Below, in pieces: positions 1-64,000 of a stretch of 64,000 nucleotides of DNA. The position numbers and the translations under genes were made by a program. Source of the stretch: Minisyncoccota bacterium (GTDB taxonomy: Bacteria > Patescibacteriota > Minisyncoccia > RBG-13-40-8-A); assembly GCA_035528175.1 (NCBI GenBank), contig DATKZC010000025.1, positions 431-64,430 of the forward strand. The letters run 5' to 3'. The notes under the pieces are model-generated. The model saw only the letters and a list, made by a program, of their open reading frames with translations, had not been told where the DNA came from and did not search any database. Numbering within the stretch: the stretch's first letter is position 1; each line of letters begins with the position of its first letter.

Positions 1-626
1 ACAAATTTTGTCCCTTTAATTTCTTTTATTGCTGCATTGATAATAAATTCCACCTTTCCCGTTTTAGCCAATTTTTCTTTATTAATCGGGTCGCCTTTCA
101 TTGCATCAAAAAATTCTAAGATATAAACTTTTTTGGCATATTTCACCAAATCTAGCGCTGTGCTGAAACCGGAATTCCCTCCACCCGCAACTGCCACCTC
201 TTTGTCTTTAAACATCGGCGCATCGCAGGTTGCGCAAATACTCACCCCTTTTCCTTTAAATTCTTCTTCGCCTAAAACATCCAACATTCGCGGAATCTTG
301 CCAGTGGCAACAATGACTGCCCTCGCTTCATATTCTAGCTCATTGTCTCTTACTAAAAAATTATCGCCTTTTTTATCCAAATTAATCACTTCTTTATTCT
401 GTTTTATTTCGATTTCAAATTCTTTAAGATGTTCTGTCATCTGCCTAATCAACTCTGTACCTGAAATAATCTTCGTTCCTGGCCAATTTCCAATTTCATT
501 AGCTTTGACTATCTGCCCGCCCCACTCTTTGGTAATTAAAAGAGTTTTTAGTTTTTTCCTAGCAGCATAAATCCCGGCAGTTATTCCGGCCGGACCTCCG
601 CCAATAATGATTAAATCGTATATCAT
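1..626 (-). CDS. trxB: Thioredoxin-disulfide reductase (FAD/NAD-binding), partial; the C-terminus runs off the window
   Basis: Minus-strand translation from the ATG at 624-626 begins MIYDLIIIGGGPAGITAGIYAARK (GxGxxG FAD site) and contains CATCDAPMF (the CxxC redox centre of TrxR). The 133-570 plus-strand ORF in the track is a shadow ORF of this gene. Confidence 0.8.
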   Translation of the reverse strand, partial: MIYDLIIIGGGPAGITAGIYAARKKLKTLLITKEWGGQIVKANEIGNWPGTKIISGTELIRQMTEHLKEFEIEIKQNKEVINLDKKGDNFLVRDNELEYEARAVIVATGKIPRMLDVLGEEEFKGKGVSICATCDAPMFKDKEVAVAGGGNSGFSTALDLVKYAKKVYILEFFDAMKGDPINKEKLAKTGKVEFIINAAIKEIKGTKF

Positions 627-850
627 AATTTCAATAATTGCTTAATGCGTTCTTGATTAAATCCTATAATAATTTCCCCATCAATATCTATGACCGGTAC
701 TCCGTATTGCCCTGATTTTTCAATCATTTCTTTTTGGGCTTCTAAATCCTGCGAAACATCAATGTCCTGAAATTCTATATTGCGTTCTTTTAAATAACCT
801 TTGAGCGCTACGCAATAAGGGCAGCTCGGAGTTGAAAATACTCTTACCAT
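623..850 (-). CDS. Glutaredoxin-like / NrdH-like small redox protein
   Basis: 75 aa, N-terminal FSTPSCPYCVALKGYL carries a CPYC active site, and a conserved GVPVIDIDGE motif typical of glutaredoxin/NrdH. It overlaps the trxB start by 4 bp, so an operon is likely. Confidence 0.7.
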   Translation of the reverse strand: MVRVFSTPSCPYCVALKGYLKERNIEFQDIDVSQDLEAQKEMIEKSGQYGVPVIDIDGEIIIGFNQERIKQLLKL

Positions 851-854
851 AAAA

Positions 855-1280
855 TTATATACTTAATGAGTCCTTAATTTTTTGCATTATCTCTTCAAGT
901 TTTTCTTCTAACGCATTTTTTAAATTTTCTTTCTGTTTTTCTATCGCTTTTTGAATTGCTTTATTCAGCGCATCTTTGGCTTTATTTAAATACGACTCAT
1001 AAATGCCTTTCAGTTTCTCGGCTAATTCCATGTTTCCCTTTAAAAGCATTTCTTTGGCTTCTGCTGCTCTTTTCTCTGCGAATGCCTTATATCTTTCCGC
1101 TCTGTTCTCAGCGCCAAAGGTGAAAAATGTAACAATTTTTTCCCACCAGATTTTCAGAAAATAAAACTTACTGTCAGCGGGTATCTTGGGTCCTGGCAAA
1201 TCATTGGGAAATCCTGCCAACGCATAAGCAGTTGATGCTAAAAATCCCAAAATTACCAAAACTAAAATCATTTTTTTCAT
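855..1280 (-). CDS. Secreted or periplasmic coiled-coil protein of unknown function
   Basis: N-terminal hydrophobic signal peptide (MKKMILVLVILGFLASTAYA) followed by a K/E-rich helical region. Confidence 0.35.
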   Translation of the reverse strand: MKKMILVLVILGFLASTAYALAGFPNDLPGPKIPADSKFYFLKIWWEKIVTFFTFGAENRAERYKAFAEKRAAEAKEMLLKGNMELAEKLKGIYESYLNKAKDALNKAIQKAIEKQKENLKNALEEKLEEIMQKIKDSLSI

Positions 1281-1309
1281 ATTTTTATTATATCACAAAA
1301 TTAAAATAG

Positions 1310-2179
1310 CTACACGTTTCCCGGATATACATATTTTAATCCCATTTTCTTGCCGATTTCAACCGCTTGATAAATTTTTTCTACTGGCGTAAATGGAATG
1401 TCTGATAATTTGTATTGCGGGAAAAAGCGTGAAACGTGCCAAGGAATTTCGTCTCCTAATTCTTTTTTAATAAATTCGGCAATATTTTTTAATTCTTGTT
1501 CTGAATCATTCTTGCCTGGAATGATTAGAGTGGTAATTTCTAAGTGGATTTTTCTTTTTTTAATATCAACCAGATTTTCCAAAACCGGCTTAAGCCGCGC
1601 TCCACAAATTTCTTGATAAAATTCTTCTGTAAATGCTTTCAAATCAATATTAATTGCATCCAAATACGCCTCGATTAAATCCAGTGTCTCTTTAGTCATA
1701 TAACCATTGGAAACCCAGATATTTTTTAGTCCTTTCTTATGCGCCAATTTCATACAATCCAAAGCAAATTCCACAAAAATAGTTGGCTCAGCATAAGTAT
1801 AAGAAATGCTCGGGCATTTACCATCTAGGGCGTCTTGAACAATCTGTTCTGGGATCAAGGTCTTGCCACCGACACTCCCCGCGGTCGGAACCTGTGATAT
1901 GTCCGCATTCTGACAATGCAAACATCGAAAATTACAGCCAGCCGTGGCGAAAGATAAAGAAAAAGTCCCTGGCAAAAAATGATACAGGGGCTTTTTCTCA
2001 ATCGGGTCAATATGTTCGGCAATTATCTTGCCATAGACCAAACTATACAATTTCCCATTTCGATTTTCACGTACTTTGCAGATTCCGCGCTTTTTATCCA
2101 ATATAACGCATTTATGATTACACGCATTGCATTGAACTTTACTACCACCTAATTTTTTGTAAAGTAATGCTTCTTTCAT
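1310..2179 (-). CDS. Radical SAM enzyme (AmmeMemoRadiSam-system / PFL-activating-enzyme-like family)
   Basis: GCNFRCLHCQN is a CxxxCxxC radical SAM cluster motif. An N-terminal Cys-rich segment (CNACNHKC) is typical of AmrS-like rSAM enzymes. Confidence 0.6.
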   Translation of the reverse strand: MKEALLYKKLGGSKVQCNACNHKCVILDKKRGICKVRENRNGKLYSLVYGKIIAEHIDPIEKKPLYHFLPGTFSLSFATAGCNFRCLHCQNADISQVPTAGSVGGKTLIPEQIVQDALDGKCPSISYTYAEPTIFVEFALDCMKLAHKKGLKNIWVSNGYMTKETLDLIEAYLDAINIDLKAFTEEFYQEICGARLKPVLENLVDIKKRKIHLEITTLIIPGKNDSEQELKNIAEFIKKELGDEIPWHVSRFFPQYKLSDIPFTPVEKIYQAVEIGKKMGLKYVYPGNV

Positions 2180-2186
2180 GTTTTAA

Positions 2187-3110
2187 TTATTCACACTCAC
2201 CGGCTGCAGTCGTATCAGGGCTATTGCCTAAACTTGTGGAACATTCTGATGGCGCGGTGTTAAATCCTGCGCAAATAGCGGATTTATAACCTTCTGCGCT
2301 TCTTGTTCCTGTAAACTCTTTATCATTAATTATAAGCTGGGGCGAACCACTGATGTCGTATTTCTTGCCTAATTCAACTTCATTCTCTAATAAAGAAATC
2401 TTTTCCTCTGCGAAGCAAGTTTTTACATTATTGACATCAACTCCCGAACTTTTAGCAACATTTTCCCAGCAAGCATCAACATCTTGATAATTACAAGAAG
2501 TATTTATTTGCTTTACAAAACCCCAGAATTTTTCTTTTTGATATTTCTGCACGCATAATTCTCGCACATCCTGGTTTAATTCCTGTATTCCATGCATTGA
2601 GCAATATTTGCTTTCAGCTACACAGTAATCCGAGCCACCGCCTTGATAATTTTCGTAAATCACATAATGAAGTTCAATATCCACTTTGTCCCCTAATAAA
2701 TTAACCACTGGTATTATTATTTCTTCTGCCTGATTTCCATAAGGACAAAAACTCATTACAAATAAATCAGCCTTTGTTTTGTCTTGTTTTGGTATGTCGC
2801 TATTGGCATCGCCATTGACAGTTGTGTCTTCTGTAATTGCTATGCCGCTTGGAAATATTAATTCTCCATCAAGAGAAATATATGAGATCATATCCTGTTC
2901 TCCGATTTTGAGATTTAATTTATACACTCCATTTTCTTTTACCACATCTCCGACTAATATTGCAGTAGCCTGACCTTCTAATACTTTATTAACATAATCT
3001 ATAACTATCTTACCGGCCTCTTTTGAAGATATCCCCTTTTGACTGTAAAGCACTTGAGCAATACCCAAAACAATCAAAATTATAATTATTGGAACTAAAA
3101 ATTTTTTCAT
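2187..3110 (-). CDS. Membrane-anchored thioredoxin-fold protein (DsbA-like thiol-disulfide oxidoreductase) with a Cys-rich C-terminus
   Basis: Start chosen at the internal M (MKKFLVPIIIILIVLGIA signal anchor). The longer ORF in the track would overlap the nifU-like gene. FCPYGNQ is a CPYG thioredoxin-like active site. The C-terminal 120 aa carry about 10 Cys. Confidence 0.5.
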   Translation of the reverse strand: MKKFLVPIIIILIVLGIAQVLYSQKGISSKEAGKIVIDYVNKVLEGQATAILVGDVVKENGVYKLNLKIGEQDMISYISLDGELIFPSGIAITEDTTVNGDANSDIPKQDKTKADLFVMSFCPYGNQAEEIIIPVVNLLGDKVDIELHYVIYENYQGGGSDYCVAESKYCSMHGIQELNQDVRELCVQKYQKEKFWGFVKQINTSCNYQDVDACWENVAKSSGVDVNNVKTCFAEEKISLLENEVELGKKYDISGSPQLIINDKEFTGTRSAEGYKSAICAGFNTAPSECSTSLGNSPDTTAAGECE

Positions 3111-3150
3111 ACTTTGTCCCGCCGTAGCTTTAGCGAAGGCGGAATTTACT

Positions 3151-3519
3151 TTATTTATACTTATTAATCGCATCGCTTAATGCCTCAGTGACTAACTGAG
3201 CACAATGAATTTTTAATGGAGGCAATGTTCCCAATTCATCAGAAACATCCTGAAAATCAATTTTTAATGCCTGCTCTAATGTCTTGCCTTTTGCCAACTT
3301 ACAAATCATGTCTGAAGAAGCAATGGCTGAGGCGCAGCCCAATGTTTCGAATTTAATGCCTTTTATTCTCCTGCTTTTTTCGTCAATTTTCAAATATAAA
3401 GTCAGTAAATCTCCGCAACGCGGATTACCGGCTTTCCCAATCACATCCGGATTATTAATTTTACCAAAAAACTTGGGATTAGTAAAATGCTGCATTATTT
3501 GTTTGTTATAAATAGGCAT
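3151..3519 (-). CDS. nifU: NifU/IscU-type Fe-S cluster scaffold
   Basis: PRCGDLL, GCASAIASS and HCAQL give the three conserved Cys of U-type scaffolds. It sits directly downstream of the cysteine desulfurase. Confidence 0.8.
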   Translation of the reverse strand: MPIYNKQIMQHFTNPKFFGKINNPDVIGKAGNPRCGDLLTLYLKIDEKSRRIKGIKFETLGCASAIASSDMICKLAKGKTLEQALKIDFQDVSDELGTLPPLKIHCAQLVTEALSDAINKYK

Positions 3520-3523
3520 ATAT

Positions 3524-4717
3524 TTAACGTCCGGAAATTTTTCTTAGTTTTTCTACTACCCTAGGTAATATTTTAATAAAATAATCTATTTCTTTCACTG
3601 TTGTATATCTTCCCATACTCACCCTTAAACTTGAATGCGCGTCTAATTCGGGTAATCCCATTGCGATTAAAACATGCGACGGCATCAAAGAAGTTGAGGT
3701 GCAGGCCGAGCCGGTTGAAACAGCAATCCCTTCTTCGTTTAAAGCAATAACCAGGCTTTCCCCTTCAACTCCCAAAAAACTGAAATTAACGATGTTCGGC
3801 AGTCTTTCTTCTGGTCGTTTCGAACCATTAACCTTGCTGCCTTGGACGTTTTCTAGAACACCGTCTACTAATTTATTCCTTAATATTTCCATTTTTCGAA
3901 TTTCGGCTTTCGTATTTCGGATTTTTGCAATTACCTCCCCTATGCCGACAATACCGGCAACGTTTTCCGTCCCTGCCCTCAATTTCCATTCATGGCTCCC
4001 GCCAGTAATTAACGACGCAATCGGCGTACCCTCTTTAATATAGAGAATCCCAACTCCTTTTGGCCCATAAATTTTATGGGCTGAAAGTGTTAACAAATCA
4101 ACTTTCAAATCATCAACTCTACAATCCAGCCAATTCGCTGCCTGGACCGCGTCAACGTGGAAATAAGTCGGATGCTCTTCGTTTTTGTTGATTTCACTAA
4201 TAATTTTTCCGATTTTCTTAATTGACTGCACAGAACCAATCTCATTATTCGCGTACATTATTGAAACTAAATCAGTTTCCGGAGTAATCTCGGCTCTAAG
4301 ATCATCCAAATTTATCAAACCATCCGGCCCTACTGGCAAATAAGTTATTCTGATTCCTTCTTTTTCCAAATCCCTGCAGGTTTCCAACACTGCCTTGTGC
4401 TCTATTTTTGAAGTAATAATATGAATTCTCTCCCCTGCTTGTTTTTTATGTTTTAATGCTTTTATTAAGCCCCTAATCGCAAGATTATCGCTTTCTGACG
4501 CAGAGCCCGTAAAAACAATTTCCATTGGCTTGCAGTTTAAAAATCTAGCCACTTTTTTCCTGGCTTCATCGATCGCGCTACTTCCTTCCTGACCGAATTT
4601 ATGGATGGACGACGGATTGCCATATTTATCAGTTAAATACGGCATCATTTTTTTCAAAACCCCGGCATCCAATGGTGTCGTAGCAGCATAATCTAAATAA
4701 ATCCTTGACTTACTCAT
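3524..4717 (-). CDS. nifS: Cysteine desulfurase (class V aminotransferase, NifS/IscS type)
   Basis: YLDYAATTP start, SAHKIYGPKGVG PLP-lysine region and SGSACTS active-site Cys loop. Confidence 0.85.
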   Translation of the reverse strand: MSKSRIYLDYAATTPLDAGVLKKMMPYLTDKYGNPSSIHKFGQEGSSAIDEARKKVARFLNCKPMEIVFTGSASESDNLAIRGLIKALKHKKQAGERIHIITSKIEHKAVLETCRDLEKEGIRITYLPVGPDGLINLDDLRAEITPETDLVSIMYANNEIGSVQSIKKIGKIISEINKNEEHPTYFHVDAVQAANWLDCRVDDLKVDLLTLSAHKIYGPKGVGILYIKEGTPIASLITGGSHEWKLRAGTENVAGIVGIGEVIAKIRNTKAEIRKMEILRNKLVDGVLENVQGSKVNGSKRPEERLPNIVNFSFLGVEGESLVIALNEEGIAVSTGSACTSTSLMPSHVLIAMGLPELDAHSSLRVSMGRYTTVKEIDYFIKILPRVVEKLRKISGR

Positions 4718-4721
4718 AATA

Positions 4722-5606
4722 TTATATTACCAAAAGACTTAATCCTATACAAATAAAAATGATGGCGATGATTTTTTGAATAAGAACCTCTTTATTAAAC
4801 TGTTCTTTCAAAACCGGAATCTTCTTCAATAATAATAAAGCCAAAATCAAAACAAAAACATACTGTAATCCTTGAAAAGCAATTGTCAGGGTTACGCTTC
4901 CCAAAAATGCTGCTAAATACAAAAACAAACTTCCAGCAACATTAAAAAGCCTGCCGAATATAAAAAATTTTGTTGTTTTTGATTTAACCTGCTTTGTTTC
5001 TGAAAATATAAGCTCTCGATTCTTTTTTGAAAACAATAAAGTCAGAGCTATTAATACTACTCCAACCCTTACCCATATCAGACCGCTGACAAAATTGGTT
5101 CCCAAAAATAAATACTTAGTGATTACCCAAAAAAGCGCAAAGAGAAAGGCCGAAACAATAGATAGCCCCAAAACTCCATTCCTCAAAAAATGTTTTCTTC
5201 TAAACCCTATAACTAGGCATCCTAAAACCAATAATACAAAGGCTATTATTTGTCGAAGAGTCAAAAACTCTTTTATAATAGAAGAACTCAAAATTAAAAC
5301 AAATACTGAACTCACGGCGCCTACAAAAGGCACGACCCTAGAAATTTCTTCTCTGTTCACGGCTTTATAAAAAAGCAAAAAACCGCTAATTTGCGCAACT
5401 CCAGCAACCAAACTCCAGAAAATTTCCGCGCCATTGGGCATTACAAACCCGAATGGAATTAGAACTAAAACAAATATACCTAAAACCCCAACATAGAAAG
5501 AATAAACCACTTGGTGTGGCATCGACCTAGAAAGGATATATTTGTCAAATATAAAGACTAATGCGTAGAAAAACTGGGCTAAAATTACTAATAAAATCCA
5601 ACTCAT
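4722..5606 (-). CDS. DMT/EamA-like 10-TM transporter
   Basis: Entirely hydrophobic with about 10 predicted TM helices in two-halves architecture. No catalytic motifs. Confidence 0.45.
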   Translation of the reverse strand: MSWILLVILAQFFYALVFIFDKYILSRSMPHQVVYSFYVGVLGIFVLVLIPFGFVMPNGAEIFWSLVAGVAQISGFLLFYKAVNREEISRVVPFVGAVSSVFVLILSSSIIKEFLTLRQIIAFVLLVLGCLVIGFRRKHFLRNGVLGLSIVSAFLFALFWVITKYLFLGTNFVSGLIWVRVGVVLIALTLLFSKKNRELIFSETKQVKSKTTKFFIFGRLFNVAGSLFLYLAAFLGSVTLTIAFQGLQYVFVLILALLLLKKIPVLKEQFNKEVLIQKIIAIIFICIGLSLLVI

Positions 5607-6727
5607 AAATTTGTTCCATTATTCTTACAAATTTCCGCGTAAACTCTGCTACTGGGGCGCGGAATTCGTTGAAAGGTTTTGTAATCAATTTCAATCAAGC
5701 CAAAACGTGGCTCAAATCCTTTATCCCACTCAAAATTATCCAATAACGACCAATGGAAATATCCGCGTACATCAACCCCTTCTTCAATTGCCTTATAAAC
5801 CCACTTCAAATGCTCAATAATGAATTTTGTTCGTTTTTCATCCTTGGCATCAGCCAAACCATTTTCCGTAATGTAAATCGGCTTGTTATATTTTTTAAAA
5901 TCTTTTAAAACATGATAAATCCCTTCGGGGTATATTTCCCAACCGATATCTGTTCTCTTTCTATGAGAAAGTTTTAATATCTCAGATAATGAATGGTGAA
6001 AATAATAATTCAGACCAATAAAATCATGATGATTTTCTATTTTATTTAAAAATTTTTGATTCCAGAATGTATTTAAAATTTTTAAAAATCCTTTAAAATG
6101 AGTATAGTTTTGAGCTATGCCAACAAAAGCATCGGGAGAAATTTTGTGAATTAATTCATAAATCTCCTTGTGGGTTATAATCAATTGTTTACAAACTCTG
6201 CGAAATTTAAACCAATTTTTTATAAATGGTGGCCACTTACCTATTAAAAAAGACAGAACGGCATAAACATTGTCTGGCTCATTTAAAGTAATCCAAAATT
6301 TAACCAGGTCTTTATATTCCGAGACAATTTTCCCGACAAATCGCCCGAAATCTTTCGGCGCATCTTCATTCAGCCAACCTCCCTTTTCAACGAACCAAAT
6401 CGGCAAAGTCCAGTGATATAAGGTCATAAACGGCTCCAGCCCCCTTTCTTTAAGTGCCAAAATTACTTTTCTGTAATGCTCAATTTCTTTTTGGTCAAAT
6501 TTTCCTTCCTCGGGTTCGATACGAGCCCATTCGATTGAAAATCTATGGGCATTATTATTCAGTGATTTCGCTAAATCAAAATCTTCTTCAAATTTATGAT
6601 AATGGTCGCAAGCAATACCTGCGTCAAACTTTTTTCCAATCATTGACCAATCATTCTTTATTCCTCCCTCCACTTGATATGCAGATGTAGCTGTACCCCA
6701 ATAAAAATTTTCTGGGAATTTTAACAT
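5603..6727 (-). CDS. Glycoside hydrolase family 1 beta-glucosidase, cytoplasmic
   Basis: FYWGTATSAYQVEGG N-terminal GH1 signature, LNEP acid/base region and ITENG nucleophile motif (YITENGLAD). Confidence 0.85.
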   Translation of the reverse strand: MLKFPENFYWGTATSAYQVEGGIKNDWSMIGKKFDAGIACDHYHKFEEDFDLAKSLNNNAHRFSIEWARIEPEEGKFDQKEIEHYRKVILALKERGLEPFMTLYHWTLPIWFVEKGGWLNEDAPKDFGRFVGKIVSEYKDLVKFWITLNEPDNVYAVLSFLIGKWPPFIKNWFKFRRVCKQLIITHKEIYELIHKISPDAFVGIAQNYTHFKGFLKILNTFWNQKFLNKIENHHDFIGLNYYFHHSLSEILKLSHRKRTDIGWEIYPEGIYHVLKDFKKYNKPIYITENGLADAKDEKRTKFIIEHLKWVYKAIEEGVDVRGYFHWSLLDNFEWDKGFEPRFGLIEIDYKTFQRIPRPSSRVYAEICKNNGTNL

Positions 6728-7887
6728 TACTGCACGATTAAAATATTGTTATAATTCTCGGTCAGCATTTTTTCCGCTTTTTTGGTTTTTACATTTAATC
6801 TCATAATATTAAACATATTCACCTCTTCTCCTTCTGCCCTTTCAAGAAAGTATAAAGAATTACTGGAACCGTCAAATGCCAGCTGGCTGATATAGCTTCC
6901 GGAATATATCTCATTATCCGTTTCCTTATATAAATCAACCAAGTGGATTGTTTCAATTATTTCATTGTTTTTACCCGACTTCTGTTCTGTGTAAAAAAAT
7001 CCTTTTTCTGTATCCAACCAGATTTTGTCACTAATTCTATCTGTGGTTAAAACCGGTTTGTAGTCTCTTTTTTCGAAATCGCCCAAATAAAGTTCGGTAA
7101 TTTCCTTGTTGTTTTTCCTGCTGTAGATCTCATAAAGAAACATTTTGCCGCTTGGCGAAAATTCTATGTTCTGGCAATTAGTCAAATTGGCGTCGCAGCT
7201 TTTTGGAATTATGTATTCTACTTTCTTGGTTTCTATATTTATTCTGCCTAAGCTTTTAATATTCGCGTCAAAAATCCCCTGGAAATAAATATAATCCTCA
7301 TTCCAACGTTTTAATAAAAGCACATTTTCCTCAAATTTTGCTAATAACTGCGGACCTTCGCCATCTGCTATGCTTATCCATAATTCCCTTTTTGTATTAT
7401 TTGTCTCTATTTCTTCATAGGTTGAATCTTTAATTTCTTTAATCCAGGCAATACTATTACTATCCGGAGAAAAAACCAAGCTGGTTGAATCAATCGGTTG
7501 TTCAATTTTCTTTTCTGTGCCGGTTCTTAGATTAACTAGAATCGGATCATAATAAATTCTGCTTGCCACCATGCCATCGCCTAAATCCTCTATTTGTTCC
7601 TCTTTTGACTTTTTAGAATAAATCAATTGGCGCCTGTCCGGCGAAATAAAAGAGTGGCGGGGCGGCTTGTATTTGCCCAAATCAACTTCCTGAGCAGCAA
7701 CTGCGACGATTTTCTCGCCTTCGCCTTTATTATCTAATAAAAACAAATTAGCTTTATTCTCGTTAAGTCGGTAATAAAAAACCCCTTCGCCCAGTTTCGG
7801 GCTAAGAATTTTCCAAAGCAGAATTCCAAGAATAATACCGATTAGAACTGCTATTAAAATAAAGAAAGTTAATCGCTTTCTCTCCAT
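6727..7887 (-). CDS. Membrane-anchored beta-propeller (TolB/PD40-like) protein
   Basis: N-terminal TM anchor, then repeated SPD..IA(W/F) segments (SPDRRQLIY, SPDSNSIAWI, SPSGKMFLY) typical of PD40 blades. Confidence 0.4.
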   Translation of the reverse strand: MERKRLTFFILIAVLIGIILGILLWKILSPKLGEGVFYYRLNENKANLFLLDNKGEGEKIVAVAAQEVDLGKYKPPRHSFISPDRRQLIYSKKSKEEQIEDLGDGMVASRIYYDPILVNLRTGTEKKIEQPIDSTSLVFSPDSNSIAWIKEIKDSTYEEIETNNTKRELWISIADGEGPQLLAKFEENVLLLKRWNEDYIYFQGIFDANIKSLGRINIETKKVEYIIPKSCDANLTNCQNIEFSPSGKMFLYEIYSRKNNKEITELYLGDFEKRDYKPVLTTDRISDKIWLDTEKGFFYTEQKSGKNNEIIETIHLVDLYKETDNEIYSGSYISQLAFDGSSNSLYFLERAEGEEVNMFNIMRLNVKTKKAEKMLTENYNNILIVQ

Positions 7888-7957
7888 GGAATCAATATAT
7901 CACGAAATTAATCAACCTGCAATATTTCTTGACAAGTTCTTCTAAAAGGCCGGCACA

Positions 7958-7987
7958 ACAAAAAAGGGGTGGTCTAGGACCACCCCT
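7958..7987 (-). terminator. Rho-independent terminator for tyrS
   Basis: GGGGTGGTC-TAG-GACCACCCC hairpin at 7966-7986. On the minus strand it is followed by a U-run (A-run 7959-7965 on the plus strand). Confidence 0.6.
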
Positions 7988-8008
7988 ACTTTATTTCTGA
8001 AATCAAAT

Positions 8009-9193
8009 TTATACGATTTTCACAAAAAATCGTTTTCCTTTTTGAATAATACTATTTCGATTAACTATAATGTCAATCGATTTTATTTCTTCGCCGTCAA
8101 TTTCAATCCCGCCCTGTTCAATCAATCTTTTTGCGTCTCCCCTACTCGTTGCTAAATTTGTCTCGACTAAAACATCAACAATATTCTTTCCTGCTAATTT
8201 ATATTCTTGGATTTCATCCGGTAAATCTTTTTTCTGGAAAACCGAGACAAAATATTTTTTGCCATTTTCTGCGCCTTTTTCTCCCCAATATATTTTTACA
8301 ATTTCAAAAGCCAATTCCATCTTAATATCGCGCGGATTTGTTGTTTCCAGTAATAATTGCTTTTCGTATCCTCTGATTTTATCCATATCAATGCGAGTAC
8401 AATGCACAAAATAAGTAATAATCAAATCATCAGAAATGCTCATCACTTTTCCAAACATATCTTCTGGTTTATCTGTAATATTAATTGTGTTTCCCCAACT
8501 TGAGCTCATTTTTCTGCTATCGGTTCCCAGAATCAAATTAGTCATTAAAATGTCCTGCGCTTCTTGTTTGTAATGTTCCTGTAGAGTCCTGCCTGCCAAT
8601 AAATTAAATCTCTGGTCTGTTCCGCCAAGTTCAACATCAACCTTAGTGGCAATACTGTCATAGCCCTGCATTAGAGGATATAATAACTCTCTCAAAGAAA
8701 CGTGCCTTCCTTCTTCTAATCTTTTTCTGATATTCTCTCTGGCAATGAACTCCCCTAATGAAAACTGGTTTGCTAATCTGCCGATTTCACTGAAATTAAG
8801 TTTTTTAAGCCATTTTGAATTATGTTCAATTTTGGCTTTTTTAATATTGATAATCTTTCCTGTCTGCTCAACATAATTTTTCATATTTTTCTTAATCTGC
8901 TCCTCGGAAAGCATCGGCCTTTCGGAGTCCTTGTCAGAAGTATCGCCTACCATGCCCGTAAAGTCGCCTATAACAAAAATAATCTCGTGGCCAAGCTCCT
9001 GAAAGTCCCTCATTTTCAGCAATGTGACTGCTCTACCAATATGGATATTAGGGCTGGTGGGGTCAATTCCAAGCTTTACTCTTAATTTTTTGCCAGACAT
9101 CAATTTCTCACGCAAGTGCTTTAAATCAATCACCTCGCTCACCCCACGGGTCAGTATCTCTTCTATTTTGTTTTCATCAACTTTTATACTCAT
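8009..9193 (-). CDS. tyrS: Tyrosyl-tRNA synthetase
   Basis: GIDPTSPNIHIGR (HIGH-class motif), KMSSS (KMSKS motif) and a C-terminal S4-like RNA-binding domain (RLIEQGGIEIDGEEI). Confidence 0.85.
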   Translation of the reverse strand: MSIKVDENKIEEILTRGVSEVIDLKHLREKLMSGKKLRVKLGIDPTSPNIHIGRAVTLLKMRDFQELGHEIIFVIGDFTGMVGDTSDKDSERPMLSEEQIKKNMKNYVEQTGKIINIKKAKIEHNSKWLKKLNFSEIGRLANQFSLGEFIARENIRKRLEEGRHVSLRELLYPLMQGYDSIATKVDVELGGTDQRFNLLAGRTLQEHYKQEAQDILMTNLILGTDSRKMSSSWGNTINITDKPEDMFGKVMSISDDLIITYFVHCTRIDMDKIRGYEKQLLLETTNPRDIKMELAFEIVKIYWGEKGAENGKKYFVSVFQKKDLPDEIQEYKLAGKNIVDVLVETNLATSRGDAKRLIEQGGIEIDGEEIKSIDIIVNRNSIIQKGKRFFVKIV

Positions 9194-9225
9194 AATTTTA
9201 TTATAGCAAAATTTCTAAAACCTAT

Positions 9226-9296
9226 CTGCGGGACAGGGATTCGAACCCCGATCGACTCCTTCAAAGGGAGCTGTCCTACCATTAGACGATCCCGCA
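9226..9296 (-). tRNA. tRNA-Gln (anticodon UUG), 71 nt, CCA not encoded
   Basis: Reverse complement reads TGCGGGA-TC-GTCT-AATGGTA-GGAC-A-GCTCC-CTTTGAA-GGAGT-CGAT-CGGGG-TTCGAAT-CCCTG-TCCCGCA-G. It has a 7-bp acceptor stem, T-loop TTCGAAT, anticodon loop CU-UUG-AA, a U1:A72 pair and G73 discriminator, as in bacterial tRNA-Gln. Confidence 0.7.
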
Positions 9297-9300
9297 ATGA

Positions 9301-10395
9301 TTATCTCCCGCAGATTTCTACTGCTGCTAATTCTACATTAATTTGCGGGAATTTGGAAAATTTCATTTTATACAAAGTTTCAAGCAGAATATCAATCATT
9401 TTAGAAATCTCTGCCAGAGAAAACTCTTCTGACTGTTTTAAAGCGGTGTTTAACTGTTCCGCGCTTATCTCTTCTTTTATCAGTTTTAAAAGATCTTTGT
9501 CAACTCTTAAAAACATCAATTTTCTGGAATAATTTATCAATGACTCAATAAACTGTACTAAATCATATCCCTGATTCACAAATTTATCAATAAAACTTAG
9601 TACCTCGCTGGAGTTTTTCTTTGCCAATAAATCAATAAATTTTATTGCCAAATTGATATCAACAATACCCAGAATATTTTCAATATCTTCTACGGAAATT
9701 TCCTTATCGCCGCTAAACGCAATCACCTGCCCCAACATGCTTTCCGCATCGCGCATAAACCCTTCAGAATTTAAGGCAATAATCCTCAGTGCTTTATCGC
9801 TGATTTTAACTCCTTCTTTTCTGGCAACCATTTCCAGTTTTTTAATCACGTTCTGCAAAGATAATTTCCTGAAATCAAATCTCTGCACGCGCGAAAGAAT
9901 GGTTGGCAGCATTTTATGCGCTTCGGTTGTGGCAAGAATAAAAATGGCATGGGCTGGCGGTTCTTCTAATGTTTTCAACAGAGCGTTAAAAGCAGCTGGA
10001 GTTAATTGATGCGCTTCATCAATAATAAAAACCTTATACTTACCATGACTTGGAGCAAACCTGATTCTTTCTCTTAATTCCCGAACTTCATCAATTCCTC
10101 TATTTGAGGCAGCGTCGATTTCAATTAAGTCCATTGCCCTACTCTCTATAATCTCCAAACAGGATTCACACTTGTTGCACGGCTCAAAACCGGAATCGTC
10201 CTGGCAATTCACTGCTTTTGCCAAAAGCCGGGCTACTGTGGTCTTACCTGTTCCACGCGGTCCGGAAAATAAATAAGCATGAGCAACTTTATTGTTGTTT
10301 AAAGCACTGGTCAGGGTTTTTATAATATGGTCTTGACCAATTACCTCGGAAAACTTTTGAGGTCTATATTTGCGATAAATCACTAGTTCCGCCAT
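9301..10395 (-). CDS. dnaX: DNA polymerase III subunit gamma/tau, short form
   Basis: YRPQKFSEVIGQ, GPRGTGKTT Walker A, DEAH-like IIDEAHQL, and a CxxC...CxxC zinc module (CNKCESC). Confidence 0.85.
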   Translation of the reverse strand: MAELVIYRKYRPQKFSEVIGQDHIIKTLTSALNNNKVAHAYLFSGPRGTGKTTVARLLAKAVNCQDDSGFEPCNKCESCLEIIESRAMDLIEIDAASNRGIDEVRELRERIRFAPSHGKYKVFIIDEAHQLTPAAFNALLKTLEEPPAHAIFILATTEAHKMLPTILSRVQRFDFRKLSLQNVIKKLEMVARKEGVKISDKALRIIALNSEGFMRDAESMLGQVIAFSGDKEISVEDIENILGIVDINLAIKFIDLLAKKNSSEVLSFIDKFVNQGYDLVQFIESLINYSRKLMFLRVDKDLLKLIKEEISAEQLNTALKQSEEFSLAEISKMIDILLETLYKMKFSKFPQINVELAAVEICGR

Positions 10396-11053
10396 CTTTT
10401 TTATTAAATACGATAAATTTATAACCTACAAAATTCCACACCATTGAGACTACCGAAGCAATTGCCGCAGCAGCAATGGCCCACTGTTCTACATTTAATC
10501 CTCCTATTGCGGGAATGAGTTTAAAAATAGACGAAGCAATTCCGACATTAATCAGAAAACCGATAATCGAAACAATTAAAAACTGCATAAATTCTCTGCC
10601 TAGTTTTTCTGTAGTTTTCTTTTTAAATGTCCAGAATTTGTTCCAAATATAACTATTAATTGTAGCAATAATAAATGAGGTCGCCTTTAATAAAGTGAAA
10701 AGAATAATCGTTATAGAAAAAACCTCAAACAGGACCTTATCCGAATTAATACCGGAGCGCTTAAAGGCAAAGATAAAAAAACTTAATACTCCCCAATCAA
10801 CCAAAGTATTAAATCCGCCGACCAAGACAAACTTTGCCACCTCGTAAGCAACTTTAATCTTTTTGCTGATTATACTTGCCAAATAAAGAAAAATTAAACA
10901 CACAATCGGAAAAACTATCGGCAAAATTATAGTTATTAATCCGTGAATCTTATCGTACAAATCCGGATTTAAAACCCCTTTGACTACTGCCAAAATCAGC
11001 CAGGCAGCAATTTCACCTAAAACCAAAACCGCGATAACATCGTTTTTTTTCAT
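10364..11053 (-). CDS. GtrA-family membrane protein (polysaccharide synthesis/translocation accessory)
   Basis: FVLVGGFNTLVDWGV and FLIVSIIGFLINVG GtrA-like motifs, four TM helices. Its 3' end overlaps the dnaX start by 32 bp. Confidence 0.55.
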   Translation of the reverse strand: MKKNDVIAVLVLGEIAAWLILAVVKGVLNPDLYDKIHGLITIILPIVFPIVCLIFLYLASIISKKIKVAYEVAKFVLVGGFNTLVDWGVLSFFIFAFKRSGINSDKVLFEVFSITIILFTLLKATSFIIATINSYIWNKFWTFKKKTTEKLGREFMQFLIVSIIGFLINVGIASSIFKLIPAIGGLNVEQWAIAAAAIASVVSMVWNFVGYKFIVFNKKDGGTSDLSQI

Positions 11054-11075
11054 AAATTTTAATTTTTACTAATTA

Positions 11076-13529
11076 TTATTTTAAATTTATCTCTTCTGAT
11101 AAAGCGTCTGCGCCAGGGGCATTGTTCGCTTTAATTTTTGATCTTTCAAAAATTTCTTTATCAACAATTACTTTATCACGTCCGTATTTTATACGCGAAA
11201 GTTCCTTAATTCTTATTGCAATTTGAGAATCGCCCCTTGCCGGTGGATTGCATTTAATATTAAACGGCGTGCTAGTCATGTTATTTATCAATAATTTAAC
11301 ATAAGCATTAAAATTATCAATATTCAACAAATCCTGCGCGCTAAAAACCGGTTCAAATTGTTTTACTAAGAATTCTGCATCGTCAGCTCCAACTCTAAAA
11401 ACGGCCATACTACCAACATTTCCAAATACTGCGTCTTTAATTTTATCCTCCAATTGCCCAATAAATTGATGCGCTATAATTAAATTTAATTTATATTTTC
11501 TCGCTTCAGCTAAAATCGTTGAAATACTATCAGTTGTAAAATTCTGGAATTCGTCAATATAAAGATAAAAATCCGGCCTTTGATCTTCTGGGGTATCTAC
11601 TCTGGAAAAAGCTCCCATTAAAAATTTACCAACAATAATTAAACCCAATAAATAACTATTTAAATCACCCATTTTCCCTTTTGACAAGTTTGCTAAGAAA
11701 ATTTTCTTTTCATTCATTATTTTCCTAAAATCAAAAGCGCTTTTCTGCTGACACAAAATAGGACGCATGATATCGTTTGCTAAAAATATATTTGTTTTGG
11801 AAGTAATATAAGGAACAATATTTGCTAACGAGGCCTCTCCTCCTGCTTTTTCAGCTTCTTTTTCCCAAAAATCTTTAACTACAATATTGTTTGTTTTTGA
11901 AAGCTTATATTTTCTGAATTCCGCATCAACCAACACTTTAGGAACCTCTAAAAGCGTTGCACCTGATTCTGGATCATCCATAACCAATAATAACGCTCCT
12001 CTCATATACTGTTGGAATACCGGACCCATTCCCTCTGGCGCTTCAGGAAAGATTTTTTTGAAAATATTTATCATTTCATTGGCAAGAAAAGTTTTTTGTT
12101 CTGGGAATTTCGGATCATACTCAAGCATGTTTAAACCCATCGGTCTTTCAACGTCACCGGGATTAAAATAAATAACATCTTCCGCTCTTTCTGGAGGAAT
12201 CATGCCCAAAATATCATCAACATCTGAACCATGAGGGTCAATAAAACAAACACCTTTGCCATTCATAATGTCCTGCTTAATCATATTAATCATTAATTTT
12301 GTCTTACCTGTTCCGGTTTGACCAATAACATAAAAATGTCTGCGCCTATCATTTTCAGTCATTCTAATTTCTGTTTCCTCGCCCCTAAAAATATTCTTGC
12401 CGAGTAATACTCCCTCTTTGGAAATATTTATCGGCGGAACCGATTCTTTAGATTTTAACCATTTCATTTTTGGAGAACCAAGCGAAGTCAATGGAAAATG
12501 AAAAATACTTGCCACTTCCTCGCTGTTTAAAATCATTTTTTGCCTTTTACTGAATACTCTGAACGAAAAATAGAAAGAGAGTTTTTTTAAGCCGTTTTTC
12601 TTCATTTTTTCCAATCTTAAAGAATTAAGATTAGGCACGCCGAACTGATAAAAAGAACCTTCCATGTGGGATAAAAGTTCTGCTGACCTTTCCTGTGTAT
12701 TCCCGGAAAACAAGAGCCGAATATTCGCCTCAAATCCGGTTTTTGATATTTTTGATTGCAAAGATTTTATTGTTTCTTGGGCATCTAAAGTCATTTGCGA
12801 CTGGATTTGTGGTTCGCCTTCTTTTGGTTTTTTCGCAATTTTTCCCTTTACAGCATCGATAAAACTCTGCCCTCTATTCATTTTTCTTATAATGGATAAC
12901 CCGAATTTATCCCAGTTTTTCGAAGCTGGTTTTAAAATAATCTGCAATGCCCCACCCTCGCCGGTTTCTTCTATTTTGCTCAATGCAGTGGAAATATTTT
13001 CCAGAGGGTCGATTTCCAATTCTTTGTATGTTTTTATCGGCAAAATACTATTTTTTTCTAATTTTAAAAATCCTCCAGCGCAAGCTCCTTGAGGATTGAA
13101 AATATTGTAATCCTTAACCTTTTGCACGATAGCTTTCGGATAAAACCCGTAAATTTGTTTTTCCAAAAATGTTTCGTATTTTTTGGGAGCTGCCAGATAA
13201 AAAGAAATTTCTGCGCCAGAAAAGGGAACAGCCATTTCTAAAACAATATACGGCTGGCCATAGGAAAACTGAATTCTAGAACCCCTCTCTCTTAAAGACC
13301 CCAAACTTGATAAAAATTGCTCCATCACAGCAATCCTGTTTTTCTTTTCTTCGGCTGACAAATCCTCTTTTGTCTCTCTGGGTATCTTAATTAAAAATAA
13401 ACTCATATTCAGAGCCCTGACAATTAATCCCCTGCCCCTCGATCTTTCAACTAACAAAATAAACGCCAATCCGCCGATTAGAAGCACAATCAGCCCGCTG
13501 ACAATATAAATAAATTGCATTGTCTCCAT
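11076..13529 (-). CDS. Fusion protein: N-terminal membrane-anchored domain plus C-terminal TraD/TraG/VirD4-like type IV coupling-protein P-loop ATPase
   Basis: N-terminal TM, then about 380 aa similar in outline to the separate 429-aa protein at 21704-22993. C-terminal YVIGQTGTGKTK Walker A, FIDPHGSD, YLYIDEFQNF Walker B, and the LIIAHQF...FGNVGSMAVFRVG motif shared with the 513-aa ATPase at 20161-21702. Confidence 0.6.
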   Translation of the reverse strand: METMQFIYIVSGLIVLLIGGLAFILLVERSRGRGLIVRALNMSLFLIKIPRETKEDLSAEEKKNRIAVMEQFLSSLGSLRERGSRIQFSYGQPYIVLEMAVPFSGAEISFYLAAPKKYETFLEKQIYGFYPKAIVQKVKDYNIFNPQGACAGGFLKLEKNSILPIKTYKELEIDPLENISTALSKIEETGEGGALQIILKPASKNWDKFGLSIIRKMNRGQSFIDAVKGKIAKKPKEGEPQIQSQMTLDAQETIKSLQSKISKTGFEANIRLLFSGNTQERSAELLSHMEGSFYQFGVPNLNSLRLEKMKKNGLKKLSFYFSFRVFSKRQKMILNSEEVASIFHFPLTSLGSPKMKWLKSKESVPPINISKEGVLLGKNIFRGEETEIRMTENDRRRHFYVIGQTGTGKTKLMINMIKQDIMNGKGVCFIDPHGSDVDDILGMIPPERAEDVIYFNPGDVERPMGLNMLEYDPKFPEQKTFLANEMINIFKKIFPEAPEGMGPVFQQYMRGALLLVMDDPESGATLLEVPKVLVDAEFRKYKLSKTNNIVVKDFWEKEAEKAGGEASLANIVPYITSKTNIFLANDIMRPILCQQKSAFDFRKIMNEKKIFLANLSKGKMGDLNSYLLGLIIVGKFLMGAFSRVDTPEDQRPDFYLYIDEFQNFTTDSISTILAEARKYKLNLIIAHQFIGQLEDKIKDAVFGNVGSMAVFRVGADDAEFLVKQFEPVFSAQDLLNIDNFNAYVKLLINNMTSTPFNIKCNPPARGDSQIAIRIKELSRIKYGRDKVIVDKEIFERSKIKANNAPGADALSEEINLK

Positions 13530-13530
13530 A

Positions 13531-13905
13531 TTATATCGCTTTCAATTTTCCTTGTTCGACTAATTTTTTATAAAACTCATCTATTAAGGCATCGTGGAAT
13601 TCATCCAAAAGATAAGGATTGTCAAGATTTTTGGCGACCTCCACCGCTTCAATAACTCCCTTTTCAAAAGCCACTTCAATAAGAAGCTGAATCTGTCTGT
13701 CTTTTGGCTGGTCTTTTAATTTCTGCGCTGTTTGTATAGTAGCCTGCTGCTGGCCTGCTGCTGGCTGAGCTGTGGCTATTTTTTCGGAAATAGCTTCTTT
13801 TAGAATTTCTTTTTGCTTTTCTGAACTCAATTCGCCTTCTTTGATTTCTGATTGTTTTAAAATCTCGGCTTTTCTTGCCTCAAAATTTTTATATATTTCT
13901 TCCAT
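13531..13905 (-). CDS. Small acidic/Q-rich helical protein of unknown function
   Basis: 124 aa, fills the gap immediately upstream of the fused ATPase (a 1-bp intergenic gap suggests co-transcription). No recognisable motif. Confidence 0.35.
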   Translation of the reverse strand: MEEIYKNFEARKAEILKQSEIKEGELSSEKQKEILKEAISEKIATAQPAAGQQQATIQTAQKLKDQPKDRQIQLLIEVAFEKGVIEAVEVAKNLDNPYLLDEFHDALIDEFYKKLVEQGKLKAI

Positions 13906-13943
13906 ATCTATTATTGTACCATATTAAATGATATAATAAAAAT

Positions 13944-15737
13944 ATGAAAAAATATATACCTTTATTTTCGATTTTATTAATAATTCTGATGTTGGCCCTG
14001 GCAACCATCAGCCAAAAACAGGAATCAGCAATTATGGACGAGGTTGCCCACACTCCTGCGGGCTATTCTTATTTAACCCAAAAAGATATGCGTTTAAACC
14101 CAGAACATCCACCTTTATTAAAAGATTTGTCCGCCATTCCCGCACTTTTTATGAATAACCTGCCTGCTGGTAGGCAAGGTATCAACTTTCCGGAAGATTT
14201 AAAATCTTGGACAAGCGAAGTAAACAGTCAGTGGGATTTCGGGTTTAAATTTCTATACGAATCTAATAACAACGCTGATAAAATTATTTTCTGGTCCAGA
14301 ATTCCAATGCTTCTACTACTGATTCTTTTGGGGTTTTTCATTTATCGTTGGACAAAAGAATTATACGGAAAACTTCCCGCTCTGTTCGCAGTTTTCCTTT
14401 TTTCTTTTTCTCCAACATTCTTGGCGCACGGTCGTTATGTTACTACTGATGTCGGCGCTGCTTTCGCATTTTTCTTTGCTTCTTATTTCTTCATAAAATA
14501 CCTAAAGAACCAAAACGGAAAAAATCTGTTTTGGGCAGGAATAGCTTTTGGCATTGCCCAGCTTATAAAATTCTCTTTGATTCTGCTTGTCCCCTATTTT
14601 GGAATCTTGATTTTGATTTGGGTCTATATCAAATGGCGGGAAAACAGACAATTCTGGAAAACATTTTTTCATTATATTTTCAGATTTGCCCTGATTATGA
14701 TTATCGGCTATATTCTTGTTTATCCTGTTTATCTGTTCCATACTTATAATTACCCGCAGGAAAAACAAATTTCCGATACAACTTTCATTGCCTCGCAATT
14801 TCCAGTAAAACCAATCGGCGACCTGACAATTTGGATGTCTAAACAGCCAATTCTTAGGCCGTATGCCCAGTATGCTCTAGGATTATTTATGGTTTTCCAA
14901 AGAGCGACCGGTGGCAATACTACCTATTTCTTGGGAGATGTAACCAATAAGGGTTGGAAGAGTTATTTCCCGATTGTATATGCCATAAAAGAACCATTAA
15001 CATTACACATATTAACTATTATTGCTCTTTTGGTTCTGGCCGCTGGCGGCACTAGAAAAGCTTGGTCGCGAGCATTCGAGTCATTTTCAAATTTTCTGAA
15101 AAACCATTTTACAGAAATTGCAATGTTGATTTTCTTGGCAATTTACTGGGGCGCAAGTATTACCAGCAACTTAAATATCGGCATACGTCATATCCTCCCC
15201 ACATTTCCATTTATTTATGTGCTTGTTTCTGGCCAGATAAGGAAATTATTCAATCAAATCCATAATAAAAAAAGAGTTTTTATTACTTGTTGCCTATTAC
15301 TCGGCGCTTTATTGGCATGGTATGCGTTTTCATCCTTATCAATCTATCCTCATTACCTCGCTTATTTTAACGAATTAATTGGCGGCGCTAAAAACGGTTA
15401 TATATATGTAACCGACTCCAATCTCGACTGGGGACAAGACTTAAAACGTCTAGCAGAATGGGTTGAGAAAAATAACGTCCAAAAAATAAAAATAGATTAT
15501 TTCGGCGGGGCAACTGCGAAATATTATTTAGGAGACAAAGCTGAAGAATGGCATGCGGATTATGATCCGCAAAAAGCAAAAAACAGCTGGTTAGCTGTTT
15601 CCGCAACTTTTCTGCAGCAGAATCGCGCCATAGCGACAAAGGGATTTGAAAGAAGAACTGATTACTATGTCTGGCTTAACCAATACGAACCAGTAACCGT
15701 AATCGGGAATTCAATTTTTGTATATTATATTCCGTAA
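13944..15737 (+). CDS. PMT/ArnT-like polyprenyl-phosphate-sugar dependent glycosyltransferase (GT39/GT83 fold)
   Basis: N-terminal TM followed by DEVAHTPAG (the DE motif of PMT-family GT-C enzymes in the first extracytoplasmic loop), about 11 TM helices and a C-terminal soluble domain. Confidence 0.6.
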   Translation: MKKYIPLFSILLIILMLALATISQKQESAIMDEVAHTPAGYSYLTQKDMRLNPEHPPLLKDLSAIPALFMNNLPAGRQGINFPEDLKSWTSEVNSQWDFGFKFLYESNNNADKIIFWSRIPMLLLLILLGFFIYRWTKELYGKLPALFAVFLFSFSPTFLAHGRYVTTDVGAAFAFFFASYFFIKYLKNQNGKNLFWAGIAFGIAQLIKFSLILLVPYFGILILIWVYIKWRENRQFWKTFFHYIFRFALIMIIGYILVYPVYLFHTYNYPQEKQISDTTFIASQFPVKPIGDLTIWMSKQPILRPYAQYALGLFMVFQRATGGNTTYFLGDVTNKGWKSYFPIVYAIKEPLTLHILTIIALLVLAAGGTRKAWSRAFESFSNFLKNHFTEIAMLIFLAIYWGASITSNLNIGIRHILPTFPFIYVLVSGQIRKLFNQIHNKKRVFITCCLLLGALLAWYAFSSLSIYPHYLAYFNELIGGAKNGYIYVTDSNLDWGQDLKRLAEWVEKNNVQKIKIDYFGGATAKYYLGDKAEEWHADYDPQKAKNSWLAVSATFLQQNRAIATKGFERRTDYYVWLNQYEPVTVIGNSIFVYYIP

Positions 15738-16289
15738 TTACTTATAGTAAATTCTGTTTTCAATTCTTAAATCAATATACCGTAAGCTCATCCTGTTCTC
15801 GATTTTCTCATCTAAAGCCACTTTTAAAGCTAAAAGCTGGCTTTTTATGTCTCTCTTTAAACTAAACAGTATGTACCAACTCTCATTGGTCACAACCCTC
15901 AATACTTCTATTGGAAATAATTCTATATCAAAACTCGCGACCATTAAACCCATTTTAGAAAATAGTTCGTCTTTTGCCTGCAATAAAATATCCAGAAAAC
16001 TTTTATCTAAAACCTTATCTCCTAATTTGTAATCTTTTTGGGAATAATCTTTTATCAGCAAAATTAAACTGCCACTTGTTTGTGGCGCATCCTTAAAAAT
16101 AATTCCGTCTTTGTTAAAATAAAAACAACTGCCAGTATTGTCTTTACAAATAATACCTATCTCCTGCTCGTCTCTTATTTCTGGCTTCTTTTTAAATAAA
16201 CTCTCTCCGATGGATGAGAAAAATAAAACATAAACCAATCCAGCTAATATAAAAGGAGAGATAATCCAGCTTATTTTGTAACGATACAT
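15738..16289 (-). CDS. Membrane-anchored protein, possibly an FtsQ/DivIB-like cell-division protein
   Basis: Single N-terminal TM, about 160-aa periplasmic domain ending in LRYIDLRIENRIYYK, which resembles the FtsQ beta-domain C-terminus. Weak call. Confidence 0.3.
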   Translation of the reverse strand: MYRYKISWIISPFILAGLVYVLFFSSIGESLFKKKPEIRDEQEIGIICKDNTGSCFYFNKDGIIFKDAPQTSGSLILLIKDYSQKDYKLGDKVLDKSFLDILLQAKDELFSKMGLMVASFDIELFPIEVLRVVTNESWYILFSLKRDIKSQLLALKVALDEKIENRMSLRYIDLRIENRIYYK

Positions 16290-17497
16290 TTTATTCCGGT
16301 ATATTTTCTTAAAACCTTCGGAACTTTAATGCTTCCATCTTTTTGCTGATAATTTTCAATAATCGCAATTAATGTTCTACCAATTGCAAAAGCCGTGCCA
16401 TTCAAGGTGTGAACAAATTCCAATCCGTTTTTTGTTTTATATTTAATGTTTAATCTTCGCGCTTGAAAATCAGTACAACTAGAGGTGGAGTGCGTCTCGC
16501 GATACTCGTTCTGCCCCGGAAACCAAGCTTCAATATCATATTTAGCTGCAGCTGGATGGCCTAAATCTCCTGTGCACATTTGCACAACGCGATAGGGTAT
16601 TTTCAAAAGGTTCATCAGTTTTTCCTCCAAAGACAACAGAAATTTGTGTTCTTTTATTGAATCCTCCGGCTTACAAAAACTAAACATTTCAACCTTATCA
16701 AATTGATGAACTCTTAAAATTCCTTTTGTATCCTTGCCATAAGAACCCGCCTCCCTTCTAAAGCAGGTTGAAAATCCAACATATCTTTTTGGCAATTCAT
16801 TTTCATTAAAAATTTCGTCCGCGTGCATTGCGCCCAATGATTGTTCTGATGTGCCTATAAGATAAAGATTATCGCTATTGATATAATATGCTTCCTCGCT
16901 GTTCGTTTGCTCTATATAACCCATGCCCTTGGCCATTTCCGGCTTTATCATTACTGGTGGAATAACCGGAATAAATCCCTCTTTTCCTAAAACATCAAAA
17001 GCTAATCGCACTAATCCAAATTCCAGAATCGCTAAATCGCCTTTCAAATATCCGAAACGCGAGCCAGAAGTTTTAGCTGCGCGTTTCACGTCTATAATAT
17101 CCAGTTTTTCAGCTATTTCCATATAATCCCTTAGTCCTTTTTCTGTTTTGCCGACTGCTTTAATAACTTTATTTCCTGTTTCATTGCTGCCAATTGGCAC
17201 ATCGTCCAAGGGCAGGTTGGGTATTTGATTAAACGAAACCTGAAACTTTAAATTGAGTTCATCTCGTTTTTGCTCCCCCTTTTTTATATCGTCTTTTAGT
17301 TTTCTTAATTCTGCCTCTTTTTCTGGAGCATATTCCGTTCTTGCTCGTTGAGCTCTTAATTCTTCTGTTTTTTTAATTACCTCTCTTTTATTTTTATCTA
17401 ATTCCAAAACTTTATCAATATCAATTTTAGCGCCTTTGTTTTCGCAGGCCTTTTTCACTTTTTCTCGATTTTCGCGTAATAATTTAATATCAATCAT
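16271..17497 (-). CDS. serS: Seryl-tRNA synthetase
   Basis: N-terminal coiled-coil arm, class II motifs (FRREAGSYGKDTKGILRVHQFDKVE, GTAFAIGRTLIAIIENYQ). Confidence 0.9.
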   Translation of the reverse strand: MIDIKLLRENREKVKKACENKGAKIDIDKVLELDKNKREVIKKTEELRAQRARTEYAPEKEAELRKLKDDIKKGEQKRDELNLKFQVSFNQIPNLPLDDVPIGSNETGNKVIKAVGKTEKGLRDYMEIAEKLDIIDVKRAAKTSGSRFGYLKGDLAILEFGLVRLAFDVLGKEGFIPVIPPVMIKPEMAKGMGYIEQTNSEEAYYINSDNLYLIGTSEQSLGAMHADEIFNENELPKRYVGFSTCFRREAGSYGKDTKGILRVHQFDKVEMFSFCKPEDSIKEHKFLLSLEEKLMNLLKIPYRVVQMCTGDLGHPAAAKYDIEAWFPGQNEYRETHSTSSCTDFQARRLNIKYKTKNGLEFVHTLNGTAFAIGRTLIAIIENYQQKDGSIKVPKVLRKYTGIKCIVTK

Positions 17498-18830
17498 TGT
17501 TTTTTGGTTTCATTGTCGGAAATAAAATTATTTCCCGTACTGTTCTTGAATTAGTCAATAAAACCGTTAATCTATCAATGCCAACGCCAATGCCCGCAGC
17601 TGGCGGCATACCGTATTCCAACGCTTCAATAAAGTCCTTATCATACTGGTGTGCTTCCAGATTTCCTCCCCTCCTCTCTATTTCCTGCGCTTTAAATCTC
17701 TCCACTTGGTCAAATGGGTCATTTAATTCGGAAAATCCATTGGCAATTTCCAATCCATTAACAATTAATTGAAATCTCTCTACTTTTTGATTCTTGCCCT
17801 GAGCTTGTCGAAGAGGTTTCGCCAGAGGCGAAATTTCAATCGGGTGATTGATTATAAAAGTAGGTTCTTTAATTTTTGCAAAAACTTCTTTTTCATCTTT
17901 ATTACCGACAATTTTGCTGTATTCCGCTTTTTTAAACTTTTTTCCGAAAACCTTCTTATCCAGTGAACCTAATAATTTTTCCGTAAAATCCATCATTTTA
18001 TTATAATCCCAATAAGCTGCGTAAAACTCCAGCATAGTGAATTCTGGATTATGTTCCCTGTCCATGCCTTCGTTTCTAAAATTTCTGTTTAATTCATAAA
18101 CTTTTTCAAATCCACCAACTAATAACCTTTTTAAATACAATTCCGGCGCAATTCTTAAATATAAATCCATATCCAAGGCATTCAAATGCGTCTCAAACGG
18201 CCTAGCATTTGCTCCACCAGCCATTGTTTGTAGCATTGGAGTTTCAACTTCCAAAAATCCATTTTCATCCAATAATTTTCTGATTTTTTTGATAATTTCC
18301 GACCGCTTTATAAATTTATCTTTAACTTCTTTATTTATCATTAAATCCAGATATCTTTTTCTGAACCTTTCTTCAACATCTTCTAACCCATACCATTCAC
18401 TCGGCAATGGCAATAAAGATTTGGTTAAAATTTTCCAATCCGAAACCAATAAAGTTTTCTCGCCTTTTTTCGTTAAAAATAATTTACCAGTTGCTTGGAT
18501 AAAATCGCCGATATCCACATTTTCCAAAAACAGCTTATACTTCTTTTCGCCAATTTTGTCTTTTTTAAAATAAACTTGAATCTGCACACTTGTGGTGAGC
18601 GAAGTCGAACCATCTTCGATATGCGCAAAAGTCGAACCCCCGTGCTCCCTAATTGAACGCACCCTGCCAACTAAAGTAATTCTCTTATTTGCCAGTTTTT
18701 TGAAATCATTAATTGCCTCCTTATTTGTATGCGTACGCAAAACCTCAGCCGGATACGCATTAATCCCAGCTTTTTTCAAATTTTCAAGTTTTTCTATTCT
18801 AATTTTCCTTATTTCTTCTAAATTATCCAT
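17490..18830 (-). CDS. lysS: Lysyl-tRNA synthetase, class II
   Basis: N-terminal OB-fold anticodon-binding region, class II motifs (YELNRNFRNEGMDREHNPEFTMLEFY, GIGVGIDRLTVLLT). Confidence 0.9.
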   Translation of the reverse strand: MDNLEEIRKIRIEKLENLKKAGINAYPAEVLRTHTNKEAINDFKKLANKRITLVGRVRSIREHGGSTFAHIEDGSTSLTTSVQIQVYFKKDKIGEKKYKLFLENVDIGDFIQATGKLFLTKKGEKTLLVSDWKILTKSLLPLPSEWYGLEDVEERFRKRYLDLMINKEVKDKFIKRSEIIKKIRKLLDENGFLEVETPMLQTMAGGANARPFETHLNALDMDLYLRIAPELYLKRLLVGGFEKVYELNRNFRNEGMDREHNPEFTMLEFYAAYWDYNKMMDFTEKLLGSLDKKVFGKKFKKAEYSKIVGNKDEKEVFAKIKEPTFIINHPIEISPLAKPLRQAQGKNQKVERFQLIVNGLEIANGFSELNDPFDQVERFKAQEIERRGGNLEAHQYDKDFIEALEYGMPPAAGIGVGIDRLTVLLTNSRTVREIILFPTMKPKNND

Positions 18831-18856
18831 ATGATTTTATTATAGCATAATTTTAA

Positions 18857-18899
18857 AATAAAAAAACCCGCTGTTCGCTTTTGCTACTTAGCGGGTTTG
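18857..18899 (-). terminator. Rho-independent terminator for the small membrane-protein gene
   Basis: CCCGCT...AGCGGG stem (18867-18896). On the minus strand it is followed by UUUUUUUAUUUU. Confidence 0.6.
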
Positions 18900-18902
18900 A
18901 GT

Positions 18903-19199
18903 TCACTTTCCGGAAAGCCAGGTAAAAACCCCGGTCAGGGTTTGTTTGGAAAATATAAGGCACAGAATCTCAAATCCTCGATCCAAATTTCGATATATAA
19001 CAATAAAAAAGCCAACGAGCAGCGCCATGCCTAAAACAAAGACTGTCGGAGCAATGATCACGGTCATGATAAACTCAAAAATCATGGTGAGCATAGCTTC
19101 GTTGGATGCCACATGCCAGACTCCCAAGAACATGGCGAAGAGAATCGCCACGACTAAGGGAATCCTCCAAAGCATCCTGTTTCTCTGAATCAATTCCAT
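18903..19199 (-). CDS. Small (98 aa) hydrophobic membrane protein, 2-3 TM helices
   Basis: Near-consensus SD (AAAGGAGGA, 7 nt upstream), an upstream TTGACA box, its own terminator, and a sequence that is almost entirely TM helices. Confidence 0.5.
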   Translation of the reverse strand: MELIQRNRMLWRIPLVVAILFAMFLGVWHVASNEAMLTMIFEFIMTVIIAPTVFVLGMALLVGFFIVIYRNLDRGFEILCLIFSKQTLTGVFTWLSGK

Positions 19200-19296
19200 T
19201 GTTTCCTCCTTTGTTTTTTTATTGTAATTTAAAACTGATAATAATCAGTTTTATGACTATTATCAGCTTAGCACATACAATTATTTTTGTCAATGG
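19200..19296 (-). promoter_or_regulatory. Promoter, perfect palindrome and SD for the small membrane-protein gene
   Basis: On the minus strand: TTGACA (plus coordinates 19288-19293), about 18-nt spacer, TAAGCT. The perfect 9-bp/4-nt-loop palindrome AAAACTGAT-AATA-ATCAGTTTT (19231-19252) is followed by a third TGATAATAG half-site (19255-19267), then the AAAGGAGGA SD. Confidence 0.5.
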
Positions 19297-19689
19297 TTAT
19301 TCTTTTTCCTCCTCTACTACTTTGTCCTCTCGATTAGAAGCAAAAATATATGCTTCATGAACCAAGGAACCATTAATCTGTGTATCCTCTGATATTTTGG
19401 TTTCGGATTTAAAGTCTAATAACGCTTGTATTATATGATCTTCTTTTCGAAAAATCCCAATTCGTGCTATGGATTTTCTTTCTTCTGAATCAAGATGACC
19501 ATCTAATAATCCTTTCGTAAATTTAAATATTTCTCCTCTATTTGCTTCTGTAGCCCAAGAAGCACATAATATAACCGTCCATTTGTCTGTTAATTCATCT
19601 ATTTTCATAATCGCAAATAAAACAACATCACCTTTTGAGGCTTTAATCTCGGATAATATCTTCTGAAATTTTTCTGTTATATTTCCCAT
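19297..19689 (-). CDS. Unknown 130-aa protein, downstream partner of the HEPN-like gene, ending in an acidic tail
   Basis: 13-bp overlap with the upstream gene. No GS...DxD nucleotidyltransferase motif. C-terminal EDKVVEEEKE. Confidence 0.35.
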   Translation of the reverse strand: MGNITEKFQKILSEIKASKGDVVLFAIMKIDELTDKWTVILCASWATEANRGEIFKFTKGLLDGHLDSEERKSIARIGIFRKEDHIIQALLDFKSETKISEDTQINGSLVHEAYIFASNREDKVVEEEKE

Positions 19690-20117
19690 TGTTTTTTTAT
19701 ACGATTAATTAAATTTTTAAGATTATTATGCACCCTAGCTGTTTTAATCTCATCCCAACCAGGATCTAAAGTATATCTTAATGTAGGCCAATTTCCATGA
19801 AACTCCTGTGTGAATCCTGACCAATCTTCATATAACTCTCCATCGTAGCCCAAAACATCTACCATACCGGATAATATTAATAAGGTTTCAAATTCGTGAG
19901 CTCTAAAAAAGGTAGGTATTTTTTCAGACGAAAAATTTTTTTGAGGACAATCTGGATAATCAGATAAGTGAAGAGTTTTACAAATAACTGCCTTTAGAGC
20001 ACATTCTAATGCATAGCCCATCATATATGCAGCCATGCCCCAATCCTTTGCAGATATAAGTGTATTAATTGTCGTTAATCGAGCATCTGTAATATTGCGA
20101 AGATCTTGTGATGTCAT
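19677..20117 (-). CDS. HEPN-like domain protein
   Basis: AKDWGMAAYMMGYALECALKAVI resembles the first HEPN helix (A..EkalKA). Later FRAHEFETLLIL (H.L..L) and NWPTLRYTLDP (R-Y-x-x-P C-terminal HEPN signature). By-eye assignment only. Confidence 0.45.
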   Translation of the reverse strand: MTSQDLRNITDARLTTINTLISAKDWGMAAYMMGYALECALKAVICKTLHLSDYPDCPQKNFSSEKIPTFFRAHEFETLLILSGMVDVLGYDGELYEDWSGFTQEFHGNWPTLRYTLDPGWDEIKTARVHNNLKNLINRIKKQWEI

Positions 20118-20160
20118 TTACTATTATACTATGAATAAATAATAAAGAAAATTGAACCTT

Positions 20161-21702
20161 CTACTTTTTTTTGTCTTCCCCTACTGCTTTTTTGATTGCT
20201 TCACGAATGCCAACAAGGTCAATTTCCGGCTTTTGTTTTTTAATCGGCTGAGATTGAGTATTTGGTTTTTTCTCTCTTTCTTTTTGTAAACAGGACGAAC
20301 AATAAACCGGCCTTACTCCATCTGGTTTAAAAGCAACTTTGGTTTTTTTGCCGCAATCAGAACAAACTGCCTCAAATTTTTTCGCTTCTTCTTCTGTTTC
20401 TGCCACTTCACTCCATCTAGCAATTTTTTCTTCCACTGCTTTTCGCGATATGGTATATCTTTCGCGGGAGAGTTTAATAATTTTATCCTCAAAAGATTTT
20501 TTAGGAACCGTAGATGGAGCCATGGTCTGAGCGCTGAAAGCCCGAGAAGCAACACCATCAATCATTAGTTTTAAATAAATAGTATACTTTGTTAAATTGA
20601 CTAAATCATCGGCAATAAATACTGGCAGAAATTCCCTTTCCAAAAACTCGGCATCATCTGCGCCAACACGGAAAGTAATCAGAGTTCCGACATTGCCGAA
20701 AATCGCATCTCTTACTTTAGTATTTTTGCCTTTATCGCCCATAGAATCTAATTGAGCAACATATTGATGGGCTAAAGTCAGACAGAGATGATATTTTCTG
20801 GCCTCAGAAAGAATGCTCGCAAATGCGTCTGTGGCAAAAGTTTGGAATTCATCAACATAAAGATAAAAATCTTTTCTTTCGTGTTCAAGCACATCCACCC
20901 TACTCATAGCCGCAAGTTGTAATTTGGTTATTACCAAAGCTCCCAACAACTGACTGGCGTCCTCACCAACTCTACCTTTTGAAAGATTGACAATTAAAAT
21001 CTTCCCTTGGTCCATTATCTCCCGCATATCAATTGACGACTTAACTTGTCCGATAATATTCCTGATTAAGGGAGTAGAAATAAATTGCCCGACCTTATTT
21101 TGAATCGGCGCTACTGCTTCTTCCCTGAATCGGTCAGGATATTTGGCAAATTCATTTGTCCAAAACGCTTTTACGCTGGGATCAGTAACCTTTTCCAGAA
21201 CTTTTTGGCGATAATCCTTGTCAGCTAAAAGACGATTAACACCCAAAAGAGTTGAGCCGGGATATTCCAGTAATGATAAAATCGCATTTCTTAAAATATA
21301 TTCCATCCTTGCGCTCCAAACATCAGGCCAGATTTTCTTAAATACGCCCATTAAACCAGAAACAACCAAATGACGGTATTCTGGCTCAACATTCTCCATA
21401 ATATTAAAAGTAATAGGATATTCCAAATCAGCAGGATTGAAATAAATTATATCATTCACCCTGTTAGACGGAACAAAATCAAGCATTGTTTCCGCAAAAT
21501 CTCCATGCGGATCAACAATTGCTACGCCATGCCCATTTTGGATATCTTGAATTGCCATATTTTTCAGAAGTTCTGATTTCCCTGTACCGGTTTTACCAAC
21601 GACATAGACATGCTGGCGCCTGTCTTTTGTTTTTATGCCAAATTTTGTCCGTTTGTTGCGGAAATTTGTTTCGCCTAAAATTGTTATTTCGTTTTCAATC
21701 AT
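20161..21702 (-). CDS. TraD/TraG/VirD4-like P-loop ATPase with a C-terminal zinc ribbon, stand-alone
   Basis: YVVGKTGTGKSE Walker A, VDPHGDF, YLYVDEFQTF Walker B, TLAHQY...FGNVGTLITFRVGADDAEFL. The C-terminal CSDCGKKTKVAFKPDGVRPVYCSSC is a CxxC-x17-CxxC ribbon. Confidence 0.6.
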   Translation of the reverse strand: MIENEITILGETNFRNKRTKFGIKTKDRRQHVYVVGKTGTGKSELLKNMAIQDIQNGHGVAIVDPHGDFAETMLDFVPSNRVNDIIYFNPADLEYPITFNIMENVEPEYRHLVVSGLMGVFKKIWPDVWSARMEYILRNAILSLLEYPGSTLLGVNRLLADKDYRQKVLEKVTDPSVKAFWTNEFAKYPDRFREEAVAPIQNKVGQFISTPLIRNIIGQVKSSIDMREIMDQGKILIVNLSKGRVGEDASQLLGALVITKLQLAAMSRVDVLEHERKDFYLYVDEFQTFATDAFASILSEARKYHLCLTLAHQYVAQLDSMGDKGKNTKVRDAIFGNVGTLITFRVGADDAEFLEREFLPVFIADDLVNLTKYTIYLKLMIDGVASRAFSAQTMAPSTVPKKSFEDKIIKLSRERYTISRKAVEEKIARWSEVAETEEEAKKFEAVCSDCGKKTKVAFKPDGVRPVYCSSCLQKEREKKPNTQSQPIKKQKPEIDLVGIREAIKKAVGEDKKK

Positions 21703-21703
21703 A

Positions 21704-22993
21704 TTATTGGACTATAGGAAGCTCGCTGGGCGGTCCGCCTTTCTTGGCTTCAATCTTAGATAATCTTTCAGCTTCAACAAACTTCCCAGGAAGATGGAAA
21801 ATTGTTGCCAGTTCCTCAATATTAAAAACAAATCCCCTAGTTTTGAGCTTATGAAACGGAAAAAATCTTTTCTTGAAAATACCCACAAAAAATCTTCTCT
21901 GTCCCGGCTCTCTTTTTCTTTTAAAGATTTTCCCCCTTCCAGGAGTGGATTTTTTATTGATTTTAAAACCATTTAGATTTTGGGTATTAAATTGTCTGAA
22001 AAATCCAGCTACTACTGTTGGCTTGTCCTTGGAAAAAAGATCTTTAGGCGCCCAATACATAAATCTTATCATTGTTTTAAATCCTATTTTTCCAATATTC
22101 CTTTCAATTGCCAAAACAACTTCTTTCTGACCTGGGGTTAAAAACGGCATAACTTTTTCGACTTTCTTTTCCCCGCCAACAGCACCCTCCTCGCCCCCCA
22201 AGCCAAAAAATCTTGCAATACCCTGACCCAACGCTTCAAGCCAGCTTCTAGCTTCTTCCACTATCATTAATCCTTTCTTGCTTTCTTTTACTTCTTTGCC
22301 AATTATATTTCCAACCAAATTTTCCCCATCTTTTATCCATTGTTTATCGGTAACTGGACTGATTGGGCTGATTAAGATATGAATGGCAATGCTTTCTTTC
22401 GGATTCAAGCTGCTTAAAAATTCAAAAAGTCCGGCAATGGGGTCAGTTCTTTCTTCTGCTTCTTTTTCCTCAAAAAACACCGGATAAGTCCTAATAGGAT
22501 AAGCATCCTGCTTGGTTAAAATCAATTCTGTGCCCCAGGCATCAAAATCCGCGGTCGGAGTGCCGGGCGGAATACTGTTTATATAATCCTCCGCATCTAT
22601 TATTTCTGCTTGTGGGTATTGGGCGTAAAGATGTGATTCAACAAGATTTCTGTATTTTGCTTCGGTTCTGATATAAAAATGGATCTCCCCGCCATGCCCA
22701 AGCATTTCAATGCTAAACCATGGAGGAAGGTCGCCTTTTATATATTTCTCTTTAAATTTTCTCCCCTTTTCAGCAGCGTGCAAGCCAGCAAAAAACTGCT
22801 CCATGGCTTTCGGCGTTTTAATTAGATCTCTAGGAAATTTTACTTCCAAAATAATCCATTCCAAACCTCGTATATATTTAACAATAAGATAATTCACCCA
22901 GAGATGCTTTAAGAATAAAAAAAGAGCTATTGGTGCGATAATCCACCAATAACTCACAAATATATCCCTATAAATATTAAGGATTTCAGTCAT
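21704..22993 (-). CDS. Membrane-anchored partner protein of the TraD/VirD4-like ATPase
   Basis: N-terminal TM pair, then a soluble domain with the same outline as the N-terminal 380 aa of the fused 817-aa protein (EVKFPRD / LIKIPRET, HFYIRTEAKY / SFYLAAPKKY). A 1-bp gap separates it from the ATPase gene. Confidence 0.5.
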   Translation of the reverse strand: MTEILNIYRDIFVSYWWIIAPIALFLFLKHLWVNYLIVKYIRGLEWIILEVKFPRDLIKTPKAMEQFFAGLHAAEKGRKFKEKYIKGDLPPWFSIEMLGHGGEIHFYIRTEAKYRNLVESHLYAQYPQAEIIDAEDYINSIPPGTPTADFDAWGTELILTKQDAYPIRTYPVFFEEKEAEERTDPIAGLFEFLSSLNPKESIAIHILISPISPVTDKQWIKDGENLVGNIIGKEVKESKKGLMIVEEARSWLEALGQGIARFFGLGGEEGAVGGEKKVEKVMPFLTPGQKEVVLAIERNIGKIGFKTMIRFMYWAPKDLFSKDKPTVVAGFFRQFNTQNLNGFKINKKSTPGRGKIFKRKREPGQRRFFVGIFKKRFFPFHKLKTRGFVFNIEELATIFHLPGKFVEAERLSKIEAKKGGPPSELPIVQ

Positions 22994-23025
22994 GAAATAG
23001 TTAAATTGCTTGTTTTAAGGCTGTT

Positions 23026-24066
23026 TTAAGCTAAAATATATTTTCCATTTTCCAATCTCTTTACTTTTGGAGATCGGTGAAGGTTCAAAATGATTGTATT
23101 TGGCCTCACCTGCCGTTTTGCCAGAACAGAATCAATAATTTCTTTCCTGGTTAACGGTTTTTTGTTTTCAACTAAAGTCTTTTGAATCACTTCCTCCACT
23201 GTTCCCGATTCATAACCCCAATCAGTAAGAGCATAGGTTCCTCTTCCTACTAAAATAAATCTTGGGTCTTTTATTAATTCATTATGAACAGTCTGAGTAT
23301 AAGCCGGCTTATCTACGAATATCTTATTTATCAACTCAGTAATAGCAGTAAAATGGCGAGGTTCGCCTTCTTTTTTAAGGATTAAATAGGCGCGGTCTTT
23401 TACTCCCTGCGGAGAAATCTCCGGCCAATAATTTAAACCAATTTCTCCGAAAATATTTTTGTTAATTTCTCTAGAGATTTCCAAAACAACAGAAAACATT
23501 TTTGGGGGAATATTGGAATGCTTCCTGGAAAGTAAATCAAAAACTTCTGATTCATGAAAAACTTTATCGTGCTTCTTAAAATGGTCAATTAAAAAATCAA
23601 TAATTTCCTTGGCTTTCTGACGGGCAGATTTGTGAGCAACCCAGTAAGGATGGAATTTTTCATCTCTGGCTATTCTTTCGAACGGCTCGCCCAATGTCAA
23701 TGCTAAATAAATATAACCCCTTGAAGTATGGGGTTCGGTTGTTCCAGTTGCAGCATGATACAAATAATTCTCCCCCATAATATGGCCGTGCGCGAAAAAT
23801 AAATCATTCAAATAATCGAAAGCTGCCTCAAAAAATGGCAGAACTTTTTCTGATTTAAGAATTTTTATCCCATTTTCTTCTAATTGCCTAACTCTTTCCC
23901 TGGTTATACCATGGTTTTGGCCAATAGCTTCCAGGGTTTCGCTTTTACCGTTCTTTAACCCAAATCGACGCTCAATAACCTCTCTGACCCTCGGGTTGCT
24001 CAAATATAAAAGCGCCTTTTCTATTTTTTTAGAAATATCTTTAGAAATTGTTGATTTCTTGTTCAT
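23026..24066 (-). CDS. Two-domain DNA-binding protein: sigma-70 region 4 HTH plus a C-terminal HARE-HTH-like winged helix
   Basis: N-terminal VREVIERRFGLKNGKSETLEAIGQNHGITRERVRQLEENGIKILK is a textbook sigma-70 region 4.2. The C-terminal FILVGRGTYALTDWGY matches the HARE-HTH GRG.Y.L..W pattern. No sigma region 2 or 3. Confidence 0.5.
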   Translation of the reverse strand: MNKKSTISKDISKKIEKALLYLSNPRVREVIERRFGLKNGKSETLEAIGQNHGITRERVRQLEENGIKILKSEKVLPFFEAAFDYLNDLFFAHGHIMGENYLYHAATGTTEPHTSRGYIYLALTLGEPFERIARDEKFHPYWVAHKSARQKAKEIIDFLIDHFKKHDKVFHESEVFDLLSRKHSNIPPKMFSVVLEISREINKNIFGEIGLNYWPEISPQGVKDRAYLILKKEGEPRHFTAITELINKIFVDKPAYTQTVHNELIKDPRFILVGRGTYALTDWGYESGTVEEVIQKTLVENKKPLTRKEIIDSVLAKRQVRPNTIILNLHRSPKVKRLENGKYILA

Positions 24067-24111
24067 ATGTTTATTCTTATAAGATTAATATACTACATTA
24101 AAAATTGTCTG

Positions 24112-25014
24112 TCAAGAACCAATTCTTTTTCTACCCCAACTTATCAATAAAGCGCTAGCAATGAAAAGCGAAGTATATGTCCCTACAACAATTCCGATTA
24201 TCAATGTCAATGAAAAATATTTCAGCGTTTCGCCTCCTAAAAAGAATATAGAAAAAAGAACCAAAAGCGTGCAAAAACCAGTACTAAGCGAACGGCTAAT
24301 TACCTGATTCAAGCTTTGATTTATTGTCCCAGCAAAATCTTCCGACCTTGTTCTTAAAATATTTTCTCTTACCCTATCAAAAACAATTACCTTATCATTC
24401 ATGGTATAACCCAAAATAGTAAGCAAAGCAGCCACAATCGGTATATTAAATTGAACATTATTGAATTTTCCGAGCAAAATCAAAACAAAAACCGGAATAA
24501 TAACATCAATTGCCAGGGTAATAATCGAAACCAGCCCGTATTGCCAGCCGCTGATTGGCCAGGAAAGCTTTCTGAACGCAACAGCAATATAAATAAGCAA
24601 TGAAATCAAGGAAATGACTATCAGGGTAATTGTTTTGTTGCGCAGCTCCTTACCTATTGTCGGGCCAATACTCTCAAATCTTCCTTCCTCAACTTTTGAA
24701 ATTTCATTCAAACTGGATAACATCTGCTGATGGACATTTTCATCAATATCTTTAAATCTCAAAATAATGCCTTTTTCTCCTGTTGGCTGTATAATAATTT
24801 CACCTAAATCAAATTTATTTAATTTTTCCTGAATAATAGCATTATCCGGCCTATTCTCAAATTGAAATTCCCAAATTGTCCCACCCAAAAAATCAATTCC
24901 AAGATTCAATCCCAAAATAAATAGACAGGCTATGCTGGCAATAATAAGAATACTAATCAAGAAGTAATGTATTTTATAATATTTTACAAAGGGAAAATTC
25001 ATATTTATAGCCAA
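24112..25014 (-). CDS. secF: Protein translocase subunit SecF
   Basis: LGLNLGIDFLGGTIWEF and a 6-TM SecD/F fold. Its stop overlaps secD. Confidence 0.85.
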   Translation of the reverse strand: MAINMNFPFVKYYKIHYFLISILIIASIACLFILGLNLGIDFLGGTIWEFQFENRPDNAIIQEKLNKFDLGEIIIQPTGEKGIILRFKDIDENVHQQMLSSLNEISKVEEGRFESIGPTIGKELRNKTITLIVISLISLLIYIAVAFRKLSWPISGWQYGLVSIITLAIDVIIPVFVLILLGKFNNVQFNIPIVAALLTILGYTMNDKVIVFDRVRENILRTRSEDFAGTINQSLNQVISRSLSTGFCTLLVLFSIFFLGGETLKYFSLTLIIGIVVGTYTSLFIASALLISWGRKRIGS

Positions 25015-26354
25015 AGCTTTTTAATTTTCTCTCCATTTATGCTGAAGAAAAACTTAATTAAATAATTGGTGATTACGATTGCTGAAAACATGTTCACTAA
25101 ATTACCAACAACCAAAGTAAGGGCGAATCCTTTAACAAAACTAGTGCCGAAAATAAATAAAATCAAACCAACCAAGATGGTGGTAAAATTTCCGTCCCTA
25201 ATCGAAGGCCATGCTCTCTTAACGCCATTAGTCAAAGCATCCAGATAATTCCTTCCATTCTTTAATTCCTCTTTAGTTCTAGAAAATATCAAAATGTTGG
25301 CATCAACAGCCATGCCCATTGAAAGCAAAAAACCAGCAATGCCAGCTAGAGTAAGAGTTACTGGCACTAATTTAAAAACAGCCAAAAGCAATAGAACATA
25401 AATTATCAGAGAAATGGAAGCAAAAAATCCGCTCAAGCGGTAGGAAATAATCATAAATAAGAGTATTGCCAAAAATCCGATTATTCCCGCTTTCAAACTC
25501 TTGGTCAGAGAATCGTGCCCTAAAGAAGCTCCGATGCTCTGCTGACCGATTAAGTTAATCGGCACTGGCAAGGCTCCGGTATTTAATCTTTCAGCCAATT
25601 GCTTAGCTTCTTTCTGGGTAAATTGTCCGCTAATCTGAGCTTTGCCGCTCGGAATTTCTTCATTCACAACCGGAATACTGATTGGCGCCCCATCCAGATA
25701 AATAGCTAATCTTTTGCCTATGTTTTTCTTGGTCAAATCAGCAAAAATTTTCGCACCTTCATTATCAAACTCCAAAGTGACATATGGCTGATAAGTAGTC
25801 TGATCAAATTCCAATTGTGCGCTTTTCAAAAATCTGCCGGTCAAAGAAGTATTTGTAAAATCTGTTCCATCTGCATTTTCTTCTTTAAATTCCAGATACG
25901 GAGTTCCACCAATCATTTCAATTGCTTCAGCGACATCTCTAACTCCAGGCAGTTCTATAATCAGACGGTTGGAGTCCCCTACTTTATTAATCTGGACTAA
26001 TGGCTCGGCAACGCCGAATAGATTCACCCTCCTTTCAATTAAATCTCTAATTCCGTCCATAGATGAATCTCTATCTATCTCTCCTATTCCAGCAAGGTTC
26101 GCTTCATAAACTAAATGCGTCCCGCCTTGTAAATCCAGTCCTAATCTGAATGGTAATTTGTAAAACTCTGGAAGATTGAATCCAATTTGAGAATTCACCC
26201 AATTGACTGCCTTATCCCATAATACTGGATAATCCAGGGAGCCAGCTAAAACAAGTAAAATAAAAATCCCCAGCACAATCAGCCGGATTTTACTTTTTTC
26301 TTTGGCCGCATAATTCCCCTTTTCAACTGTTTGTTTTCTGTCTATAAAAGCCAT
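25005..26354 (-). CDS. secD: Protein translocase subunit SecD
   Basis: LGLDLQGGTHLVYEA periplasmic-domain signature and a C-terminal 6-TM domain. Confidence 0.85.
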   Translation of the reverse strand: MAFIDRKQTVEKGNYAAKEKSKIRLIVLGIFILLVLAGSLDYPVLWDKAVNWVNSQIGFNLPEFYKLPFRLGLDLQGGTHLVYEANLAGIGEIDRDSSMDGIRDLIERRVNLFGVAEPLVQINKVGDSNRLIIELPGVRDVAEAIEMIGGTPYLEFKEENADGTDFTNTSLTGRFLKSAQLEFDQTTYQPYVTLEFDNEGAKIFADLTKKNIGKRLAIYLDGAPISIPVVNEEIPSGKAQISGQFTQKEAKQLAERLNTGALPVPINLIGQQSIGASLGHDSLTKSLKAGIIGFLAILLFMIISYRLSGFFASISLIIYVLLLLAVFKLVPVTLTLAGIAGFLLSMGMAVDANILIFSRTKEELKNGRNYLDALTNGVKRAWPSIRDGNFTTILVGLILFIFGTSFVKGFALTLVVGNLVNMFSAIVITNYLIKFFFSINGEKIKKLWL

Positions 26355-26400
26355 GAAATTTTATTGTAAAGCAAAAAATTATTTTTGTAAAGTTTCGCAT

Positions 26401-27327
26401 TTATTTTCCGCGACGCTTCTTCTCAATGAAATAATCTCTCATTAATATTGCTCCTTCATCCTGCGTATCTTTGGCTTCACAAATTACAACAGGATTCAAA
26501 CCTCTTTTTAAGATAGCGTCAATAAAGGGTTCGACCTGAGGATAATATCTATCATCATTATAATAGTCATCTTTTGAAAAAGCTAATTGATTACCTTTTG
26601 TTTTATCAGAAAATGCCTTATGACCCTTCTCTCCGGTATGATCTATTCCTACTGGATACATATGAAAATGACATTGTTTTAACATTTTCTTGCCCAAATG
26701 TTTTTCAATAGTGTCAAAAATGTTCAATATGTCTTCGGGAGCTTTTAAAATTCCTCCTTCGCGTGCATGCAAGTGTGCCAGATCTAGACAAGGTCTTGCA
26801 AAGTTGACCTTGTTACAAATTTCTATAATCTCCATTAACGACCCTAATTGATTTACCTTGCCTGATATTTCAGGATATATCTTAATTTTTTCTGTCGGCA
26901 AGTCGTCCTTAATTTCATTTAGATTTTGAATAAGTTTATCTAGTCCTGCTTTTCTATCATTATCAGAAGTGCCTGGAAAGTGTCCTGGATGAAAAATTAT
27001 TCTCTGCGAGTTTATTAGTTCTGCCAGATGAAATGCTTTTTTAATTCTCTCTTGGGATCTTTTTACTATTTCTTTGTCCTTGCTTGCAAGAGTAATGTAA
27101 TAAGGGGCATGAATTGAAATTCCAATTTTATATCGCGAGGCTAATTCTCTATATTTAATAGCTTGCTCATCAGGCATCTTAATTCCGTAAGTATTCTGTA
27201 ATTCAATCCAATTCAAACCAAGAAAATTTAACCATTGAAAAATATTTTCTCGCTTATTTTTAAAATCACTTTTAAAAAAATTCGGGGGGAAACCAGCAAC
27301 GCCAAATTTAACTTCGGGTTCAGGCAT
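26401..27327 (-). CDS. nfo: AP endonuclease family 2 (endonuclease IV-like TIM barrel) with a C-terminal extension
   Basis: HAPYYITLAS (Endo IV: HAPYLINLA), IFHPGHF, and CLDLAHLHA metal-binding His/Asp pattern. Confidence 0.55.
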   Translation of the reverse strand: MPEPEVKFGVAGFPPNFFKSDFKNKRENIFQWLNFLGLNWIELQNTYGIKMPDEQAIKYRELASRYKIGISIHAPYYITLASKDKEIVKRSQERIKKAFHLAELINSQRIIFHPGHFPGTSDNDRKAGLDKLIQNLNEIKDDLPTEKIKIYPEISGKVNQLGSLMEIIEICNKVNFARPCLDLAHLHAREGGILKAPEDILNIFDTIEKHLGKKMLKQCHFHMYPVGIDHTGEKGHKAFSDKTKGNQLAFSKDDYYNDDRYYPQVEPFIDAILKRGLNPVVICEAKDTQDEGAILMRDYFIEKKRRGK

Positions 27328-27353
27328 ATTTATAACAATTTATTTTGCATTTT

Positions 27354-27563
27354 TTATTTCTTGATATAATCAAATCTCGGGATTTTTTTGCCATCTATTT
27401 CAACTTCTTCCAAAAACATTTTTAAAGGGCGTACCCAAATCTGATTGTCGCCATATAATGCCCGATACATAACCATATCTTCTTGCGTTTCACTATGCTT
27501 GGCTATACCAATCACCTCGTATTCATTTCCTTTATAATGTTTATATTTCCCTAATTTAATCAT
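27354..27563 (-). CDS. DUF1653-family small protein
   Basis: YKHYKGNEYEVIGIAKHSETQEDMVMYRALYGD matches the DUF1653 core. Confidence 0.55.
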   Translation of the reverse strand: MIKLGKYKHYKGNEYEVIGIAKHSETQEDMVMYRALYGDNQIWVRPLKMFLEEVEIDGKKIPRFDYIKK

Positions 27564-27641
27564 ATTATTTTTGCTACAATATTTTTATTCCTCTTAGCTC
27601 GAAATTTGACAATTATTCAAGATGGGATTAATATAAAATCA

Positions 27642-27756
27642 TTCGTGTCAGCGTAGGACAATGTCCGAATAACGAGGCGTGCGTGAGACGCCTACAAGAG
27701 ATAAAATCTCGGAGACTGACCCTTCAGCCAGTTATTAAAACGCTGGCTTTTTTTTA
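27642..27756 (+). ncRNA. Candidate small structured RNA with its own promoter and intrinsic terminator
   Basis: TTGACA (27606-27611), 17-nt spacer, TAATAT (27629-27634). About 115 nt with nested hairpins: GUCAG...CUGAC closing stem, GGAC-AAU-GUCC, AGGCGU-GCGUGAG-ACGCCU and GAGAU-AAA-AUCUC. It ends in an AGCCAG-N11-CUGGCU hairpin plus U8 (27726-27756). No plus-strand ORF follows. Confidence 0.35.
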
Positions 27757-30255
27757 TTTCCCATGACACTTCTTATATTTCTTACCTGAACCGCACGGAC
27801 AGGGATCGTTGCGGCCAATATGTTTTGTTTGTTGGCTACCTTGCTGGCGTTGCGGGCGGGTTAATTCTACTTTCAACAACATCTCAACAATCGCATTATC
27901 AATTTCTTCCAGCATGTGCTTGAATAAACGATGACCTTCGTTTTTATATTCAACCAATGGGTCGCGCTGTCCATAGGCGCGCAAACGCACGCTCTCGCGT
28001 AAACATTCCATTGTTTCCAAGTGTTCCATCCAAAGCATATCAATTGAACGTAATGATACAAATTTTTCCAATCCCGCTCTCTCATTTTCAGGAACATCCC
28101 CGCCCAAACCTTCGGATTGTGGCGGGCCTGCCTGTTTGCGCTCCGCGCTTACGGCGGATTTCTCAAATTTATTACAATATTGCTTATACTCGTCTTCTGT
28201 CATTAATTCCTTAATTTTTTGATGCATCTCTTTATCTGTTGCTTCGAATAAAATTTCTTTTCTCATTTTATAAATCGTTTCCCTGTGCTTATTCATCACC
28301 TCGTCATATTCCAAAACATGATTCCTAATATCAAAATTATATCCTTCAATTTTTGCCTGCGCTTTTTCAATCGCCGATGAAATCATTTTATTTTCAATCG
28401 GCTGATCCTCGGGAATTTTTAAAGCATCCATCAGGGTTTTAATCCTCTCTGAACCGAATCTCTGCATCAATTCATCTTCCAATGAAACAAAAAATTCGGT
28501 AGAACCAGGATCGCCTTGCCTACCGGATCTTCCTCTTAATTGATTGTCAATTCTTCTTGCTTCATGGCGTTCAGTACCAAGAACATGAAGCCCTCCGGAT
28601 TCACAAACTCTTCGACTCTGTTCGGGGTCTTGGGGATTACCTCCCAAAACAATATCAACTCCACGACCTGCCATGTTGGTTGCAACCGTCACGGCTCCTA
28701 ATCTTCCTGCCTGGGCAATAATCGCGCCTTCCCCCTCGTGCTGTTTAGCATTTAAAATTTCGCATTGTATTCCCTCTATTTTTAAGAGCATTCCCAAGTA
28801 CTCGTTTTTTTCAATAGAAATCGTGCCTATCAAAACTGGCTGGCCTTTTTTATGGCGTTCTTTTATTTCCTGAACAATCGCTTTAAATTTCCCCTGCTCG
28901 GTTTTGTAAATCTTGTCTGGCAAATCTTTCCTAATCATCGGCTTATTAGTCGGCACAACTATAGTGTCCAACTTATAAACCTTATCAAACTCTTCAGCAT
29001 TGGTTAATGCAGTTCCTGTCATTCCAGCTAATTTGTTATACATCCTAAAAAGATTCTGGAAAGTAATTGTTGCCAAAGTTTTCGATTCCTTCTGCACTTG
29101 TACATTTTCTTTTGCTTCCAATGCCTGATGCAACCCGCCGGAATAACGCCTGCCAGGCATCAGCCTGCCGGTGAATTCATCAACAATAATTACTTCCCCA
29201 TTTTTAACTACATAATCTTTATCTCTTTTGAATAAAACTTCTGCGCGTAAAGCTTGCTCCAAATGATGCACTAATTGGATTCCGGCTTCATCATAAATAT
29301 TCCCAACTCCCAAAACTTTTTCCACTTTATCCATACCCTCATTAGTTAAAGTAGCTGCGCGCATTTTTTCATCAATTTTAAAATCAATATCCCTTTTTAA
29401 TTGCGAAGCGATTTTGGAAAATTTCTTGTAAAGCTGGGCTGATTCCACATCCGGAGCGGAAATAATCAAAGGAGTTCTGGCTTCATCTATTAGAATACTA
29501 TCTACTTCATCAACAATTGCATAATTAAAAACTCTTTGCGCCATATTATCCTTATCATAAGCCATATTGTCCCGCAAATAATCAAATCCGAATTCATTAT
29601 TTGTTCCATATAAAATATCACAATTATAAGATTCTTTTCTCGAGATCGGTTTTAAAAAATCATCAATTACCTTAAATCCGCCCAATTTATCACGTTCCTC
29701 GTCTAATTTTAATTCCGGCTTGCCCGCCGAAGCCTTGGCAAAGGCGGGATCGTAAATATAAGAAGTTTCATGGTTTATACATCCAACGCTCAATCCAAGA
29801 AAATTATATATTTGCCCCATCCACACTGCATCTCTCCTTGCCAAATAATCATTAACTGTGATTAAATGCGCTCCTTTGCCTTCCAAGGCGTTTAAATATA
29901 ATGGCAGGGTTGCAGACAAGGTTTTGCCTTCTCCTGTTTTCATTTCAGCAATCATTCCTTGGTGTAAAATTATTCCGCCCATAAGCTGAACATCAAAATG
30001 CCTTTGATTTAATGTTCTCTTGGCTGCTTCTCTAATTAAGGCAAATGCTTCTGGCAAAATATCATCCAAGGTCTCTGACCTTGCCCCGAGCGCAGTCGAG
30101 GGGTTTAATCTATTCTTAAATTCAGAAGTTTTTTGTTTTAATTCCTCATTTGAAATAAGCTCGAATTGAGATTCAAGCTTATTTATTTCATCAACAATCA
30201 ACTGGATTTTATTCAAATACCTTTTATTCGGGTCTCCGAATAATTTCTCAAACAT
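27754..30255 (-). CDS. secA: Preprotein translocase ATPase SecA
   Basis: DEAD-like motor motifs ([37 protein letters not shown]) and a C-terminal zinc finger [14 protein letters not shown]. Confidence 0.9.
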
Positions 30256-30256
30256 T

Positions 30257-32044
30257 TTATAATGTCGTTTTATCTTCTCCTTTTGGATACCAGTCCAATT
30301 CTGATTTGTTAATTATAAATATTGATTCCGGTTTTCCGCCTTGAGATAGAAAGTTCTCGCCGGTTATGTTTAACCAACTTAAAATTCCTGTATCCTCGCC
30401 GGATATTTCCAGTTTATAAACTTTGTCTTCGCTTACGTACCTATAATAATTAGATGTCTTGAACGCGTCTCTTACTTCCGGACTAACGGTTTTAACTGCT
30501 TTCCATCCGCCAGTCAAATGGCCGTACATATTAAAGATAGCAGGATTAAGAAATAATCTTTTGTAGCCATATTGGCTAATGATGAAAATATCAAAATCAC
30601 CAACTGCCCTGATTAAATCTCCTTCTTTTAATCCAAAATCTTCTGGCTTGGGCAATTCTTCTCCAGGTGGCTCAACCGGCTCATCAAAAAGATCCGTAAA
30701 TGCGGAAAGAATAAAAGGATTTGTCGGTTCATTGTTTTGAAAATCGCTTTTCTTAAATTGATTAGAGATAGCAATCGTAACTGAATCAACTCTTGTTTTG
30801 AAATCAGGTATTTTCAGGATTCCGCTTTGATTTTCTAAGGTTAATTTTCCAACCACTGTCTGCTGATCTATATAATCAACAATATAATAAACATTAAAAT
30901 CACCCTGTCCCATAAAACCTTCAAACTCAATTTCCAAATCTTTAGCAATAGTGCTTGCATCCTGTTTATTAACAAAACGATACCAATATGGCGACCAATC
31001 TTTTACCTGCTGCGCAATATTAATTACGTTTGCTGATACGATGCTGTAAGTAATTGGTGAAATCTGGACATTTCCTTTCAAATACGGATTTTTGTAGCCG
31101 TATATGCCGCTATAAATTGATTTGTCATTCAGATAATTAGCAATTGCCCAATTATTAAATATCTGAGAAAAAGTAGAACTATATCCTTTTTCTCTTAACG
31201 CCTGTTCAATGCTGTAGATTCCAACTTTATTGTTTTTTATCATTAAAGAAAAAATATCTTCTCCGAACTGCTCAGCCAGATAATGGCCCAAAAGATTCAC
31301 TGATGGATAATCATACCTGTCGCCTTTCCACTCGGTCAGAGAATCTGATGGTTGAAAAAGAAAATCTTCAACGCGCCTTTCTAAGTTGCTTCCTACGTAA
31401 TCGCTATCCAATCCAGCTACTGTTGAAGCGTATTCACTCCTTAATTCATTAAGCCAAATATCTTCTTGGACATTATTAAGTCTTTGTTTTTGATTCCAAT
31501 TAATCATATGCTGCAATTCATGAGCAATCAAACCGTGAACTAAACTAGTGCCAACCTGGCTGACATTAATATAAATCATTTCTCTGTTATTGGAAGTGGG
31601 TTCCTGTAAGCTGGCGACTTCATCTCTTTCATTAAAATATCCTCCTGCTGTCTTTTTTAACTGTGTGAGGAGAATTGTAATTCTTTCATCGTTATCAATT
31701 CCAGGATTCCATTCCGAGCCAAAAATATATCTCAAAGAAGGATATGTTTTCTCATTAAATTGGACAGCAATGTCATCTAGTCCATCAAGAAAAGAACCTT
31801 GCTGGACCAAAGACAATTCTTGCCAAAATGGATCTTCAACATAAAAATAAGCATTAGCAGAAACCTTTTGCAAGGTAGCTGCTATTTTTGTTCTTGTTTC
31901 ATAATCAAAAGATGAATCAACAAAAAATTCACTGCTATCGCCGACTTCAAAAACAGCAAAAACAGAACAACTGCAAATAATAAAAATCCCGCCTGAAACC
32001 AGCAGGATTGATAAAAATTTATTTTTTCTTAAAAGGGAAATCAT
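30257..32044 (-). CDS. Secreted putative zinc metalloprotease (HExxH) with a C-terminal beta-rich domain
   Basis: Start moved to the internal M ([23 protein letters not shown] signal anchor). [14 protein letters not shown] HExxH motif. The track's 75-codon N-terminal extension runs through a GC-rich structured intergenic region and was rejected. Confidence 0.45.
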
Positions 32045-32317
32045 AAAAATTTTGCGTTGCCAAAGGAGCCGGGAAAGTAAAACCCCAATACTTGGTATTA
32101 AATGGGTACTAGTTCCCGGACTCCTCAAGCAACACAATCTATAGTTTAAGTATAGCTGATACGAATAATGTGTGTCAAACCCCTCGACTTCGCTCGGGGT
32201 AAAAAGAAAAACGTCGACTAAAAGCCAGACGTTTTTCCCCAAGTATAGAGTTTTCCCTTGCGGGATCACCCATTCAACTGTTTATATACTAGCAGGTAAA
32301 AAATTCGTTGTCAAGCA

Positions 32318-33046
32318 CTAGTAAGAAAATTCGGCGTCTATGATAATATCCTTGTCAAATTCCTGACATCCAAGAGCGAAAATTTTAAACATTGGAGAGA
32401 TATCGGCTCCGTCTAAAAATTCCAGAGATTTGTTTTCGCTGAGTTTCAGTTCAATCAAAACCTCAAATTCCAAAAATGTTTCTCTGTCATAAGGATAAAT
32501 ATCACCCAAAGGATAATCAGAGAGTTCTATGAGCATATATTCTGTACCACCTAATTTTATTTCCTGCTCATAACCGTTCACCACTAAAGTCATTTTAGAG
32601 ACATATGATTTTTCCAAAGCATAAACCTTGTCTTCTCTGATGCTTAATTTATCGCTAAAAAAATATAACCAAAGTTTACGGATATCTAAAATTGTATTAA
32701 CGGGATTTTTAATTTTGTATTTACCTAAACTAATAGTATTAGATTCGCCATTTTTAGATATTGCCCAAATTTTATCTGGTTCTTTTGTTGTTGTCGGCTC
32801 AATGGTTGCCGGGCTTGCGCAGCCATATTTGGAGAAATCCGTAATTACTTCAGAGCGCCTAAGATTATCTTTAAGAGAAATTGGTTTTGGCTTATATTCT
32901 TCCGAAGTTGAATTATTTGGTGGATTTGGGTCGTCTCCTGGTTTCTGATAATCAAGATAGATGAAAATTACTGCAACAACTACAGCTAAAATAACGGGCG
33001 CAATTATAGCCCAGTTGATTTTTTTGCTTTTATTTGTATCTTCCAT
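32318..33046 (-). CDS. Membrane-anchored extracytoplasmic protein of unknown function
   Basis: N-terminal TM, a Pro-rich linker (DDPNPPNNSTSEEYKPKP) and a beta-rich domain. Confidence 0.35.
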   Translation of the reverse strand: MEDTNKSKKINWAIIAPVILAVVVAVIFIYLDYQKPGDDPNPPNNSTSEEYKPKPISLKDNLRRSEVITDFSKYGCASPATIEPTTTKEPDKIWAISKNGESNTISLGKYKIKNPVNTILDIRKLWLYFFSDKLSIREDKVYALEKSYVSKMTLVVNGYEQEIKLGGTEYMLIELSDYPLGDIYPYDRETFLEFEVLIELKLSENKSLEFLDGADISPMFKIFALGCQEFDKDIIIDAEFSY

Positions 33047-33059
33047 GTTTTATATTTAA

Positions 33060-33626
33060 TTACTTAATCTGAAAATTTCCCGCAATCTGATGAAACAAAT
33101 TTTTGTATTCATCCCAACTTTCTTTAAGCGTATTGAATGAGATTATCCAGACATCCTTATCCTTAATGTTTACAGCCAATAAAACTTTAAAGTCAATATC
33201 CTGCTGAATAATGTCTGCCTCCATAAAATAAATTGGTTCGCCATCCATATTTTTGTCTTCTTCCTTTGATATTTTTACTTCTGGAAAATTTCCCTTTAAA
33301 GAAGTTTCTATTTTCTCCAGATAGTCATTATCGGTTTTTTCATTAAAAGTATCGTAAACAACAGAGTAATAACTCCTAAAACCTATTTTCGCAGCATCTG
33401 CATTATTAATCTGTTCCTTGTTATTCATCGCTGTTGCAAAAGAACCCATCACAGCTTCTACTTCAACCCACCCCCCTGGTAATTGAATAACAAAACCATC
33501 TTTATTTATTTCGGTTTGTGCGTTTTGCTCTGGCGACGTCTTTTTAAAAATAAAAAAATAAGCCAGAACCAACCCTGCCAATATGATAAATAATATCCCT
33601 AGAATAATTAATGTTTTTTTATTCAT
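33060..33626 (-). CDS. Membrane-anchored extracytoplasmic protein of unknown function
   Basis: N-terminal TM (LIILGILFIILAGLVLAYFFIF) and a 160-aa soluble domain. Confidence 0.35.
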   Translation of the reverse strand: MNKKTLIILGILFIILAGLVLAYFFIFKKTSPEQNAQTEINKDGFVIQLPGGWVEVEAVMGSFATAMNNKEQINNADAAKIGFRSYYSVVYDTFNEKTDNDYLEKIETSLKGNFPEVKISKEEDKNMDGEPIYFMEADIIQQDIDFKVLLAVNIKDKDVWIISFNTLKESWDEYKNLFHQIAGNFQIK

Positions 33627-33638
33627 CTGTTTATTATT

Positions 33639-35876
33639 TTAACGCGGTAATAAATTAATAAATTTTTCAGCGTCTGATTTAAAATTCGGATCAATTTCAG
33701 CTGATTTTAACGCTTCTTCTCTGGCATTTTCATAATCTCCAATTTTAGCATACGCAGCTGCCAAAGAAGCATGCATCTGGGCGTTGTTCGGTTGTTTTAA
33801 TATTGCCAATTTGTAAACTTCTACAATTTTACTATAATTCCCGATTTTATCATAAATATAAACTAAACGCATCAAATCATTTATACTGCTTTTGTAATTG
33901 TATCCCATTACTATCGCCTTTTCAACAAGTTGAGCGGCTTCCTGGTAATGGCTTAAATCGTAACGGCCATTTTCATAAGCAGCCATACCCAAAAACCAGT
34001 AAGAGATGGCTACCTGTGGATTAATGTTTAATGCTTCCTTGAAACTATCATAAGCTTCTTTATATTTATCGAGTGATAATTGCGCTTGTCCAAGTTCATA
34101 CCATATTCTTGGATTCTTTCTATTTAAATCCAGGGCTTTGCCGATGAATTCTTCTGCTAATTTACCAGCCGTATCCGCCTCCTCATCAATTAAAAGAATA
34201 TACATTCTTCCAACATAAAGATAAGGCGTTGTATCTAAAGGGAATTTTTCGATGTTCTTCTTCATTTGTTCAATTGTATAATGCGCCAAATTTACATCAA
34301 TGGTTTTATCCTTCTGTCTTTGTGCTTCAATAACCTGTATAGTAAAAACGGCAAGTTTATGCCTGATATCATAATTTACTTGAGGGCTGTCATAATCAAT
34401 CGCTTTTTTGTAATACTGGAAAGCTTCATTCGCCTCTCCTTTTTGGCCAGCTACAATTGCTCTAGTGCAAGCATAATTGGCTTTTGCCGGTTTTATTCCA
34501 GTTTGGAATATTAATACTATGGCAATAATTAACAGAATTGTAGTCAGAAAAATAGAAGGATCTTTTGTCACTGGAACATCTTCTTCTTGCTCCGGCAAAT
34601 ATGGGCGGTTGATATATCCCAATATTAAAAAGAATAAAAAATAATTAGCAAATGTGTCAAAGATAAACAGATTCTGTCCAATATAGGCAATAAGCATTGC
34701 TATAATTATGCCAAAATCAGAATTCTCGATTTGCTTTTGCTTAAATTTTTTAATCAGAATATAAAAGATGCTGAAAAAAATGAAAATATAACTTAAAAGA
34801 CCAACTATGCCCATAGTTGAAAGCATTTCCAAAATTATATTATGGGCCCTGTCCCAGATTGTTTCAGAACCCAAGCCGGTAAAATGACGAGAGTCAAAAT
34901 ATTTCATATGCAGAAAAGTAAAATTCTCTGGACCCCATCCCAAAATCGGCTTTTCCTTCCAGCCATTGATTGCGCTTTCCCATGACCATAATCTAGTTTG
35001 GATAGTTTCACTCTTTAAAGAAATATCAGTAATCCTTTGTAATAGATCATTGTTTTGAACCCAATCTTTATTCCTCTCTAACCAGATAATGGTACTGAAA
35101 ATTACGAAAACAATAATTGCTACCAATAAAAAGATTTTTATTTTTCGATTTTTCTGAGAAAAGATGAAAAACAATGCCAAAAGCACAAGGCTGCCGAAAA
35201 GGCTTATAATCGCACCCCTCACCCCTGTCATCAATAAAACCGGGATACCCAAAATAAGCACGGCAGCGAAAAATCCTTTCTGCCATGAAGGAGTTGTCTT
35301 TCTTGATAAGAATAAAATCGCCAAATACAAAATAAATAAAAGATAACCCGCAAAAAGAGCAGGATTGCCGATCGTGCCAATTACTCTGTTACCATGCTGC
35401 CAGCCAACGAAAAAATTGCCCAATTTCAGACGCTGACCGTAAGCAAAAAGAATAGAAAGAAACCCGACCAAAACCGAGACTTTAAGAACTTTATTCCAGT
35501 CAACCTCTTTTTTAATAACACTAATCAAAATTATAAAGTAGACCCAATAATGCAGAAAACTGAAAATTCCCCCCATTCTCTCAATCGTCCCCCAAAAACT
35601 GGAATAAAAATTATTTCCTACTAAGCCACTGAAAAAATACAAAAATGTAAAAATAGAAACACTGGTTAAAACCAGTGTCCATTTTGGCCGATATTTTTTA
35701 TCGGTAATAATCAACGAAATATAAAAAACCGCCATTATTTCTACCAATGCCCGAAATATAACCACTTTGCCAAAATGAAACGGCGATAAATATTGGGAAA
35801 AAATCACTAATGGTAAAAACAAGGAAATAAAAATTCCCCAGCGGAGTATTTTTACAAAAGCTTCAGAAATAACCAT
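33639..35876 (-). CDS. O-antigen ligase/polymerase-like (Wzy_C/WaaL) membrane domain fused to C-terminal TPR repeats
   Basis: About 12 TM helices with a large periplasmic loop, then at least 6 TPR-like repeats (A..YKKAI..DP, AYDSFKEALNINP, ...). Confidence 0.55.
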   Translation of the reverse strand: MVISEAFVKILRWGIFISLFLPLVIFSQYLSPFHFGKVVIFRALVEIMAVFYISLIITDKKYRPKWTLVLTSVSIFTFLYFFSGLVGNNFYSSFWGTIERMGGIFSFLHYWVYFIILISVIKKEVDWNKVLKVSVLVGFLSILFAYGQRLKLGNFFVGWQHGNRVIGTIGNPALFAGYLLFILYLAILFLSRKTTPSWQKGFFAAVLILGIPVLLMTGVRGAIISLFGSLVLLALFFIFSQKNRKIKIFLLVAIIVFVIFSTIIWLERNKDWVQNNDLLQRITDISLKSETIQTRLWSWESAINGWKEKPILGWGPENFTFLHMKYFDSRHFTGLGSETIWDRAHNIILEMLSTMGIVGLLSYIFIFFSIFYILIKKFKQKQIENSDFGIIIAMLIAYIGQNLFIFDTFANYFLFFLILGYINRPYLPEQEEDVPVTKDPSIFLTTILLIIAIVLIFQTGIKPAKANYACTRAIVAGQKGEANEAFQYYKKAIDYDSPQVNYDIRHKLAVFTIQVIEAQRQKDKTIDVNLAHYTIEQMKKNIEKFPLDTTPYLYVGRMYILLIDEEADTAGKLAEEFIGKALDLNRKNPRIWYELGQAQLSLDKYKEAYDSFKEALNINPQVAISYWFLGMAAYENGRYDLSHYQEAAQLVEKAIVMGYNYKSSINDLMRLVYIYDKIGNYSKIVEVYKLAILKQPNNAQMHASLAAAYAKIGDYENAREEALKSAEIDPNFKSDAEKFINLLPR

Positions 35877-35956
35877 AATACAATAATTATATGTTTACAT
35901 AAATTTCATGTCAAACTATTGTCAAAAAAAATAAATTGAGATAGAATAAAACCAAT

Positions 35957-37327
35957 ATGAAAACGAAAAAATTAGTCCTTCTTGTCGGGGATTTGATTAT
36001 TTTGTACGTTTCTTTGGCCATTGCTCTTGTAGTCCGCTATAAAGAGCTTAATTTGAATACTTTCCAGGCCCACTTTATCCCTTTTTCGATTATCTATTTA
36101 TTCTGGATAATTGTTTTTTATATTCACAACCTTTACGAATTGGATATTGCCAAAAATAATATTGCTTTTTCTTCGGCCCTGATAAGAGCGTTAATTATTG
36201 GTGGATTAATTTCAATCGCATTTTTCTACATCATACCGGGATTTATCGTGTCTTCAATTACGCCAAAAACGAATTTGGCTTTGAATATTGTATTCTTTAT
36301 AATCCTGTTTTACGGCTGGAGATATTTGTTTAATTTATTGGCCGGATCTTTAAAGCTGAAAACCAATATAGCAATCATCGGATACAATCCCCAGGCCATA
36401 GAACTGGCAAAAGAGATAATCAAGAATCCCCAACTGGGATATAAACTAAAACTGATTATCATAGACCACGAGCAAGTCGACCGAACCGAGTTGCCGGAGA
36501 TAAAAATAACGCAGGGATTTAAAAACCTGAGGGAAACCCTGCAACAGGAAAAGATAAGCATGGCTATTGTCACACCGGAAGTTTACAGATACCAGGATTT
36601 AATCCAAAATCTTTTTGAATGCATTAAATATAAAATCGATTTTGTGAATCTGCCAGAATTCTACGAAGATATAACAAAAAAAATTCCATTGGCTGCCATA
36701 AACCAAGTATGGTTCTTGGAAAATATATCTCAAGGAAAAAAACAATCTTATGAAATCGCCAAAAGATTATTTGACTTTGTTTTTGGGATATTGCTTTTAA
36801 CTGTCAGTTTGCCGTTTTGGCCATTAATCGCTATTATTATCAAATTGGAATCACGAGGCAAAATATTCTACACACAAACAAGGGTCGGGCAAGGCGGTAG
36901 GCCATTCAAAATGGTGAAATTTCGCTCAATGGTAAAAGACGCGGAAAAAGACGGGCCAAAAATGACTTCGGAAAAAGATTCCCGAATTACCAAATTCGGA
37001 AACTTCTTAAGAAAATCGAGATTGGATGAAATGCCACAGCTTTGGATTATTATTAAAGGAGAAATGAGTTTTGTCGGACCACGGGCAGAAAGACCGGAAT
37101 TTCATCAAGAACTTAAAGCACATATCCCCTTCTACCAAGAAAGATACCTAATAAAGCCGGGTCTTTCCGGCTGGGCACAGATAAAATACGGCTATGGTTC
37201 ATCCGTTGCAGATAATTTTGAGAAAGTTCAATACGATTTGTATTATATTAAAAACAGATCATTTATCTTTGATTTGAGTATTATCCTTAAAACAATTAAT
37301 ATTATTCTCCGAGGTGGCGGACGATAA
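35957..37327 (+). CDS. Polyprenyl-phosphate hexose-1-phosphate transferase (bacterial sugar transferase, WbaP/PglB-like initiating enzyme)
   Basis: 4-5 TM N-terminus and a C-terminal catalytic domain with PLIAIIIKLESRGKIFYTQTRVG...FKMVKFRSM and DEMPQLWIIIKGEMSFVGPRAERP. Confidence 0.8.
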   Translation: MKTKKLVLLVGDLIILYVSLAIALVVRYKELNLNTFQAHFIPFSIIYLFWIIVFYIHNLYELDIAKNNIAFSSALIRALIIGGLISIAFFYIIPGFIVSSITPKTNLALNIVFFIILFYGWRYLFNLLAGSLKLKTNIAIIGYNPQAIELAKEIIKNPQLGYKLKLIIIDHEQVDRTELPEIKITQGFKNLRETLQQEKISMAIVTPEVYRYQDLIQNLFECIKYKIDFVNLPEFYEDITKKIPLAAINQVWFLENISQGKKQSYEIAKRLFDFVFGILLLTVSLPFWPLIAIIIKLESRGKIFYTQTRVGQGGRPFKMVKFRSMVKDAEKDGPKMTSEKDSRITKFGNFLRKSRLDEMPQLWIIIKGEMSFVGPRAERPEFHQELKAHIPFYQERYLIKPGLSGWAQIKYGYGSSVADNFEKVQYDLYYIKNRSFIFDLSIILKTINIILRGGGR

Positions 37328-37330
37328 AAT

Positions 37331-38668
37331 ATGAAAGACTTCCTATCTAAAACAGCCAATTTAAATCGATCAATTGTATCCGAAGATTTTGAAAAAACCC
37401 TTGATGTAATTAATCAAAGGATACCATTGATAATTCATAAATATCCGACGAGCACTGGGTGCTTCGGATGGGTACTTCCTAAAAAATGGATCATTCGCGA
37501 TGCTTATATTAAAAACGAAATGGGTGAAAAAATATTGGATTGGAAAAAACATCCATTGCACGTGACAATCGGCTCTCTGTCTGTTAAAAAAACATTATTA
37601 AAAAAAGAAGAATTGCTGAAAAAAATCTGCGTTGCCGAAGATTGTCCTGATTCAATCCCTTATCAATTTAAATTCTATGATTTGAATTGGGGATTTTGTA
37701 TGAGTAAAAATCAAAGAGATAAAATTCAAGGTAATTCTTTCGAAGTATTTATAGATTCGGAATATGTCGATGACAATCTCTTAGTGGGAGAATATATAAT
37801 AAAAGGCAAAAGTGAAAAATCCATAATCATAATGGCGCATATAGATCATCCGGCACAGGTCAATGATGGTCTAGCCGGAGCAGCCGTACTCATTAAACTT
37901 GCAGAACAATTAAAAGAAACCACTCCTGAATATACTTTAAGATTTCAATTTTTACCAGAGAGAATAGGTTCTATCGCCTATCTGCATCACAATTATAAAC
38001 AAATAGACAACATTCTCGGCGGAATCTTTTGCGACATGCCAGGAACGCCAAATCTATCAATGGCACTACAATATTCAAAATGGAAAGATTCCAGAATAGA
38101 TAGAGTGGCTAAATATGTCTTAAAAAATTCCGGCAATAAAACTATATTCGGAAATTGTTTTGAACATGTTGTCAATGACGATGGTTTCTATAATAGTCCC
38201 GGAGTAGATATCCCCTGCATTTCTCTTTCACGTTCCGAGGAACAAAAGGACGAAAACAACTGGAGGCATTTTCCATTTTATCATACGAGCGGCGACTCTC
38301 TTGAAAATTTCGATTTTGCGCAAGCTGAGGAATTCCTTTCTTTACTTTCGGAAATTATTTTTATCTTAAACGAAGATAGAAAAATAATAAGAAAGTATAT
38401 CGGCGTACCGCATCTCTCAAAATACAATTTATGGGTCGACAGAAAAATAAATCCCAAACTTTCCAATAGCATTGAAATCATGCTCTATGATTTCAATAAT
38501 AGAATTTCAATTTTTGACATCTGTGAAAAAAATGGTCTCAATTTTAAAGAAACGCTCGAATTTATTAAAAAATTGGAAAACGCCGGACTGATTAAACTGG
38601 AAGCGACAGATTCCATTTGGTTCAATCCTGAAAATCCATTCGAAAAACTGGCTAGCCGCGAAAAATAA
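37331..38668 (+). CDS. Aminopeptidase-fold (M28/DUF4910-like) protein of unknown role
   Basis: AHIDHPAQVNDGLAGAAVLIKL resembles the metal-binding HxD...D(G) region of the M28/M42 fold. Confidence 0.3.
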   Translation: MKDFLSKTANLNRSIVSEDFEKTLDVINQRIPLIIHKYPTSTGCFGWVLPKKWIIRDAYIKNEMGEKILDWKKHPLHVTIGSLSVKKTLLKKEELLKKICVAEDCPDSIPYQFKFYDLNWGFCMSKNQRDKIQGNSFEVFIDSEYVDDNLLVGEYIIKGKSEKSIIIMAHIDHPAQVNDGLAGAAVLIKLAEQLKETTPEYTLRFQFLPERIGSIAYLHHNYKQIDNILGGIFCDMPGTPNLSMALQYSKWKDSRIDRVAKYVLKNSGNKTIFGNCFEHVVNDDGFYNSPGVDIPCISLSRSEEQKDENNWRHFPFYHTSGDSLENFDFAQAEEFLSLLSEIIFILNEDRKIIRKYIGVPHLSKYNLWVDRKINPKLSNSIEIMLYDFNNRISIFDICEKNGLNFKETLEFIKKLENAGLIKLEATDSIWFNPENPFEKLASREK

Positions 38669-38671
38669 ACT

Positions 38672-39781
38672 ATGAAAAATATCAAAATAGAATATTTATC
38701 GAACAGCAAGCTCACCGAAGAATTCATAAAAGACGTTGTTGATCAACTTAAAGATGATTTGGTTGGAAATAAAACCAGCGAAGAAAAAGAAATCATAGAA
38801 AAACTCATTAGTGACTTAACCGCCAAAACAGAAGGCGGATTTGTCGTTCAGGAAAATGAATATAATTTCCTCTCTCAGAATGAAAAATCTCTATGGACAA
38901 AATATTTGATTTTCAGGTATAAATTCAAAATCTATCCCCTGCTCAAAAAACTAACCGACTTTCCAATGCATCTCTTGGTTGAATTGATGTCTTATTGCAA
39001 TCTAAAATGTATTATGTGTTTCCAGTCAGATCCAACTTTCAACAAGCCCGAATATATGGGGCAAATTGACGTCGATTTGTTCAAAAAAGTTGTAGATGAA
39101 GCAGTAAAAGAAAATTGCGGATCATTGACAATGGCATCCCGCGGCGAGCCGACACTCCATCCCCAATTTGGCGAAATTTTGGAATATATAAAAGGCAAAT
39201 TCTTTGATATTAAGCTCAATACCAACGCTATGCTTCTTAATGAAGAAAAATGCCATCAAATATTGAAGAACGAAGTCACTGAATTGGTTTTTTCTGTTGA
39301 TGCAACATCAAAGGAGGAGTATGAAAAAATACGCAGGAATGGCAACTTCGAACAAGTAGTTAATAATATAAAACAATTTCACAAAATCAGAACTGAATTC
39401 TATCCTGATTCCAAGTGTAGAACACGGATTAGTGGAGTAAAATACAATCAAAATTTCGATACGGAAAAATTTATGGAATTTTGGAAAGCGATTGTTGATA
39501 ATGTTGTCTGTGCTACCATGGAAGATTTCCATGATACGTATAATAATAAACCTAATGGCAAAAACTCTCCCTGTCCAAATCCTTGGTGGAGTCTTTATGT
39601 TTGGTATGACGGCACGGTCAGTCCTTGCGACTACGACTATAAAAGCCAGTTGAATATGGGAAACGTGCGAGAAAAATCAATCAGAGAAGTTTGGACTGGA
39701 GGAAAATTCTCTGAATTAAGAAATAACCATGCTAGCGGAAATCGCAATCGCTATATCCCTTGCGACCGCTGCGAAAATTGA
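38672..39781 (+). CDS. Radical SAM enzyme with C-terminal SPASM/twitch domain
   Basis: CNLKCIMCFQ (CxxxCxxC) and a C-terminal Cys cluster CPNPWW...SPCDYDYKSQLNMGNV...IPCDRCE. Paralogous to the 371-aa minus-strand gene at 60730-61845 (CNLNCVMCYQ). Confidence 0.7.
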   Translation: MKNIKIEYLSNSKLTEEFIKDVVDQLKDDLVGNKTSEEKEIIEKLISDLTAKTEGGFVVQENEYNFLSQNEKSLWTKYLIFRYKFKIYPLLKKLTDFPMHLLVELMSYCNLKCIMCFQSDPTFNKPEYMGQIDVDLFKKVVDEAVKENCGSLTMASRGEPTLHPQFGEILEYIKGKFFDIKLNTNAMLLNEEKCHQILKNEVTELVFSVDATSKEEYEKIRRNGNFEQVVNNIKQFHKIRTEFYPDSKCRTRISGVKYNQNFDTEKFMEFWKAIVDNVVCATMEDFHDTYNNKPNGKNSPCPNPWWSLYVWYDGTVSPCDYDYKSQLNMGNVREKSIREVWTGGKFSELRNNHASGNRNRYIPCDRCEN

Positions 39782-39782
39782 T

Positions 39783-40784
39783 ATGCCGAAAATAAAAATC
39801 GGATTCATAGGATATAAAGGGCACGCAATGCGTTTAATCAAAATATTCTCAAAAATAAAAGATTGCGAGATTTCTTATTTTTATCATCCGGAAAAAAATA
39901 TAGACCTCAAACAAATTTCAATAACCAATAAATCGAAGCTGATTGCAACGCGCAATTTAAAAGGTATGTATTCGTGCGACTGCATTGTAATCTCCTCTCC
40001 AAATTATAGTCATTTCAATTATATTAAAAAACTATTGAAAAACTATAAAGGATATATATTTTGCGAAAAACCACCAGTTGCAAATCTGAAAGAATTAAAT
40101 GCATTAGCCAAAATATCAATTAAAAACAAAAAGAGAATTTATTTTAATTTTAATATGCGATTTAGTTTTCTCAATGATGTTTTAAAAAATTTCTCTCGAA
40201 AATATAATCTTGGAAAACCCATAAGAATAGCAACAACGGTTGGGCATGGATTGGCCTTCAAAAAGTCTTATAAATCATCTTGGCGAGCAAAAAAAGAATT
40301 ACACAAAACCGGAGTACTAGAAACGTTGGGAATTCATTATTTTGATTTAGTAAGTTTTTTGTTCGGCTCACCGGAAAATTTTTGCTATAAATCCGAAAAT
40401 TATTCTCCATACGGCAATTCTATTGATACAAGTCATTTATCGTGTAGCTTTAAAACCCATTGTTATTTCAATTTGACTTGTAGCTATTGCATACCATTTA
40501 TAGAAAACACACAAATTATTTATACAAACGGTTTAATTGAATTAAATGCCACCGAGATAAAAGTTTTTGGACCAAGGGAAGTTTTTGACAAAAAAGGATT
40601 TTTTACCAATCCTCCTTTGATTTTTAAAAAATCTTTAAATAGTGAAAAATTATATTTTGAATCTTTGGTTATGTCCTGTGAATACTTTATTGATTGTGTT
40701 CGCCGAAAAAGAACAATAAATCCGAAATATTTTAAACAAAGCATACTTTCTAATAAGATATGTTTAAACACTGTAGAAAATTAA
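39783..40784 (+). CDS. Gfo/Idh/MocA-family NAD(P)-dependent oxidoreductase
   Basis: Start set at MPKIKIGFIGYKGHA (Rossmann GxxGxxG). The longer 39729 start in the track overlaps the rSAM gene. EKP motif (FCEKPPVA) typical of the family. Confidence 0.55.
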   Translation: MPKIKIGFIGYKGHAMRLIKIFSKIKDCEISYFYHPEKNIDLKQISITNKSKLIATRNLKGMYSCDCIVISSPNYSHFNYIKKLLKNYKGYIFCEKPPVANLKELNALAKISIKNKKRIYFNFNMRFSFLNDVLKNFSRKYNLGKPIRIATTVGHGLAFKKSYKSSWRAKKELHKTGVLETLGIHYFDLVSFLFGSPENFCYKSENYSPYGNSIDTSHLSCSFKTHCYFNLTCSYCIPFIENTQIIYTNGLIELNATEIKVFGPREVFDKKGFFTNPPLIFKKSLNSEKLYFESLVMSCEYFIDCVRRKRTINPKYFKQSILSNKICLNTVEN

Positions 40785-40796
40785 TAACAAATAAAA

Positions 40797-40824
40797 GAAG
40801 AACATCTATTGTTCTTTTTTTTAT
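40797..40824 (+). terminator. Rho-independent terminator after the rSAM/oxidoreductase pair
   Basis: GAAGAACA-TCTAT-TGTTCTT hairpin followed by T8. Confidence 0.6.
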
Positions 40825-40840
40825 TTGTCCACAGATAAGT

Positions 40841-40895
40841 ACCTGACACCATTTGACACCTATTGACACTATCATTTTTACTACTATATAATTAA
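40841..40895 (+). promoter_or_regulatory. Promoter with three direct TGACAC repeats at exact 10-bp spacing
   Basis: TGACAC at 40844, 40854 and 40864. The last forms a TTGACA -35 with an about 18-nt spacer to TATAAT (40887-40892). The gene starts at 40902. Confidence 0.55.
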
Positions 40896-40901
40896 ATCAA
40901 T

Positions 40902-41150
40902 ATGAAAAAAGAGGTAAATTCAAACTCAATATACACTACCAATGAAACCAAAGAACTCTTGAAAGTAAGCGACAGCACCATAAAGCGCCTGCTCAAAAAA
41001 GGTATCATTAAAGCCAATAAAGTCGGTGGTCAATACAGAATTATGGGAAAGGAAATCCTCCGACTCGTCTCGCCTAAAGTTGAAAGAAAGGCAGTATCAA
41101 TTTATCAGAAGCTTAAAAAAGATATAAAAACTAAAATTAAGAAGTGGTAA
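40902..41150 (+). CDS. Excisionase-family (HTH_17-like) small DNA-binding protein
   Basis: ETKELLKVSDSTIKRLLKKGIIKANKVGGQYRI: the HTH and the conserved ...(R/K)xGxxxRI wing of Xis/AlpA-like excisionase-family regulators. K-rich tail. Confidence 0.5.
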   Translation: MKKEVNSNSIYTTNETKELLKVSDSTIKRLLKKGIIKANKVGGQYRIMGKEILRLVSPKVERKAVSIYQKLKKDIKTKIKKW

Positions 41151-41160
41151 TTTAAATACT

Positions 41161-42120
41161 ATGAAAAAAGCTTTAGTTTGCGGAGCAGGTGGTTTTATTG
41201 GTGGCCATCTGGTAAAACAATTAAAAAAAGAAGGTTATTGGGTACGCGGAGTTGATTTAAAAAAACATGAATTTTCTCCAAGTGCTGCGGATGAATTTTT
41301 AATACTAGACCTAAGAGAAGAAAAAAATTGCCAAACAGCTGTTCTTGGCCCAAATGGCGAGATTTTTGACGAAGTTTACCAATTAGCAGCTGACATGGGC
41401 GGCATGGGATTTATTCATACAGCTGAATGCGAAATTATGCGCAATAACGCCTTAATCAATATTAATATGATTAATTCAAGCGCTGATGCCAGAGTCAAGC
41501 GTTATTTCTTTTCCTCGTCTGCCTGCATTTATAGGAATATGGAATATAATGAGCCCGAACTATCCGAAGAAGACGCTTACCCTGCATTACCAGATAATGA
41601 ATATGGCTGGGAAAAGCTTTATGCCGAGCGCATGGCCATGGCTTATGGCCGACGTTTTGGTCTGGCTATTCGATTGGCTCGATTCCAAAACTGCTATGGA
41701 CCAGAGGGCACATGGAAAGGCGGAAGGGAAAAGGCTCCAGCTGCATTGTGCCGTAAAATTGCTGAAGCCAAAGACGATGACACTATTGAAATTTGGGGCG
41801 ATGGCACGGCTATGCGTGCTTATACTTACATTGATGATATGATTGAAGGAATCCGTATGCTTATGGATTCTGAATTAGAAAACGGCGTGAATATCGGCCG
41901 ACAAGAATATGTGAGCGTAGACGAATTAGCGAAAACAATTGCCGAAATTTCCAACAAGAAAGTAAATCTTAAACATATAAATGGACCAGTGGGGGTAAAA
42001 GCTAGAAATTTCCGCATTGACCGCATTTCTTCTTTGGGCTGGAACTCCCAGTTTTCCCTACGAGATGGTCTAACTAAAACATATTCCTGGATTAAAGAAC
42101 AAGTATGGAAAACCTCATAA
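41161..42120 (+). CDS. NAD-dependent sugar epimerase/dehydratase (extended SDR)
   Basis: ALVCGAGGFIGGHLV Rossmann motif, catalytic YGWEK (YxxxK), 319 aa. Confidence 0.75.
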   Translation: MKKALVCGAGGFIGGHLVKQLKKEGYWVRGVDLKKHEFSPSAADEFLILDLREEKNCQTAVLGPNGEIFDEVYQLAADMGGMGFIHTAECEIMRNNALININMINSSADARVKRYFFSSSACIYRNMEYNEPELSEEDAYPALPDNEYGWEKLYAERMAMAYGRRFGLAIRLARFQNCYGPEGTWKGGREKAPAALCRKIAEAKDDDTIEIWGDGTAMRAYTYIDDMIEGIRMLMDSELENGVNIGRQEYVSVDELAKTIAEISNKKVNLKHINGPVGVKARNFRIDRISSLGWNSQFSLRDGLTKTYSWIKEQVWKTS

Positions 42121-42926
42121 TCATAAAACCTCAAAAGAGATTTAGCCTACAAGACTTAAAGGAAATTTGGATATATAAAGAATTGCTTTATTTCTTTACT
42201 TGGCGCGATCTTAAAGTCCGATACAAACAAACCGCAATAGGTGTTCTCTGGGCAATTTTCCGACCATTTATTACCATGATTATTTTTAGTGTCTTTTTCG
42301 GCGGACTAATGAAAGTTCCTTCTGATAATATCCCTTATCCTATATTTGTTTATGTTGGTCTATTGTTTTGGCAGTTGTTTTCCGCGTCTTTATCCGAATC
42401 TAGCAATAGCTTGGTCAGCAGCCGAGCCATATTTACGAAAATTTATTTTCCACGTTTAATTCTGCCGATTTCTTCAATAATTCCTCATTTTGTTGATTTT
42501 TTAATTGCTTCGATAATTCTAATTGGTATGATGTTTTATTATCATTTTATTCCTGGACTGATTGGTTTATTGATTCTGCCAATTTTAATTTTAATAACAC
42601 TAACAATGTCTTGCGGACTGGGCATCTTTTTATCGGCAATAAACGTTAAATACCGGGACGTGCCCCATATTCTGCCTTTTTTAATCCAAACATTAATGTT
42701 TGTTACCCCTGTTATTTATCCCACGAGCATATTACAAAAATATTCGTGGATTATGGCCATAAACCCCATGACCGGAGTTATTCAGACAGCTCGTGCGGCA
42801 ATATTGGGAACATCATCAATTAATTGGTTTTTATTGCTCATTTCTGGTTTGATTTGTTTAACGGTATTAATTTTTGGAATAATTTATTTTAAAAAAACAG
42901 AAAAACATTTTGCGGATTTGGTATAA
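42105..42926 (+). CDS. wzm: ABC-2 type polysaccharide/O-antigen export permease
   Basis: WRDLKVRYKQTAIGVLWAIFRPF N-terminal ABC-2 signature and 6 TM helices. Overlaps the upstream gene by 16 bp. Confidence 0.8.
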   Translation: MENLIIIKPQKRFSLQDLKEIWIYKELLYFFTWRDLKVRYKQTAIGVLWAIFRPFITMIIFSVFFGGLMKVPSDNIPYPIFVYVGLLFWQLFSASLSESSNSLVSSRAIFTKIYFPRLILPISSIIPHFVDFLIASIILIGMMFYYHFIPGLIGLLILPILILITLTMSCGLGIFLSAINVKYRDVPHILPFLIQTLMFVTPVIYPTSILQKYSWIMAINPMTGVIQTARAAILGTSSINWFLLLISGLICLTVLIFGIIYFKKTEKHFADLV

Positions 42927-42941
42927 AATTACAAAAAATAT

Positions 42942-44213
42942 ATGTCAGTCGTTGAAATAAAAAATATATCAAAAAAATATCGCATTATGCGCCAAAAAGA
43001 ACGCTATGGCACACTGCGCGATACGCTTATCAATATTACTAAAAACCCATTCAGATTTTTCAAAAATACCATACTAGGCAACAATACTAGAGAAGAATTC
43101 TGGGCATTAAAAAATATAAATTTAGATATCAAAAAGGGAGAAGCCATCGGCATAATTGGAGCTAATGGCGCCGGCAAGTCCACGTTTTTAAAAATTATTT
43201 CCAGAATCACATTCCCGACAACTGGCGAAATCAAAATCAGAGGACGAGTAGCTTCTTTGCTGGAAATCGGCACGGGATTCCATCCGGAATTAACGGGATA
43301 CGAAAATATTTTTCTGAACGGAGCTATTATGGGAATGACCAAAAAAGAAATTAAAGCGAAGCTTAACGATATAATTAAATTTGCCGGAATTGAAAAATTT
43401 ATTGATACTCCGGTAAAACGTTATTCGTCCGGCATGTATATCAGGCTTGCGTTTTCTGTGGCTGCACACATGGAGCCGGATATTTTAATAGTCGACGAAG
43501 TGCTTGCCGTGGGAGACGTCAGTTTTCAAAAAAAGTGTCTTGGGAAGATGAATGAAGTGGCCAAAAAACAAGGCAGGACCGTTTTATTCGTCAGTCATAA
43601 TATGGCGGCGATTCAAAACCTTTGTGAAAGGTGCATTCTATTAGAAAATGGGATGATTAAAAAACGGGGCAAGACAGATGAAATAATAAGTTACTACCTA
43701 AGTCAAACTAACGGTAATACCACTATTGGAGAATATAAACATAGCAAGAATGATTTTTTGGCAAATGATTTTGTTGAATTAATTTCCGTTAAATTAACCG
43801 ATCAAAACGGAGATATCAGTGCGGATTTTGGCTCCACTGAAGATATATATATGTTAATAGAGTATAAAATAAAAAAAGAATTATCCACTTTGGTTATTGA
43901 TGCCGACATTAAAAATGAAGATGGCCTTACCATATTTCACTCCACGGATAATGATGATGGCAAACTTGCCGGCGAAAAAAGGGTTCCTGGAACTTACATC
44001 AGTCGTTGCCAAATTCCTAAAAGTTTATTAAATACTGGAAAATATTTTGTAGGAGTAGGGGGAGGCATTCCTAAAATAGAACAATTTTTCCATGCAAAAA
44101 ATATTTTAAGCTTTAATTTAAGATCTACCGGCGGACCAACAAGCGTAGACTCGCCAAGAAGCGGGGTGGTCTGCCCCGAACTTAAGTGGGAAACTACTTT
44201 AAAAATGATATAA
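42942..44213 (+). CDS. wzt: ABC polysaccharide export ATP-binding protein with C-terminal carbohydrate-binding-like domain
   Basis: GIIGANGAGKST Walker A, YSSGMYIRLAF signature, ILIVDEVLAVGD Walker B, and a 170-aa beta-rich extension as in Wzt. Confidence 0.85.
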   Translation: MSVVEIKNISKKYRIMRQKERYGTLRDTLINITKNPFRFFKNTILGNNTREEFWALKNINLDIKKGEAIGIIGANGAGKSTFLKIISRITFPTTGEIKIRGRVASLLEIGTGFHPELTGYENIFLNGAIMGMTKKEIKAKLNDIIKFAGIEKFIDTPVKRYSSGMYIRLAFSVAAHMEPDILIVDEVLAVGDVSFQKKCLGKMNEVAKKQGRTVLFVSHNMAAIQNLCERCILLENGMIKKRGKTDEIISYYLSQTNGNTTIGEYKHSKNDFLANDFVELISVKLTDQNGDISADFGSTEDIYMLIEYKIKKELSTLVIDADIKNEDGLTIFHSTDNDDGKLAGEKRVPGTYISRCQIPKSLLNTGKYFVGVGGGIPKIEQFFHAKNILSFNLRSTGGPTSVDSPRSGVVCPELKWETTLKMI

Positions 44214-44221
44214 GTAATTTT

Positions 44222-45643
44222 ATGAAAATACTTTTACTTTACGATACAAAAGGCTCAAAAGCAAAGAATTTAATGCTAGAATTAGAAAAAAATTCTAATA
44301 AAATAATCTATTGGGTAGGCGCCCCTGGGGGAGAAATAGATAATTTGCCTGAAAGTATTTTTCATTCAAGCTCCGATGCATTGCTCGGATTGCCGGCTAA
44401 AAATATTAATATTTCTGAATTTGCTCCACCAAGCAATAATCTGATAGAAAAATTATACAGAACTGAATCTCTAATTCTAACGATGATGAATGCAAAATAC
44501 GATAATTTGCGCACCAGCGAACGCAAGCATTTATATTATGAAATGTTAAGATATTGGTACGGTATACTCAATAAATATAAACCAGATGTTGTTCTCCATG
44601 GACTTATCCCTCATGCCGTCCATACCTTTTTAATACAGGAATTGGCGCGCTTGCTAAATATCAAAACCGTGATGTTTGAAGACACAGGAGCATCTGATAG
44701 ATTACTGGCATTTAACGATTTCCGCGACGGAAGCAAAGATCTACAAAGAGAAATCAAAAGAAATCATGGCAAAAATTTTTCATTAAAAGATTTGAGCAAT
44801 GATATACAAAAATACTATAAATCACAACTCGACTTTAAGCACGATTCTACGCCAGTATATGTAGGAGTCCTGAAAAATCGATACACTGGATCAGAATTAT
44901 TAAAACGCAGATTGAACCGCTTTAGAAAAAGCATCCAAGAAGGCATTTTTCTGAAAACAATAATACAAACCATAATTAAGAGATTTAGAAAAAATAGCAA
45001 AGATGAATATGCCAGCCTTCAAGCCGAACCGGATTTAAATAAAAAATTTATTTATGCCCCGCTACATTTGCAGCCAGAATGCACCACTTCCCCAAAAGGC
45101 GATTTATTCGTTGACCAAATTCTAATGCTCGAAACTTTATCTGCCGCCCTACCCAAAGATTGGGTAATATATGTTAAAGAGCATCCAATTCAATGGTACC
45201 AGCGCGGAACAGATTTTTCCGGCGCAAGATACCGAGGATATTACAAAAAAATATCTGAGATAAAAAATATTCAATTGATTCCAGTCCAAATCAGCACCTA
45301 TACTTTAATCAATAAATCACAGGCAGTAGCTACTGTTGCCGGAATGGCATCGTGGGAAGCAGTACTGAGGTCTAAACCAGCCATAATATTCGGCTACTCC
45401 TGGTATAGGGATTGTTATGGAGTTTTTAAAGTTGATAACATTTACTCCTGTAGTGTGGCTTTAGAAAAAATTGCCAGCGGTTTTGCCGTAGACCAACAAC
45501 AAGTTATTAATTATTTAAAATGCTTTGATGATGCAACCATCCATGGATATCTCGACGTTGATTATGCAAAAAGCTCTGAACTTACTCCTGAAGAAAATAA
45601 AAATAATGTAATTCAAAAAATGTTATTTGAGATTAAAAATTAA
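44222..45643 (+). CDS. Capsule_synth (KpsC/KpsS)-like glycosyltransferase candidate
   Basis: Start set at MKILLLYDTKG. YAPLHLQPECTTSP and VKEHPIQW resemble the H.QPE and K.HP motifs of KpsC/KpsS-type ulosonic-acid transferases. By-eye only. Confidence 0.35.
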   Translation: MKILLLYDTKGSKAKNLMLELEKNSNKIIYWVGAPGGEIDNLPESIFHSSSDALLGLPAKNINISEFAPPSNNLIEKLYRTESLILTMMNAKYDNLRTSERKHLYYEMLRYWYGILNKYKPDVVLHGLIPHAVHTFLIQELARLLNIKTVMFEDTGASDRLLAFNDFRDGSKDLQREIKRNHGKNFSLKDLSNDIQKYYKSQLDFKHDSTPVYVGVLKNRYTGSELLKRRLNRFRKSIQEGIFLKTIIQTIIKRFRKNSKDEYASLQAEPDLNKKFIYAPLHLQPECTTSPKGDLFVDQILMLETLSAALPKDWVIYVKEHPIQWYQRGTDFSGARYRGYYKKISEIKNIQLIPVQISTYTLINKSQAVATVAGMASWEAVLRSKPAIIFGYSWYRDCYGVFKVDNIYSCSVALEKIASGFAVDQQQVINYLKCFDDATIHGYLDVDYAKSSELTPEENKNNVIQKMLFEIKN

Positions 45644-45663
45644 TTAAGAATTGAGATGAAATT

Positions 45664-46644
45664 ATGATTGAAGATTTATTTAAAGATAAAACAATATTGA
45701 TTACAGGCGGCACCGGATCTTTTGGTTCCAATTTTGTTAAGTATCTACTAAAAAACTCTAAGGCAAAAAAATTAATAATTTACAGCAGAGACGAACTCAA
45801 GCAATCAAAGATGGATGCCGAAATCAATGACAAAAGACTGCGCTTCTTTATTGGAGATGTCCGAGAATCGGAAAGGTTGCGAAGGGCATTTAATGGCGTT
45901 GATATTGTGATACATGCTGCGGCCCTCAAACAAGTTCCGGCCTTGGAATATAATCCATTTGAAGCAATTAAAACCAATATACTCGGCAGCCAGAATATTA
46001 TCAATGCTGCCATTGACCAAGGAATAGAAAAAGTGTTGTTAGTTTCAACAGATAAAGCAGTCCATCCAGTAAATCTTTATGGCGCGACCAAATTATGCGC
46101 CGAGAAATTATTTGTAAACGGCAATGTTTATGCCCCTAAAAAATCAATCTTCAGCGTAGTAAGATATGGCAATGTTTTAGGCAGCCGGGGAAGTATTGTA
46201 GAAACATTACTTAAAGAGAAAAATCCGAAAAAAGTCCAAATTACCGATATGGAAATGACCCGATTCTGGATTACATTAGAACAGACATTTGAATTGGTAT
46301 TGTTTGCGCTTGAGCATATGCGCGGCGGGGAGATTTTTGTGCCCAAGATACCGAGCATGAAATTGGTTGATTTATTTGATGCTATTGCGCCAAACACAGA
46401 GAAAGAAATTATCGGAATCAGACCAGGAGAAAAACTGCACGAAGTCCTACTCACTCAGGAAGAAGCTAAACATGCCATGGAATTAGACAGACATTTCGCC
46501 ATCGTGCCTCATGATAAAAAACTGGAGTTTTACGCGGAAGTAATAAGAAACGGCAAAAAAGTAGCGCATGATTTTAGTTTTAGCAGCCATACCAATAATC
46601 ATTGGTTGACCAAGGAGGAGCTTAAAAAATTAATAAATAACTAA
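45664..46644 (+). CDS. pseB: UDP-GlcNAc 4,6-dehydratase (PseB/CapD/FlaA1-like inverting dehydratase)
   Basis: ILITGGTGSFGS, IYSRDELKQ, LRFFIGDVRE, VIHAAALKQVP...PFEAIKTNILGSQN, and STDKAVHPVNLYGATK with Lys in place of the usual SDR Tyr-partner arrangement, characteristic of PseB/CapD. Confidence 0.85.
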   Translation: MIEDLFKDKTILITGGTGSFGSNFVKYLLKNSKAKKLIIYSRDELKQSKMDAEINDKRLRFFIGDVRESERLRRAFNGVDIVIHAAALKQVPALEYNPFEAIKTNILGSQNIINAAIDQGIEKVLLVSTDKAVHPVNLYGATKLCAEKLFVNGNVYAPKKSIFSVVRYGNVLGSRGSIVETLLKEKNPKKVQITDMEMTRFWITLEQTFELVLFALEHMRGGEIFVPKIPSMKLVDLFDAIAPNTEKEIIGIRPGEKLHEVLLTQEEAKHAMELDRHFAIVPHDKKLEFYAEVIRNGKKVAHDFSFSSHTNNHWLTKEELKKLINN

Positions 46645-46651
46645 TTAAAAT

Positions 46652-47722
46652 ATGGCCAAAAAAGAATTCCCTAAAGTTATAAAAATAGGTTCAAAGTTAG
46701 TCGGCAAAGAACAACCAACGTACTTTATCGCTGACATCGGAGCAAACTTCGATAGCAATTTGGAAAAGGCGAAGAAATTGGCTTTAGCAGTAAAAAAATC
46801 TGGCGCAGATTGCGTTAAATTTCAAACTTTTGCAGCAGACAAAATTGTTTCCGGCCCAAGCTTCGCTAAAATGCATTTAAAAGGCATCCACGGGTCATGG
46901 AAAAAGCCAATTAACCAAATTTTTAAAGAAGCGGAATTCCCTAGGGCATGGCATAAAAAACTTGCTGATTACTGCAAAAAAATAAATATTGATTTCTCTT
47001 CTTCTCCATATGATTTCGAGGCCGTAGATCTTTTGGATAAAATCGGCGTTAATTTTTTCAAAATCGGCTCCGGAGAAATAATCTGGCCAGAAATGTTAAA
47101 ATATATCGCGAGAAAAAACAAACCGATGATTCTGGCAACCGGCGATAGCACATTGGCTGAAGTCGACGAGGCAATAAGAATTATTGAAAGTACAGGAAAC
47201 AATAAATTGATTTTACTTCAGTGCATCACCAATTATCCGTCCAAAATTGAAAATGCAAATATTAATGTCCTTAAAACATATCAAACCGCCTTCAATATTA
47301 TAACCGGATATTCTGATCATAGCCCGGGCGATATAGTCGTTCTGGGTTCTGTTGCATTGGGAGGCAAGGTAATCGAAAAACATTTTACGTTGAACAAAAA
47401 AGATTCTGGCCCAGACCATCCCCATTCTATGGAACCGCAAGAATTCAAACAAATGGTAGATAAAGTAAGATTATTAGAAAAAGCCCTTGGCAGCACCAGA
47501 AAAGAAGTTACGGCCGAAGAATTTGAAACTGTAATTGTCCAGCGTCGATCGCTTCATGTTAACAAAAATATCAAAGCGGGGGAAACAATCAAACGAAACG
47601 ATATAATCGAATTGAGACCAGCGACAGGAATACTTCCTAAACACAAAGACATTGTCGTTGGACGAAAAGCAAAAATCAATATTAAAAAACGCGAAGCAAT
47701 ACAATGGGAGGATATTGCATAA
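46652..47722 (+). CDS. Nonulosonic acid synthase (NeuB/PseI/LegI family) with C-terminal SAF domain
   Basis: YFIADIGANF, ADCVKFQTF TIM-barrel N-terminus of the NeuB family and a C-terminal antifreeze-like domain. Confidence 0.85.
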   Translation: MAKKEFPKVIKIGSKLVGKEQPTYFIADIGANFDSNLEKAKKLALAVKKSGADCVKFQTFAADKIVSGPSFAKMHLKGIHGSWKKPINQIFKEAEFPRAWHKKLADYCKKINIDFSSSPYDFEAVDLLDKIGVNFFKIGSGEIIWPEMLKYIARKNKPMILATGDSTLAEVDEAIRIIESTGNNKLILLQCITNYPSKIENANINVLKTYQTAFNIITGYSDHSPGDIVVLGSVALGGKVIEKHFTLNKKDSGPDHPHSMEPQEFKQMVDKVRLLEKALGSTRKEVTAEEFETVIVQRRSLHVNKNIKAGETIKRNDIIELRPATGILPKHKDIVVGRKAKINIKKREAIQWEDIA

Positions 47723-47725
47723 ATA

Positions 47726-48349
47726 ATGAAATTCAAAGGAAAATTAGTCAATTTAATAAAATTAATGGTCGTTACTTATAACGACCTAATTGACGAATCT
47801 GATGTTGTTGTCTGCCTAGAGGGAGATGGATATAATCGCATAGAAAAAACTATTGAATTGTTTAGGAATGGGTTGGCAAAAAATATTGTTATCTCCGGCG
47901 GATTCAATTCTCCCCCGTTTTGCCTTCACGCAGAAATACTTGCGCAAGAAATTATCAAAAGGGGCATTCCTAAAAATAAAATAATTTTAGAAAAAAATTC
48001 CCAAAATACATACGAACAGGGATTGGAGGTTCTAAAAATCGTTCAGGAAAAGAAATGGAATAAAATAATCCTTGTTGCATCACATTTTCATCAACCAAGG
48101 GCATATCTAGCGTTCTTAAAGGCGATGAAAGATTTAAAATTGAAAGTCCATATATTCAACGCTCCGGCAAAAGACCTTCTTTGGTTTGAAAAAACCGATG
48201 CCGGACCAACAAGAATCCAATTAATGGAAGATGAATTAGAAAAAATCAAAGAATACACAAAAAAAGGTCATCTTATTGAAATTAAAGAAGCATTAAATTA
48301 TCAAAAATGGCAAGAGAAAAAACTGGCTTCGAAAAAATCAAAAAAATAA
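47726..48349 (+). CDS. DUF218 (YdcF/SanA-like) domain protein
   Basis: VVCLEGDGYNRIEKTIELFRNGLAKNIVISGG and LVASHFHQPRA match the DUF218 core. Confidence 0.55.
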   Translation: MKFKGKLVNLIKLMVVTYNDLIDESDVVVCLEGDGYNRIEKTIELFRNGLAKNIVISGGFNSPPFCLHAEILAQEIIKRGIPKNKIILEKNSQNTYEQGLEVLKIVQEKKWNKIILVASHFHQPRAYLAFLKAMKDLKLKVHIFNAPAKDLLWFEKTDAGPTRIQLMEDELEKIKEYTKKGHLIEIKEALNYQKWQEKKLASKKSKK

Positions 48350-48975
48350 TGGGTAAGAATTTTATTGGCCTAAAAGAGCTAAATAAAATTAGCCATTATT
48401 TTAAAATCTCAAACCTTCCCAGGTCTGGTCGTTCAATACCCGACGTTCCCTTTAATTTGAACTATTTAAAAAAAGTTCGCAAAGATTATATATTAATCTT
48501 GGGAATACCAAAAGATAGACAAGACCAAAAATTAACCATAAATAATCTACGTTTAAAATTCGGCTATAACCCATTTAAATCTGAGCCTTGTTTCTATAAC
48601 CAGGACTGGTATTTAAAAGAAAAATTCGCAAAAAATACTACGCTTGAATTCAAATGGTATCTTATAAAAAAGACTGTTGACCAAAATACGCGCGGTAAAA
48701 ATCCTGAAAATATCATAAGAACTTTAAAAGGCAACGAAATATTTCCATCTGCTATTCTCGCTGCCTTCACATTTTTTGCTTATTATCTCTTGAATCACGG
48801 TGAAATCTTATGGAAACATGATTTTATCTGGTGTTCCGATAAAGACAAAAACAATGACAGAATTTATACTGGCCGCTACATTGACCCAAAAAAGATTAAT
48901 AAGAATGGATTTAATATCCATAGACATCTTTCTATCCGTCCCTGCTACGGATTGGTTCCTCAAATAAAATATTAA
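48307..48975 (+). CDS. Protein of unknown function
   Basis: The ORF overlaps the upstream gene by 43 bp, so the true start may be the internal M at codon 15 (MGKNFIGLKEL). One TM-like segment (ILAAFTFFAYYLL). Confidence 0.3.
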   Translation: MAREKTGFEKIKKIMGKNFIGLKELNKISHYFKISNLPRSGRSIPDVPFNLNYLKKVRKDYILILGIPKDRQDQKLTINNLRLKFGYNPFKSEPCFYNQDWYLKEKFAKNTTLEFKWYLIKKTVDQNTRGKNPENIIRTLKGNEIFPSAILAAFTFFAYYLLNHGEILWKHDFIWCSDKDKNNDRIYTGRYIDPKKINKNGFNIHRHLSIRPCYGLVPQIKY

Positions 48976-48999
48976 TATTGATTAAGTCAATTAATAATT

Positions 49000-49689
49000 A
49001 TGAAAGACACAATTCTTTGGAATAAAGAGAGCGATAACTACACAAAAAGAGCTAAAATATCTTATGAGGATTTATATAATAGAAAAATAGATTATGATGA
49101 TGTCGAAAAACTTACAAAAATATTACCAACCAGAATTAAAACCATTTTAGATATTGGTTGTGGATTTGGAGGGTTTACAGGAAAATTAGCTGAAAAATTT
49201 CCTCGCGCAAAAATAATTGGCATTGATCCGGGAAAAAGAACAATTGCTTTGGCTAAAAATAAATTTAAAAAATATAAAAATTTGTCTTTCTATGTTGGGC
49301 ATTCACACAAAATAAATCTTAATGAGGAACAATTTGATTTAGTTATTCTAAGAATGGTTTTTCAATGGATTCCTAGAAAATATTTATTTAAAACAATCGC
49401 AGAAATTGATAAATTATGTAAAAATTTTATATTTATTAAAGAGTTTTATCCTGCCATTCCATCAAGCTCAAAATCTATTCATGATAAAAAAATTAAAATA
49501 TTCAAAGAAGATTACGCAAAAATTTTTATTAGCGTTCCGTGGTATAAATTAATATATAAAAAAATTCAGGATAAAAAATATGGGGATAGTTTTCAAAGAG
49601 GAGATTTTTTAATCCAAAAATTTTCTATTTCTAAATCATATATTTACAAAAAGGCCGTCCAAGAAAAAGATAAAAAAACGCAAAAATAA
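49000..49689 (+). CDS. Class I SAM-dependent methyltransferase
   Basis: ILDIGCGFGGFTGKLA (motif I), IIGIDPG (motif II), LVILRMVFQWIP. Confidence 0.7.
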   Translation: MKDTILWNKESDNYTKRAKISYEDLYNRKIDYDDVEKLTKILPTRIKTILDIGCGFGGFTGKLAEKFPRAKIIGIDPGKRTIALAKNKFKKYKNLSFYVGHSHKINLNEEQFDLVILRMVFQWIPRKYLFKTIAEIDKLCKNFIFIKEFYPAIPSSSKSIHDKKIKIFKEDYAKIFISVPWYKLIYKKIQDKKYGDSFQRGDFLIQKFSISKSYIYKKAVQEKDKKTQK

Positions 49690-49691
49690 AT

Positions 49692-50450
49692 ATGATTACA
49701 GCAATTATCCAAGCCAGAATGGGTTCTACAAGATTGCCCGGCAAAGTACTGAAAAAAATAAAAGGCAAAACCCTGCTGGAAATACTCGTAGAAAGATTAA
49801 GACAGGCAAAAAAAATAGATCAAATTATCATTGCCACCAGCACTGACAAAAAAAATTCGGCCATTGTTAAATTGGCAAAAAAAATAAATTGCTCTTATTT
49901 TATCGGAAATGAAAATGATGTCCTAGATAGAATTTACCAGACCGCTAAAAAATTCAAAGCGCAAACAATTATCAGAGTTACTGCCGATTGCCCATTCCAC
50001 GATCCTGAATTAATAGACCAAATGGTCAATTTTTATTTGAAAAATAAGGATAAATACGATTATGTAAGCAATGTCGACCCGCCAAGCTTTCCTGACGGAC
50101 TAGATCTCTGGATTATCCCCTTCAAAACTCTAGAGCGCACATGGAAAGAAGCAAAACTAACATCAGAAAGAGAGCATGTCTGCCCATACATCTGGAAAAA
50201 TCCTCACTTATTTAAAATCGGGCATTTTGAATCGAAAAAAGATTACTCCCATTTAAGATGGACTGTGGATGATATCGGCGATTTCAATTTTATTAAAAAA
50301 ATCTACGAAAAACTTTACAAAAAAGGAAAAATTTTCCACATGAAAGATATATTAGATTTATTAAAAAAACACCCAGAATTGCATAAAGCCCAAGAAGGAA
50401 AAATTAGAGATGCGGGATATTTAAAATCAATTAAAAACGATAAAAAATAA
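49692..50450 (+). CDS. CMP-nonulosonic acid synthetase / acylneuraminate cytidylyltransferase family (PseF/NeuA/KdsB-like)
   Basis: ITAIIQARMGSTRLPGKVLK (the N-terminal CTP_transf_3 signature) and RVTADCPF. Confidence 0.75.
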   Translation: MITAIIQARMGSTRLPGKVLKKIKGKTLLEILVERLRQAKKIDQIIIATSTDKKNSAIVKLAKKINCSYFIGNENDVLDRIYQTAKKFKAQTIIRVTADCPFHDPELIDQMVNFYLKNKDKYDYVSNVDPPSFPDGLDLWIIPFKTLERTWKEAKLTSEREHVCPYIWKNPHLFKIGHFESKKDYSHLRWTVDDIGDFNFIKKIYEKLYKKGKIFHMKDILDLLKKHPELHKAQEGKIRDAGYLKSIKNDKK

Positions 50451-50454
50451 AATC

Positions 50455-51321
50455 ATGAAAGAAAGACTTCCTATCAGCATAATTATCCGCGCCATAAATG
50501 AAGAATCGAACATTTCTGATTGCATTAAAGCGTGCAAAGACAACAATCCTGAAGAAATTATTGTTGTTGATGGCGGCTCAAAGGATAAAACGCGAGAAAT
50601 AGCGCAGCAATGCGGAGCAAAAGTAGTAATTTCCGAACGCGGACTCTCTAATCAAAGAGATGCCGGCGTAAAAGCTGCTTCCTGTCCGTATATAGCCATT
50701 GTAGACGCTGATGACCGCTTAAAAGAAGACTGCCTGGAAAAGTTGCTTAAAGAAATAAGAGAAAACGATTACGACGCAATCCAAGCGCAACTGCGCAATT
50801 TCTACAAATGGTACGGCAATGAAGAAAAACAAGCAACATATCTTGAACGGGCAATGGATGTTAATCTTAGAATAATCCGCTCTCAAATCGGCCCTACAAC
50901 AATGGTTGGCAGGCCAGCGCTCTATAAAACAAGTTCACTAAAAGCTGTTCCCATGGATCCCCTGTTCCAGGACGCGTCCGAAGATTCAGACCTTTCGTAC
51001 AGATTCCATCAAAATGGATTCAAACAAGGAATAGGCACTGGAGTTTCTTACAGAAAACATCTTTCTAGTTTCAGAAAAGCCGTCAAAAAATACATTTTAA
51101 GCGGAAAGGGAGAAGCTTTATTTACTTTCCGCCATCCGGAAAGATTGTTCGCAACGCTCAAGCACGAGCTTTATGTGTATCCGATTAAAAGATCATTTAA
51201 AGCAATTCGCAATGGTTATATGTTTTATGCTCCGTTTTTCGTCTTGGTTGGCTGGTGCCGTTTCTTCGGTTTTATTAAAACAAAAATAAAGTTTCTTCTT
51301 AAGGGAAAACCTAGATTATGA
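50455..51321 (+). CDS. Family 2 glycosyltransferase
   Basis: ISIIIRAINEE, VVDGGSKDKT and AIVDADD (DxD) motifs. Confidence 0.75.
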   Translation: MKERLPISIIIRAINEESNISDCIKACKDNNPEEIIVVDGGSKDKTREIAQQCGAKVVISERGLSNQRDAGVKAASCPYIAIVDADDRLKEDCLEKLLKEIRENDYDAIQAQLRNFYKWYGNEEKQATYLERAMDVNLRIIRSQIGPTTMVGRPALYKTSSLKAVPMDPLFQDASEDSDLSYRFHQNGFKQGIGTGVSYRKHLSSFRKAVKKYILSGKGEALFTFRHPERLFATLKHELYVYPIKRSFKAIRNGYMFYAPFFVLVGWCRFFGFIKTKIKFLLKGKPRL

Positions 51322-52739
51322 AAATAGCTTTTATACAAAAAAGAACTTATGAAAAAATTGGCGTTCACCAAATTTCTGGCTGCCTGAAAAACGCCAACAA
51401 AGATTTTATAATTGATATTTTTATCGAAGAACTTGAACCTAATTTCTACGATAAAATTGCCACATTTAAGCCAGATTTTGTGCTCTACAGCCTTTTTATC
51501 GGCGAAGAATCATTCGTCTTGGAAGCATTTTCGAAAATAAAAGAATTCTTGCCCCAAGTTAAAACAATTATTGGCGGGCCATTCACGCTTGTTTTTCCAG
51601 AAATTGCCAAAAGAGACGAAGTTGATTTTGTAATCCGAGGTGACGGAGAATATTCTCTTCCCCTCTTTTTTAAATTATATGAGGACAAAAAATCTCTTCA
51701 TGAGGTTCCAGGAATATATTTCATACAAGAAGACGGAACTCTATTTAAAAATGACAATATCCGATTAACTTCTGATTTAAAAAACATTCCTGACCCGGAT
51801 CGAGATCTATATTACAAATACGAATCGCTACGTAATCAAGACACTAAAGGTTTTATCGCTTCGCGCGGATGCCCTTATAACTGTACTTATTGTTATAATG
51901 CCGAGCTTAAAAAGTTTTATACAGAGTCTTATTGGCGCCTCAGAGACCAAGAAGCGGTACTCAGGGAAATCGAATACGTCAAAAACAAATACGGCCTGAA
52001 ATGGGTTCATTTCCACGATGGTACGTTCAATTCGAGTATCGAATGGTTGAAGTCATTCCTTGTAGAATATAAAAAACGCGGCTTGCCACCTTTTCTCTGT
52101 AATTGCAGGGTAGAAAATATAAATGAGGAATCAGTATCTCTAATGAAACAGGCCGGTTGCGAGAGGATTACTTTTGGAATACAATCTGGCAACCAATATA
52201 TCAGGGAAGATATTTCTGGAAGGCATATGCCGGACAAACAAATAGAAGATGCTTTCGCGCTATGTAAAAAATATAACATCCGAGTTGGTGCAGATATTAT
52301 TTTTGGTTGGCCAGGAGAAACCATGGAACAAGCGATGGATACGATAAATATGTGCAGAAAAATCAAACCTGATACTTGCCATTCTAATGTACTTATTCCC
52401 TATCCTGGACTCTGGATTACTAAAAGAGCGATAAAAGAAGGATTTTTGGAACACGAACCGACTTTCAAAGAAATCAGAGAACTAGACAGCAATAAATCAT
52501 TAATAAAGCAAAAAAATATCAGATTGTTAATCAATATGGATAAACTTTTTAATTATTTGATACAATTTCCGTTTATAGAAAAGTTTTTCAAATTTTTACT
52601 GCACCTGCCTCCCAATAAGTTTTTCAAGTTTTTAAAAAATTTACATCTTTTAAAAAGAAGTTTAAAATATGATTCTGACGACTTTTTATCGTCACTCAAA
52701 ATTATTAGAAACTACATACAGCATTATAATGACGCTTAA
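51318..52739 (+). CDS. Cobalamin-binding radical SAM enzyme (class B rSAM)
   Basis: About 150-aa N-terminal B12-binding-like Rossmann domain (IIGGPF), then ASRGCPYNCTYCYN (CxxxCxxC) and ERITFGIQSG TIM-barrel motif. Confidence 0.75.
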   Translation: MKIAFIQKRTYEKIGVHQISGCLKNANKDFIIDIFIEELEPNFYDKIATFKPDFVLYSLFIGEESFVLEAFSKIKEFLPQVKTIIGGPFTLVFPEIAKRDEVDFVIRGDGEYSLPLFFKLYEDKKSLHEVPGIYFIQEDGTLFKNDNIRLTSDLKNIPDPDRDLYYKYESLRNQDTKGFIASRGCPYNCTYCYNAELKKFYTESYWRLRDQEAVLREIEYVKNKYGLKWVHFHDGTFNSSIEWLKSFLVEYKKRGLPPFLCNCRVENINEESVSLMKQAGCERITFGIQSGNQYIREDISGRHMPDKQIEDAFALCKKYNIRVGADIIFGWPGETMEQAMDTINMCRKIKPDTCHSNVLIPYPGLWITKRAIKEGFLEHEPTFKEIRELDSNKSLIKQKNIRLLINMDKLFNYLIQFPFIEKFFKFLLHLPPNKFFKFLKNLHLLKRSLKYDSDDFLSSLKIIRNYIQHYNDA

Positions 52740-52742
52740 TTT

Positions 52743-54368
52743 ATGAAAACAATAAAAAATATTTTATTTTTAAATCCGCCCGATCCTTCTTTATTGAAAC
52801 AAAATTCTAAAAAGATTAATTGTCCATATTTTGAACCTCCATTGGGATTGCTTTATGTTTATTCATTTATAAAAAGAAACAAAAAAGATTTGTCAGTCCG
52901 TTTTTGCGATCTGAATATAGAAATGGGCTTTAAGGGCGCAAAAACTCTTGAGGAGGCAATTAAACGCTCAATGGATAATTTTGCTCCCGACCTTGTTTGT
53001 GTGTCGGCCCTATATTATTCGGCAATTTCCATTTTTCATTCCACGGTAAAGGAAGTTAAAAAACTGGCGCCTGGTGTTTTGGTTGTATTGGGGGGGCACT
53101 ATGCGACTCATTTGACAAATATGGCAATGAAAGACGAATTAATTGACTTTTGCGTCCTTTCCGAGGGCGAAATCGGGCTGTCGGACTTAATTGACGCTCT
53201 TAACTCTGAAAAAAATCTTGAAGAAATAGAAGGTTTAGCCTATAGAAAAAACAATGAAATAATCAGGAAACCGCGCAATAATTTTTGGAGCGGATACAGC
53301 GATTTTGACACGCTGGAATGGAATGACTTGGAAATGGAATACTATTTCAAAGAAGGCAGAAACGTATTCGACAGATTCGAAAATAGAAATCAGAGAAAGT
53401 TTGCGGCAATGACTGCCACGCGCGGATGCCCGAATGCCTGCATTTTTTGCTCTTCAAAAAATTTCTGGCACAGAAATTGGAGAAAGAGAAAAATACCCAA
53501 AATCATAGATGAGGTAAAATTCCTAATTAATAATTATGGCGCAAACACGATTATTTTCAATGATGAAAACATGAGCGTAGACAAAGATTGGTTCTTCGAA
53601 TTAATGGATGAATTAGAAAAATTAAAAATTACCTGGATAGCAGGCAGCGGTCTCTCAGTAAGAACTATCAACGACGAAAAAGTGATTAAAAAAATGTATT
53701 CAAGCGGTATAGGATATTTTAATCTGGCCATTGAATCAAGTAGCGACGAATCACTAAAAAAATTACAGAAACCGAGTTCAATCGAAGAAATAAAAAACGT
53801 GATTAAAATGATTAGGGAAAACGGCAATGGTTATGTTAACGGGTTTTTTATAACCGGATTTCCGTTTGAAGCAAAAAAAGACGTAATTTATACTTATGAT
53901 TTTGCCCGCTCGCTCGGGCTGGATTGGTATTCTTTTTATTGCCTGCAACCATTCCCAGGAACCGAAATCCATAATTATTGCCTAGAAAATAAATTAATAG
54001 AAGCGTTTGATATAAACTATGGAGAAAATTATTTTGCTCCAGATATGAAACATTTGGATTATACTTCTGAAGAATTGAACAAATTGAACTATATAGCCAA
54101 CTTAAAATACAATTTTGTCGAAAATCGCAACTTAAAAATGAATACGGAAAAATCTCTCCAGCAGGCCGAACGCGACTTTAAATACATCCTTGATATGGTA
54201 CCCAATCATGTTTTCGCTTTTTGGGGATTATCGGAAATAGCAAGATTAAAAAATCAAGAAGACAAAAGGAAAGAATACATTGCTTTAGCGAAAAAAGCGC
54301 TTATTGAAGACAAAACTACAGACTGGCAATACTATTTAAAAGAATTTAATTTAAATATTAACCAATAA
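52743..54368 (+). CDS. Cobalamin-binding radical SAM enzyme (class B rSAM), tandem paralog
   Basis: N-terminal B12-binding-like domain (VVLGGHYATH), ATRGCPNACIFCSS (CxxxCxxC) and a C-terminal about 150-aa extension. Confidence 0.75.
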   Translation: MKTIKNILFLNPPDPSLLKQNSKKINCPYFEPPLGLLYVYSFIKRNKKDLSVRFCDLNIEMGFKGAKTLEEAIKRSMDNFAPDLVCVSALYYSAISIFHSTVKEVKKLAPGVLVVLGGHYATHLTNMAMKDELIDFCVLSEGEIGLSDLIDALNSEKNLEEIEGLAYRKNNEIIRKPRNNFWSGYSDFDTLEWNDLEMEYYFKEGRNVFDRFENRNQRKFAAMTATRGCPNACIFCSSKNFWHRNWRKRKIPKIIDEVKFLINNYGANTIIFNDENMSVDKDWFFELMDELEKLKITWIAGSGLSVRTINDEKVIKKMYSSGIGYFNLAIESSSDESLKKLQKPSSIEEIKNVIKMIRENGNGYVNGFFITGFPFEAKKDVIYTYDFARSLGLDWYSFYCLQPFPGTEIHNYCLENKLIEAFDINYGENYFAPDMKHLDYTSEELNKLNYIANLKYNFVENRNLKMNTEKSLQQAERDFKYILDMVPNHVFAFWGLSEIARLKNQEDKRKEYIALAKKALIEDKTTDWQYYLKEFNLNINQ

Positions 54369-54382
54369 ACAAATCCAAACTT

Positions 54383-55696
54383 ATGAAACCTAATCGAGGC
54401 ATCAAATTATGGAATAAAGCGAAAAAATTAATCCCTGGCGGCTCTCAGCTGCTTTCAAAGCGCGCAGAAATGTTTCTGCCAGACCAATGGCCTGCCTATT
54501 TTAAAAAATCCAAAGGCGTAAATGTCTGGGATTTAGACGGAAATAAATATCTGGACACATGGGCAAGTATTGGCGCCTGCATATTAGGCTATGCTGATCC
54601 GGATGTGAATAAAGCTGTTAAAAGAGCAATAGATGATGGTTCGGTATCTACGCTTAATTCACCAGAAGAAGTAGAACTGACAGAATTATTGTGCAAATTG
54701 CATCCCTGGGCTCAAATGGCAAGATATGCCAGAGGCGGAGGCGAAGCAATGGCAGTAGCTATTAGAATTGCCCGCGCTGCCAGCAACAAGGACAAAATAG
54801 CGTTCTGCGGTTATCATGGATGGCAGGATTGGTACCTTGCCGCAAACCTCGCTAAAGATAAAAACCTTGACGGACATCTCTTGCCTGGGCTTGAACCAAG
54901 GGGCGTACCCAGAGGGCTGAAAGGAACCGCCATCCCCTTCCATTACAACAAGATCGAGGAGCTTGAAAAAATAATTGCTCAAAATAGAGACATAGGAGTA
55001 ATTGTAATGGAACCATTAAGAGACCATGAACCACAAAACAATTTTTTACAGAAAGTCAGAAAGATTGCCGACAAAATCAATGCAGTATTGATTTTTGATG
55101 AAATAACTATTGGCTGGAGATTATGCATTGGCGGAGCGCATCTTAAATACGGAGTTAATCCCGACATTGCAGTATTCGCCAAAGGTATAAGCAATGGTTT
55201 TCCCATGGGGGCTATTATTGGCAAAAAGAAAATTATGGAAGCAGCTCAAACTAGCTTTATCAGCAGTTCTTCATGGACAGAAAGAATCGGTTTTACTGCT
55301 GCGCTGGCAACCATTAAAAAATTCATGGCTAAAAATGTTCCTGTCCATCTTAATAAAATTGGAAAAATACTTATCGTCGGCTTAAAAGAAGTTGCAAAAA
55401 AAAATGGAATAAAATTAACAATAGCCGGCCCTGCGCCATTATTCCATTTTTCTTTCGATTATGGCACGGACAGCCAGGCAATTCGCACTCTTTTTACGCA
55501 AGAAATGCTAAAAAGAGGAATTTTAGCTTCTGGTGGCGTTTATATCAGTTATAGTTTTAAAACTGAGCATGTTAAAAAATATTTAAAAGCAGCAGACAGC
55601 GTTTTTTTCTTGCTTAAAAAAGCCATTGATAAGAAAACAATTTACAGCTTATTGGAAGGACCAATTGCGCATAAACGATTTGAAAGATTAACCTAA
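54383..55696 (+). CDS. Class III PLP-dependent aminotransferase (GSA-aminomutase-like)
   Basis: GGSQLLSKR, VWDLDGNKYLD, GYHGWQDWY, VIFDEITIGWRL and FAKGISNGFPMGAI (PLP-Lys) are all class III hallmarks. Confidence 0.8.
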   Translation: MKPNRGIKLWNKAKKLIPGGSQLLSKRAEMFLPDQWPAYFKKSKGVNVWDLDGNKYLDTWASIGACILGYADPDVNKAVKRAIDDGSVSTLNSPEEVELTELLCKLHPWAQMARYARGGGEAMAVAIRIARAASNKDKIAFCGYHGWQDWYLAANLAKDKNLDGHLLPGLEPRGVPRGLKGTAIPFHYNKIEELEKIIAQNRDIGVIVMEPLRDHEPQNNFLQKVRKIADKINAVLIFDEITIGWRLCIGGAHLKYGVNPDIAVFAKGISNGFPMGAIIGKKKIMEAAQTSFISSSSWTERIGFTAALATIKKFMAKNVPVHLNKIGKILIVGLKEVAKKNGIKLTIAGPAPLFHFSFDYGTDSQAIRTLFTQEMLKRGILASGGVYISYSFKTEHVKKYLKAADSVFFLLKKAIDKKTIYSLLEGPIAHKRFERLT

Positions 55697-55701
55697 TTTT
55701 T

Positions 55702-57234
55702 ATGGATGAATTCATAAGAAAAAACAAAGCATTTTGGTCCCAATTCAAGACCAAGCACGGAGAGAAAAAATTGCTTATTGAGGAACCCGGCCGTGTGATG
55801 ATTACGCATGCGAATGCGGTTTTCTCAATAATGATAAACCAGGCAAAAGATTATATGCCTGTGTGGCTTTGCGGCAAAGATTGCGAAGAAAAAAAGCTAA
55901 TTTTCTCTTATTGCCCTGAAGCAGAAATTATAACCACCAAAGAATGGACGTTTATAAAAATCTATTCTGCTTTAGTCGCTTTTGTTAAATATTTAAAGAT
56001 ATATTTAACCAAAGATGTATTAGGATTCCATTACGATGGCATAAAATACGGCGACATCCTCTACGATGCTTATCTATTTGAAAACAACGTCGCAACCATA
56101 AAAAAAATAGATTTTAAAATTATAAAAATTATCGCCAAGTGCATTTTCCGCCACATTAAGATTAAAAAAACCTTAAATAGCGGTAATTATTTCGGCGTTC
56201 TAGTTTCCCATTTAACCGGCATCAGCAGCGGCGTGATGGCGCGCTGCGCCCTGCGTTATGGCTATTATGTATATGTACGCACCGGCCACCATCGTTCAAG
56301 GCTTCAATTACTAAAAGGCACAGAAAGCTCTTATGATTATCCGCTTACCGCCCATATGACTGATGTTGATAAAATTATTACCCAAGCAGGACCGAACTTA
56401 GAAAAAATATTCCAAAAAACACTGGAAGAAGAAATTATTGGCAAAGGTAATGCAAACAGCATCAATGCCTTTTCAAAAAACAGTTCTTTTTATGATAATC
56501 GTATAGTTTTTAATTCCGATTATCATCTCGACCCGAATAAAAAAAATGTGTTTATCATGTTGCATATTTTCAACGACCACCCGCATTCGCACTTTCGATG
56601 GATGCTTTTCAACGATTATTATGACTGGATGGTGCAGACGCTCAACTTTGCCAAAACAAATAATAAGGTCAATTGGATTTTTAAACAGCATCCTTCAATT
56701 AAAAATTACGTTACTAAAGGTACGGATTTAAACGAATTATTCAAAGACCTACCCCCAAATATCGCTTATATCGATGAAAACAAACAAATAAACACTCAAA
56801 GTTTAATCCATTGCGCAGATTTAATTGTCACCTGCCTTGGTTCTGCTGGTTTTGAATTGCCGGCGATGAAAGCCATTCCCTCGCTGGTTGCTGGCGACAA
56901 CCCTTATACAGGGTTAGGTTTTGCCCTTGAACCGAAAACAAAGAAAGAATATTTTCAAATACTGGAGAATGCCGATAAAATTGACAAAATCAAACCCGAA
57001 GCGCAAAAACGCGCGCAAGCAGCCTTTATTTATATCTACAAAGTTTCCAATATAAATATGTCTGTCTGCCCCATTCTGTCCCAGGCAGAAGAAAAAGACA
57101 AAAACATTAAACAGCGTTATTGGAATATGATTTGCAACCAATATGCTACGAAAAAAGATATTATTTTAAAAGAATTAAACCAATATATTCAAGAAATAGC
57201 TAAGCCAAAATTTAAAAGATTGATTAATGAATAA
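55702..57234 (+). CDS. Unknown polysaccharide-biosynthesis protein, possibly a second Capsule_synth/TagF-like transferase
   Basis: FKQHPSIKNY and DLIVTCLGSAGFE resemble the K.HP and nucleotide-sugar-binding C-terminal half of KpsS/TagF-like enzymes. Weak call. Confidence 0.3.
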   Translation: MDEFIRKNKAFWSQFKTKHGEKKLLIEEPGRVMITHANAVFSIMINQAKDYMPVWLCGKDCEEKKLIFSYCPEAEIITTKEWTFIKIYSALVAFVKYLKIYLTKDVLGFHYDGIKYGDILYDAYLFENNVATIKKIDFKIIKIIAKCIFRHIKIKKTLNSGNYFGVLVSHLTGISSGVMARCALRYGYYVYVRTGHHRSRLQLLKGTESSYDYPLTAHMTDVDKIITQAGPNLEKIFQKTLEEEIIGKGNANSINAFSKNSSFYDNRIVFNSDYHLDPNKKNVFIMLHIFNDHPHSHFRWMLFNDYYDWMVQTLNFAKTNNKVNWIFKQHPSIKNYVTKGTDLNELFKDLPPNIAYIDENKQINTQSLIHCADLIVTCLGSAGFELPAMKAIPSLVAGDNPYTGLGFALEPKTKKEYFQILENADKIDKIKPEAQKRAQAAFIYIYKVSNINMSVCPILSQAEEKDKNIKQRYWNMICNQYATKKDIILKELNQYIQEIAKPKFKRLINE

Positions 57235-58402
57235 AAACAACATAGCCATTAGTCTTTTGCAAATTTCGCACCACAGCCCTACTGGTGTTTTTGTTTATGT
57301 TCAAAGTCTCTTGGATAATCTTTTAAAAATCGATAAAAACAATGAATATTATCTTTTGCTGAGACTTAACGATTTTAGATATTTCCGAAAAAGATACAAA
57401 AATGACAAAAATATCAAATTGAAAATCATTGATATGCGCCGCGACTTACTATTTAATCCTGTGAGGGCATGTTTAAAAATAATCGCAGGCATAAAGAAAG
57501 ACAAATCCGCAAAAGAAGAGATTTTAAGAAAAGAAATACAAAAACTTACGGATGAAAATAATATAAATATATTCTTTTTCCCTTCAGGGATTATTTATCC
57601 TAAAAACATTAAAAATACAAAGAAAATCGTTACTATCTGTGATTTACAGTATGAATATTTCCCTGAAAACTTCCCCGGAAAATATTTAAAATACAGAAAA
57701 GAAAGCCACCGATATGCTATGCTAAATTCCGACCGGATTATTGCTATTTCCAATTATACCCGCAATACCATTATTGAAAATTATGGCATTAGCCCGGAAA
57801 AAATTACCACAATTTATCTTGGCACCGACGCTAAAAAAATAAAAAAAGGTAATATTTTATTACCCAACAATTTCATCTTCTATCCAGCCGCCGTATGGCC
57901 ACACAAAAACCACAAAATACTTATTGATTTATTGAAAAAAATCGAGATCCAGTTCCCCGACCTATGTCTTGTTTTTACCGGAATGATAAAAAATCATGGT
58001 TTAAAAAAAGAAATTGATAATCTTATTAATAATTATAATTTGTCAAAAAAAATAATCTTTCTTGGATATGTCTCAGATAACAATTTAAACTGCATTTATC
58101 AAAATGCGAAAGTCTTAATCTATCCTTCTTCTTTTGAGGGTTTCGGTTTGCCAATTATAGAGGCTTTCAAACACAAATTGCCTGTTATAGCTGCTGACAA
58201 TACTAGTATTCGCGAGATTGTCGAAGACGCAGGACTGCTGTTTGAAACTAATAATCTGGAAATGCTTGCTGATTGCGTAAAAAAAATTCTCACAGACCAA
58301 AGCCTGAGAGAACATTTGATAAATAATGGTTTTGAGCGTGCGAAAAATTTTACCTGGGAAAATACCGCGCTGGAAACGCTTTCACTTTTTAATAAGCTGT
58401 AA
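57227..58402 (+). CDS. GT4-family glycosyltransferase
   Basis: YPSSFEGFGLPIIEAFKHKLPVIAADNTSIREIV (the E-x7-E GT4 motif region). Confidence 0.8.
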   Translation: MNKNNIAISLLQISHHSPTGVFVYVQSLLDNLLKIDKNNEYYLLLRLNDFRYFRKRYKNDKNIKLKIIDMRRDLLFNPVRACLKIIAGIKKDKSAKEEILRKEIQKLTDENNINIFFFPSGIIYPKNIKNTKKIVTICDLQYEYFPENFPGKYLKYRKESHRYAMLNSDRIIAISNYTRNTIIENYGISPEKITTIYLGTDAKKIKKGNILLPNNFIFYPAAVWPHKNHKILIDLLKKIEIQFPDLCLVFTGMIKNHGLKKEIDNLINNYNLSKKIIFLGYVSDNNLNCIYQNAKVLIYPSSFEGFGLPIIEAFKHKLPVIAADNTSIREIVEDAGLLFETNNLEMLADCVKKILTDQSLREHLINNGFERAKNFTWENTALETLSLFNKL

Positions 58403-59500
58403 GCATAAACTCAGTAATTCATTGCCCAAAACTGCAGGAGTTAATTTCTCCTGATATAATTTATAGCCGTTATCGGCTATTTTTTTACCCAATTCCGGAT
58501 TATTCTTAAGTTCTATTATTTTTTCAGCTAAATCTTCTGGATCTGCCAAATTAACCAATAAACAGTTTTCCCTGTCTCGCAATAATTCTTTTATCCCGTC
58601 TCCATTACCGTTAATATAGGGTAATTTTATTGCTAAATATTCAAATGCCTTGTAAGGAACTGTTCTTTTTAAGCGTTCATGGCTTTCAATTTGCCCGATG
58701 CCAATGTCTGCAGAAAGCATTTTCTCGCGCAGCTCATCAATAGTCAGACGCCTGGATATCAATTCAACATTCCCCAAACCGAGATCTTTAATCTGTTTTT
58801 GGATTTCTTCTTCTAAGAGACCGAAGCCTAATATCAAAAATTTAATATCTTCATCTTTTAAAATTTTGGCTGTTTTTAAAATGTGCCTTACCCCTGCTTC
58901 GGGAAGCAGCCTTCCGCGGAATAAAACAGTAAACTTCCCAATTCTTTCTGGCCTTGCTTCTGGATAAAAAATAGCATCATTGGCACCGGTATAAAGCCTG
59001 GCGAATTTTTTTTCCTTGATTTTAAACTTCTTAACCAAATAATCTTTCTGTTTGCTAGTTTCTACTAATACTAAATCGGAAAGCCTAAATGCCAGCCAAT
59101 CAATAAGCCAAATGCGCCAGGCAAAAGGAGAATATGAAGCATGCTTGCCTCTTGATACAATACTCGCTTCATACAAAGAAGTCATGGCATTAAAAACTAT
59201 CGGCTTGCTGGAAATTAATTTTGCGAACGGAACTAAAAAATGGCCAGCGTATCCGACAATCATCACATCATATTTTTTCCTGATTTTCCAATGCTTGGCA
59301 AATAATTTGAAGTATTTTGCGATTCCTGAGCTGCTATCTGAGCATTCAATTACTTCAACATTATTCTGTCTTAGTCCCCTGAGATAAACTTCATTCCTGG
59401 CTAATTCAGAATTATACGCGCCAAAATAACAAATTGTGGGTTTATTATTTATCATATAACTATTTTTTATTAAGCATGTAGATATATTGATTAATTCCAA
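58382..59500 (-). CDS. GT4-like glycosyltransferase
   Basis: GT-B two-domain outline. The C-terminal domain has FEYLAIKLPYINGNGDGIKELL in the position of the GT4 E-x7-E region. Its 3' end overlaps the convergent GT4 by 21 bp. Confidence 0.65.
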   Translation of the reverse strand: MELINISTCLIKNSYMINNKPTICYFGAYNSELARNEVYLRGLRQNNVEVIECSDSSSGIAKYFKLFAKHWKIRKKYDVMIVGYAGHFLVPFAKLISSKPIVFNAMTSLYEASIVSRGKHASYSPFAWRIWLIDWLAFRLSDLVLVETSKQKDYLVKKFKIKEKKFARLYTGANDAIFYPEARPERIGKFTVLFRGRLLPEAGVRHILKTAKILKDEDIKFLILGFGLLEEEIQKQIKDLGLGNVELISRRLTIDELREKMLSADIGIGQIESHERLKRTVPYKAFEYLAIKLPYINGNGDGIKELLRDRENCLLVNLADPEDLAEKIIELKNNPELGKKIADNGYKLYQEKLTPAVLGNELLSLCLQLIKK

Positions 59501-60083
59501 GCATTATATTCTCTTTGCGCATAACCTGAAAATGATTTTCAATTTCTTTATTAATTCTATTTACAGATTTACGATCAACAACCCAATGGTGATGACTGGA
59601 ATAAGGAAACTTGGTTAAGATATTCTGGGCAATCCTTAAAAATGACCTCTTCAAGATTTTTCTGATAAACGGAAATCTTAAAATACATTCAAAGCCAACT
59701 TGCCTCACCGGCAGAGACAAAACAACCCATTTTCTAGTAATCTGGTGTATTCTCGAAAGTATTTTTGAAAAATAATCGAATGGAATATGTTCCAAAACCT
59801 GGCAAATAACAACGCAATCAAATTCATTGTCTTTAAATGGTAAATTTATAACATCGCCGACAATGTCGGGATTTAATTCTTGATCTATATCAAAAGTAAT
59901 AAGTTCTATTCCGGGAATCTTTTTTAAATAATCAGGGACCAAACCATCTCCAACACCGACAAAAAGAATCTTTTTTGCCTCGGTTTTCCTGATAAAATCA
60001 ATCTGATAATAGTACGAGATAAAACGCCTTAGATCTGCGTATCTTTCCTGAAAATAATGATTTTTATCAACCTGTAATTCCAT
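59460..60083 (-). CDS. Class I SAM-dependent methyltransferase (Methyltransf_11-like)
   Basis: ILFVGVGDGLV (motif I), VVICQVLEHIP. Confidence 0.7.
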   Translation of the reverse strand: MELQVDKNHYFQERYADLRRFISYYYQIDFIRKTEAKKILFVGVGDGLVPDYLKKIPGIELITFDIDQELNPDIVGDVINLPFKDNEFDCVVICQVLEHIPFDYFSKILSRIHQITRKWVVLSLPVRQVGFECILRFPFIRKILKRSFLRIAQNILTKFPYSSHHHWVVDRKSVNRINKEIENHFQVMRKENIMLGINQYIYMLNKK

Positions 60084-60749
60084 TTATTTTTTACACTCAA
60101 AATAATAAATTAAAACATATTTATCTTTATTGTGTATTTTTCTGATTCTGGCGATGATTTTATCCAATAAAATTGCCGGAAACATAAAGATGGGGCGGAG
60201 GAATCTTGGAATTGAAAAGGAAATTGTATAGTACCCCACAACAAATGGCCCATAGCCCAGCGCCTCAATCCGCACCTCTGCGAAGCCGGATGCTTTAAAA
60301 ATCCCTTCCAATGCCGACTTGGTATAGCGGAAATAATCATTAGGATCAGCATGCACGCTAGCCAGAAATGGAACTGCGCCGATTAGCCTGCCTCCTTGTC
60401 TCAAAACGCGGTGAGCTTCGCCAATTAGATTCCTATAATCGAAAATATGTTCCAGTAAATTAAAGCAAAGAACATAATCAAATTCTTTATCGTCAAATGG
60501 AAACTTCTGCTCTAAATCAGCATAAACATCGGGTTTTCTTTCATCCGAAACGTCAACTGAAATGATTTTAGAATCTTTGCTTATTTTTAAAAAATCATGG
60601 TAGCTTGGACGGATTGTTCCTGAACCCAAATCTAAAATCCTGCCATCTAATTCCTGGACTTTTCTCAGCCTATTATTCATTAAAATCCTAAGTATGGTTT
60701 TATCCTTTAGCGTCCCTATTATTAAATCTTTAAACAATTTGTTCCTCAT
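60084..60749 (-). CDS. Class I SAM-dependent methyltransferase (Methyltransf_11-like), tandem paralog
   Basis: RILDLGSGT (motif I), YVLCFNLLEHI, LRQGGRLI. Confidence 0.7.
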   Translation of the reverse strand: MRNKLFKDLIIGTLKDKTILRILMNNRLRKVQELDGRILDLGSGTIRPSYHDFLKISKDSKIISVDVSDERKPDVYADLEQKFPFDDKEFDYVLCFNLLEHIFDYRNLIGEAHRVLRQGGRLIGAVPFLASVHADPNDYFRYTKSALEGIFKASGFAEVRIEALGYGPFVVGYYTISFSIPRFLRPIFMFPAILLDKIIARIRKIHNKDKYVLIYYFECKK

Positions 60750-61845
60750 TTTTATCAGCTCTTAATCCCAATTTACAGCAACGCTTACAAATTGGCAATA
60801 AGTTATTTTTTACTAATTTATTCCTAAACGATTTGAATTCCTCCTTGTTCCAAATCTGCTCCATTGTTTCATTAAGCAGATTGCCGAAAGGCTTTTTGAT
60901 AAAAGGGCAAAAAATCACATCGCCCTGGGCATTAACCCTACCAACAAACATATTCTTGCAGACAAGCTTGGTTTTGCCTCTTAATCTCCCGCCATAGAGT
61001 TCTTCGGGGAAAGAATCGAAAATATCTGGATGTATAACTACATTTATCCCTTTGATTTTCCTTATTTTACTAATTGTCTCTTTTAATTTATTGAAAGAAA
61101 ATTTATACCCGGGCTGGCTTGATATTGAAGTTGCAAATGCCGGATTCTCTTCGACTAATATCTTTTTAGAAGCAACGGCTTCCTCGGCAGTAGAAAACAT
61201 TTCCATGGTCAACCCAAAATTAATCACTCCCATATTGCTTAGATATTGGACTAAATCATAAAGCTCATCAAGATTGCTCTCCATCATTACCGAATTGACG
61301 CTTACATTAAAATCGTTTTTAAGCAGGTTTATCGCCTTAATCGTTCTATCAAAAGCCGAATTAAGCCCTCTGATTTTATTATGCGTCTCTTTTGAACCAT
61401 CAAGAGAAAAACCGATGCCGCGAATCCCATTTTTATATTTTTTCAGCTTTTCAGCAACTTCTTCGTTTATCAAGGTGCCATTACTTGTCAGATACAGCTT
61501 GATTCCTCTTTTTATAAACTCTTCTATAATTTGGAAAATATCCGGTCTGGTAAAAATTTCCGCTCCTATCAACGAAGCTTGTTTAATATTGCCAAGATTA
61601 TTGATAACTTTCTTGATTTCTTCAAAAGACAAATCGCGCTTTCCCAATAATCTTTCTTCTTTTTGGTAGCACATCACGCAGTTCAAATTGCATTTTGTGG
61701 TTAATTCAAAACCCACAGACAGCGGCAAATCTGCTGTCCCATCTGGCAATAAAATTTGTCGGCGGCTACGAAAAAAAACCCTCTTTATTGGGTCTGCCAA
61801 GCGAAGCTTCTTAGTAATTCTAATAGCTAAAATCCTGAAATTCAT
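60730..61845 (-). CDS. Radical SAM enzyme with C-terminal SPASM/twitch domain (paralog of 38672-39781)
   Basis: CNLNCVMCYQ (CxxxCxxC), GxE-like LIGAEIFTRPD, and a C-terminal Cys cluster (CKNMF...CPFIKKPFGN...PICKRCC). Confidence 0.7.
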   Translation of the reverse strand: MNFRILAIRITKKLRLADPIKRVFFRSRRQILLPDGTADLPLSVGFELTTKCNLNCVMCYQKEERLLGKRDLSFEEIKKVINNLGNIKQASLIGAEIFTRPDIFQIIEEFIKRGIKLYLTSNGTLINEEVAEKLKKYKNGIRGIGFSLDGSKETHNKIRGLNSAFDRTIKAINLLKNDFNVSVNSVMMESNLDELYDLVQYLSNMGVINFGLTMEMFSTAEEAVASKKILVEENPAFATSISSQPGYKFSFNKLKETISKIRKIKGINVVIHPDIFDSFPEELYGGRLRGKTKLVCKNMFVGRVNAQGDVIFCPFIKKPFGNLLNETMEQIWNKEEFKSFRNKLVKNNLLPICKRCCKLGLRADKNEEQIV

Positions 61846-62939
61846 AATTCAAATAATGCTATAAATTTATTAACTACTTTTTCTAAAGAATATTCCTTGA
61901 CTTTTTGTAGCTCTTCTTTTCTGAACGCCTCATAAACTTTTTGGTCCGAGAGCAGATTCTCTATTTTGTGAGCGAACATTTCGACGTCGCCAGATTTAAC
62001 CAGGAACCTTTGTGCTGTTTCTGCAGATATTTCGCGCACTGCGCCAACATCAGAAGCGACATATGGAACGCCCATGGCCATTGCCTCTAGTAATACCCTG
62101 GGAAACCCTTCTTCCATTGACGGCATAATAAATATATCCGTCTTTTTATAATACTCAATAATATCTTCGTTGGGAACGGGGCCAAGAATCTTAATAACGC
62201 TTTTCAACTTATTCTCTTCTACCTCTCTAGATAAATCATCTTTATACGGCCCGTCGCCGATAACCAATAATTTATAATCCACTGATTTCAATTGAAAGTC
62301 CTGGTTTAAATGCCTGACAATCGGCACAATCATATCAGCGCCTTTTCTTTTTGAAAGCCAATGCACGAATAAAAATGTTTTTTCTTTTGATGAAGGGGCC
62401 TCCGCGGGCTGAAATCGTTCCAGATTTATCCAATTCGGCATCACTTTTATTTTCTCAGGATCCAAATGATAATGCTCGATATATCCCTGCTTCATTCCTT
62501 CGCCTCCGGTCACCAGATAGTGGGACAGTTTCAAACTTAATTCATAGCCGATTTTAGACGAATCTTTCTTTTTGAACAGCCAATTCATTGCGCAATTCCA
62601 ATAATATGATTTTCCGCCGAAAACCCTGGAAACAATAGCCGCATTCACTCCTCCAATATAGCAATAATGCGTATAAAAATTCTTATATCCTTTAATTCTG
62701 GCTTTAAGTATAATAATGAAGCTCTCAATAAAGCGCAAAGGAATAAATTTAAATTTTTGCACATAAACCGCATTCGCAATTTTAATATCTTCGGTTTTAA
62801 CATTCGATTTTTCAACGATTAAAAATATATCCGCTTTTTGCGAAGCCTTTTCCAGAAATTCATAGACATGAAAGAAGTGACTGTCAGTTTTTTGGTTATA
62901 ATCAGGAAGAATGTAGCAAACTTTCAAAGATTTTTGCAT
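61842..62939 (-). CDS. GT4-family glycosyltransferase
   Basis: MPSMEEGFPRVLLEAMAMGVPYVASDVGAVREI. Confidence 0.75.
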   Translation of the reverse strand: MQKSLKVCYILPDYNQKTDSHFFHVYEFLEKASQKADIFLIVEKSNVKTEDIKIANAVYVQKFKFIPLRFIESFIIILKARIKGYKNFYTHYCYIGGVNAAIVSRVFGGKSYYWNCAMNWLFKKKDSSKIGYELSLKLSHYLVTGGEGMKQGYIEHYHLDPEKIKVMPNWINLERFQPAEAPSSKEKTFLFVHWLSKRKGADMIVPIVRHLNQDFQLKSVDYKLLVIGDGPYKDDLSREVEENKLKSVIKILGPVPNEDIIEYYKKTDIFIMPSMEEGFPRVLLEAMAMGVPYVASDVGAVREISAETAQRFLVKSGDVEMFAHKIENLLSDQKVYEAFRKEELQKVKEYSLEKVVNKFIALFEL

Positions 62940-63993
62940 AATTTTCTATTATTTTTTTTCTCTCGAATTGCTGTACGGTTTGATAGCCGTTTTCGACAAT
63001 TTTTTCCCTTAATCCGTTATTGTCCAGCAATAATTTAATTTTATCAGCAATATCCTTTGCATTCCAATCCATAAACACGCCATTGGCTTGTTCCGAATCA
63101 ATTGAAGGATCACGGATTATATCCAGCATAATTCCAACCTTACTGGTTATTACTGCCGTTTTGCAGGCCATTGCCTCCAATGTCACTCTCGGTCCGCCTT
63201 CATTAAATGACGGCATAACCATAATCTTGGACTGGTTATAAATCCTTGCCACATCGCCTGCGGTTTGAAGCCATCCGGAAAACTCTATATTTCCACCAAG
63301 ATTATGCTTTTTGATATATTTTTGGATTTTATCTTTTTGCGATCCTTCACCGATAATTATCGTTTTTAATTCAAAATTGCCGCCTTTTAATACATTAATC
63401 GCCTCCAACAGCAGATTAATGCCCTTATTTTTAGCCAGGCGCCCGGCGAAGACCAAATCGTATTTCTTTTCTAAGTCTAAAAAGGAAAATGTCTCCAAAT
63501 CAATATAAGCCGATGGCGCATAAATGATTTTCTTGCTGTCAACTCCGTATCTTTTTAAAAACCCCGGCGTCTGCTTCTGATTTACGACTCTCACTATTGC
63601 TGCTTTTTTGGCGCTGTATCTGATGAATATTTTATTTAAAAATCTGTAAAAGCGCTCTTTAGTATTCCCGGCCCTGGGATAGCCGGTAATGTGGTGCACT
63701 TCAAGAATAAACGGCTTCTTTATTTTGTTATGCAGCCAACATCCACCAATATCATTATAAAACGGGGGGTAGCTGTGAGTCGTGAAAAAATCGAATTTCT
63801 GTTCTTTAAAAATTTCCGTCCCTTTTTTAAGAATAAACCAAGGATGAAAGATTTTCGGCAAATTTGAACTATGTACATATACATTATTAAAAAACTTTTG
63901 AACAAAGGGTTTTGCTTGCCCGCCGAAGCATTGGCGAAGGCGGGGGCAAATAATATCGATTCTTTCCCAATAACGAGAAAATTCCTCCAGCAT
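62902..63993 (-). CDS. GT4-family glycosyltransferase
   Basis: MPSFNEGGPRVTLEAMACKTAVITSKVGIMLDII. Overlaps the downstream GT4 by 38 bp. Confidence 0.75.
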   Translation of the reverse strand: MLEEFSRYWERIDIICPRLRQCFGGQAKPFVQKFFNNVYVHSSNLPKIFHPWFILKKGTEIFKEQKFDFFTTHSYPPFYNDIGGCWLHNKIKKPFILEVHHITGYPRAGNTKERFYRFLNKIFIRYSAKKAAIVRVVNQKQTPGFLKRYGVDSKKIIYAPSAYIDLETFSFLDLEKKYDLVFAGRLAKNKGINLLLEAINVLKGGNFELKTIIIGEGSQKDKIQKYIKKHNLGGNIEFSGWLQTAGDVARIYNQSKIMVMPSFNEGGPRVTLEAMACKTAVITSKVGIMLDIIRDPSIDSEQANGVFMDWNAKDIADKIKLLLDNNGLREKIVENGYQTVQQFERKKIIENYAKIFESLLHSS

Positions 63994-64000
63994 ATAATAA

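Follow-up and report, generated by a model that had tools for sequence, protein, structure and literature searches.

In this study, we found that the gene of an 82-aa helix-turn-helix (HTH) protein, which heads a surface-glycan operon in a member of the Patescibacteria, is preceded by a phased array of direct repeats built into its own promoter, and that this arrangement recurs in about 80 species. The array is probably a conserved operator embedded in the promoter. We consider it likely that the HTH protein itself binds the array, to judge from its fold, the near-exclusive co-localisation of gene and array, and the covariation of protein and repeats in a divergent subfamily. The initial annotation had read the repeats as a typical regulator binding array, of a kind often bound by the product of the downstream gene, and our analysis points the same way, with a probable operator and the HTH protein as its most plausible binder. 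The window (the whole 64-kb stretch of DNA that was analysed) contains the following features around this promoter:

40787 to 40828, + strand: AT-rich hairpin with a U-run, after the stop codon (40782-40784) of a GFO/IDH/MocA oxidoreductase gene.
40843 to 40852, + strand: repeat unit 1, CTGACACCAT, two helical turns 5' of the -35 unit.
40853 to 40862, + strand: repeat unit 2, TTGACACCTA, one helical turn 5' of the -35 unit, fitting the family consensus wTTGACACyT.
40863 to 40872, + strand: repeat unit 3, TTGACACTAT, whose first six bases, TTGACA (40863-40868), are the -35 box.
40887 to 40892, + strand: -10 box TATAAT, 18 nt after the -35 box, with no TG extension.
40902 to 41150, + strand: gene of the 82-aa HTH_17 winged-helix protein (Pfam, NCBIfam), the proposed array binder.
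41161 to 58402, + strand: co-directional glycan operon (ORF map, Pfam), beginning 10 nt past the HTH stop codon.

In the sequence read from 40500 to 41500, copies of TGACAC occupy 40844-40849, 40854-40859 and 40864-40869, so that the three repeats reported earlier at 40844, 40854 and 40864 have a period of exactly 10 bp; unit 1 has C, not T, preceding TGACAC. The last copy had been said to double as a -35 box about 18 bp before TATAAT, and this was confirmed, as TTGACA, an 18-nt spacer and TATAAT make up the sole 12/12 sigma-70 match in the scanned region. The dimer TGACAC-N4-TGACAC, with at most one mismatch, occurs at a single site on both strands of the 64 kb. The chance expectation of the array is 0.03 per window, and at least two matches were obtained in none of 100 dinucleotide-preserving shuffles. 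A relaxed search of the window with up to three mismatches gave nothing above chance, and the array count was one.

The ATG of the HTH gene, at 40902, lies only 9 nt past the -10 box, which leaves no space for a Shine-Dalgarno sequence; therefore, with transcription predicted to start at about 40899-40902, the HTH mRNA is expected to be leaderless or nearly so. Since the repeats lie 5' of this predicted start, we rejected the array as an RNA element; it matched no Rfam family, and the scan of 40600-41300 returned one sub-threshold chance match only, on the hairpin upstream. The hairpin itself has a folding energy of -15.6 kcal/mol (z = -6.95; none of 200 shuffles was equally stable), coincides with inverted repeats I1, I2 and I4, and is the probable intrinsic terminator dividing the upstream operon from the HTH promoter. 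It had been described as a strong terminator: a stable hairpin with a U-run makes a terminator plausible, but its strength is unproven, and the consensus terminator scan did not list this hairpin, whose stem is AT-rich.

At most of the other genes that come first in an operon of the window, TGnTATAAT stands 6-8 nt 5' of the ATG and a TTGACA box is lacking. We therefore rejected the leaderless geometry as a peculiarity of the HTH gene, since operon-first genes in the window commonly have it and leaderless starts are genome-wide. The same comparison indicates that the TTGACAC array is not a generic promoter feature, and it is special to the HTH promoter.

The conservation of the array was examined in one genome per GTDB species, where 277 loci of the HTH gene were confirmed and 80 were fetched. 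All fetched loci with a lineage in their title belong to the Patescibacteria (Portnoy-, Yanofsky-, Falkow-, Komeili-, Kaiser-, Zambryski-, Buchanan- and Doudnabacteria, and others). Among the 79 loci with enough upstream sequence (78 of the 80 GTDB loci and the window), 75 have two to five phased TGAYAC units (TTGAYACYNN) in the 150 nt before the HTH ATG. In the four exceptions the array lies farther from the gene, in front of the whole transcription unit: about 170-190 nt 5' of the ATG in L028 and L053, and before one glycan gene that precedes the HTH gene in L036 and L072. The distance between units is exactly 10 bp in 120 of 121 cases. Their consensus reads wTTGACACyT, and 193 of 196 units have C at core position 6. 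When the window was aligned with six other species, the repeat cores were invariant and the flanks diverged. Over 885 kb and both strands there were 111 dimer matches, of which 99 lie directly 5' of the HTH gene, with the remainder on the same strand. The initial annotation had named a lack of conservation in orthologous promoters as the observation that would speak against its reading; the repeats are kept in these promoters in about 80 species.

One repeat unit is the -35 box in every locus, and the array grows either way from it by whole helical turns. With unit positions given relative to the -35 unit (0), the layouts were:

(-1, 0, +1): 30 loci.
(0, +1): 15 loci.
(0, +1, +2): 12 loci, in which TTGATAC provides an extended -10, TGnTA.
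(-2, -1, 0): 6 loci, the type of the window and of locus L002.
(-1, 0): 6 loci.

The spacer between -35 and -10 measures 16-18 nt in 74 of 75 loci (18 nt in 36), a repeat unit lies inside it in 61 and reaches the -10 box in 16, and the ATG follows the -10 box by 6-9 nt in 53. This geometry bears on the explanation that no dedicated factor is involved and that the units are stacked -35-like boxes or UP-like DNA, giving RNA polymerase several registers and an abundant glycan operon an unusually strong promoter. Each unit contains the sigma-70 -35 consensus TTGACA, one is always placed at -35, and most other promoters have no -35 box, so an added one could boost expression. However, conservation continues past the hexamer (193 of 196 units have C at position 7 of the unit, and position 8 is Y), units in the spacer or at -15 are unusable as -35 boxes for the conserved -10 box, and the exact 10-bp phasing would be unnecessary for alternative -35 boxes. 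The core also covaries with the protein subfamily, as described below. We regard this explanation as quite improbable.

The protein encoded behind the array matched HTH_17 (PF12728) with 40.9 bits against a cut-off of 27 (E = 2.4e-10) and the 'excise' domain TIGR01764 with 34.6 bits against a cut-off of 28.8; it had first been described as a Xis/AlpA-like HTH protein. In Pfam, HTH_17 alone passed the cut-off, with no further domain and no KorA-type family. When 5.8 billion proteins were searched, 1509 matches were obtained at E <= 0.001, and the best 120 of them are nearly all 80-85 aa long, with a few of 90-102 aa. The 25 homologues aligned to the window protein are 66-98% identical to it, homologues of 80-82 aa corroborate the start codon at 40902, and the only taxon name among the aligned or best homologues is that of a Candidatus Portnoybacteria MAG (89% identical). 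The alignment of these 25 homologues and the window protein has 34 invariant columns; S23, S25, T26, K28 and R29 of the recognition helix are invariant, as are the wing residues K40-G-G-Q-Y-R46 and the terminal W82. In a library clustered at 50% identity, there were 5 representatives at E <= 1e-30 and 74 at E <= 1e-10. As far as these comparisons can tell, the family is very tight and belongs to the Patescibacteria.

The AF2 model of the protein (pLDDT 87) consists of a strand, two helices, a hairpin wing and a further helix, plus a long basic C-terminal helix of 24 residues (58-81) followed by the terminal Trp. The top Foldseek match in the PDB was BldC on direct-repeat DNA (6ama; rmsd 1.8 A over 52 columns, probability 1.0). 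Together, the BldC matches 6ama and 6amk gave an rmsd of 1.3-1.8 A over 49-52 columns with a probability of 0.99-1.0, and Pukovnik Xis, RacA, TorI, GlnR/TnrA and NmlR were further matches. The E-values were weak (0.03-0.4) because the domain is small. A family profile run against all PDB sequences at E <= 10 found only the chance matches S20 and SP0239, with no BldC and no Xis; the kinship to BldC and Xis is visible only at the level of the modelled fold.

BldC of Streptomyces is a transcriptional regulator that uses nothing but its wHTH to bind direct repeats in variable number (two to four or more), forming a cooperative filament head to tail on an AT-rich 9-bp repeat unit, AATTN4C (PMC5859096). 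It is a small MerR-like protein made up of the DNA-binding domain, free of effector or coiled-coil domains. The HTH protein, for which it is the best structural match (PDB 6AMA, 6AMK), is likewise small and has no effector domain, and its modelled wHTH core superposes on that of BldC; the variable repeat number of BldC matches the two to five phased same-strand units of the HTH family. In contrast, the two proteins share about 23% identity (structure-based) and the sequence profile did not retrieve BldC. The HTH-family unit is the 10-bp wTTGACACyT instead of the 9-bp unit of BldC, and the operator mimics a -35 box; the HTH protein has the extra 24-residue basic C-terminal helix with its invariant Trp, and it occurs in Patescibacteria, with glycan genes as its proposed targets. 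Proteins with four to five tandem HTH_17 modules related to the family also exist, and such fusions are consistent with side-by-side binding in the same orientation.

The domain is named for the excisionase family (PF12728, TIGR01764), and a mobile-element junction had been suggested at this point of the glycan locus. As a full explanation, this would make the protein an excisionase and the repeats its sites within an attachment site. Sites of recombination directionality factors, which include the excisionases, are direct repeats one helical turn apart, and 186 Apl also regulates promoters (10.1101/784983). The excisionases (lambda-type, Pukovnik Xis, TorI, 186 Apl) have the same HTH_17/Xis-type winged helix, and the fold search matched two of them, Pukovnik Xis and TorI. 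However, Pfam detected no integrase or recombinase among the larger ORFs of the first 59.5 kb, and the earlier statement that the window has no integrase holds for the ORFs scanned. There was no recombinase cluster among the conserved neighbours of the 80 loci, IMG/VR viral contigs contained no tblastn-confirmed relative of the family, and the GC content is uniform along the window. Where an excisionase gene would be expected to have a patchy or phage-linked distribution, the HTH gene is chromosomal and tightly conserved, with conserved neighbours. It has neither an attachment site nor a mobile context, it is syntenic with glycan exporters, and its synteny with housekeeping-adjacent glycan genes is kept across many Patescibacteria lineages. 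Moreover, the repeats overlap the consensus promoter of the gene itself. We therefore rejected the mobile-element junction and regard the excisionase explanation as effectively refuted; the label 'excisionase family' describes the DNA-binding domain only.

The genes that follow the HTH gene in the window encode an epimerase, Wzm, Wzt, a Capsule_synth-like protein, a PseB-like dehydratase, NeuB, a DUF218 protein, a methyltransferase, a CMP-sugar cytidylyltransferase, a GT2, two B12-radical SAM enzymes, an aminotransferase and a GT1. The same gene families trail the HTH gene in other species, as seen by neighbour clustering over the 80 loci and Pfam scans. A MsbA-like ABC exporter of 595 aa begins 3-36 nt past the HTH gene on the same strand in 26 loci. 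In 17 loci, among them that of the window, Wzm/Wzt lies within 3 kb downstream, preceded in many cases by an epimerase gene. Genes for GT1, DegT, NeuB, CMP-sugar cytidylyltransferase, Wzy_C/TPR, Bac_transf, Capsule_synth and B12-radical SAM proteins also recurred in the neighbourhood, and no response regulator was found as a conserved neighbour in the 80 loci. The remainder of the window is of housekeeping character (tRNA synthetases, DnaX, SecA, SecDF), and a 346-aa protein with Sigma70_r4 and HARE-HTH domains is encoded at 23026-24066.

Of the arrays found, ten do not stand directly before the HTH gene, and each of these precedes a glycan-related gene. In the GTDB loci, L074 has an extra array before Wzm/Wzt and L008 one before a methyltransferase gene, and in L036, L072 and L059 the array stands before GT, Capsule_synth and Gmd genes that precede the HTH gene. 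The metagenome loci came from an unbiased scan of metagenome DNA with TTGACACYNNTTGACACY, in which 120 loci were scored and only matches with CPR-like promoter geometry were kept; most of the scan was chance or unrelated (58 of the 120 GC-rich and non-HTH, 31 more without promoter-like context). The arrays kept precede a Wzx-like flippase gene (L084), a DegT gene (L096), a PseB-like dehydratase gene (L109) and, in L113, a fusion of a pyruvate-kinase barrel, ATP sulfurylase and APS kinase (first array) and a HisF-like gene (second array). No HTH gene was found in the fetched DNA of these four loci. The search for other arrays proposed in the initial annotation thus yielded none more in the window and several at glycan promoters of other species. 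The idea of a regulatory switch for the transport and nonulosonate operon, also raised there, fits the conserved synteny and the extra arrays at glycan genes.

The arrays at glycan promoters with no HTH gene nearby also fit a reading in which another factor binds the array, with the HTH gene as no more than the first cistron of the operon under its control, this factor being an OmpR/PhoB-type regulator or the Sigma70_r4 protein encoded in the window. Phased direct repeats over the -35 box are classic for PhoB/OmpR regulators. In contrast, 99 of the 111 array matches, in about 80 species, lie directly before the HTH gene, the HTH fold is one known to read phased direct repeats, response regulators are absent from the conserved neighbours, and the array core shifts with the recognition residues of the HTH protein in the divergent subfamily. 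A different array-binding factor is, in our judgement, improbable.

The divergent subfamily (n = 7; 94-106 aa) carries I27M in 7/7, N39A in 7/7 and G43K in 6/7, and K28 is substituted in all seven, by T in five and by M or R in the rest; positions 27 and 28 belong to the recognition helix. Those with identifiable neighbours adjoin PseB-like or other glycan genes. At six of the seven loci, at least three units lie upstream at 10-bp phase, with the cores TGACTA, TGACAA and TGACAT, and where the main family has C (193 of 196 units), 17 of these 21 units have A or T. Locus L204 has a lone TTGACC box. Protein P0128 (locus L201) keeps K28, N39 and G43 together with a TTGACAC unit, and the order at this locus is array, 180-nt leader, NusG-like gene and HTH gene. 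Of all the computational evidence, this covariation speaks best for the HTH protein as the reader of the repeats, in a sample that is small and not phylogenetically independent.

An operator of closely similar design has been described for ArdK of plasmid R388, which represses five promoters via GTATTGACACCTATTGACA; this operator is a direct repeat of TTGACA with a 10-bp period, one arm of which forms the -35 box, and ArdK occupies it head to tail (PMC9723621). The operator logic is nearly identical to that of the HTH-family array. The proteins, in contrast, have unrelated folds, as ArdK has a KorA-type tri-helical HTH and a dimerisation domain and is an obligate dimer on two units, and neither KorA nor ArdK was among the top 50 fold matches listed for the HTH protein. 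ArdK is also plasmid-borne and controls plasmid stability genes.

Considering these results, we have proposed a model, the most likely of those considered and in our view about evenly balanced between right and wrong, in which a BldC/Xis-like protein polymerises on -35-mimicking decamers, regulates its own gene and probably represses the glycan export operon. The promoter would be strong, -35-dependent and leaderless, heading an operon for surface-glycan biosynthesis and export in Patescibacteria. One HTH monomer would occupy each TTGACACYNN decamer, one per helical turn and head to tail, and the monomers would form a short cooperative filament of two to five subunits; the precedents of BldC, recombination directionality factors and ArdK led us to propose this head-to-tail binding over the -35 box. 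The filament would cover the -35 box and usually the spacer too and, since one unit is always the -35 box and others lie in the spacer or reach the -10 box, would compete with sigma region 4 and RNA polymerase; the spacer units, which have no known sigma contact, would occlude the polymerase. The HTH gene would thereby be under negative autoregulation together with the exporter and nonulosonate genes transcribed along with it, and the same protein may act in trans on a few other array-bearing glycan promoters.

Some points stand against this model. The protein is linked to the operator through association, an analogy of fold and covariation in a small sample; a symmetric dimer, which would fit direct repeats poorly, could arise through the extra C-terminal helix; and the HTH protein has no effector domain, so that the pair may form a fixed feedback loop rather than a switch. 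In addition, the units of the window, at -55, -45 and -35, do not enter the spacer, and activation is equally compatible with that layout.

If the HTH protein does bind the array, we lean towards repression as the more probable consequence. Alternatively, the same protein-operator pair could activate, either by recruiting or stabilising RNA polymerase from -45/-55 (class I/II) or by reshaping the spacer in the manner of MerR or BldC. Apart from the free spacer in the window and in L002, the 18-nt spacer of 36 of the 75 loci is slightly above the optimum, and the fold is that of the MerR-like group, in which classical MerR proteins activate via spacer binding and distortion (PMC5859096). Typical activator-dependent promoters, however, are unlike the HTH promoters, whose -35 and -10 boxes are already near consensus (12/12 in the window). 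A unit lies in the spacer in 61 of the 75 loci and the -10 box is reached in 16, and the operator of ArdK, the sole characterised TTGACA direct-repeat operator, represses (PMC9723621). Activation is an unlikely reading that we nevertheless take seriously.

MerR, GlnR and TnrA have a related winged-helix geometry, with GlnR, TnrA and NmlR among the fold matches, and in GlnR and TnrA a short C-terminal region after the wHTH senses a partner protein (PMC5859096). In contrast, classical MerR proteins are symmetric dimers on palindromes in 19-20-bp spacers and have effector domains, whereas the HTH-family operators consist of direct and not inverted repeats in promoters with 16-18-nt spacers and the protein has 82 aa with no effector domain. 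The best NCBIfam match was MamR of the magnetosome island (NF040990; E = 3.8e-12), likewise a small HTH_17 protein in a specialised chromosomal cluster; membership was rejected at 46.3 bits against a cut-off of 100 bits, with unrelated context and taxon. Taken as a whole, the comparison suggests that the HTH protein would work most like BldC/Xis on an ArdK-like operator; it does not belong to the MerR, ArdK or MamR family nor, by sequence, to that of BldC.

RfaH with ops, and UpxY/UpxZ of Bacteroides, are locus-specific regulators of polysaccharide operons that act on elongation and antitermination via NusG paralogues. As in those systems, a small dedicated regulator is the first gene of a surface-glycan locus, and the divergent homologue at L201 adds a side link, being preceded by a NusG-like gene behind the array. 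In contrast to them, the HTH protein would act at initiation, via an operator embedded in the promoter.

Patescibacteria have tiny genomes and few transcription factors and are mostly unculturable, and the cell surface of episymbionts is used for host attachment. To our knowledge, almost nothing is known about gene regulation in the Patescibacteria (CPR), and a search of the literature on CPR, Parcubacteria and Patescibacteria found no earlier description of this protein, motif or regulon. The protein-operator pair reported here is nearly invariant, and the gene is present in at least 277 GTDB species representatives, heading operons for surface-glycan export and biosynthesis. The operator is a plain sigma-70-type promoter, testable in E. 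coli and in vitro with no need to culture the host. Furthermore, the motif TTGACACYNN in two to five copies could serve as a simple promoter and glycan-regulon annotation for thousands of metagenome-assembled genomes.

The mechanism class is an ordinary one and its conservation is unusual; the finding bears on surface control in uncultivated episymbionts, and would extend direct-repeat reading of the BldC/Xis kind to a new phylum, a -35-mimicking operator type and a new physiological role. A bolder reading, which we offer as speculative and rather unlikely, is that of a phylum-wide master regulator of the Patescibacteria glycan coat that acts via -35 mimicry, with the C-terminal helix and Trp docking a partner and the export status feeding back. 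The minimal 82-aa protein, polymerised head to tail, would then act at several promoters to set the expression of glycan genes, those for the exporter and the nonulosonate included, and the partner could be the exporter ATPase or a biosynthetic enzyme, for example, as TnrA and GlnR dock on glutamine synthetase. If this were true, ultra-small episymbionts would gain a dedicated switch for surface remodelling.

In most operon-first genes of the window, an extended -10 element (TGnTATAAT) was located only 6-8 nt upstream of the ATG, and a Shine-Dalgarno site was absent. As a rule, this genome seems to use leaderless mRNAs with extended -10 promoters. The operon-first genes with this promoter layout were as follows:

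855-1280, minus strand
3524-4717, minus strand
8009-9193, minus strand
13531-13905, minus strand
13944-15737, plus strand
17490-18830, minus strand
19677-20117, minus strand

The window also encodes a 346-aa protein (23026-24066, minus strand) in which residues 24-71 form a Sigma70 region 4 domain; it carries a HARE-HTH domain as well but no further sigma regions, and TTGACA boxes could in principle also be read by such a stand-alone region-4 protein. At 35909-35925, two TGTCAA copies 11 bp apart lie on the promoter of the Bac_transf operon (TTGTCA-17 nt-TAGAAT, with the ATG 9 nt further on), which begins at 35957, and this pair may be a different small operator. Two HerA/VirD4-like ATPases (11076-13529 and 20161-21702, both minus strand) were located amid housekeeping genes; their TrwB_AAD_bind and DUF87 matches were weak to moderate, and the second ends in a treble-clef zinc finger at its C-terminus. 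The listed ORFs for the radical SAM/SPASM protein (38672-39781) and the GFO/IDH/MocA oxidoreductase (39729-40784) overlap by 53 nt, and the true start of the latter is probably a later ATG, close to the sequence MPKIKIGFIG.

Outside the window, five proteins of 260-320 aa (P0140, P0176, P0177, P0178 and P0181) contain 4-5 HTH_17 modules in tandem, and these modules are related to the family of the 82-aa HTH protein. Such natural head-to-tail fusions would suit direct-repeat arrays.

Phased arrays were also observed at loci from other genomes and metagenomes. In L154 (675-721), five TTGAYAC-type units are in phase; the HTH gene was absent from this 1.2-kb contig, and an 81-aa ORF begins about 130 nt downstream of the units. 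In L201 (2103-3267), from a divergent lineage, the phased units are TTGACAC, TTGAACT and TTGATAT. Behind them come, in this order, a leader of 180 nt, a gene for a NusG-like protein of 204 aa, the HTH homologue, and genes of the Formyl_trans_N, WbqC and GT2 families. This layout resembles RfaH/UpxY-type control of glycan operons, superimposed on the array. In L113, an array lies immediately upstream of a gene (3328-6063) whose 911-aa product joins a pyruvate-kinase barrel to PUA_2, ATP sulfurylase and APS kinase domains, which suggests that the putative regulon includes PAPS supply for glycan sulfation. Finally, L057 and L067 belong to the same MAG (JBAZOD01), in which the array, HTH gene and MsbA-like exporter set is present as two separate copies, and some Patescibacteria therefore carry paralogous regulated loci.

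Follow-up and report, generated by a model that had tools for sequence, protein, structure and literature searches.

The closest characterized relatives of the synthase and cytidylyltransferase type described here are SpsE and SpsF of Bacillus subtilis, which are genetically required for the synthesis of legionaminic acid and its transfer onto the spore surface (PMC7439481). The Legionella pneumophila Sg6 cluster includes both a DegT gene and a GSA-aminomutase-like gene (PMC3694923). We analyzed a 64-kb stretch of DNA, referred to as the window, from a Candidatus Paceibacterota (CPR) MAG, which represents an uncultured, ultra-small, groundwater-type bacterium. An initial annotation had delimited a unit at positions 45664 to 55696. 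The ten plus-strand ORFs within these limits are all present, but the limits are too short on both sides: the operon comprises 17 tightly packed plus-strand genes (40902 to 58402), with intergenic gaps of ≤24 nt or overlaps throughout. The gene identities proposed previously are right, although one GT2 gene (50455 to 51321) was missing from the list. The operon is bracketed by a promoter-like and a terminator-like site. The putative sigma-70-like promoter (TTGACA-18-TATAAT, 40863..40892, plus strand), a consensus match only, is the sole 12/12 match in 40000 to 59800 and lies 10 nt 5′ of the first gene; the hairpin followed by a T-run (58463..58480, plus strand) is a pattern match only, from a pattern scan. 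The first gene encodes an HTH_17 DNA-binding protein (40902..41150; Pfam HTH_17, 40.9 bits), whose orthologs (52 to 72% identity) also come first in the related loci L007, L009, L173, and L179. It is followed by a GDP-fucose-synthase-like SDR epimerase/reductase (41161..42120; Pfam Epimerase, 139 bits; NF047922 Fcl, 131 bits, well under the cutoff of 500), possibly a 4-keto reductase or epimerase.

Three genes define the biosynthetic core. PseB, an inverting UDP-GlcNAc 4,6-dehydratase (45664..46644; Polysacc_synt_2, 319.6 bits), matches TIGR03589 at the equivalog level (461.5 bits; curated cutoff, 407.75) and has intact STDKA and YGATK catalytic motifs. The NeuB-family nonulosonate synthase, which includes a SAF domain (46652..47722), retains the catalytic motifs SDH and EKH. 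It scores 278 bits against NeuB (PF03102) versus only ∼19 bits against DAHP/KDO-type models, and its best PDB matches are B. subtilis SpsE (188.8 bits) and PseI 8h2c (183.7 bits), with N. meningitidis NeuB at 135 bits; it is thus NeuB-like and not KdsA-like, as initially proposed. Because the scores fall under both the NeuB/LegI and the PseI cutoffs (TIGR03569, 321.7 bits, cutoff 399.65; TIGR03586, 303.4 bits, cutoff 340.25), the stereochemistry of the sugar is not fixed by these models. The third enzyme is an SpsF-type cytidylyltransferase and presumed CMP-nonulosonate synthetase (CTP3, 49692..50450; CTP_transf_3, 121.8 bits), with 6oew as its best PDB match (2e-41); members of its 90% cluster carry the JGI name SpsF. 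The profile searches therefore bear out the earlier assignment of a PseB/NeuB-family/CTP_transf_3 core that would make a nine-carbon ulosonic acid and activate it with CMP.

The window was compared with about ten related loci, several of them incomplete, whose relatedness is given here, except for L179, as identity to rSAM-2, the second of two B12-binding radical SAM proteins in the operon. The gene order of L171 (75%) and L177 (93%) follows that of the window. L011 (54%) encodes NeuB, GNAT, AKR, a CTP3-aminotransferase fusion, the methyltransferase, GT2, rSAM-1, and rSAM-2, while L174, L175, and L176 (37 to 47%) have NeuB, CTP3, GT2, the methyltransferase, GFO, and a second B12-binding radical SAM protein, with the aminotransferase in L176. 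True PseB and true PseC accompany NeuB and CTP3 in L007, L009 (a Staskawiczbacteria MAG), and L173 (51 to 53%) and in L172 (55%), the last of which also has a true PseG. L179 shares with the window the series Capsule_synth, PseB, NeuB, DUF218, 222-aa protein, CTP3, and aminotransferase at 49 to 76% identity (PseB, 65%; NeuB, 69%; DUF218, 54%; CTP3, 49%; aminotransferase, 76%), with the Capsule_synth ortholog (53%) directly 5′ of PseB. The same combination in independent loci, together with the tight gene spacing, indicates linkage that exceeds chance. The previously noted association of the core with B12-binding radical SAM proteins, a class III aminotransferase, DUF218, and a methyltransferase is thus a conserved one.

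Each of the eleven distinct locus types examined has both CTP3 and NeuB. This argues against a distinctly improbable arrangement in which the cytidylyltransferase and the class III aminotransferase, with a dehydrogenase or reductase, form a separate unit whose product, an amino-polyol or another amino substituent activated as its CDP or CMP derivative, would be attached to the glycan without involvement of the NeuB product, in the manner of CDP-ribitol, CDP-glucitol, or serinol-phosphate decorations. Such an arrangement would fit a cytidylyltransferase that falls short of every curated model for CMP-ulosonate synthetases (PseF, 27 bits; KdsB subfamily models, ≤76 bits), also matches NTP_transf_3, and has an aminotransferase and an oxidoreductase, not NeuB, as fusion partners. 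L179 has two CTP_transf_3 genes, the second adjoined by an AKR gene, and the production of CDP-alditols by cytidylyltransferase and reductase pairs is established chemistry. However, there is no second cytidylyltransferase in the window, and nonulosonate transfer needs CMP activation; a domain search recognized neither a sugar-phosphate-forming enzyme nor a Glyphos_transf-type phosphotransferase in the operon; and SpsF, which is of the same type, is needed for legionaminic acid display on the B. subtilis spore (PMC7439481).

A domain scan of ORFs across the 64-kb window, including all long ones, found no DegT, GNAT/PseH, or Glyco_tran_28/PseG domains, in agreement with the lack of PseC, PseH, and PseG reported initially. 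The core includes two other conserved proteins, a DUF218 (YdcF/ElyC-like) protein (47726..48349; PF02698, 74.4 bits) and a CPR-specific 222-aa protein (48307..48975) to which the domain search assigned no family and which has a C-type-lectin/FGE-like fold. A rewired yet self-sufficient Pse-like route, in which the class III aminotransferase acts as PseC, DUF218 as PseG, and the 222-aa protein (or nothing) as PseH, would account for the absence of all three canonical domains and would, by number, match six conserved genes (PseB, aminotransferase, 222-aa protein, DUF218, NeuB, and CTP3) to six steps. Among the loci seen, PseG is confined to one that lacks DUF218 (L172), and DUF218 is found where PseG is absent, either beside NeuB (L171, L177, and L179, as well as the window) or fused to the cytidylyltransferase (L007, L009, and L173). 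GNAT (L011 and L176), WbqC (L007, L009, L173, and L172), and the 222-aa protein (the window, L171, L177, and L179) are likewise mutually exclusive. We nevertheless consider this route unlikely. The complementary pattern comes from about ten loci only, several of them incomplete, and nothing in the fold of the 222-aa protein points to an acyltransferase. In L179, a true PseC (461.8 bits; cutoff, 423.5) is encoded immediately 3′ of the class III aminotransferase, and the Staskawiczbacteria-type loci and L172 pair rSAM-2 with true PseB and PseC, which speaks against the initial annotation's view that the accessory genes stand in place of PseC, PseH, and PseG. That annotation had also held that canonical pse genes just outside the window would refute it, and this is half the case: in L177, the nearest relative (482-kb contig), a DegT gene starts ∼3 kb past the equivalent end of the window's 64,960-nt contig. 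To our knowledge, all nucleotide-sugar 4-aminotransferases known so far are of the DegT type. The co-occurrence of DegT and GSA-aminomutase-like genes in the L. pneumophila Sg6 cluster (PMC3694923) also argues against the rewired route.

The class III (GSA-aminomutase-like) aminotransferase (54383..55696; Aminotran_3, 145 bits) has PRK06209 as its best model (252.9 bits, under the cutoff of 486) and intact catalytic motifs (DEITIGWR and FAKG, with the PLP lysine at residue 265). Its relatives point to a late role. Among the 150 best representatives, 42 are 640 to 740 aa long, and the architectures among those sampled included CTP_transf_3-Aminotran_3 (7/10), GFO-Aminotran_3 (1/10), and GFO-CTP_transf_3-Aminotran_3 (1/10). 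Fusions that join this aminotransferase family to the pathway's final enzyme and to GFO/IDH/MocA dehydrogenases argue for late oxidation and amination, on a freshly oxidized carbon, rather than for the PseC step. Directly 5′ of the operon, a radical SAM/SPASM protein and a GFO/IDH/MocA oxidoreductase (38672..40784, plus strand; Pfam) are encoded, and the latter is a possible dehydrogenase partner of the aminotransferase. A similar pair sits between rSAM-1 and rSAM-2 in L177, and GFO genes adjoin CTP3 in L174 and L176; the window GFO is only 22 to 26% identical to the GFO domains that elsewhere adjoin, or are fused to, the aminotransferase or CTP3. Since sister loci carry true PseC and, in one case, true PseG, and L177 has DegT, the class III aminotransferase and the radical SAM proteins look like late-stage tailoring enzymes of a pseudaminic-type pathway, not substitutes for PseC, PseH, and PseG.

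Both radical SAM proteins combine B12-binding and Radical_SAM domains and retain the CxxxCxxC cluster motif: rSAM-1 (51318..52739; 39.7 and 90.5 bits) as CPYNCTYC at residue 185 and rSAM-2 (52743..54368; 48.8 and 65 bits) as CPNACIFC at residue 229. Orthologs of rSAM-1 (44 to 81% identity) are present in L171, L177, L011, and L174. With ∼59 full-length orthologs, rSAM-2 is the accessory enzyme with the widest conservation, and its orthologs (37 to 93% identity) adjoin NeuB/CTP_transf_3 in nine other distinct locus types. No report tying radical SAM enzymes to nonulosonic acids was found in the literature searched. C-methylation by the two proteins is plausible by analogy. The N-terminal domain of rSAM-2 aligns with the cobalamin domains of OxsB, TokK, CysS, and TsrM; Fom3 methylates a CMP-linked substrate, and gentamicin biosynthesis pairs GenK and GenD1 with GenB aminotransferases of class III. 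A more tentative alternative is that they do not methylate and instead catalyze dehydration or deoxygenation (AprD4-like), skeleton rearrangement (HpnJ- or OxsB-like), or anaerobic oxidation, perhaps forming the carbonyl for the class III aminotransferase, which lies directly 3′ of rSAM-2 in the window, L171, and L177. Among solved structures, 9ccb and AprD4, a non-methylating sugar diol dehydratase, are the nearest matches to the radical SAM core, and the best NCBIfam models are HpnJ (rSAM-1, 126.6 bits) and BchE (rSAM-2, 155.4 bits), neither of which is a methyltransferase. A BtrN-type radical SAM dehydrogenase paired with an aminotransferase is a known means of anaerobic amine installation, and CPR bacteria are mostly anaerobes. 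However, the AprD4 match is confined to the generic radical SAM core; the N-terminal domains match true cobalamin domains, those of TokK, CysS, and TsrM, all methylases; models of characterized B12-binding radical SAM families all score far below their cutoffs, so the HpnJ and BchE matches indicate nothing specific about function; and many rSAM-2 loci (L007, L009, L173, and L172) lack a class III aminotransferase within 10 kb. The operon also encodes a class I SAM methyltransferase (49000..49689; Methyltransf_25, 63 bits) with orthologs in L011 (37%) and L177 (92%) and a weak match to TIGR03587, “pseudaminic acid biosynthesis-associated methylase” (35.8 bits; cutoff, 112).

The remaining genes are consistent with glycan assembly and export. 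Wzm, an ABC-2 permease (42105..42926; ABC2_membrane, 67.9 bits), precedes a Wzt ATPase with a C-terminal glycan-cap-binding domain (42942..44213; ABC_tran and Wzt_C, 40.6 bits) that also matches TagH/Wzt-like models. In Klebsiella O12, the carbohydrate-binding domain of Wzt reads a beta-Kdo cap. The candidate CMP-ulosonate transferase is a Capsule_synth (KpsS/KpsC-like) protein (44186..45643; PF05159, 30.7 bits, residues 312 to 408) with an HP motif at residue 333. A 510-aa protein (55702..57234), for which profile and PDB searches gave neither a family nor a PDB match, is a weak candidate for a second ulosonate transferase, given its weak pairwise similarity to the Capsule_synth protein (25% identity over 170 aa; E = 1e-4) and the shared LH..P and K[EQ]HP motifs. 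Two further glycosyltransferases are encoded, a GT2 enzyme (50455..51321; Glycos_transf_2, 97 bits) with one C-terminal hydrophobic segment (window beginning at residue 256), whose orthologs adjoin the radical SAM pair in L171, L177, L176, L175, and L011, and a GT4 enzyme, the operon's last gene (57227..58402; Glycos_transf_1, 126.5 bits). Acceptor-side machinery is encoded at 33639..37327 by genes for a Wzy_C/TPR ligase-like protein (minus strand; Wzy_C, 78.5 bits) and a polyprenyl-phosphate glycosylphosphotransferase (plus strand; Bac_transf, 221 bits; TIGR03025, 374 bits against a cutoff of 295.55).

Taken together, the gene content leads us to favor, by a modest degree of confidence, a reading in which the operon makes, CMP-activates, tailors, and installs a pseudaminic-type 9-deoxy nonulosonic acid in a surface glycan. 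PseB would convert UDP-GlcNAc to the 4-keto-6-deoxy sugar, which would be aminated at C4 by a PseC encoded off this contig, as in the sister loci, or, less likely, by the class III enzyme. The DUF218 and lectin/FGE-fold proteins are candidates for the PseG- and PseH-type steps, after which the released hexose would be condensed with PEP by the NeuB homolog and activated to the CMP-sugar by CTP3. At or around the CMP-sugar stage, a dehydrogenase and the class III aminotransferase may add an extra amino group, and the class I methyltransferase and the two B12-binding radical SAM proteins may add methyl or alkyl groups, with C-methylation as the leading guess. Transfer of the product to a glycan assembled on a polyprenyl carrier and exported via Wzm/Wzt would fall to the Capsule_synth-like protein, perhaps together with the 510-aa protein; there the sugar would probably cap the chain end and be recognized by the C-terminal domain of Wzt. 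By locus comparison, this gene set is found again in many uncultured lineages, and rSAM-2 accompanies NeuB and CTP_transf_3 in distant ones.

The window makes up nearly all of a 64,960-nt contig from a Candidatus Paceibacterota (CPR/Patescibacteria) MAG. Its positions 1 to 33,000 hold housekeeping genes, among them those for SecA, SecDF, tRNA synthetases, and a clamp-loader subunit. Amid these genes, at 11076-13529 and 20161-21702 (minus strand), are those for two TrwB/VirD4/HerA-like coupling-protein ATPases, one of which has a treble-clef zinc finger, and a protein with sigma-70 region 4 and a HARE-HTH domain is encoded at 23026-24066. The region from 33,639 to the window end is devoted to glycan biosynthesis; the NCBI entries for proteins of this MAG are HUT96446-HUT96481. 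The initial annotation had placed a nonulosonic acid gene cluster at 45664-55696. All ten ORFs of this interval were found on the plus strand and the domain assignments of the genes it named hold, but it left out two ORFs, a GT2 gene (50455-51321) and a family-less ORF encoding a 222-aa protein (48307-48975). The interval was also too narrow, as the unit comprises 17 genes, from an HTH_17 gene starting at 40902 to the end of a GT4 gene at 58402, with all junctions ≤24 nt or overlapping. The additional members are an Fcl-like SDR, Wzm, Wzt carrying the cap-binding Wzt_C domain, a Capsule_synth protein of KpsS/KpsC-like type directly 5′ of PseB (44186-45643), a 510-aa protein (55702-57234), and the GT4. 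The sole perfect TTGACA-18-TATAAT match in the region lies at 40863-40892; at 58463-58480, a hairpin is followed by a T-run (both are pattern matches only). The small HTH_17 (excisionase/MerR-like) gene sits behind a perfect sigma-70 consensus promoter by pattern match (40863-41150). Its homologs, at 52 to 72% identity, are the first gene of the nonulosonate clusters in several CPR loci, and on account of this conserved place its product is likely a cluster regulator. The G+C content falls to 29.9% at 48001-50000, compared with 34 to 38% elsewhere in the window, and the dip spans the 222-aa ORF and the methyltransferase gene.

The pathway core was assessed against curated models. The PseB assignment at 45664-46644 was upheld at the equivalog level (TIGR03589, 461.5 bits; cutoff, 407.75), the FnlA model reaching 256 bits against a cutoff of 730. 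The protein encoded at 46652-47722 combines a NeuB domain (278 bits) with a SAF domain, and the catalytic motifs of both enzymes are present (STDKA and YGATK in PseB; SDH and EKH in the synthase). The synthase scored below the cutoffs of both the PseI model (TIGR03586, 303.4 bits; cutoff, 340.25) and the NeuB/LegI model (TIGR03569, 321.7 bits; cutoff, 399.65); among solved structures, it matched SpsE (1vli, 188.8 bits) about as well as PseI (183.7 bits) and better than meningococcal NeuB (135 bits). Kinship with KDO-8-P synthase would undermine a nonulosonate assignment, but DAHP-type models gave only ∼19 to 20 bits, so the enzyme is NeuB-like rather than KdsA-like, as originally proposed. The CTP_transf_3 cytidylyltransferase at 49692-50450 is not KdsB and scored 27.4 bits on the PseF model (TIGR03584; cutoff, 205.7); its best solved relative is 6oew (2e-41), and members of its 90% cluster are named SpsF, which identifies it by similarity as the SpsF/6oew type of CTP_transf_3. 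The assignments of DUF218 (47726-48349) and a class I methyltransferase (49000-49689) were likewise borne out. The retaining dehydratase model LegB (TIGR04180; cutoff, 475) gave 65 bits on the PseB protein and 78 bits on an SDR at 41161-42120, and no Epimerase_2 (NeuC/LegG hydrolyzing 2-epimerase) domain was detected among the scanned ORFs of the window.

The operon resembles the PseB-PseC-PseH-PseG-PseI-PseF pathway of Helicobacter pylori and Campylobacter jejuni in its PseB equivalog, followed by a NeuB-family synthase and a CTP_transf_3 protein. It differs in the synthase, which lies below the PseI cutoff, in the SpsF-type cytidylyltransferase, and in carrying DUF218, the 222-aa protein, a class III aminotransferase, two B12-binding radical SAM proteins, and a GT2. 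PseC, PseH, and PseG, which the initial annotation had not recognized, are absent from the window: no DegT_DnrJ_EryC1, GNAT, or Glyco_tran_28/PseG-type domain was detected in any scanned ORF of the window. The legionaminic acid pathway of Bacillus subtilis consists of SpsM, C, D, G, E, and F, of which SpsE is needed for legionaminic acid synthesis and SpsF for transfer to the spore surface (PMC7439481). The likeness to this pathway lies in the SpsE-related synthase, the SpsF-type cytidylyltransferase, and the start from a UDP-linked sugar. Unlike the sps operon, the window encodes a dehydratase of the inverting PseB type rather than a retaining one, contains radical SAM and class III aminotransferase genes, and lacks SpsC-, SpsD-, and SpsG-type genes.

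The unusual enzymes are linked to this core beyond a single contig. About 59 full-length orthologs of the second B12-radical SAM protein (rSAM-2, 52743-54368) were found, all from metagenomes or MAGs, one of them named Candidatus Staskawiczbacteria. We examined the neighborhoods of eight of these orthologs and that of L011, a locus from a genome scan. Among the matches listed in a profile scan of genome and metagenome contigs with the rSAM-2 alignment, nearly all were B12-radical SAM paralogs at 24 to 30% identity, and the useful loci were only L011 and, marginally, L072 and L014. The gene order of L171 (rSAM-2, 75% identity) and of the nearest relative, L177 (93%), is collinear with that of the window. 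In L177, rSAM-2 is 93 to 94% identical to that of the window and is called 51 residues shorter at the N terminus; its rSAM-1 and rSAM-2 genes are separated by an insertion that carries a radical SAM/SPASM gene and a GFO/IDH/MocA gene (5064-7005), an instance of strain-level cassette variation. L011 (54%), from a MAG binned as Fibrobacterota, encodes an RmlD-like SDR, NeuB, a GNAT protein, an aldo-keto reductase, and a 722-aa CTP_transf_3-Aminotran_3 fusion, followed by a methyltransferase, a UDP-sugar dehydrogenase, a GT2, rSAM-1, and rSAM-2. In the more distant L174, L175, and L176 (37 to 47%), NeuB, the cytidylyltransferase, and the methyltransferase are kept and a second B12-radical SAM gene adjoins rSAM-2 in 3/3; the GT2 is kept in L175 and L176, a GFO oxidoreductase is present in L174 and L176, and the aminotransferase is present in L176. 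L007, L009/L010 (both Staskawiczbacteria MAGs), and L173 (51 to 53%) encode HTH_17, PseB, DegT, a methyltransferase, NeuB, a second DegT, a CTP_transf_3-DUF218 fusion, rSAM-2, and WbqC, and L172 (55%) encodes PseB, DegT, rSAM-2, the cytidylyltransferase, PseG, WbqC, another B12-radical SAM protein, and NeuB. This recurrence indicates that the linkage of the radical SAM proteins and the aminotransferase with the nonulosonate core is meaningful. The operon is a nonulosonate operon to which the unusual enzymes truly belong.

Further features of these loci were noted. The CTP_transf_3-DUF218 fusions (441 to 444 aa; L007, 8666-10000; L009, 8683-10014; L173, 8679-10004) lie directly 5′ of rSAM-2 and overlap it. 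Between PseC and the methyltransferase, the same loci encode a DUF4430 protein and a DUF6580 membrane protein (L007, 4673-5721; L009, 4722-5776; L173, 4607-5650); DUF4430 is a transcobalamin-like domain, and the pair may therefore capture cobalamin. A second module (L007, 14146-19382; L009, 15669-20927; L173, 15871-21098) contains a 503-aa NeuB-Cupin_2 fusion, an SDR, a radical SAM/SPASM protein, and a 606- to 608-aa B12-radical SAM protein of yet another family.

The initial annotation had set the class III aminotransferase, DUF218, the methyltransferase, and the radical SAM enzymes in place of PseC, PseH, and PseG. Since the contig stops 960 nt past the window, the missing genes could lie farther on. 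In L177, a 482-kb contig whose proteins are 82 to 96% identical to those of the window in the biosynthetic block from the cytidylyltransferase to GT4a, a DegT gene comes after the divergent GT4/methyltransferase block and starts ∼3 kb beyond the equivalent of this contig's end. A search with the 68-aa DegT fragment of L177 for sequence farther on returned no candidates. The sister loci were confirmed as pseudaminic-type by their scores on curated models: PseB at 445 to 491 bits in L179, L007, L172, and L174; PseC at 462 to 541 bits (cutoff, 423.5) in L179, L007, and L172; and PseG at 178.4 bits (cutoff, 153.55) in L172, the one locus with a true PseG. A weak PseH-like GNAT protein is present in L011 (61.5 bits; cutoff, 93.1), and the sister-locus NeuB homologs, like that of the window, fall below both synthase cutoffs. 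L179 is a 60-kb contig with a member of the 222-aa family and identities to the window of 49 to 76%. Its genes run HTH_17, ABC exporter, Capsule_synth, PseB, methyltransferase, NeuB, DUF218, 222-aa protein, and cytidylyltransferase, followed by a methyltransferase, the class III aminotransferase, PseC, a different B12-radical SAM protein, an unknown protein, an aldo-keto reductase, and a second cytidylyltransferase. From this order and these identities, Capsule_synth, PseB, NeuB, DUF218, the 222-aa protein, the cytidylyltransferase, and the class III aminotransferase make up the stable CPR core. The original picture of a nonulosonate operon with linked unusual enzymes stands. Its replacement scheme is not supported, because L179 pairs the class III enzyme with a true PseC and fusions of that enzyme point to a later step; the unusual enzymes look like additions to a pseudaminic-type pathway.

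The gene at 54383-55696 encodes a class III aminotransferase whose best model is GSA-aminomutase-like, in agreement with the initial annotation; the DEITIGWR motif and the FAKG lysine are present, and GenB-like structures match at 1e-36. Identity with HemL (glutamate-1-semialdehyde 2,1-aminomutase) was rejected, because the protein scored below the cutoffs of TIGR00713 (201 bits; cutoff, 527.3) and PRK06209 (252.9 bits; cutoff, 486) and because its context and fusions with CTP_transf_3 and GFO domains are unlike heme synthesis. A full-library search yielded 1550 relatives at E ≤1e-30, and 42 of the best 150 representatives are 640 to 740 aa long. Ten of the long relatives were tested: seven are CTP_transf_3-Aminotran_3 fusions, one is a GFO/IDH/MocA-Aminotran_3 fusion, one is a GFO/IDH/MocA-CTP_transf_3-Aminotran_3 fusion, and amidohydrolase and kinase domains occupy the N terminus in one each. 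The proteins with CTP_transf_3 or GFO domains are L011 3579-5747, P0260, P0263, P0270, P0277, P0289, P0325, P0283, and P0356; P0261 and P0393 carry the Amidohydro_2 and APH-kinase domains. The cytidylyltransferase domains in these fusions share 37 to 42% identity with that of the window, and the fused GFO domains share 30 to 45% with the GFO genes found in L174 and L176. With a dehydrogenase and an aminotransferase coupled to the final enzyme of the pathway, the class III enzyme most likely takes part in the oxidation and amination of a hydroxyl near the CMP-activation step. The fusions do not point to the PseC reaction, in which the carbonyl comes from PseB. Late amination fits the side-by-side presence of the class III enzyme and PseC in L179. 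It also fits Legionella pneumophila Sg6, where a GSA-aminomutase-like gene accompanies DegT beside the cytidylyltransferase (PMC3694923), and Leptospira, where an extra aminotransferase with no assigned step lies beside the CMP-NulO synthetase (PMC3438082). In the Legionella Sg6/Sg12 LPS clusters, the gene adjoins an acylneuraminate cytidylyltransferase within a PseG/DegT/CapD cluster (PMC3694923), and Leptospira interrogans shows a similar aminotransferase-cytidylyltransferase pairing (PMC3438082). No B12-radical SAM proteins are reported in either, and both are likened to the window by description, so that homology, including that of Leptospira, is a lead.

DUF218 and the 222-aa protein might supply what PseG and PseH do elsewhere. 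Among the ∼10 loci seen, several of them incomplete, PseG occurs only where DUF218 is absent, and no locus has more than one of the GNAT protein, WbqC, and the 222-aa protein. Such a pattern would be expected if DUF218 and the 222-aa protein filled PseG/PseH-type steps, a suggestion we make with low confidence: the sample is small, and the 222-aa protein does not have a fold suggestive of an acyltransferase. That protein matches no Pfam or NCBIfam model, and DUF218 has no PDB sequence match. The 222-aa family has 1169 matches, the best 120 at 54 to 86% identity; every match with a source name is from Patescibacteria, to which the family so far appears to be restricted. A confident AF2 model has a C-type-lectin/FGE-sulfatase-like fold. 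The invariant residues include E93-P-C95, Y97-N-Q-D-W-Y102, D178, D180, N182, D184, K199, H205, and R206, with Cys95 unchanged throughout and D178, D180, N182, and D184 forming an Asp-rich loop. A divergent WbqC was ruled out, as no similarity was found.

Both radical SAM proteins possess the domains assigned to them, with rSAM-1 (51318-52739) and rSAM-2 scoring 39.7 and 48.8 bits, respectively, on the B12-binding model (PF02310; gathering threshold, 32.1) and 90.5 and 65 bits on the radical SAM core (PF04055). CxxxCxxC is at residue 185 in rSAM-1 and residue 229 in rSAM-2, and the rSAM-2 profile aligns over its N-terminal domain with the cobalamin domains of OxsB, TokK, CysS, and TsrM. The nearest structures to the core are 9ccb, AprD4, and then RimO for rSAM-2 and 9ccb and then AprD4 for rSAM-1. 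The predicted architecture is thus that of class B enzymes, a B12-type N-terminal domain with a CxxxCxxC core, shared with GenK/GenD1 (gentamicin, alongside GenB aminotransferases), Fom3 (acting on cytidylyl-hydroxyethylphosphonate), and AprD4. The neighborhood is also similar to the GenK/GenD1-GenB and Fom3 systems in holding a class III aminotransferase and a cytidylyltransferase. Unlike GenK, Fom3, and AprD4, the two proteins have no family-level membership, and their presumed nonulosonate substrate is without precedent. The best curated models, HpnJ for rSAM-1 and BchE for rSAM-2, score far below cutoff, and none of the characterized methylase families includes either protein (PhpK, 95/87 bits, cutoff 600; KedN5, 54/62 bits, cutoff 700; HpnR, 68/74 bits, cutoff 650). 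C-methylation, as by GenK, GenD1, and Fom3, is the commonest class B radical SAM chemistry, and Fom3 makes a CMP-linked substrate feasible; the C-methylation initially guessed for rSAM-1 and rSAM-2 remains an analogy, and either could instead be a dehydratase, mutase, or oxidase. A Fom3/PhpK-like phosphonate pathway was rejected because the Sden_1168 P-methyltransferase model gave rSAM-2 153 bits, far under its cutoff (575), and a PEP mutase was not detected among the scanned ORFs of the window. No cobalamin riboswitch was detected in the window, L007, L173, or L179, the sole Rfam match being a tRNA. In the library covered, literature searches yielded nothing joining radical SAM or B12 to nonulosonic, pseudaminic, or legionaminic acid, nothing on Patescibacteria and nonulosonic acids or on class III aminotransferases with cytidylyltransferases, and only two unrelated genome papers for DUF218 with cytidylyltransferase.

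Around a core that is stable, the B12-radical SAM genes of the examined loci vary as tailoring genes do; their products fall into at least five mutually distant families. Two further neighborhoods hint that such tailoring of ulosonic acids may extend beyond the studied ortholog set: in L014, from an unclassified MAG (9986-12713), a B12-radical SAM protein (28 to 31% identity) adjoins a true NeuB (415 bits; cutoff, 399.65), and in L030, from an Omnitrophota MAG (185-11329), one at 28 to 31% adjoins a 629-aa DUF218-containing protein.

Genes for transfer and export accompany the operon. Wzm (ABC2_membrane, 67.9 bits) and Wzt (ABC_tran, 78.7 bits; Wzt_C, 40.6 bits) lie within it, and a radical SAM/SPASM protein, a GFO/IDH/MocA oxidoreductase, an initiating phosphoglycosyl transferase (Bac_transf, 221 bits), and a Wzy_C/TPR ligase-like protein are encoded upstream; together, these matches point to a Wzm/Wzt glycan assembly set with a Wzt_C domain and an initiating transferase. 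A DUF4910/DUF2172/peptidase-M28-like protein (37331-38668) is encoded between the initiating transferase and the radical SAM/SPASM gene. The Wzy_C (O-antigen-ligase-like) protein has 745 aa and C-terminal TPR repeats (33639-35876, minus strand); the organism is not expected to have LPS, and the protein is a candidate protein O-oligosaccharyltransferase or ligase to another acceptor. The Capsule_synth protein also lies directly upstream of PseB in L179 (53% identity). The 510-aa protein has no PDB or family match; it shares 25% identity over 170 aa and the LH..P and K[EQ]HP motifs with the Capsule_synth protein in a weak pairwise match, with an hhalign probability of 1.6% and a single-sequence AF2 pLDDT of 33. 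A divergent minus-strand block at 58382-64000, with four GT4 genes, two class I methyltransferases, and one more radical SAM/SPASM protein, is probably responsible for the synthesis and methylation of the glycan backbone; GT4 orthologs at 59 to 62% identity occur in a Patescibacteria MAG (L038). Given the Capsule_synth protein, Wzt with Wzt_C, the initiating transferase, and the ligase-like protein, the simplest model would be an ABC-transporter-dependent glycan with the modified nonulosonate as its terminal residue, analogous to the Klebsiella O12 antigen, which is capped by beta-Kdo. The window shares Wzm, Wzt with Wzt_C, a KpsS/KpsC-like protein, an initiating transferase, and a Wzy_C ligase-like protein with such systems, namely, Klebsiella O12/Raoultella WbbB, where the Wzt CBM reads the beta-Kdo cap, and the Geobacillus S-layer (WsaP, Wzm/Wzt, and a Wzy_C-type ligase). 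It differs in its CPR host, in which the nonulosonate would serve as the cap by analogy.

Nonulosonic acids are major determinants of microbial surface recognition, and their known diversity consists of N-acyl, O-acyl, and epimer variants; to our knowledge, forms that radical chemistry has C-alkylated or further aminated have not been described. The loci share a recurring uncharacterized module of NeuB, an SpsF-type cytidylyltransferase, a class III aminotransferase, B12-radical SAM proteins, a methyltransferase, and a GT2. A bold and on balance doubtful reading is that CPR bacteria and several other uncultured lineages make an undescribed class of nonulosonic acid. In this scheme, a dehydrogenase and a class III aminotransferase, paired and tied physically to the CMP-synthetase, would further aminate a pseudaminic-type sugar, the cobalamin radical SAM enzymes would then C-alkylate the CMP-sugar, and DUF218 and the CPR-wide lectin/FGE-fold protein would be new, non-orthologous hydrolase or acyl-handling enzymes. 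If true, this would provide a new substrate class for class B radical SAM enzymes and a function for DUF218 and for an unannotated protein family of more than 1000 members, both flagged here as pathway members, the latter very conserved and CPR specific. The fusion evidence is clear, with dozens of CTP_transf_3-aminotransferase fusion clusters, and turns an odd cluster into well-defined enzymology targets: the cytidylyltransferase-aminotransferase-GFO coupling, rSAM-1 and rSAM-2, DUF218, and the 222-aa family. The operon also draws attention to the surface glycan of CPR bacteria, about whose envelopes and chemistry of attachment to hosts very little is known, and for organisms whose genomes are minimal, a dependence on cobalamin would be a notable nutritional tie.

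Follow-up and report, generated by a model that had tools for sequence, protein, structure and literature searches.

A conserved pair of predicted B12-binding radical SAM enzymes in a surface-glycan operon of a Candidatus Paceibacterota bacterium

Introduction

What would an ultra-small bacterium do with two adjacent cobalamin-type radical SAM enzymes in a surface-glycan locus, and on whom would it depend for the cofactor? The question is raised by the window, the whole 64-kb stretch of DNA analysed here, which belongs to a Candidatus Paceibacterota (CPR) bacterium of ultra-small cell type. The two genes encode rSAM-A (51318..52739, 473 aa) and rSAM-B (52743..54368, 541 aa), both class B radical SAM enzymes with a B12-binding domain; they lie on the forward (+) strand, as do all features described below. 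These coordinates and lengths agree with the original prediction, made from the sequence of the locus.

Results

Domain architecture of rSAM-A and rSAM-B

The HMM scan that the original prediction had called for detected its N-terminal B12-binding-like domains in both proteins, with PF02310 scores above the Pfam gathering cut-off of 32.1 bits (39.7 bits in rSAM-A, 48.8 bits in rSAM-B). Radical_SAM (PF04055, cut-off 29.5 bits) scored 90.5 and 65.0 bits, respectively. The PF02310 Rossmann-type domain precedes the radical SAM core in both proteins, which is the class I architecture of class B enzymes. rSAM-A comprises the Rossmann domain (residues ~1-125), the radical SAM core (~176-360) and a helical C-terminal domain (361-473); in rSAM-B, the Rossmann domain (~1-160) and the core (~219-405) are followed by a TPR-like helical C-terminal domain (~442-541). 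The AF2 models are confident (pLDDT 94.9 for rSAM-A and 93.8 for rSAM-B) and match radical SAM structures with the partial TIM-barrel fold.

The CxxxCxxC cores GCPYNCTYC (A) and GCPNACIFC (B) were found as predicted, and their cysteines are invariant in the family alignments (58/58 sequences for each protein). The [4Fe-4S]/SAM motif is located at 51870..51893 in rSAM-A (C185, C189 and C192; RGCPYNCTYC) and at 53427..53450 in rSAM-B (C229, C233 and C236; RGCPNACIFC).

The description of the two genes as adjacent paralogs is supported, but not in the sense of a recent duplication: the pairwise identity is only 22%, indicating ancient paralogs. The proposed extra C-terminal domain of about 150 aa in rSAM-B does not hold. 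rSAM-A has ~128 aa after its radical SAM core, which align with rSAM-B up to B residue 493, and since helical C-terminal domains are present in both proteins, that of rSAM-B is not an addition. rSAM-B is longer by ~30 aa N-terminally and ~15 aa C-terminally (30 extra B residues before the alignment; 48 unaligned residues in B versus 35 in A after it). The tail of rSAM-B has a TPR-like appearance, and the C-terminal helical region of rSAM-A is hydrophobic and basic.

Cobalamin-binding motifs

From their sequences, rSAM-A and rSAM-B are predicted, with good probability, to bind cobalamin. The B12-domain motifs of rSAM-A (51471..51650; P52-D53...S58, G86-G87, G108-D-G-E111) correspond in the alignment to PD..S, GG and GEGE of cobalamin-bound CysS, OxsB, MgmA and 4Q37, and are conserved in the family (P52 57/58, S58 53/58, G86 58/58, G87 54/58, G108 56/58, E111 57/58). 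The corresponding motifs of rSAM-B (52986..53171) are P82-D83...S88, Y92, G117-G118 and E141-G142-E143, with G117 and G118 present in 58/58 sequences, E143 in 57/58 and Y92 in 48/58. The near-invariance of GG, PD..S and GEGE spans proteins down to ~22-27% identity.

The N-terminal domains of both proteins are homologous to those of cobalamin-bound TokK, OxsB, CysS, TsrM and MgmA, and not to that of AprD4. With the B-family profile, TokK, OxsB, CysS and TsrM align across the Rossmann domain, while the AprD4 N-terminus scored -1.9 bits. Alignments to NCBIfam models of B12-dependent enzymes start at the N-terminus in rSAM-A (BchE, BzaD, HpnR) and in rSAM-B (BchE, SD_1168, ApyD, KedN5); the AprD4 model covers the radical SAM core only in both proteins.

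The lower-axial position was compared in low-scoring alignments, in which Y92 of rSAM-B aligns with TokK W76 and F60 of rSAM-A with OxsB N186; in the A family this position is F, Y or M in 40/58 sequences. According to the review of these enzymes, a hydrophobic lower face of cobalamin goes with radical methylases as a tendency only (TokK W76, Mmp10 L322), and a polar lower-axial residue occurs in non-methylases; OxsB and TsrM have polar residues.

Closest known enzymes

Neither protein reached an NCBIfam equivalog cut-off (HpnJ, BchE, MgmA, PhpK/SD_1168, BzaD, HpnR, AprD4, ArsL and others). The best match of rSAM-A was HpnJ (126.6 bits vs. a cut-off of 577.6; E 1.2e-36), and the best matches of rSAM-B were BchE (155.4 vs. 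481.35) and SD_1168 (153.2 vs. 575). rSAM-A and rSAM-B are uncharacterised subfamilies of a known enzyme class. Public pipelines already label the homologs "B12-binding domain-containing radical SAM protein".

The nearest solved structure for both is MgmA/QCMT (PDB 9CCB), the B12-dependent radical SAM glutamine C-methyltransferase of methyl-coenzyme M reductase; its NCBIfam model scored 73 bits with A and 114 bits with B vs. a cut-off of 360. A and B share no more than 16-19% identity with MgmA, which modifies a protein side chain in methanogens, whereas A and B belong to a glycan operon, and the helical or TPR-like C-terminal domains of A and B are additional relative to MgmA. AprD4 (PDB 6FD2), the cobalamin-independent radical SAM 1,2-diol dehydratase of apramycin biosynthesis, binds no cobalamin and its N-terminal domain is unaligned, while A and B retain the B12-domain motifs.

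HpnJ acts in the biosynthesis of the hopanoid cyclitol ether downstream of the GT2 HpnI, on a GlcNAc-lipid. The likeness to the window lies in a class B radical SAM enzyme that has a GT2 partner and acts on a glycosylated lipid; the difference is that the reaction proposed for HpnJ is a ring contraction and not a methylation, and that hopanoid genes are missing from the window.

A surface-glycan operon with a nonulosonic-acid pathway

The Pfam analysis confirmed that the pair sits inside a surface-glycan locus, between a GT2 glycosyltransferase upstream (50455..51321; 288 aa, with a hydrophobic C-terminal segment) and a class III (GSA-aminomutase-like) PLP aminotransferase downstream (54383..55696). 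The end of the GT2 gene and the beginning of rSAM-A share an ATGA in which stop and start codons overlap, the A-B gap is 3 nt, and the aminotransferase starts 14 nt past rSAM-B. Co-transcription of A and B with the GT2 in an ABC-transporter-dependent surface-glycan operon is the best explanation of this arrangement.

The upstream part of the operon (35957..44213) encodes a Bac_transf initiating transferase, a DUF4910/M28-like protein, a radical SAM/SPASM protein, a GFO_IDH oxidoreductase, an SDR epimerase and the Wzm/Wzt ABC exporter; GT4s were also detected in the locus by Pfam. A Pfam Capsule_synth (KpsC/KpsS-like) protein follows (44186..45643), a candidate CMP-ulosonic-acid transferase. 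The 510-aa protein downstream of the aminotransferase (55702..57234) has no family match and is a weak paralog of the Capsule_synth-like protein, with the "HP" region common to both.

PseB (UDP-GlcNAc 4,6-dehydratase, inverting) and then a NeuB-like nonulosonic acid synthase are encoded at 45664..47722. PseB exceeds its equivalog cut-off (TIGR03589, 461.5 bits vs. 407.75), and the NeuB-like protein scores below both relevant cut-offs (PseI 303.4 vs. 340.25; NeuB 321.7 vs. 399.65). The CTP_transf_3 (SpsF/KdsB-like) cytidylyltransferase (49692..50450), which presumably activates the ulosonic acid with CMP, scored 27.4 with the PseF model (cut-off 205.7), and no DegT (PseC-type), PseH or PseG match was found among the window ORFs scanned. 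With recognisable PseC, PseH, PseG and PseF steps absent by these measures and the PseI cut-off missed, the pathway is therefore a variant and not the canonical pseudaminic acid route; the operon is best explained as also making a nonulosonic acid of pseudaminic type along a non-canonical route. A class I SAM methyltransferase (49000..49689) gave a weak but nearly full-length match, below the cut-off, to TIGR03587, "pseudaminic acid biosynthesis-associated methylase" (35.8 bits).

The aminotransferase-cytidylyltransferase pairing is as in Legionella nonulosonic-acid O-antigen loci. The Legionella pneumophila Sg6/Sg12 O-antigen locus has a GSA-like aminotransferase beside an acylneuraminate-type cytidylyltransferase, together with PseG and acetyltransferases (PMC3694923). 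Among the legionaminic acid genes of the B. subtilis sps locus, an SpsF-type CTP_transf_3 protein was proposed for the CMP-legionaminic acid step (PMC7439481). Unlike the window, neither the Legionella nor the B. subtilis loci are reported to contain B12-type radical SAM genes, and our full-text literature searches returned no paper tying radical SAM enzymes to nonulosonic-acid tailoring.

Conservation of the module

Orthologs of the pair were detected in eight lineages from three labelled phyla, CPR, Chloroflexota and a "Fibrobacterota" MAG. GT2, rSAM-A and rSAM-B are the core kept across all eight; the GT2 adjoins the pair in 7/8 lineages, the exception being Chloroflexota L009, where two further genes separate it from the rSAM genes ~2.4 kb downstream. 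In 8/8 lineages, both the CTP_transf_3 cytidylyltransferase and the class III aminotransferase lie no more than 10 kb from the pair, and the NeuB-like synthase is usually near. Eleven further A/B homolog pairs were found, in which both members are on equally long contigs. This is a conserved, undescribed glycan module.

The window copies of A and B are intact, with identical copies in four other metagenome assemblies, and dN/dS values of 0.072 (A) and 0.068 (B) indicate purifying selection. As to pseudogenisation in relatives, which would have spoken against the original prediction, a frameshift was seen in one close relative: in the B ortholog of this 82%-identical relative, a 1-nt deletion leaves an A7 run near codon 46, and two independent assemblies contain it. 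Full-length homologs, more than 50 for each protein, retain all motifs.

Discussion

The best overall explanation, to which we give roughly an even chance, is a class B pair C-methylating a glycan precursor in a CPR nonulosonic-acid operon. Its parts differ in strength. The domain layout, the intactness of the motifs, purifying selection, the operon arrangement and the lasting association with partner genes are established. A glycan precursor is very probably the substrate, and methyl transfer has about equal odds for and against as the chemistry; radical C-methylation of a nonulosonic-acid or lipid-linked sugar precursor is the function that we consider most likely. Because the pair always occurs with the same partner genes, it probably decorates a sialic-acid-like sugar in an unusual way.

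In the proposed mechanism, the [4Fe-4S] cluster of each enzyme would reductively cleave SAM to the 5'-deoxyadenosyl radical, which would take a hydrogen from an unactivated carbon of a sugar building block. This building block would be the CMP-activated nonulosonic acid, a precursor of it, or a polyprenyl-phosphate sugar supplied by the neighbouring GT2. The methyl group would then come from base-off methylcobalamin bound on the N-terminal Rossmann domain, with A and B modifying two different positions or acting one after the other. Further tailoring may fall to the class III aminotransferase, the SAM methyltransferase and an oxidoreductase, after which the KpsC/S-like and GT4 transferases would assemble the polymer.

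The best analogy for the working of the pair, and a likeness by analogy alone, is provided by GenK/GenD1, Fom3 and MoeK5. GenK works with a dehydrogenase and a class III aminotransferase (GenQ/GenB1), a gene set resembling the combination of GFO_IDH, class III aminotransferase and rSAM in the window. The review lists GenK/GenD1 (gentamicin), Fom3 (fosfomycin, cytidylylated substrate) and MoeK5 (moenomycin) as class B radical SAM C-methyltransferases acting on unactivated sp3 carbons of carbohydrates or CMP-linked substrates. They are from actinobacterial antibiotic clusters, whereas A and B are from a CPR cell-surface glycan operon.

Ring contraction, cyclisation and thioether formation are also within the class B repertoire, and at least one of the two could be B12-dependent without being a methyltransferase, rearranging a glycosylated intermediate made by the GT2 in an HpnJ-like ring contraction or a BchE- or OxsB-like cyclisation or contraction. 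The best NCBIfam matches to HpnJ (A) and BchE (B), the parallel with HpnI and HpnJ, the GT2 as the partner gene most tightly linked to the pair, and the C-terminal helical region of rSAM-A, which could sit at the membrane, all point that way. We nevertheless consider it unlikely: these matches are far under the cut-offs (127 vs. 578; 155 vs. 481), the window has neither hopanoid nor bacteriochlorophyll genes, the residues aligned at the lower-axial position are hydrophobic in A and B and polar in OxsB and TsrM (a tendency, from low-scoring alignments), and methyl transfer is by far the commonest class B chemistry according to the review. It is much less probable still that the substrate is a RiPP-like peptide or a membrane lipid and the glycan-operon location incidental, as the moderate NCBIfam matches to RiPP methylases (ApyD, rSAM_ocin_1) and a ladderane lipid rSAM family, and the protein substrate of MgmA, might suggest. 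The gene junctions overlap or nearly so, the linkage to GT2, cytidylyltransferase and aminotransferase, and usually to NeuB, is kept in 8 lineages across phyla, and precursor-peptide or lipid-synthesis genes were not found among the scanned operon ORFs.

The B12 requirement itself would disappear if the Rossmann domains had lost cobalamin and the proteins were AprD4-like sugar dehydratases or carried out other radical chemistry. Not all class B-like enzymes bind cobalamin (review), and in the whole-fold comparison A and B match cobalamin-free AprD4 just as well as they match B12-dependent enzymes. We regard such a loss as improbable: B12-binding is above the Pfam cut-off in both proteins, the N-terminal domains of TokK, OxsB, CysS, TsrM and MgmA align with the two families where that of AprD4 aligns with neither, and near-invariant GG, PD..S and GEGE motifs at such low identity are hard to square with a vestigial domain. 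That the pair is a decaying or dispensable remnant, saying nothing about physiology, as the frameshifted B ortholog in two assemblies could be taken to mean, is scarcely credible given the intact, repeatedly recovered window genes, the >50 motif-retaining homologs of each protein and a dN/dS of ~0.07, which applies also to the frameshifted copy downstream of the lesion.

The interpretation in the original prediction is supported in part, and a need of this bacterium for external B12 (auxotrophy) is plausible. Neither a cobalamin riboswitch nor a transporter or salvage gene turned up in the 64-kb window or the orthologous loci, in searches that included Pfam scans. Cobamide use without synthesis is common among bacteria, and dependence on neighbours would alone be unsurprising.

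The analysis defines a compact gene set: GT2, rSAM-A, rSAM-B, cytidylyltransferase, aminotransferase and NeuB-like synthase. A tentative and rather doubtful extension is that this set makes an undescribed nonulosonic acid or lipid-linked sugar, radically C-methylated, chain-extended or rearranged, which would decorate the surfaces of CPR, some Chloroflexota and other bacteria. If this extension is true, nonulosonic-acid biosynthesis would have its first radical tailoring step that depends on B12, and a surface-glycan trait of ultra-small episymbionts would be conditional on community cobamide. If the module works as proposed, radical C-methylation or rearrangement would be a new type of modification for sialic-acid-like sugars. 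Sugars of this kind take part in cell-cell recognition, and CPR episymbionts depend centrally on surface recognition when they attach to their hosts. The module would also provide a concrete case in which a non-essential trait, exposed at the surface of a bacterium with a reduced genome, relies on an externally supplied cofactor.

Sequence features of the radical SAM pair

The B12-binding-domain radical SAM proteins rSAM-A (51318-52739, plus strand, 473 aa) and rSAM-B (52743-54368, plus strand, 541 aa) have exactly the coordinates and lengths of the original prediction. The N-terminal B12-binding domain proposed for each was detected by Pfam HMM scan, with both proteins above the cut-offs for PF02310 (A 39.7 bits, B 48.8 bits, cut-off 32.1) and for Radical_SAM PF04055 (A 90.5 bits, B 65.0 bits, cut-off 29.5). 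The CxxxCxxC motifs are present as quoted, and their cysteines, C185/C189/C192 in A and C229/C233/C236 in B, are invariant in a 58-sequence alignment of each family.

The description of the two genes as tandem paralogs is correct for adjacency and paralogy, but pairwise alignment gave only 22% identity over ~430 residues, so that the paralogs are ancient and a recent tandem duplication is ruled out. The "extra" C-terminal domain of about 150 aa attributed to B has a counterpart in A: a helical domain follows the radical SAM core in both proteins (A 361-473, B 406-541), and these regions can be aligned with each other as far as B residue 493, so B carries no additional domain of that size. The B tail is somewhat longer than that of A and matches TPR repeat proteins.

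Host and surface-glycan operon

The host is a CPR bacterium. The window SecA is 100% identical to an NCBI protein of a Candidatus Paceibacterota MAG, and its next named relatives are from Patescibacteria and Portnoybacteria. For A and B, the most similar named homologs belong to Candidatus Staskawiczbacteria and Komeilibacteria. In gene content the left half of the window is CPR-like, with DUF5667, a sigma70_r4 + HARE-HTH protein, ATPases of the TrwB/DUF87 type and compact housekeeping genes. The two TrwB/DUF87 (HerA/VirD4-like) ATPases (11076-13529 and 20161-21702, minus strand), one of them with a C-terminal treble-clef zinc finger, lie among tRNA synthetase genes and several ORFs with no family match.

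The pair is located within a 22-kb plus-strand operon (35957-58402), starting with a Bac_transf initiating transferase, a DUF4910/M28-like gene, a radical SAM/SPASM gene, a GFO_IDH oxidoreductase and an SDR epimerase, followed by the Wzm/Wzt ABC exporter, Capsule_synth (KpsC/S-like), PseB, a NeuB-like synthase, a DUF218 protein, a 222-aa unknown protein, a SAM methyltransferase, a CTP_transf_3 cytidylyltransferase, GT2, rSAM-A, rSAM-B, a class III aminotransferase, a 510-aa protein and GT4. A convergent block of GT4s, two methyltransferases and another SPASM radical SAM gene lies past the operon end. The placement in a glycan locus was confirmed, with GT2 directly 5' of A and the class III aminotransferase directly 3' of B. 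Co-transcription is indicated by the gene junctions: GT2 and A overlap by ATGA, and the gaps are 3 nt between A and B and 14 nt between B and the aminotransferase. Splitting of the operon by internal promoters or terminators was rejected, as promoter-like and terminator-like sites are not commoner than in shuffled sequence. GC skew tracks the transcription direction, being strongly negative at 1-36 kb (minus-strand genes) and about zero or positive at 36-56 kb (plus-strand genes); the switch at ~35900-36000 is exactly the junction between the divergent Wzy_C/TPR and Bac_transf genes.

By its gene content the locus encodes a pseudaminic-type nonulosonic-acid pathway in variant form, which supplies an ABC-transporter-dependent glycan: PseB exceeds its NCBIfam equivalog cut-off (461.5 bits, cut-off 407.75), while the NeuB-like synthase falls under both the NeuB and the PseI cut-offs, the CTP_transf_3 cytidylyltransferase is not PseF-like by NCBIfam, and no DegT-type aminotransferase, PseH or PseG is recognisable among the scanned window ORFs. 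The aminotransferase-cytidylyltransferase pairing of the window has a precedent in the nonulosonic-acid O-antigen loci of Legionella pneumophila Sg6/Sg12 (PMC3694923), and for B. subtilis an SpsF-type CTP_transf_3 protein was proposed to carry out the step to CMP-legionaminic acid (PMC7439481).

Several other genes of the cluster deserve mention. The DUF4910/DUF2172/Peptidase_M28-like (aminopeptidase-like) gene at 37331-38668 is second in the operon. The two additional radical SAM/SPASM genes are at 38672-39781 (plus strand) and 60730-61845 (minus strand). The former matches the NCBIfam "spiro-SPASM" model below its cut-off (84.5 bits), and the other half of this model is matched by the window CTP_transf_3 protein (47.7 bits), a possible sign that SpsF-like cytidylyltransferases and SPASM radical SAM enzymes are repeatedly linked in function. 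The module is flanked by the 485-aa Capsule_synth (KpsC/KpsS-like) protein (44186-45643) and the 510-aa protein (55702-57234), which has no family match and is a weak paralog of the former (E 1e-4), with an "(E/Q)HP" region in common. Both are candidate CMP-ulosonic-acid transferases.

Probable cobalamin binding and proposed function

A Pfam B12-binding match alone does not settle cobalamin binding. True class B members hold cobalamin base-off and without a coordinating histidine, so the DxHxxG motif cannot serve as a test (PMC12931638). NCBIfam models of experimentally B12-dependent families align with A from the N-terminus (BchE, BzaD, HpnR), and B is matched from the N-terminus by BchE, SD_1168, ApyD and KedN5. 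The B-family profile is matched across its Rossmann domain by the cobalamin-bound enzymes TokK (profile positions 79-382), OxsB (36-389), CysS (69-279) and TsrM (66-391). Three motifs common to the cobalamin-bound structures, PD..S (A P52/D53/S58, B P82/D83/S88), GG (A G86/G87, B G117/G118) and G(E/D)GE (A 108-111, B 140-143), are invariant or nearly so in family members down to ~22-27% identity to the window proteins. On these grounds A and B probably bind cobalamin. [quoted passage not shown]

In the comparison with characterised class B enzymes that the original prediction had proposed, TokK, OxsB, CysS and TsrM align, but no specific function emerged. The best NCBIfam scores are HpnJ for A (127 of 578 bits) and BchE (155 of 481) and SD_1168 (153 of 575) for B; no equivalog cut-off is approached, and the two proteins represent uncharacterised subfamilies. 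In the best-supported reading, A and B would be class B radical SAM C-methyltransferases that modify a building block of a glycan. The [4Fe-4S] cluster would cleave SAM to a 5'-deoxyadenosyl radical, which would take a hydrogen from a sugar carbon that is not activated, with methylcobalamin as the methyl donor. The substrate would be either the nonulosonic acid, in CMP-activated form or as a precursor, or else a polyprenyl-phosphate sugar from the tightly coupled GT2, which weakly resembles polyprenyl-phosphate glycosyltransferases and has a hydrophobic C-terminal segment. In gentamicin 6'-tailoring a dehydrogenase and a class III aminotransferase act together with the class B methylase GenK, and the window module may be functionally analogous; Fom3, with its cytidylylated substrate, offers a second possible analogy.

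The other main rival is a B12-dependent rearrangement without methylation, for which HpnJ, paired with the GT2 HpnI, is a precedent. B Y92 aligns with the lower-axial residue W76 of TokK and A F60 with that of OxsB, N186, in weak alignments; Y92 and F60 are hydrophobic, as lower-axial residues tend to be in radical methylases (PMC12931638). Methylation of phosphonates or phosphinates at phosphorus, brought up by the SD_1168 and PhpK matches, was dropped as the favoured reading, since the annotated ORFs of the operon include no PEP-mutase-type gene. A substrate other than a glycan precursor is unlikely.

Maintenance of the genes and mosaicism of the locus

Gene decay is also unlikely. The exact rSAM-A protein was found on contigs of four other metagenome assemblies in the same gene order, and more than 50 full-length homologs were detected for each of A and B. 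A relative at 82% identity has a 482-kb contig (JGI 3300037067, Ga0378408_0000014); in the comparison of this relative with the window, A has a dN/dS of 0.072 and B of 0.068, and the neighbouring sugar genes do not differ from them. Pseudogenisation in relatives had been named as an outcome that would speak against the prediction; general decay is not borne out (dN/dS ~0.07), with one exception, a frameshifted B ortholog. In this 82% relative a 1-nt deletion leaves an A7 run near codon 46 and splits the ORF (L005:13392-13610 and L006:10943-11161, orthologs of window 52743-52960), and the deletion is identical in the two independent assemblies, L005 (JGI) and L006 (ENA). Elsewhere the gene is intact and purifying selection acts on it (dN/dS 0.068); this is not long-term decay. 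The deletion could be a recent lesion or very recent pseudogene, a site of slippage or phase variation, or an assembly artefact common to both.

Split genes were also observed at other loci. Many genes of L090 (ENA ERZ25039477 contig_29459), including PseB-like, DegT, AKR and class III aminotransferase genes, are in two or three ORFs, a pattern typical of indel-rich assemblies, and OTCase-like and carbamoyltransferase genes are fragmented in Komeilibacteria (L007/L008:14470-17132). Frameshift evidence from such assemblies calls for caution.

The locus is mosaic (window 51318-52739 vs L005:10001-13354). An extra SPASM radical SAM gene and a GFO_IDH gene sit between A and B in L005. For rSAM-A dS is 1.52 at 82% amino acid identity, while the flanking genes have dS of 0.2-0.5 and ~95% identity; dS is also elevated for NeuB (0.77). 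Together with the L005 insertion, these values suggest recombinational allele exchange within the glycan locus.

Conservation of the module across lineages

We surveyed every locus with an rSAM-A homolog at least 44% identical, representing eight lineages including the window: the 82% CPR relative (L005/L006), Komeilibacteria (L007/L008, GCA_002788435.1), Chloroflexota (L009, GCA_042583205.1), a MAG labelled Fibrobacterota (L010), and three more (L090, L091, L092). An rSAM-B homolog adjoins or lies near A in all eight. GT2 is likewise present in 8/8 and adjoins the pair in seven; in the Chloroflexota locus it lies ~2.4 kb upstream, separated from the rSAM genes by two others. The CTP_transf_3 cytidylyltransferase and the class III aminotransferase occur within 10 kb in every lineage, and a NeuB-like synthase is present in 7/8. 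Protein searches detected 11 further pairs of A and B homologs, the members of each on contigs of equal size. The module is absent from relatives of ~30% identity, which, apart from L010, made up most of the matches in a scan of species-representative genomes that the generic motif RGC[PA][YF]xC[TS][YF]C saturated.

Cofactor supply and physiological meaning

CPR bacteria have small genomes with little cofactor biosynthesis, and bacteria that use cobamides without making them are common. The B12 requirement drawn from the pair in the original prediction would be expected here rather than surprising. Pfam scans of the window ORFs of 120 aa or more, taken from the gene-bearing strand, gave no match to Cob/Cbi/Btu families, and neither a cobalamin riboswitch nor Btu/Cob genes are found in the window or seven orthologous loci, which is uninformative for a whole genome. 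Literature searches on cobalamin or cobamides in CPR/Patescibacteria yielded no paper on this question, apart from a brief mention of B12-rSAM genes adjacent to AzeJ homologs, in a type of gene cluster that has a CPR clade among its members.

A stand-alone small radical SAM gene was observed near a NifU-like scaffold and a class V aminotransferase (NifS-like cysteine desulfurase) at 1310-2179 and 3151-4717 (minus strand). The latter two look like a minimal Fe-S assembly pair, on which the radical-SAM-rich region would depend.

The enzyme class and basic annotation of A and B are already known, and public pipelines label their homologs "B12-binding domain-containing radical SAM protein". Full-text searches found no literature combining nonulosonic acid with radical SAM, and only incidental co-mentions for pseudaminic acid. 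As far as the searchable literature shows, the conserved GT2/rSAM-A/rSAM-B core with a variant nonulosonic-acid pathway in several phyla has not yet been described, and it is possible, though less likely than not, that its product is a new nonulosonic acid or lipid-linked sugar tailored by radical chemistry.
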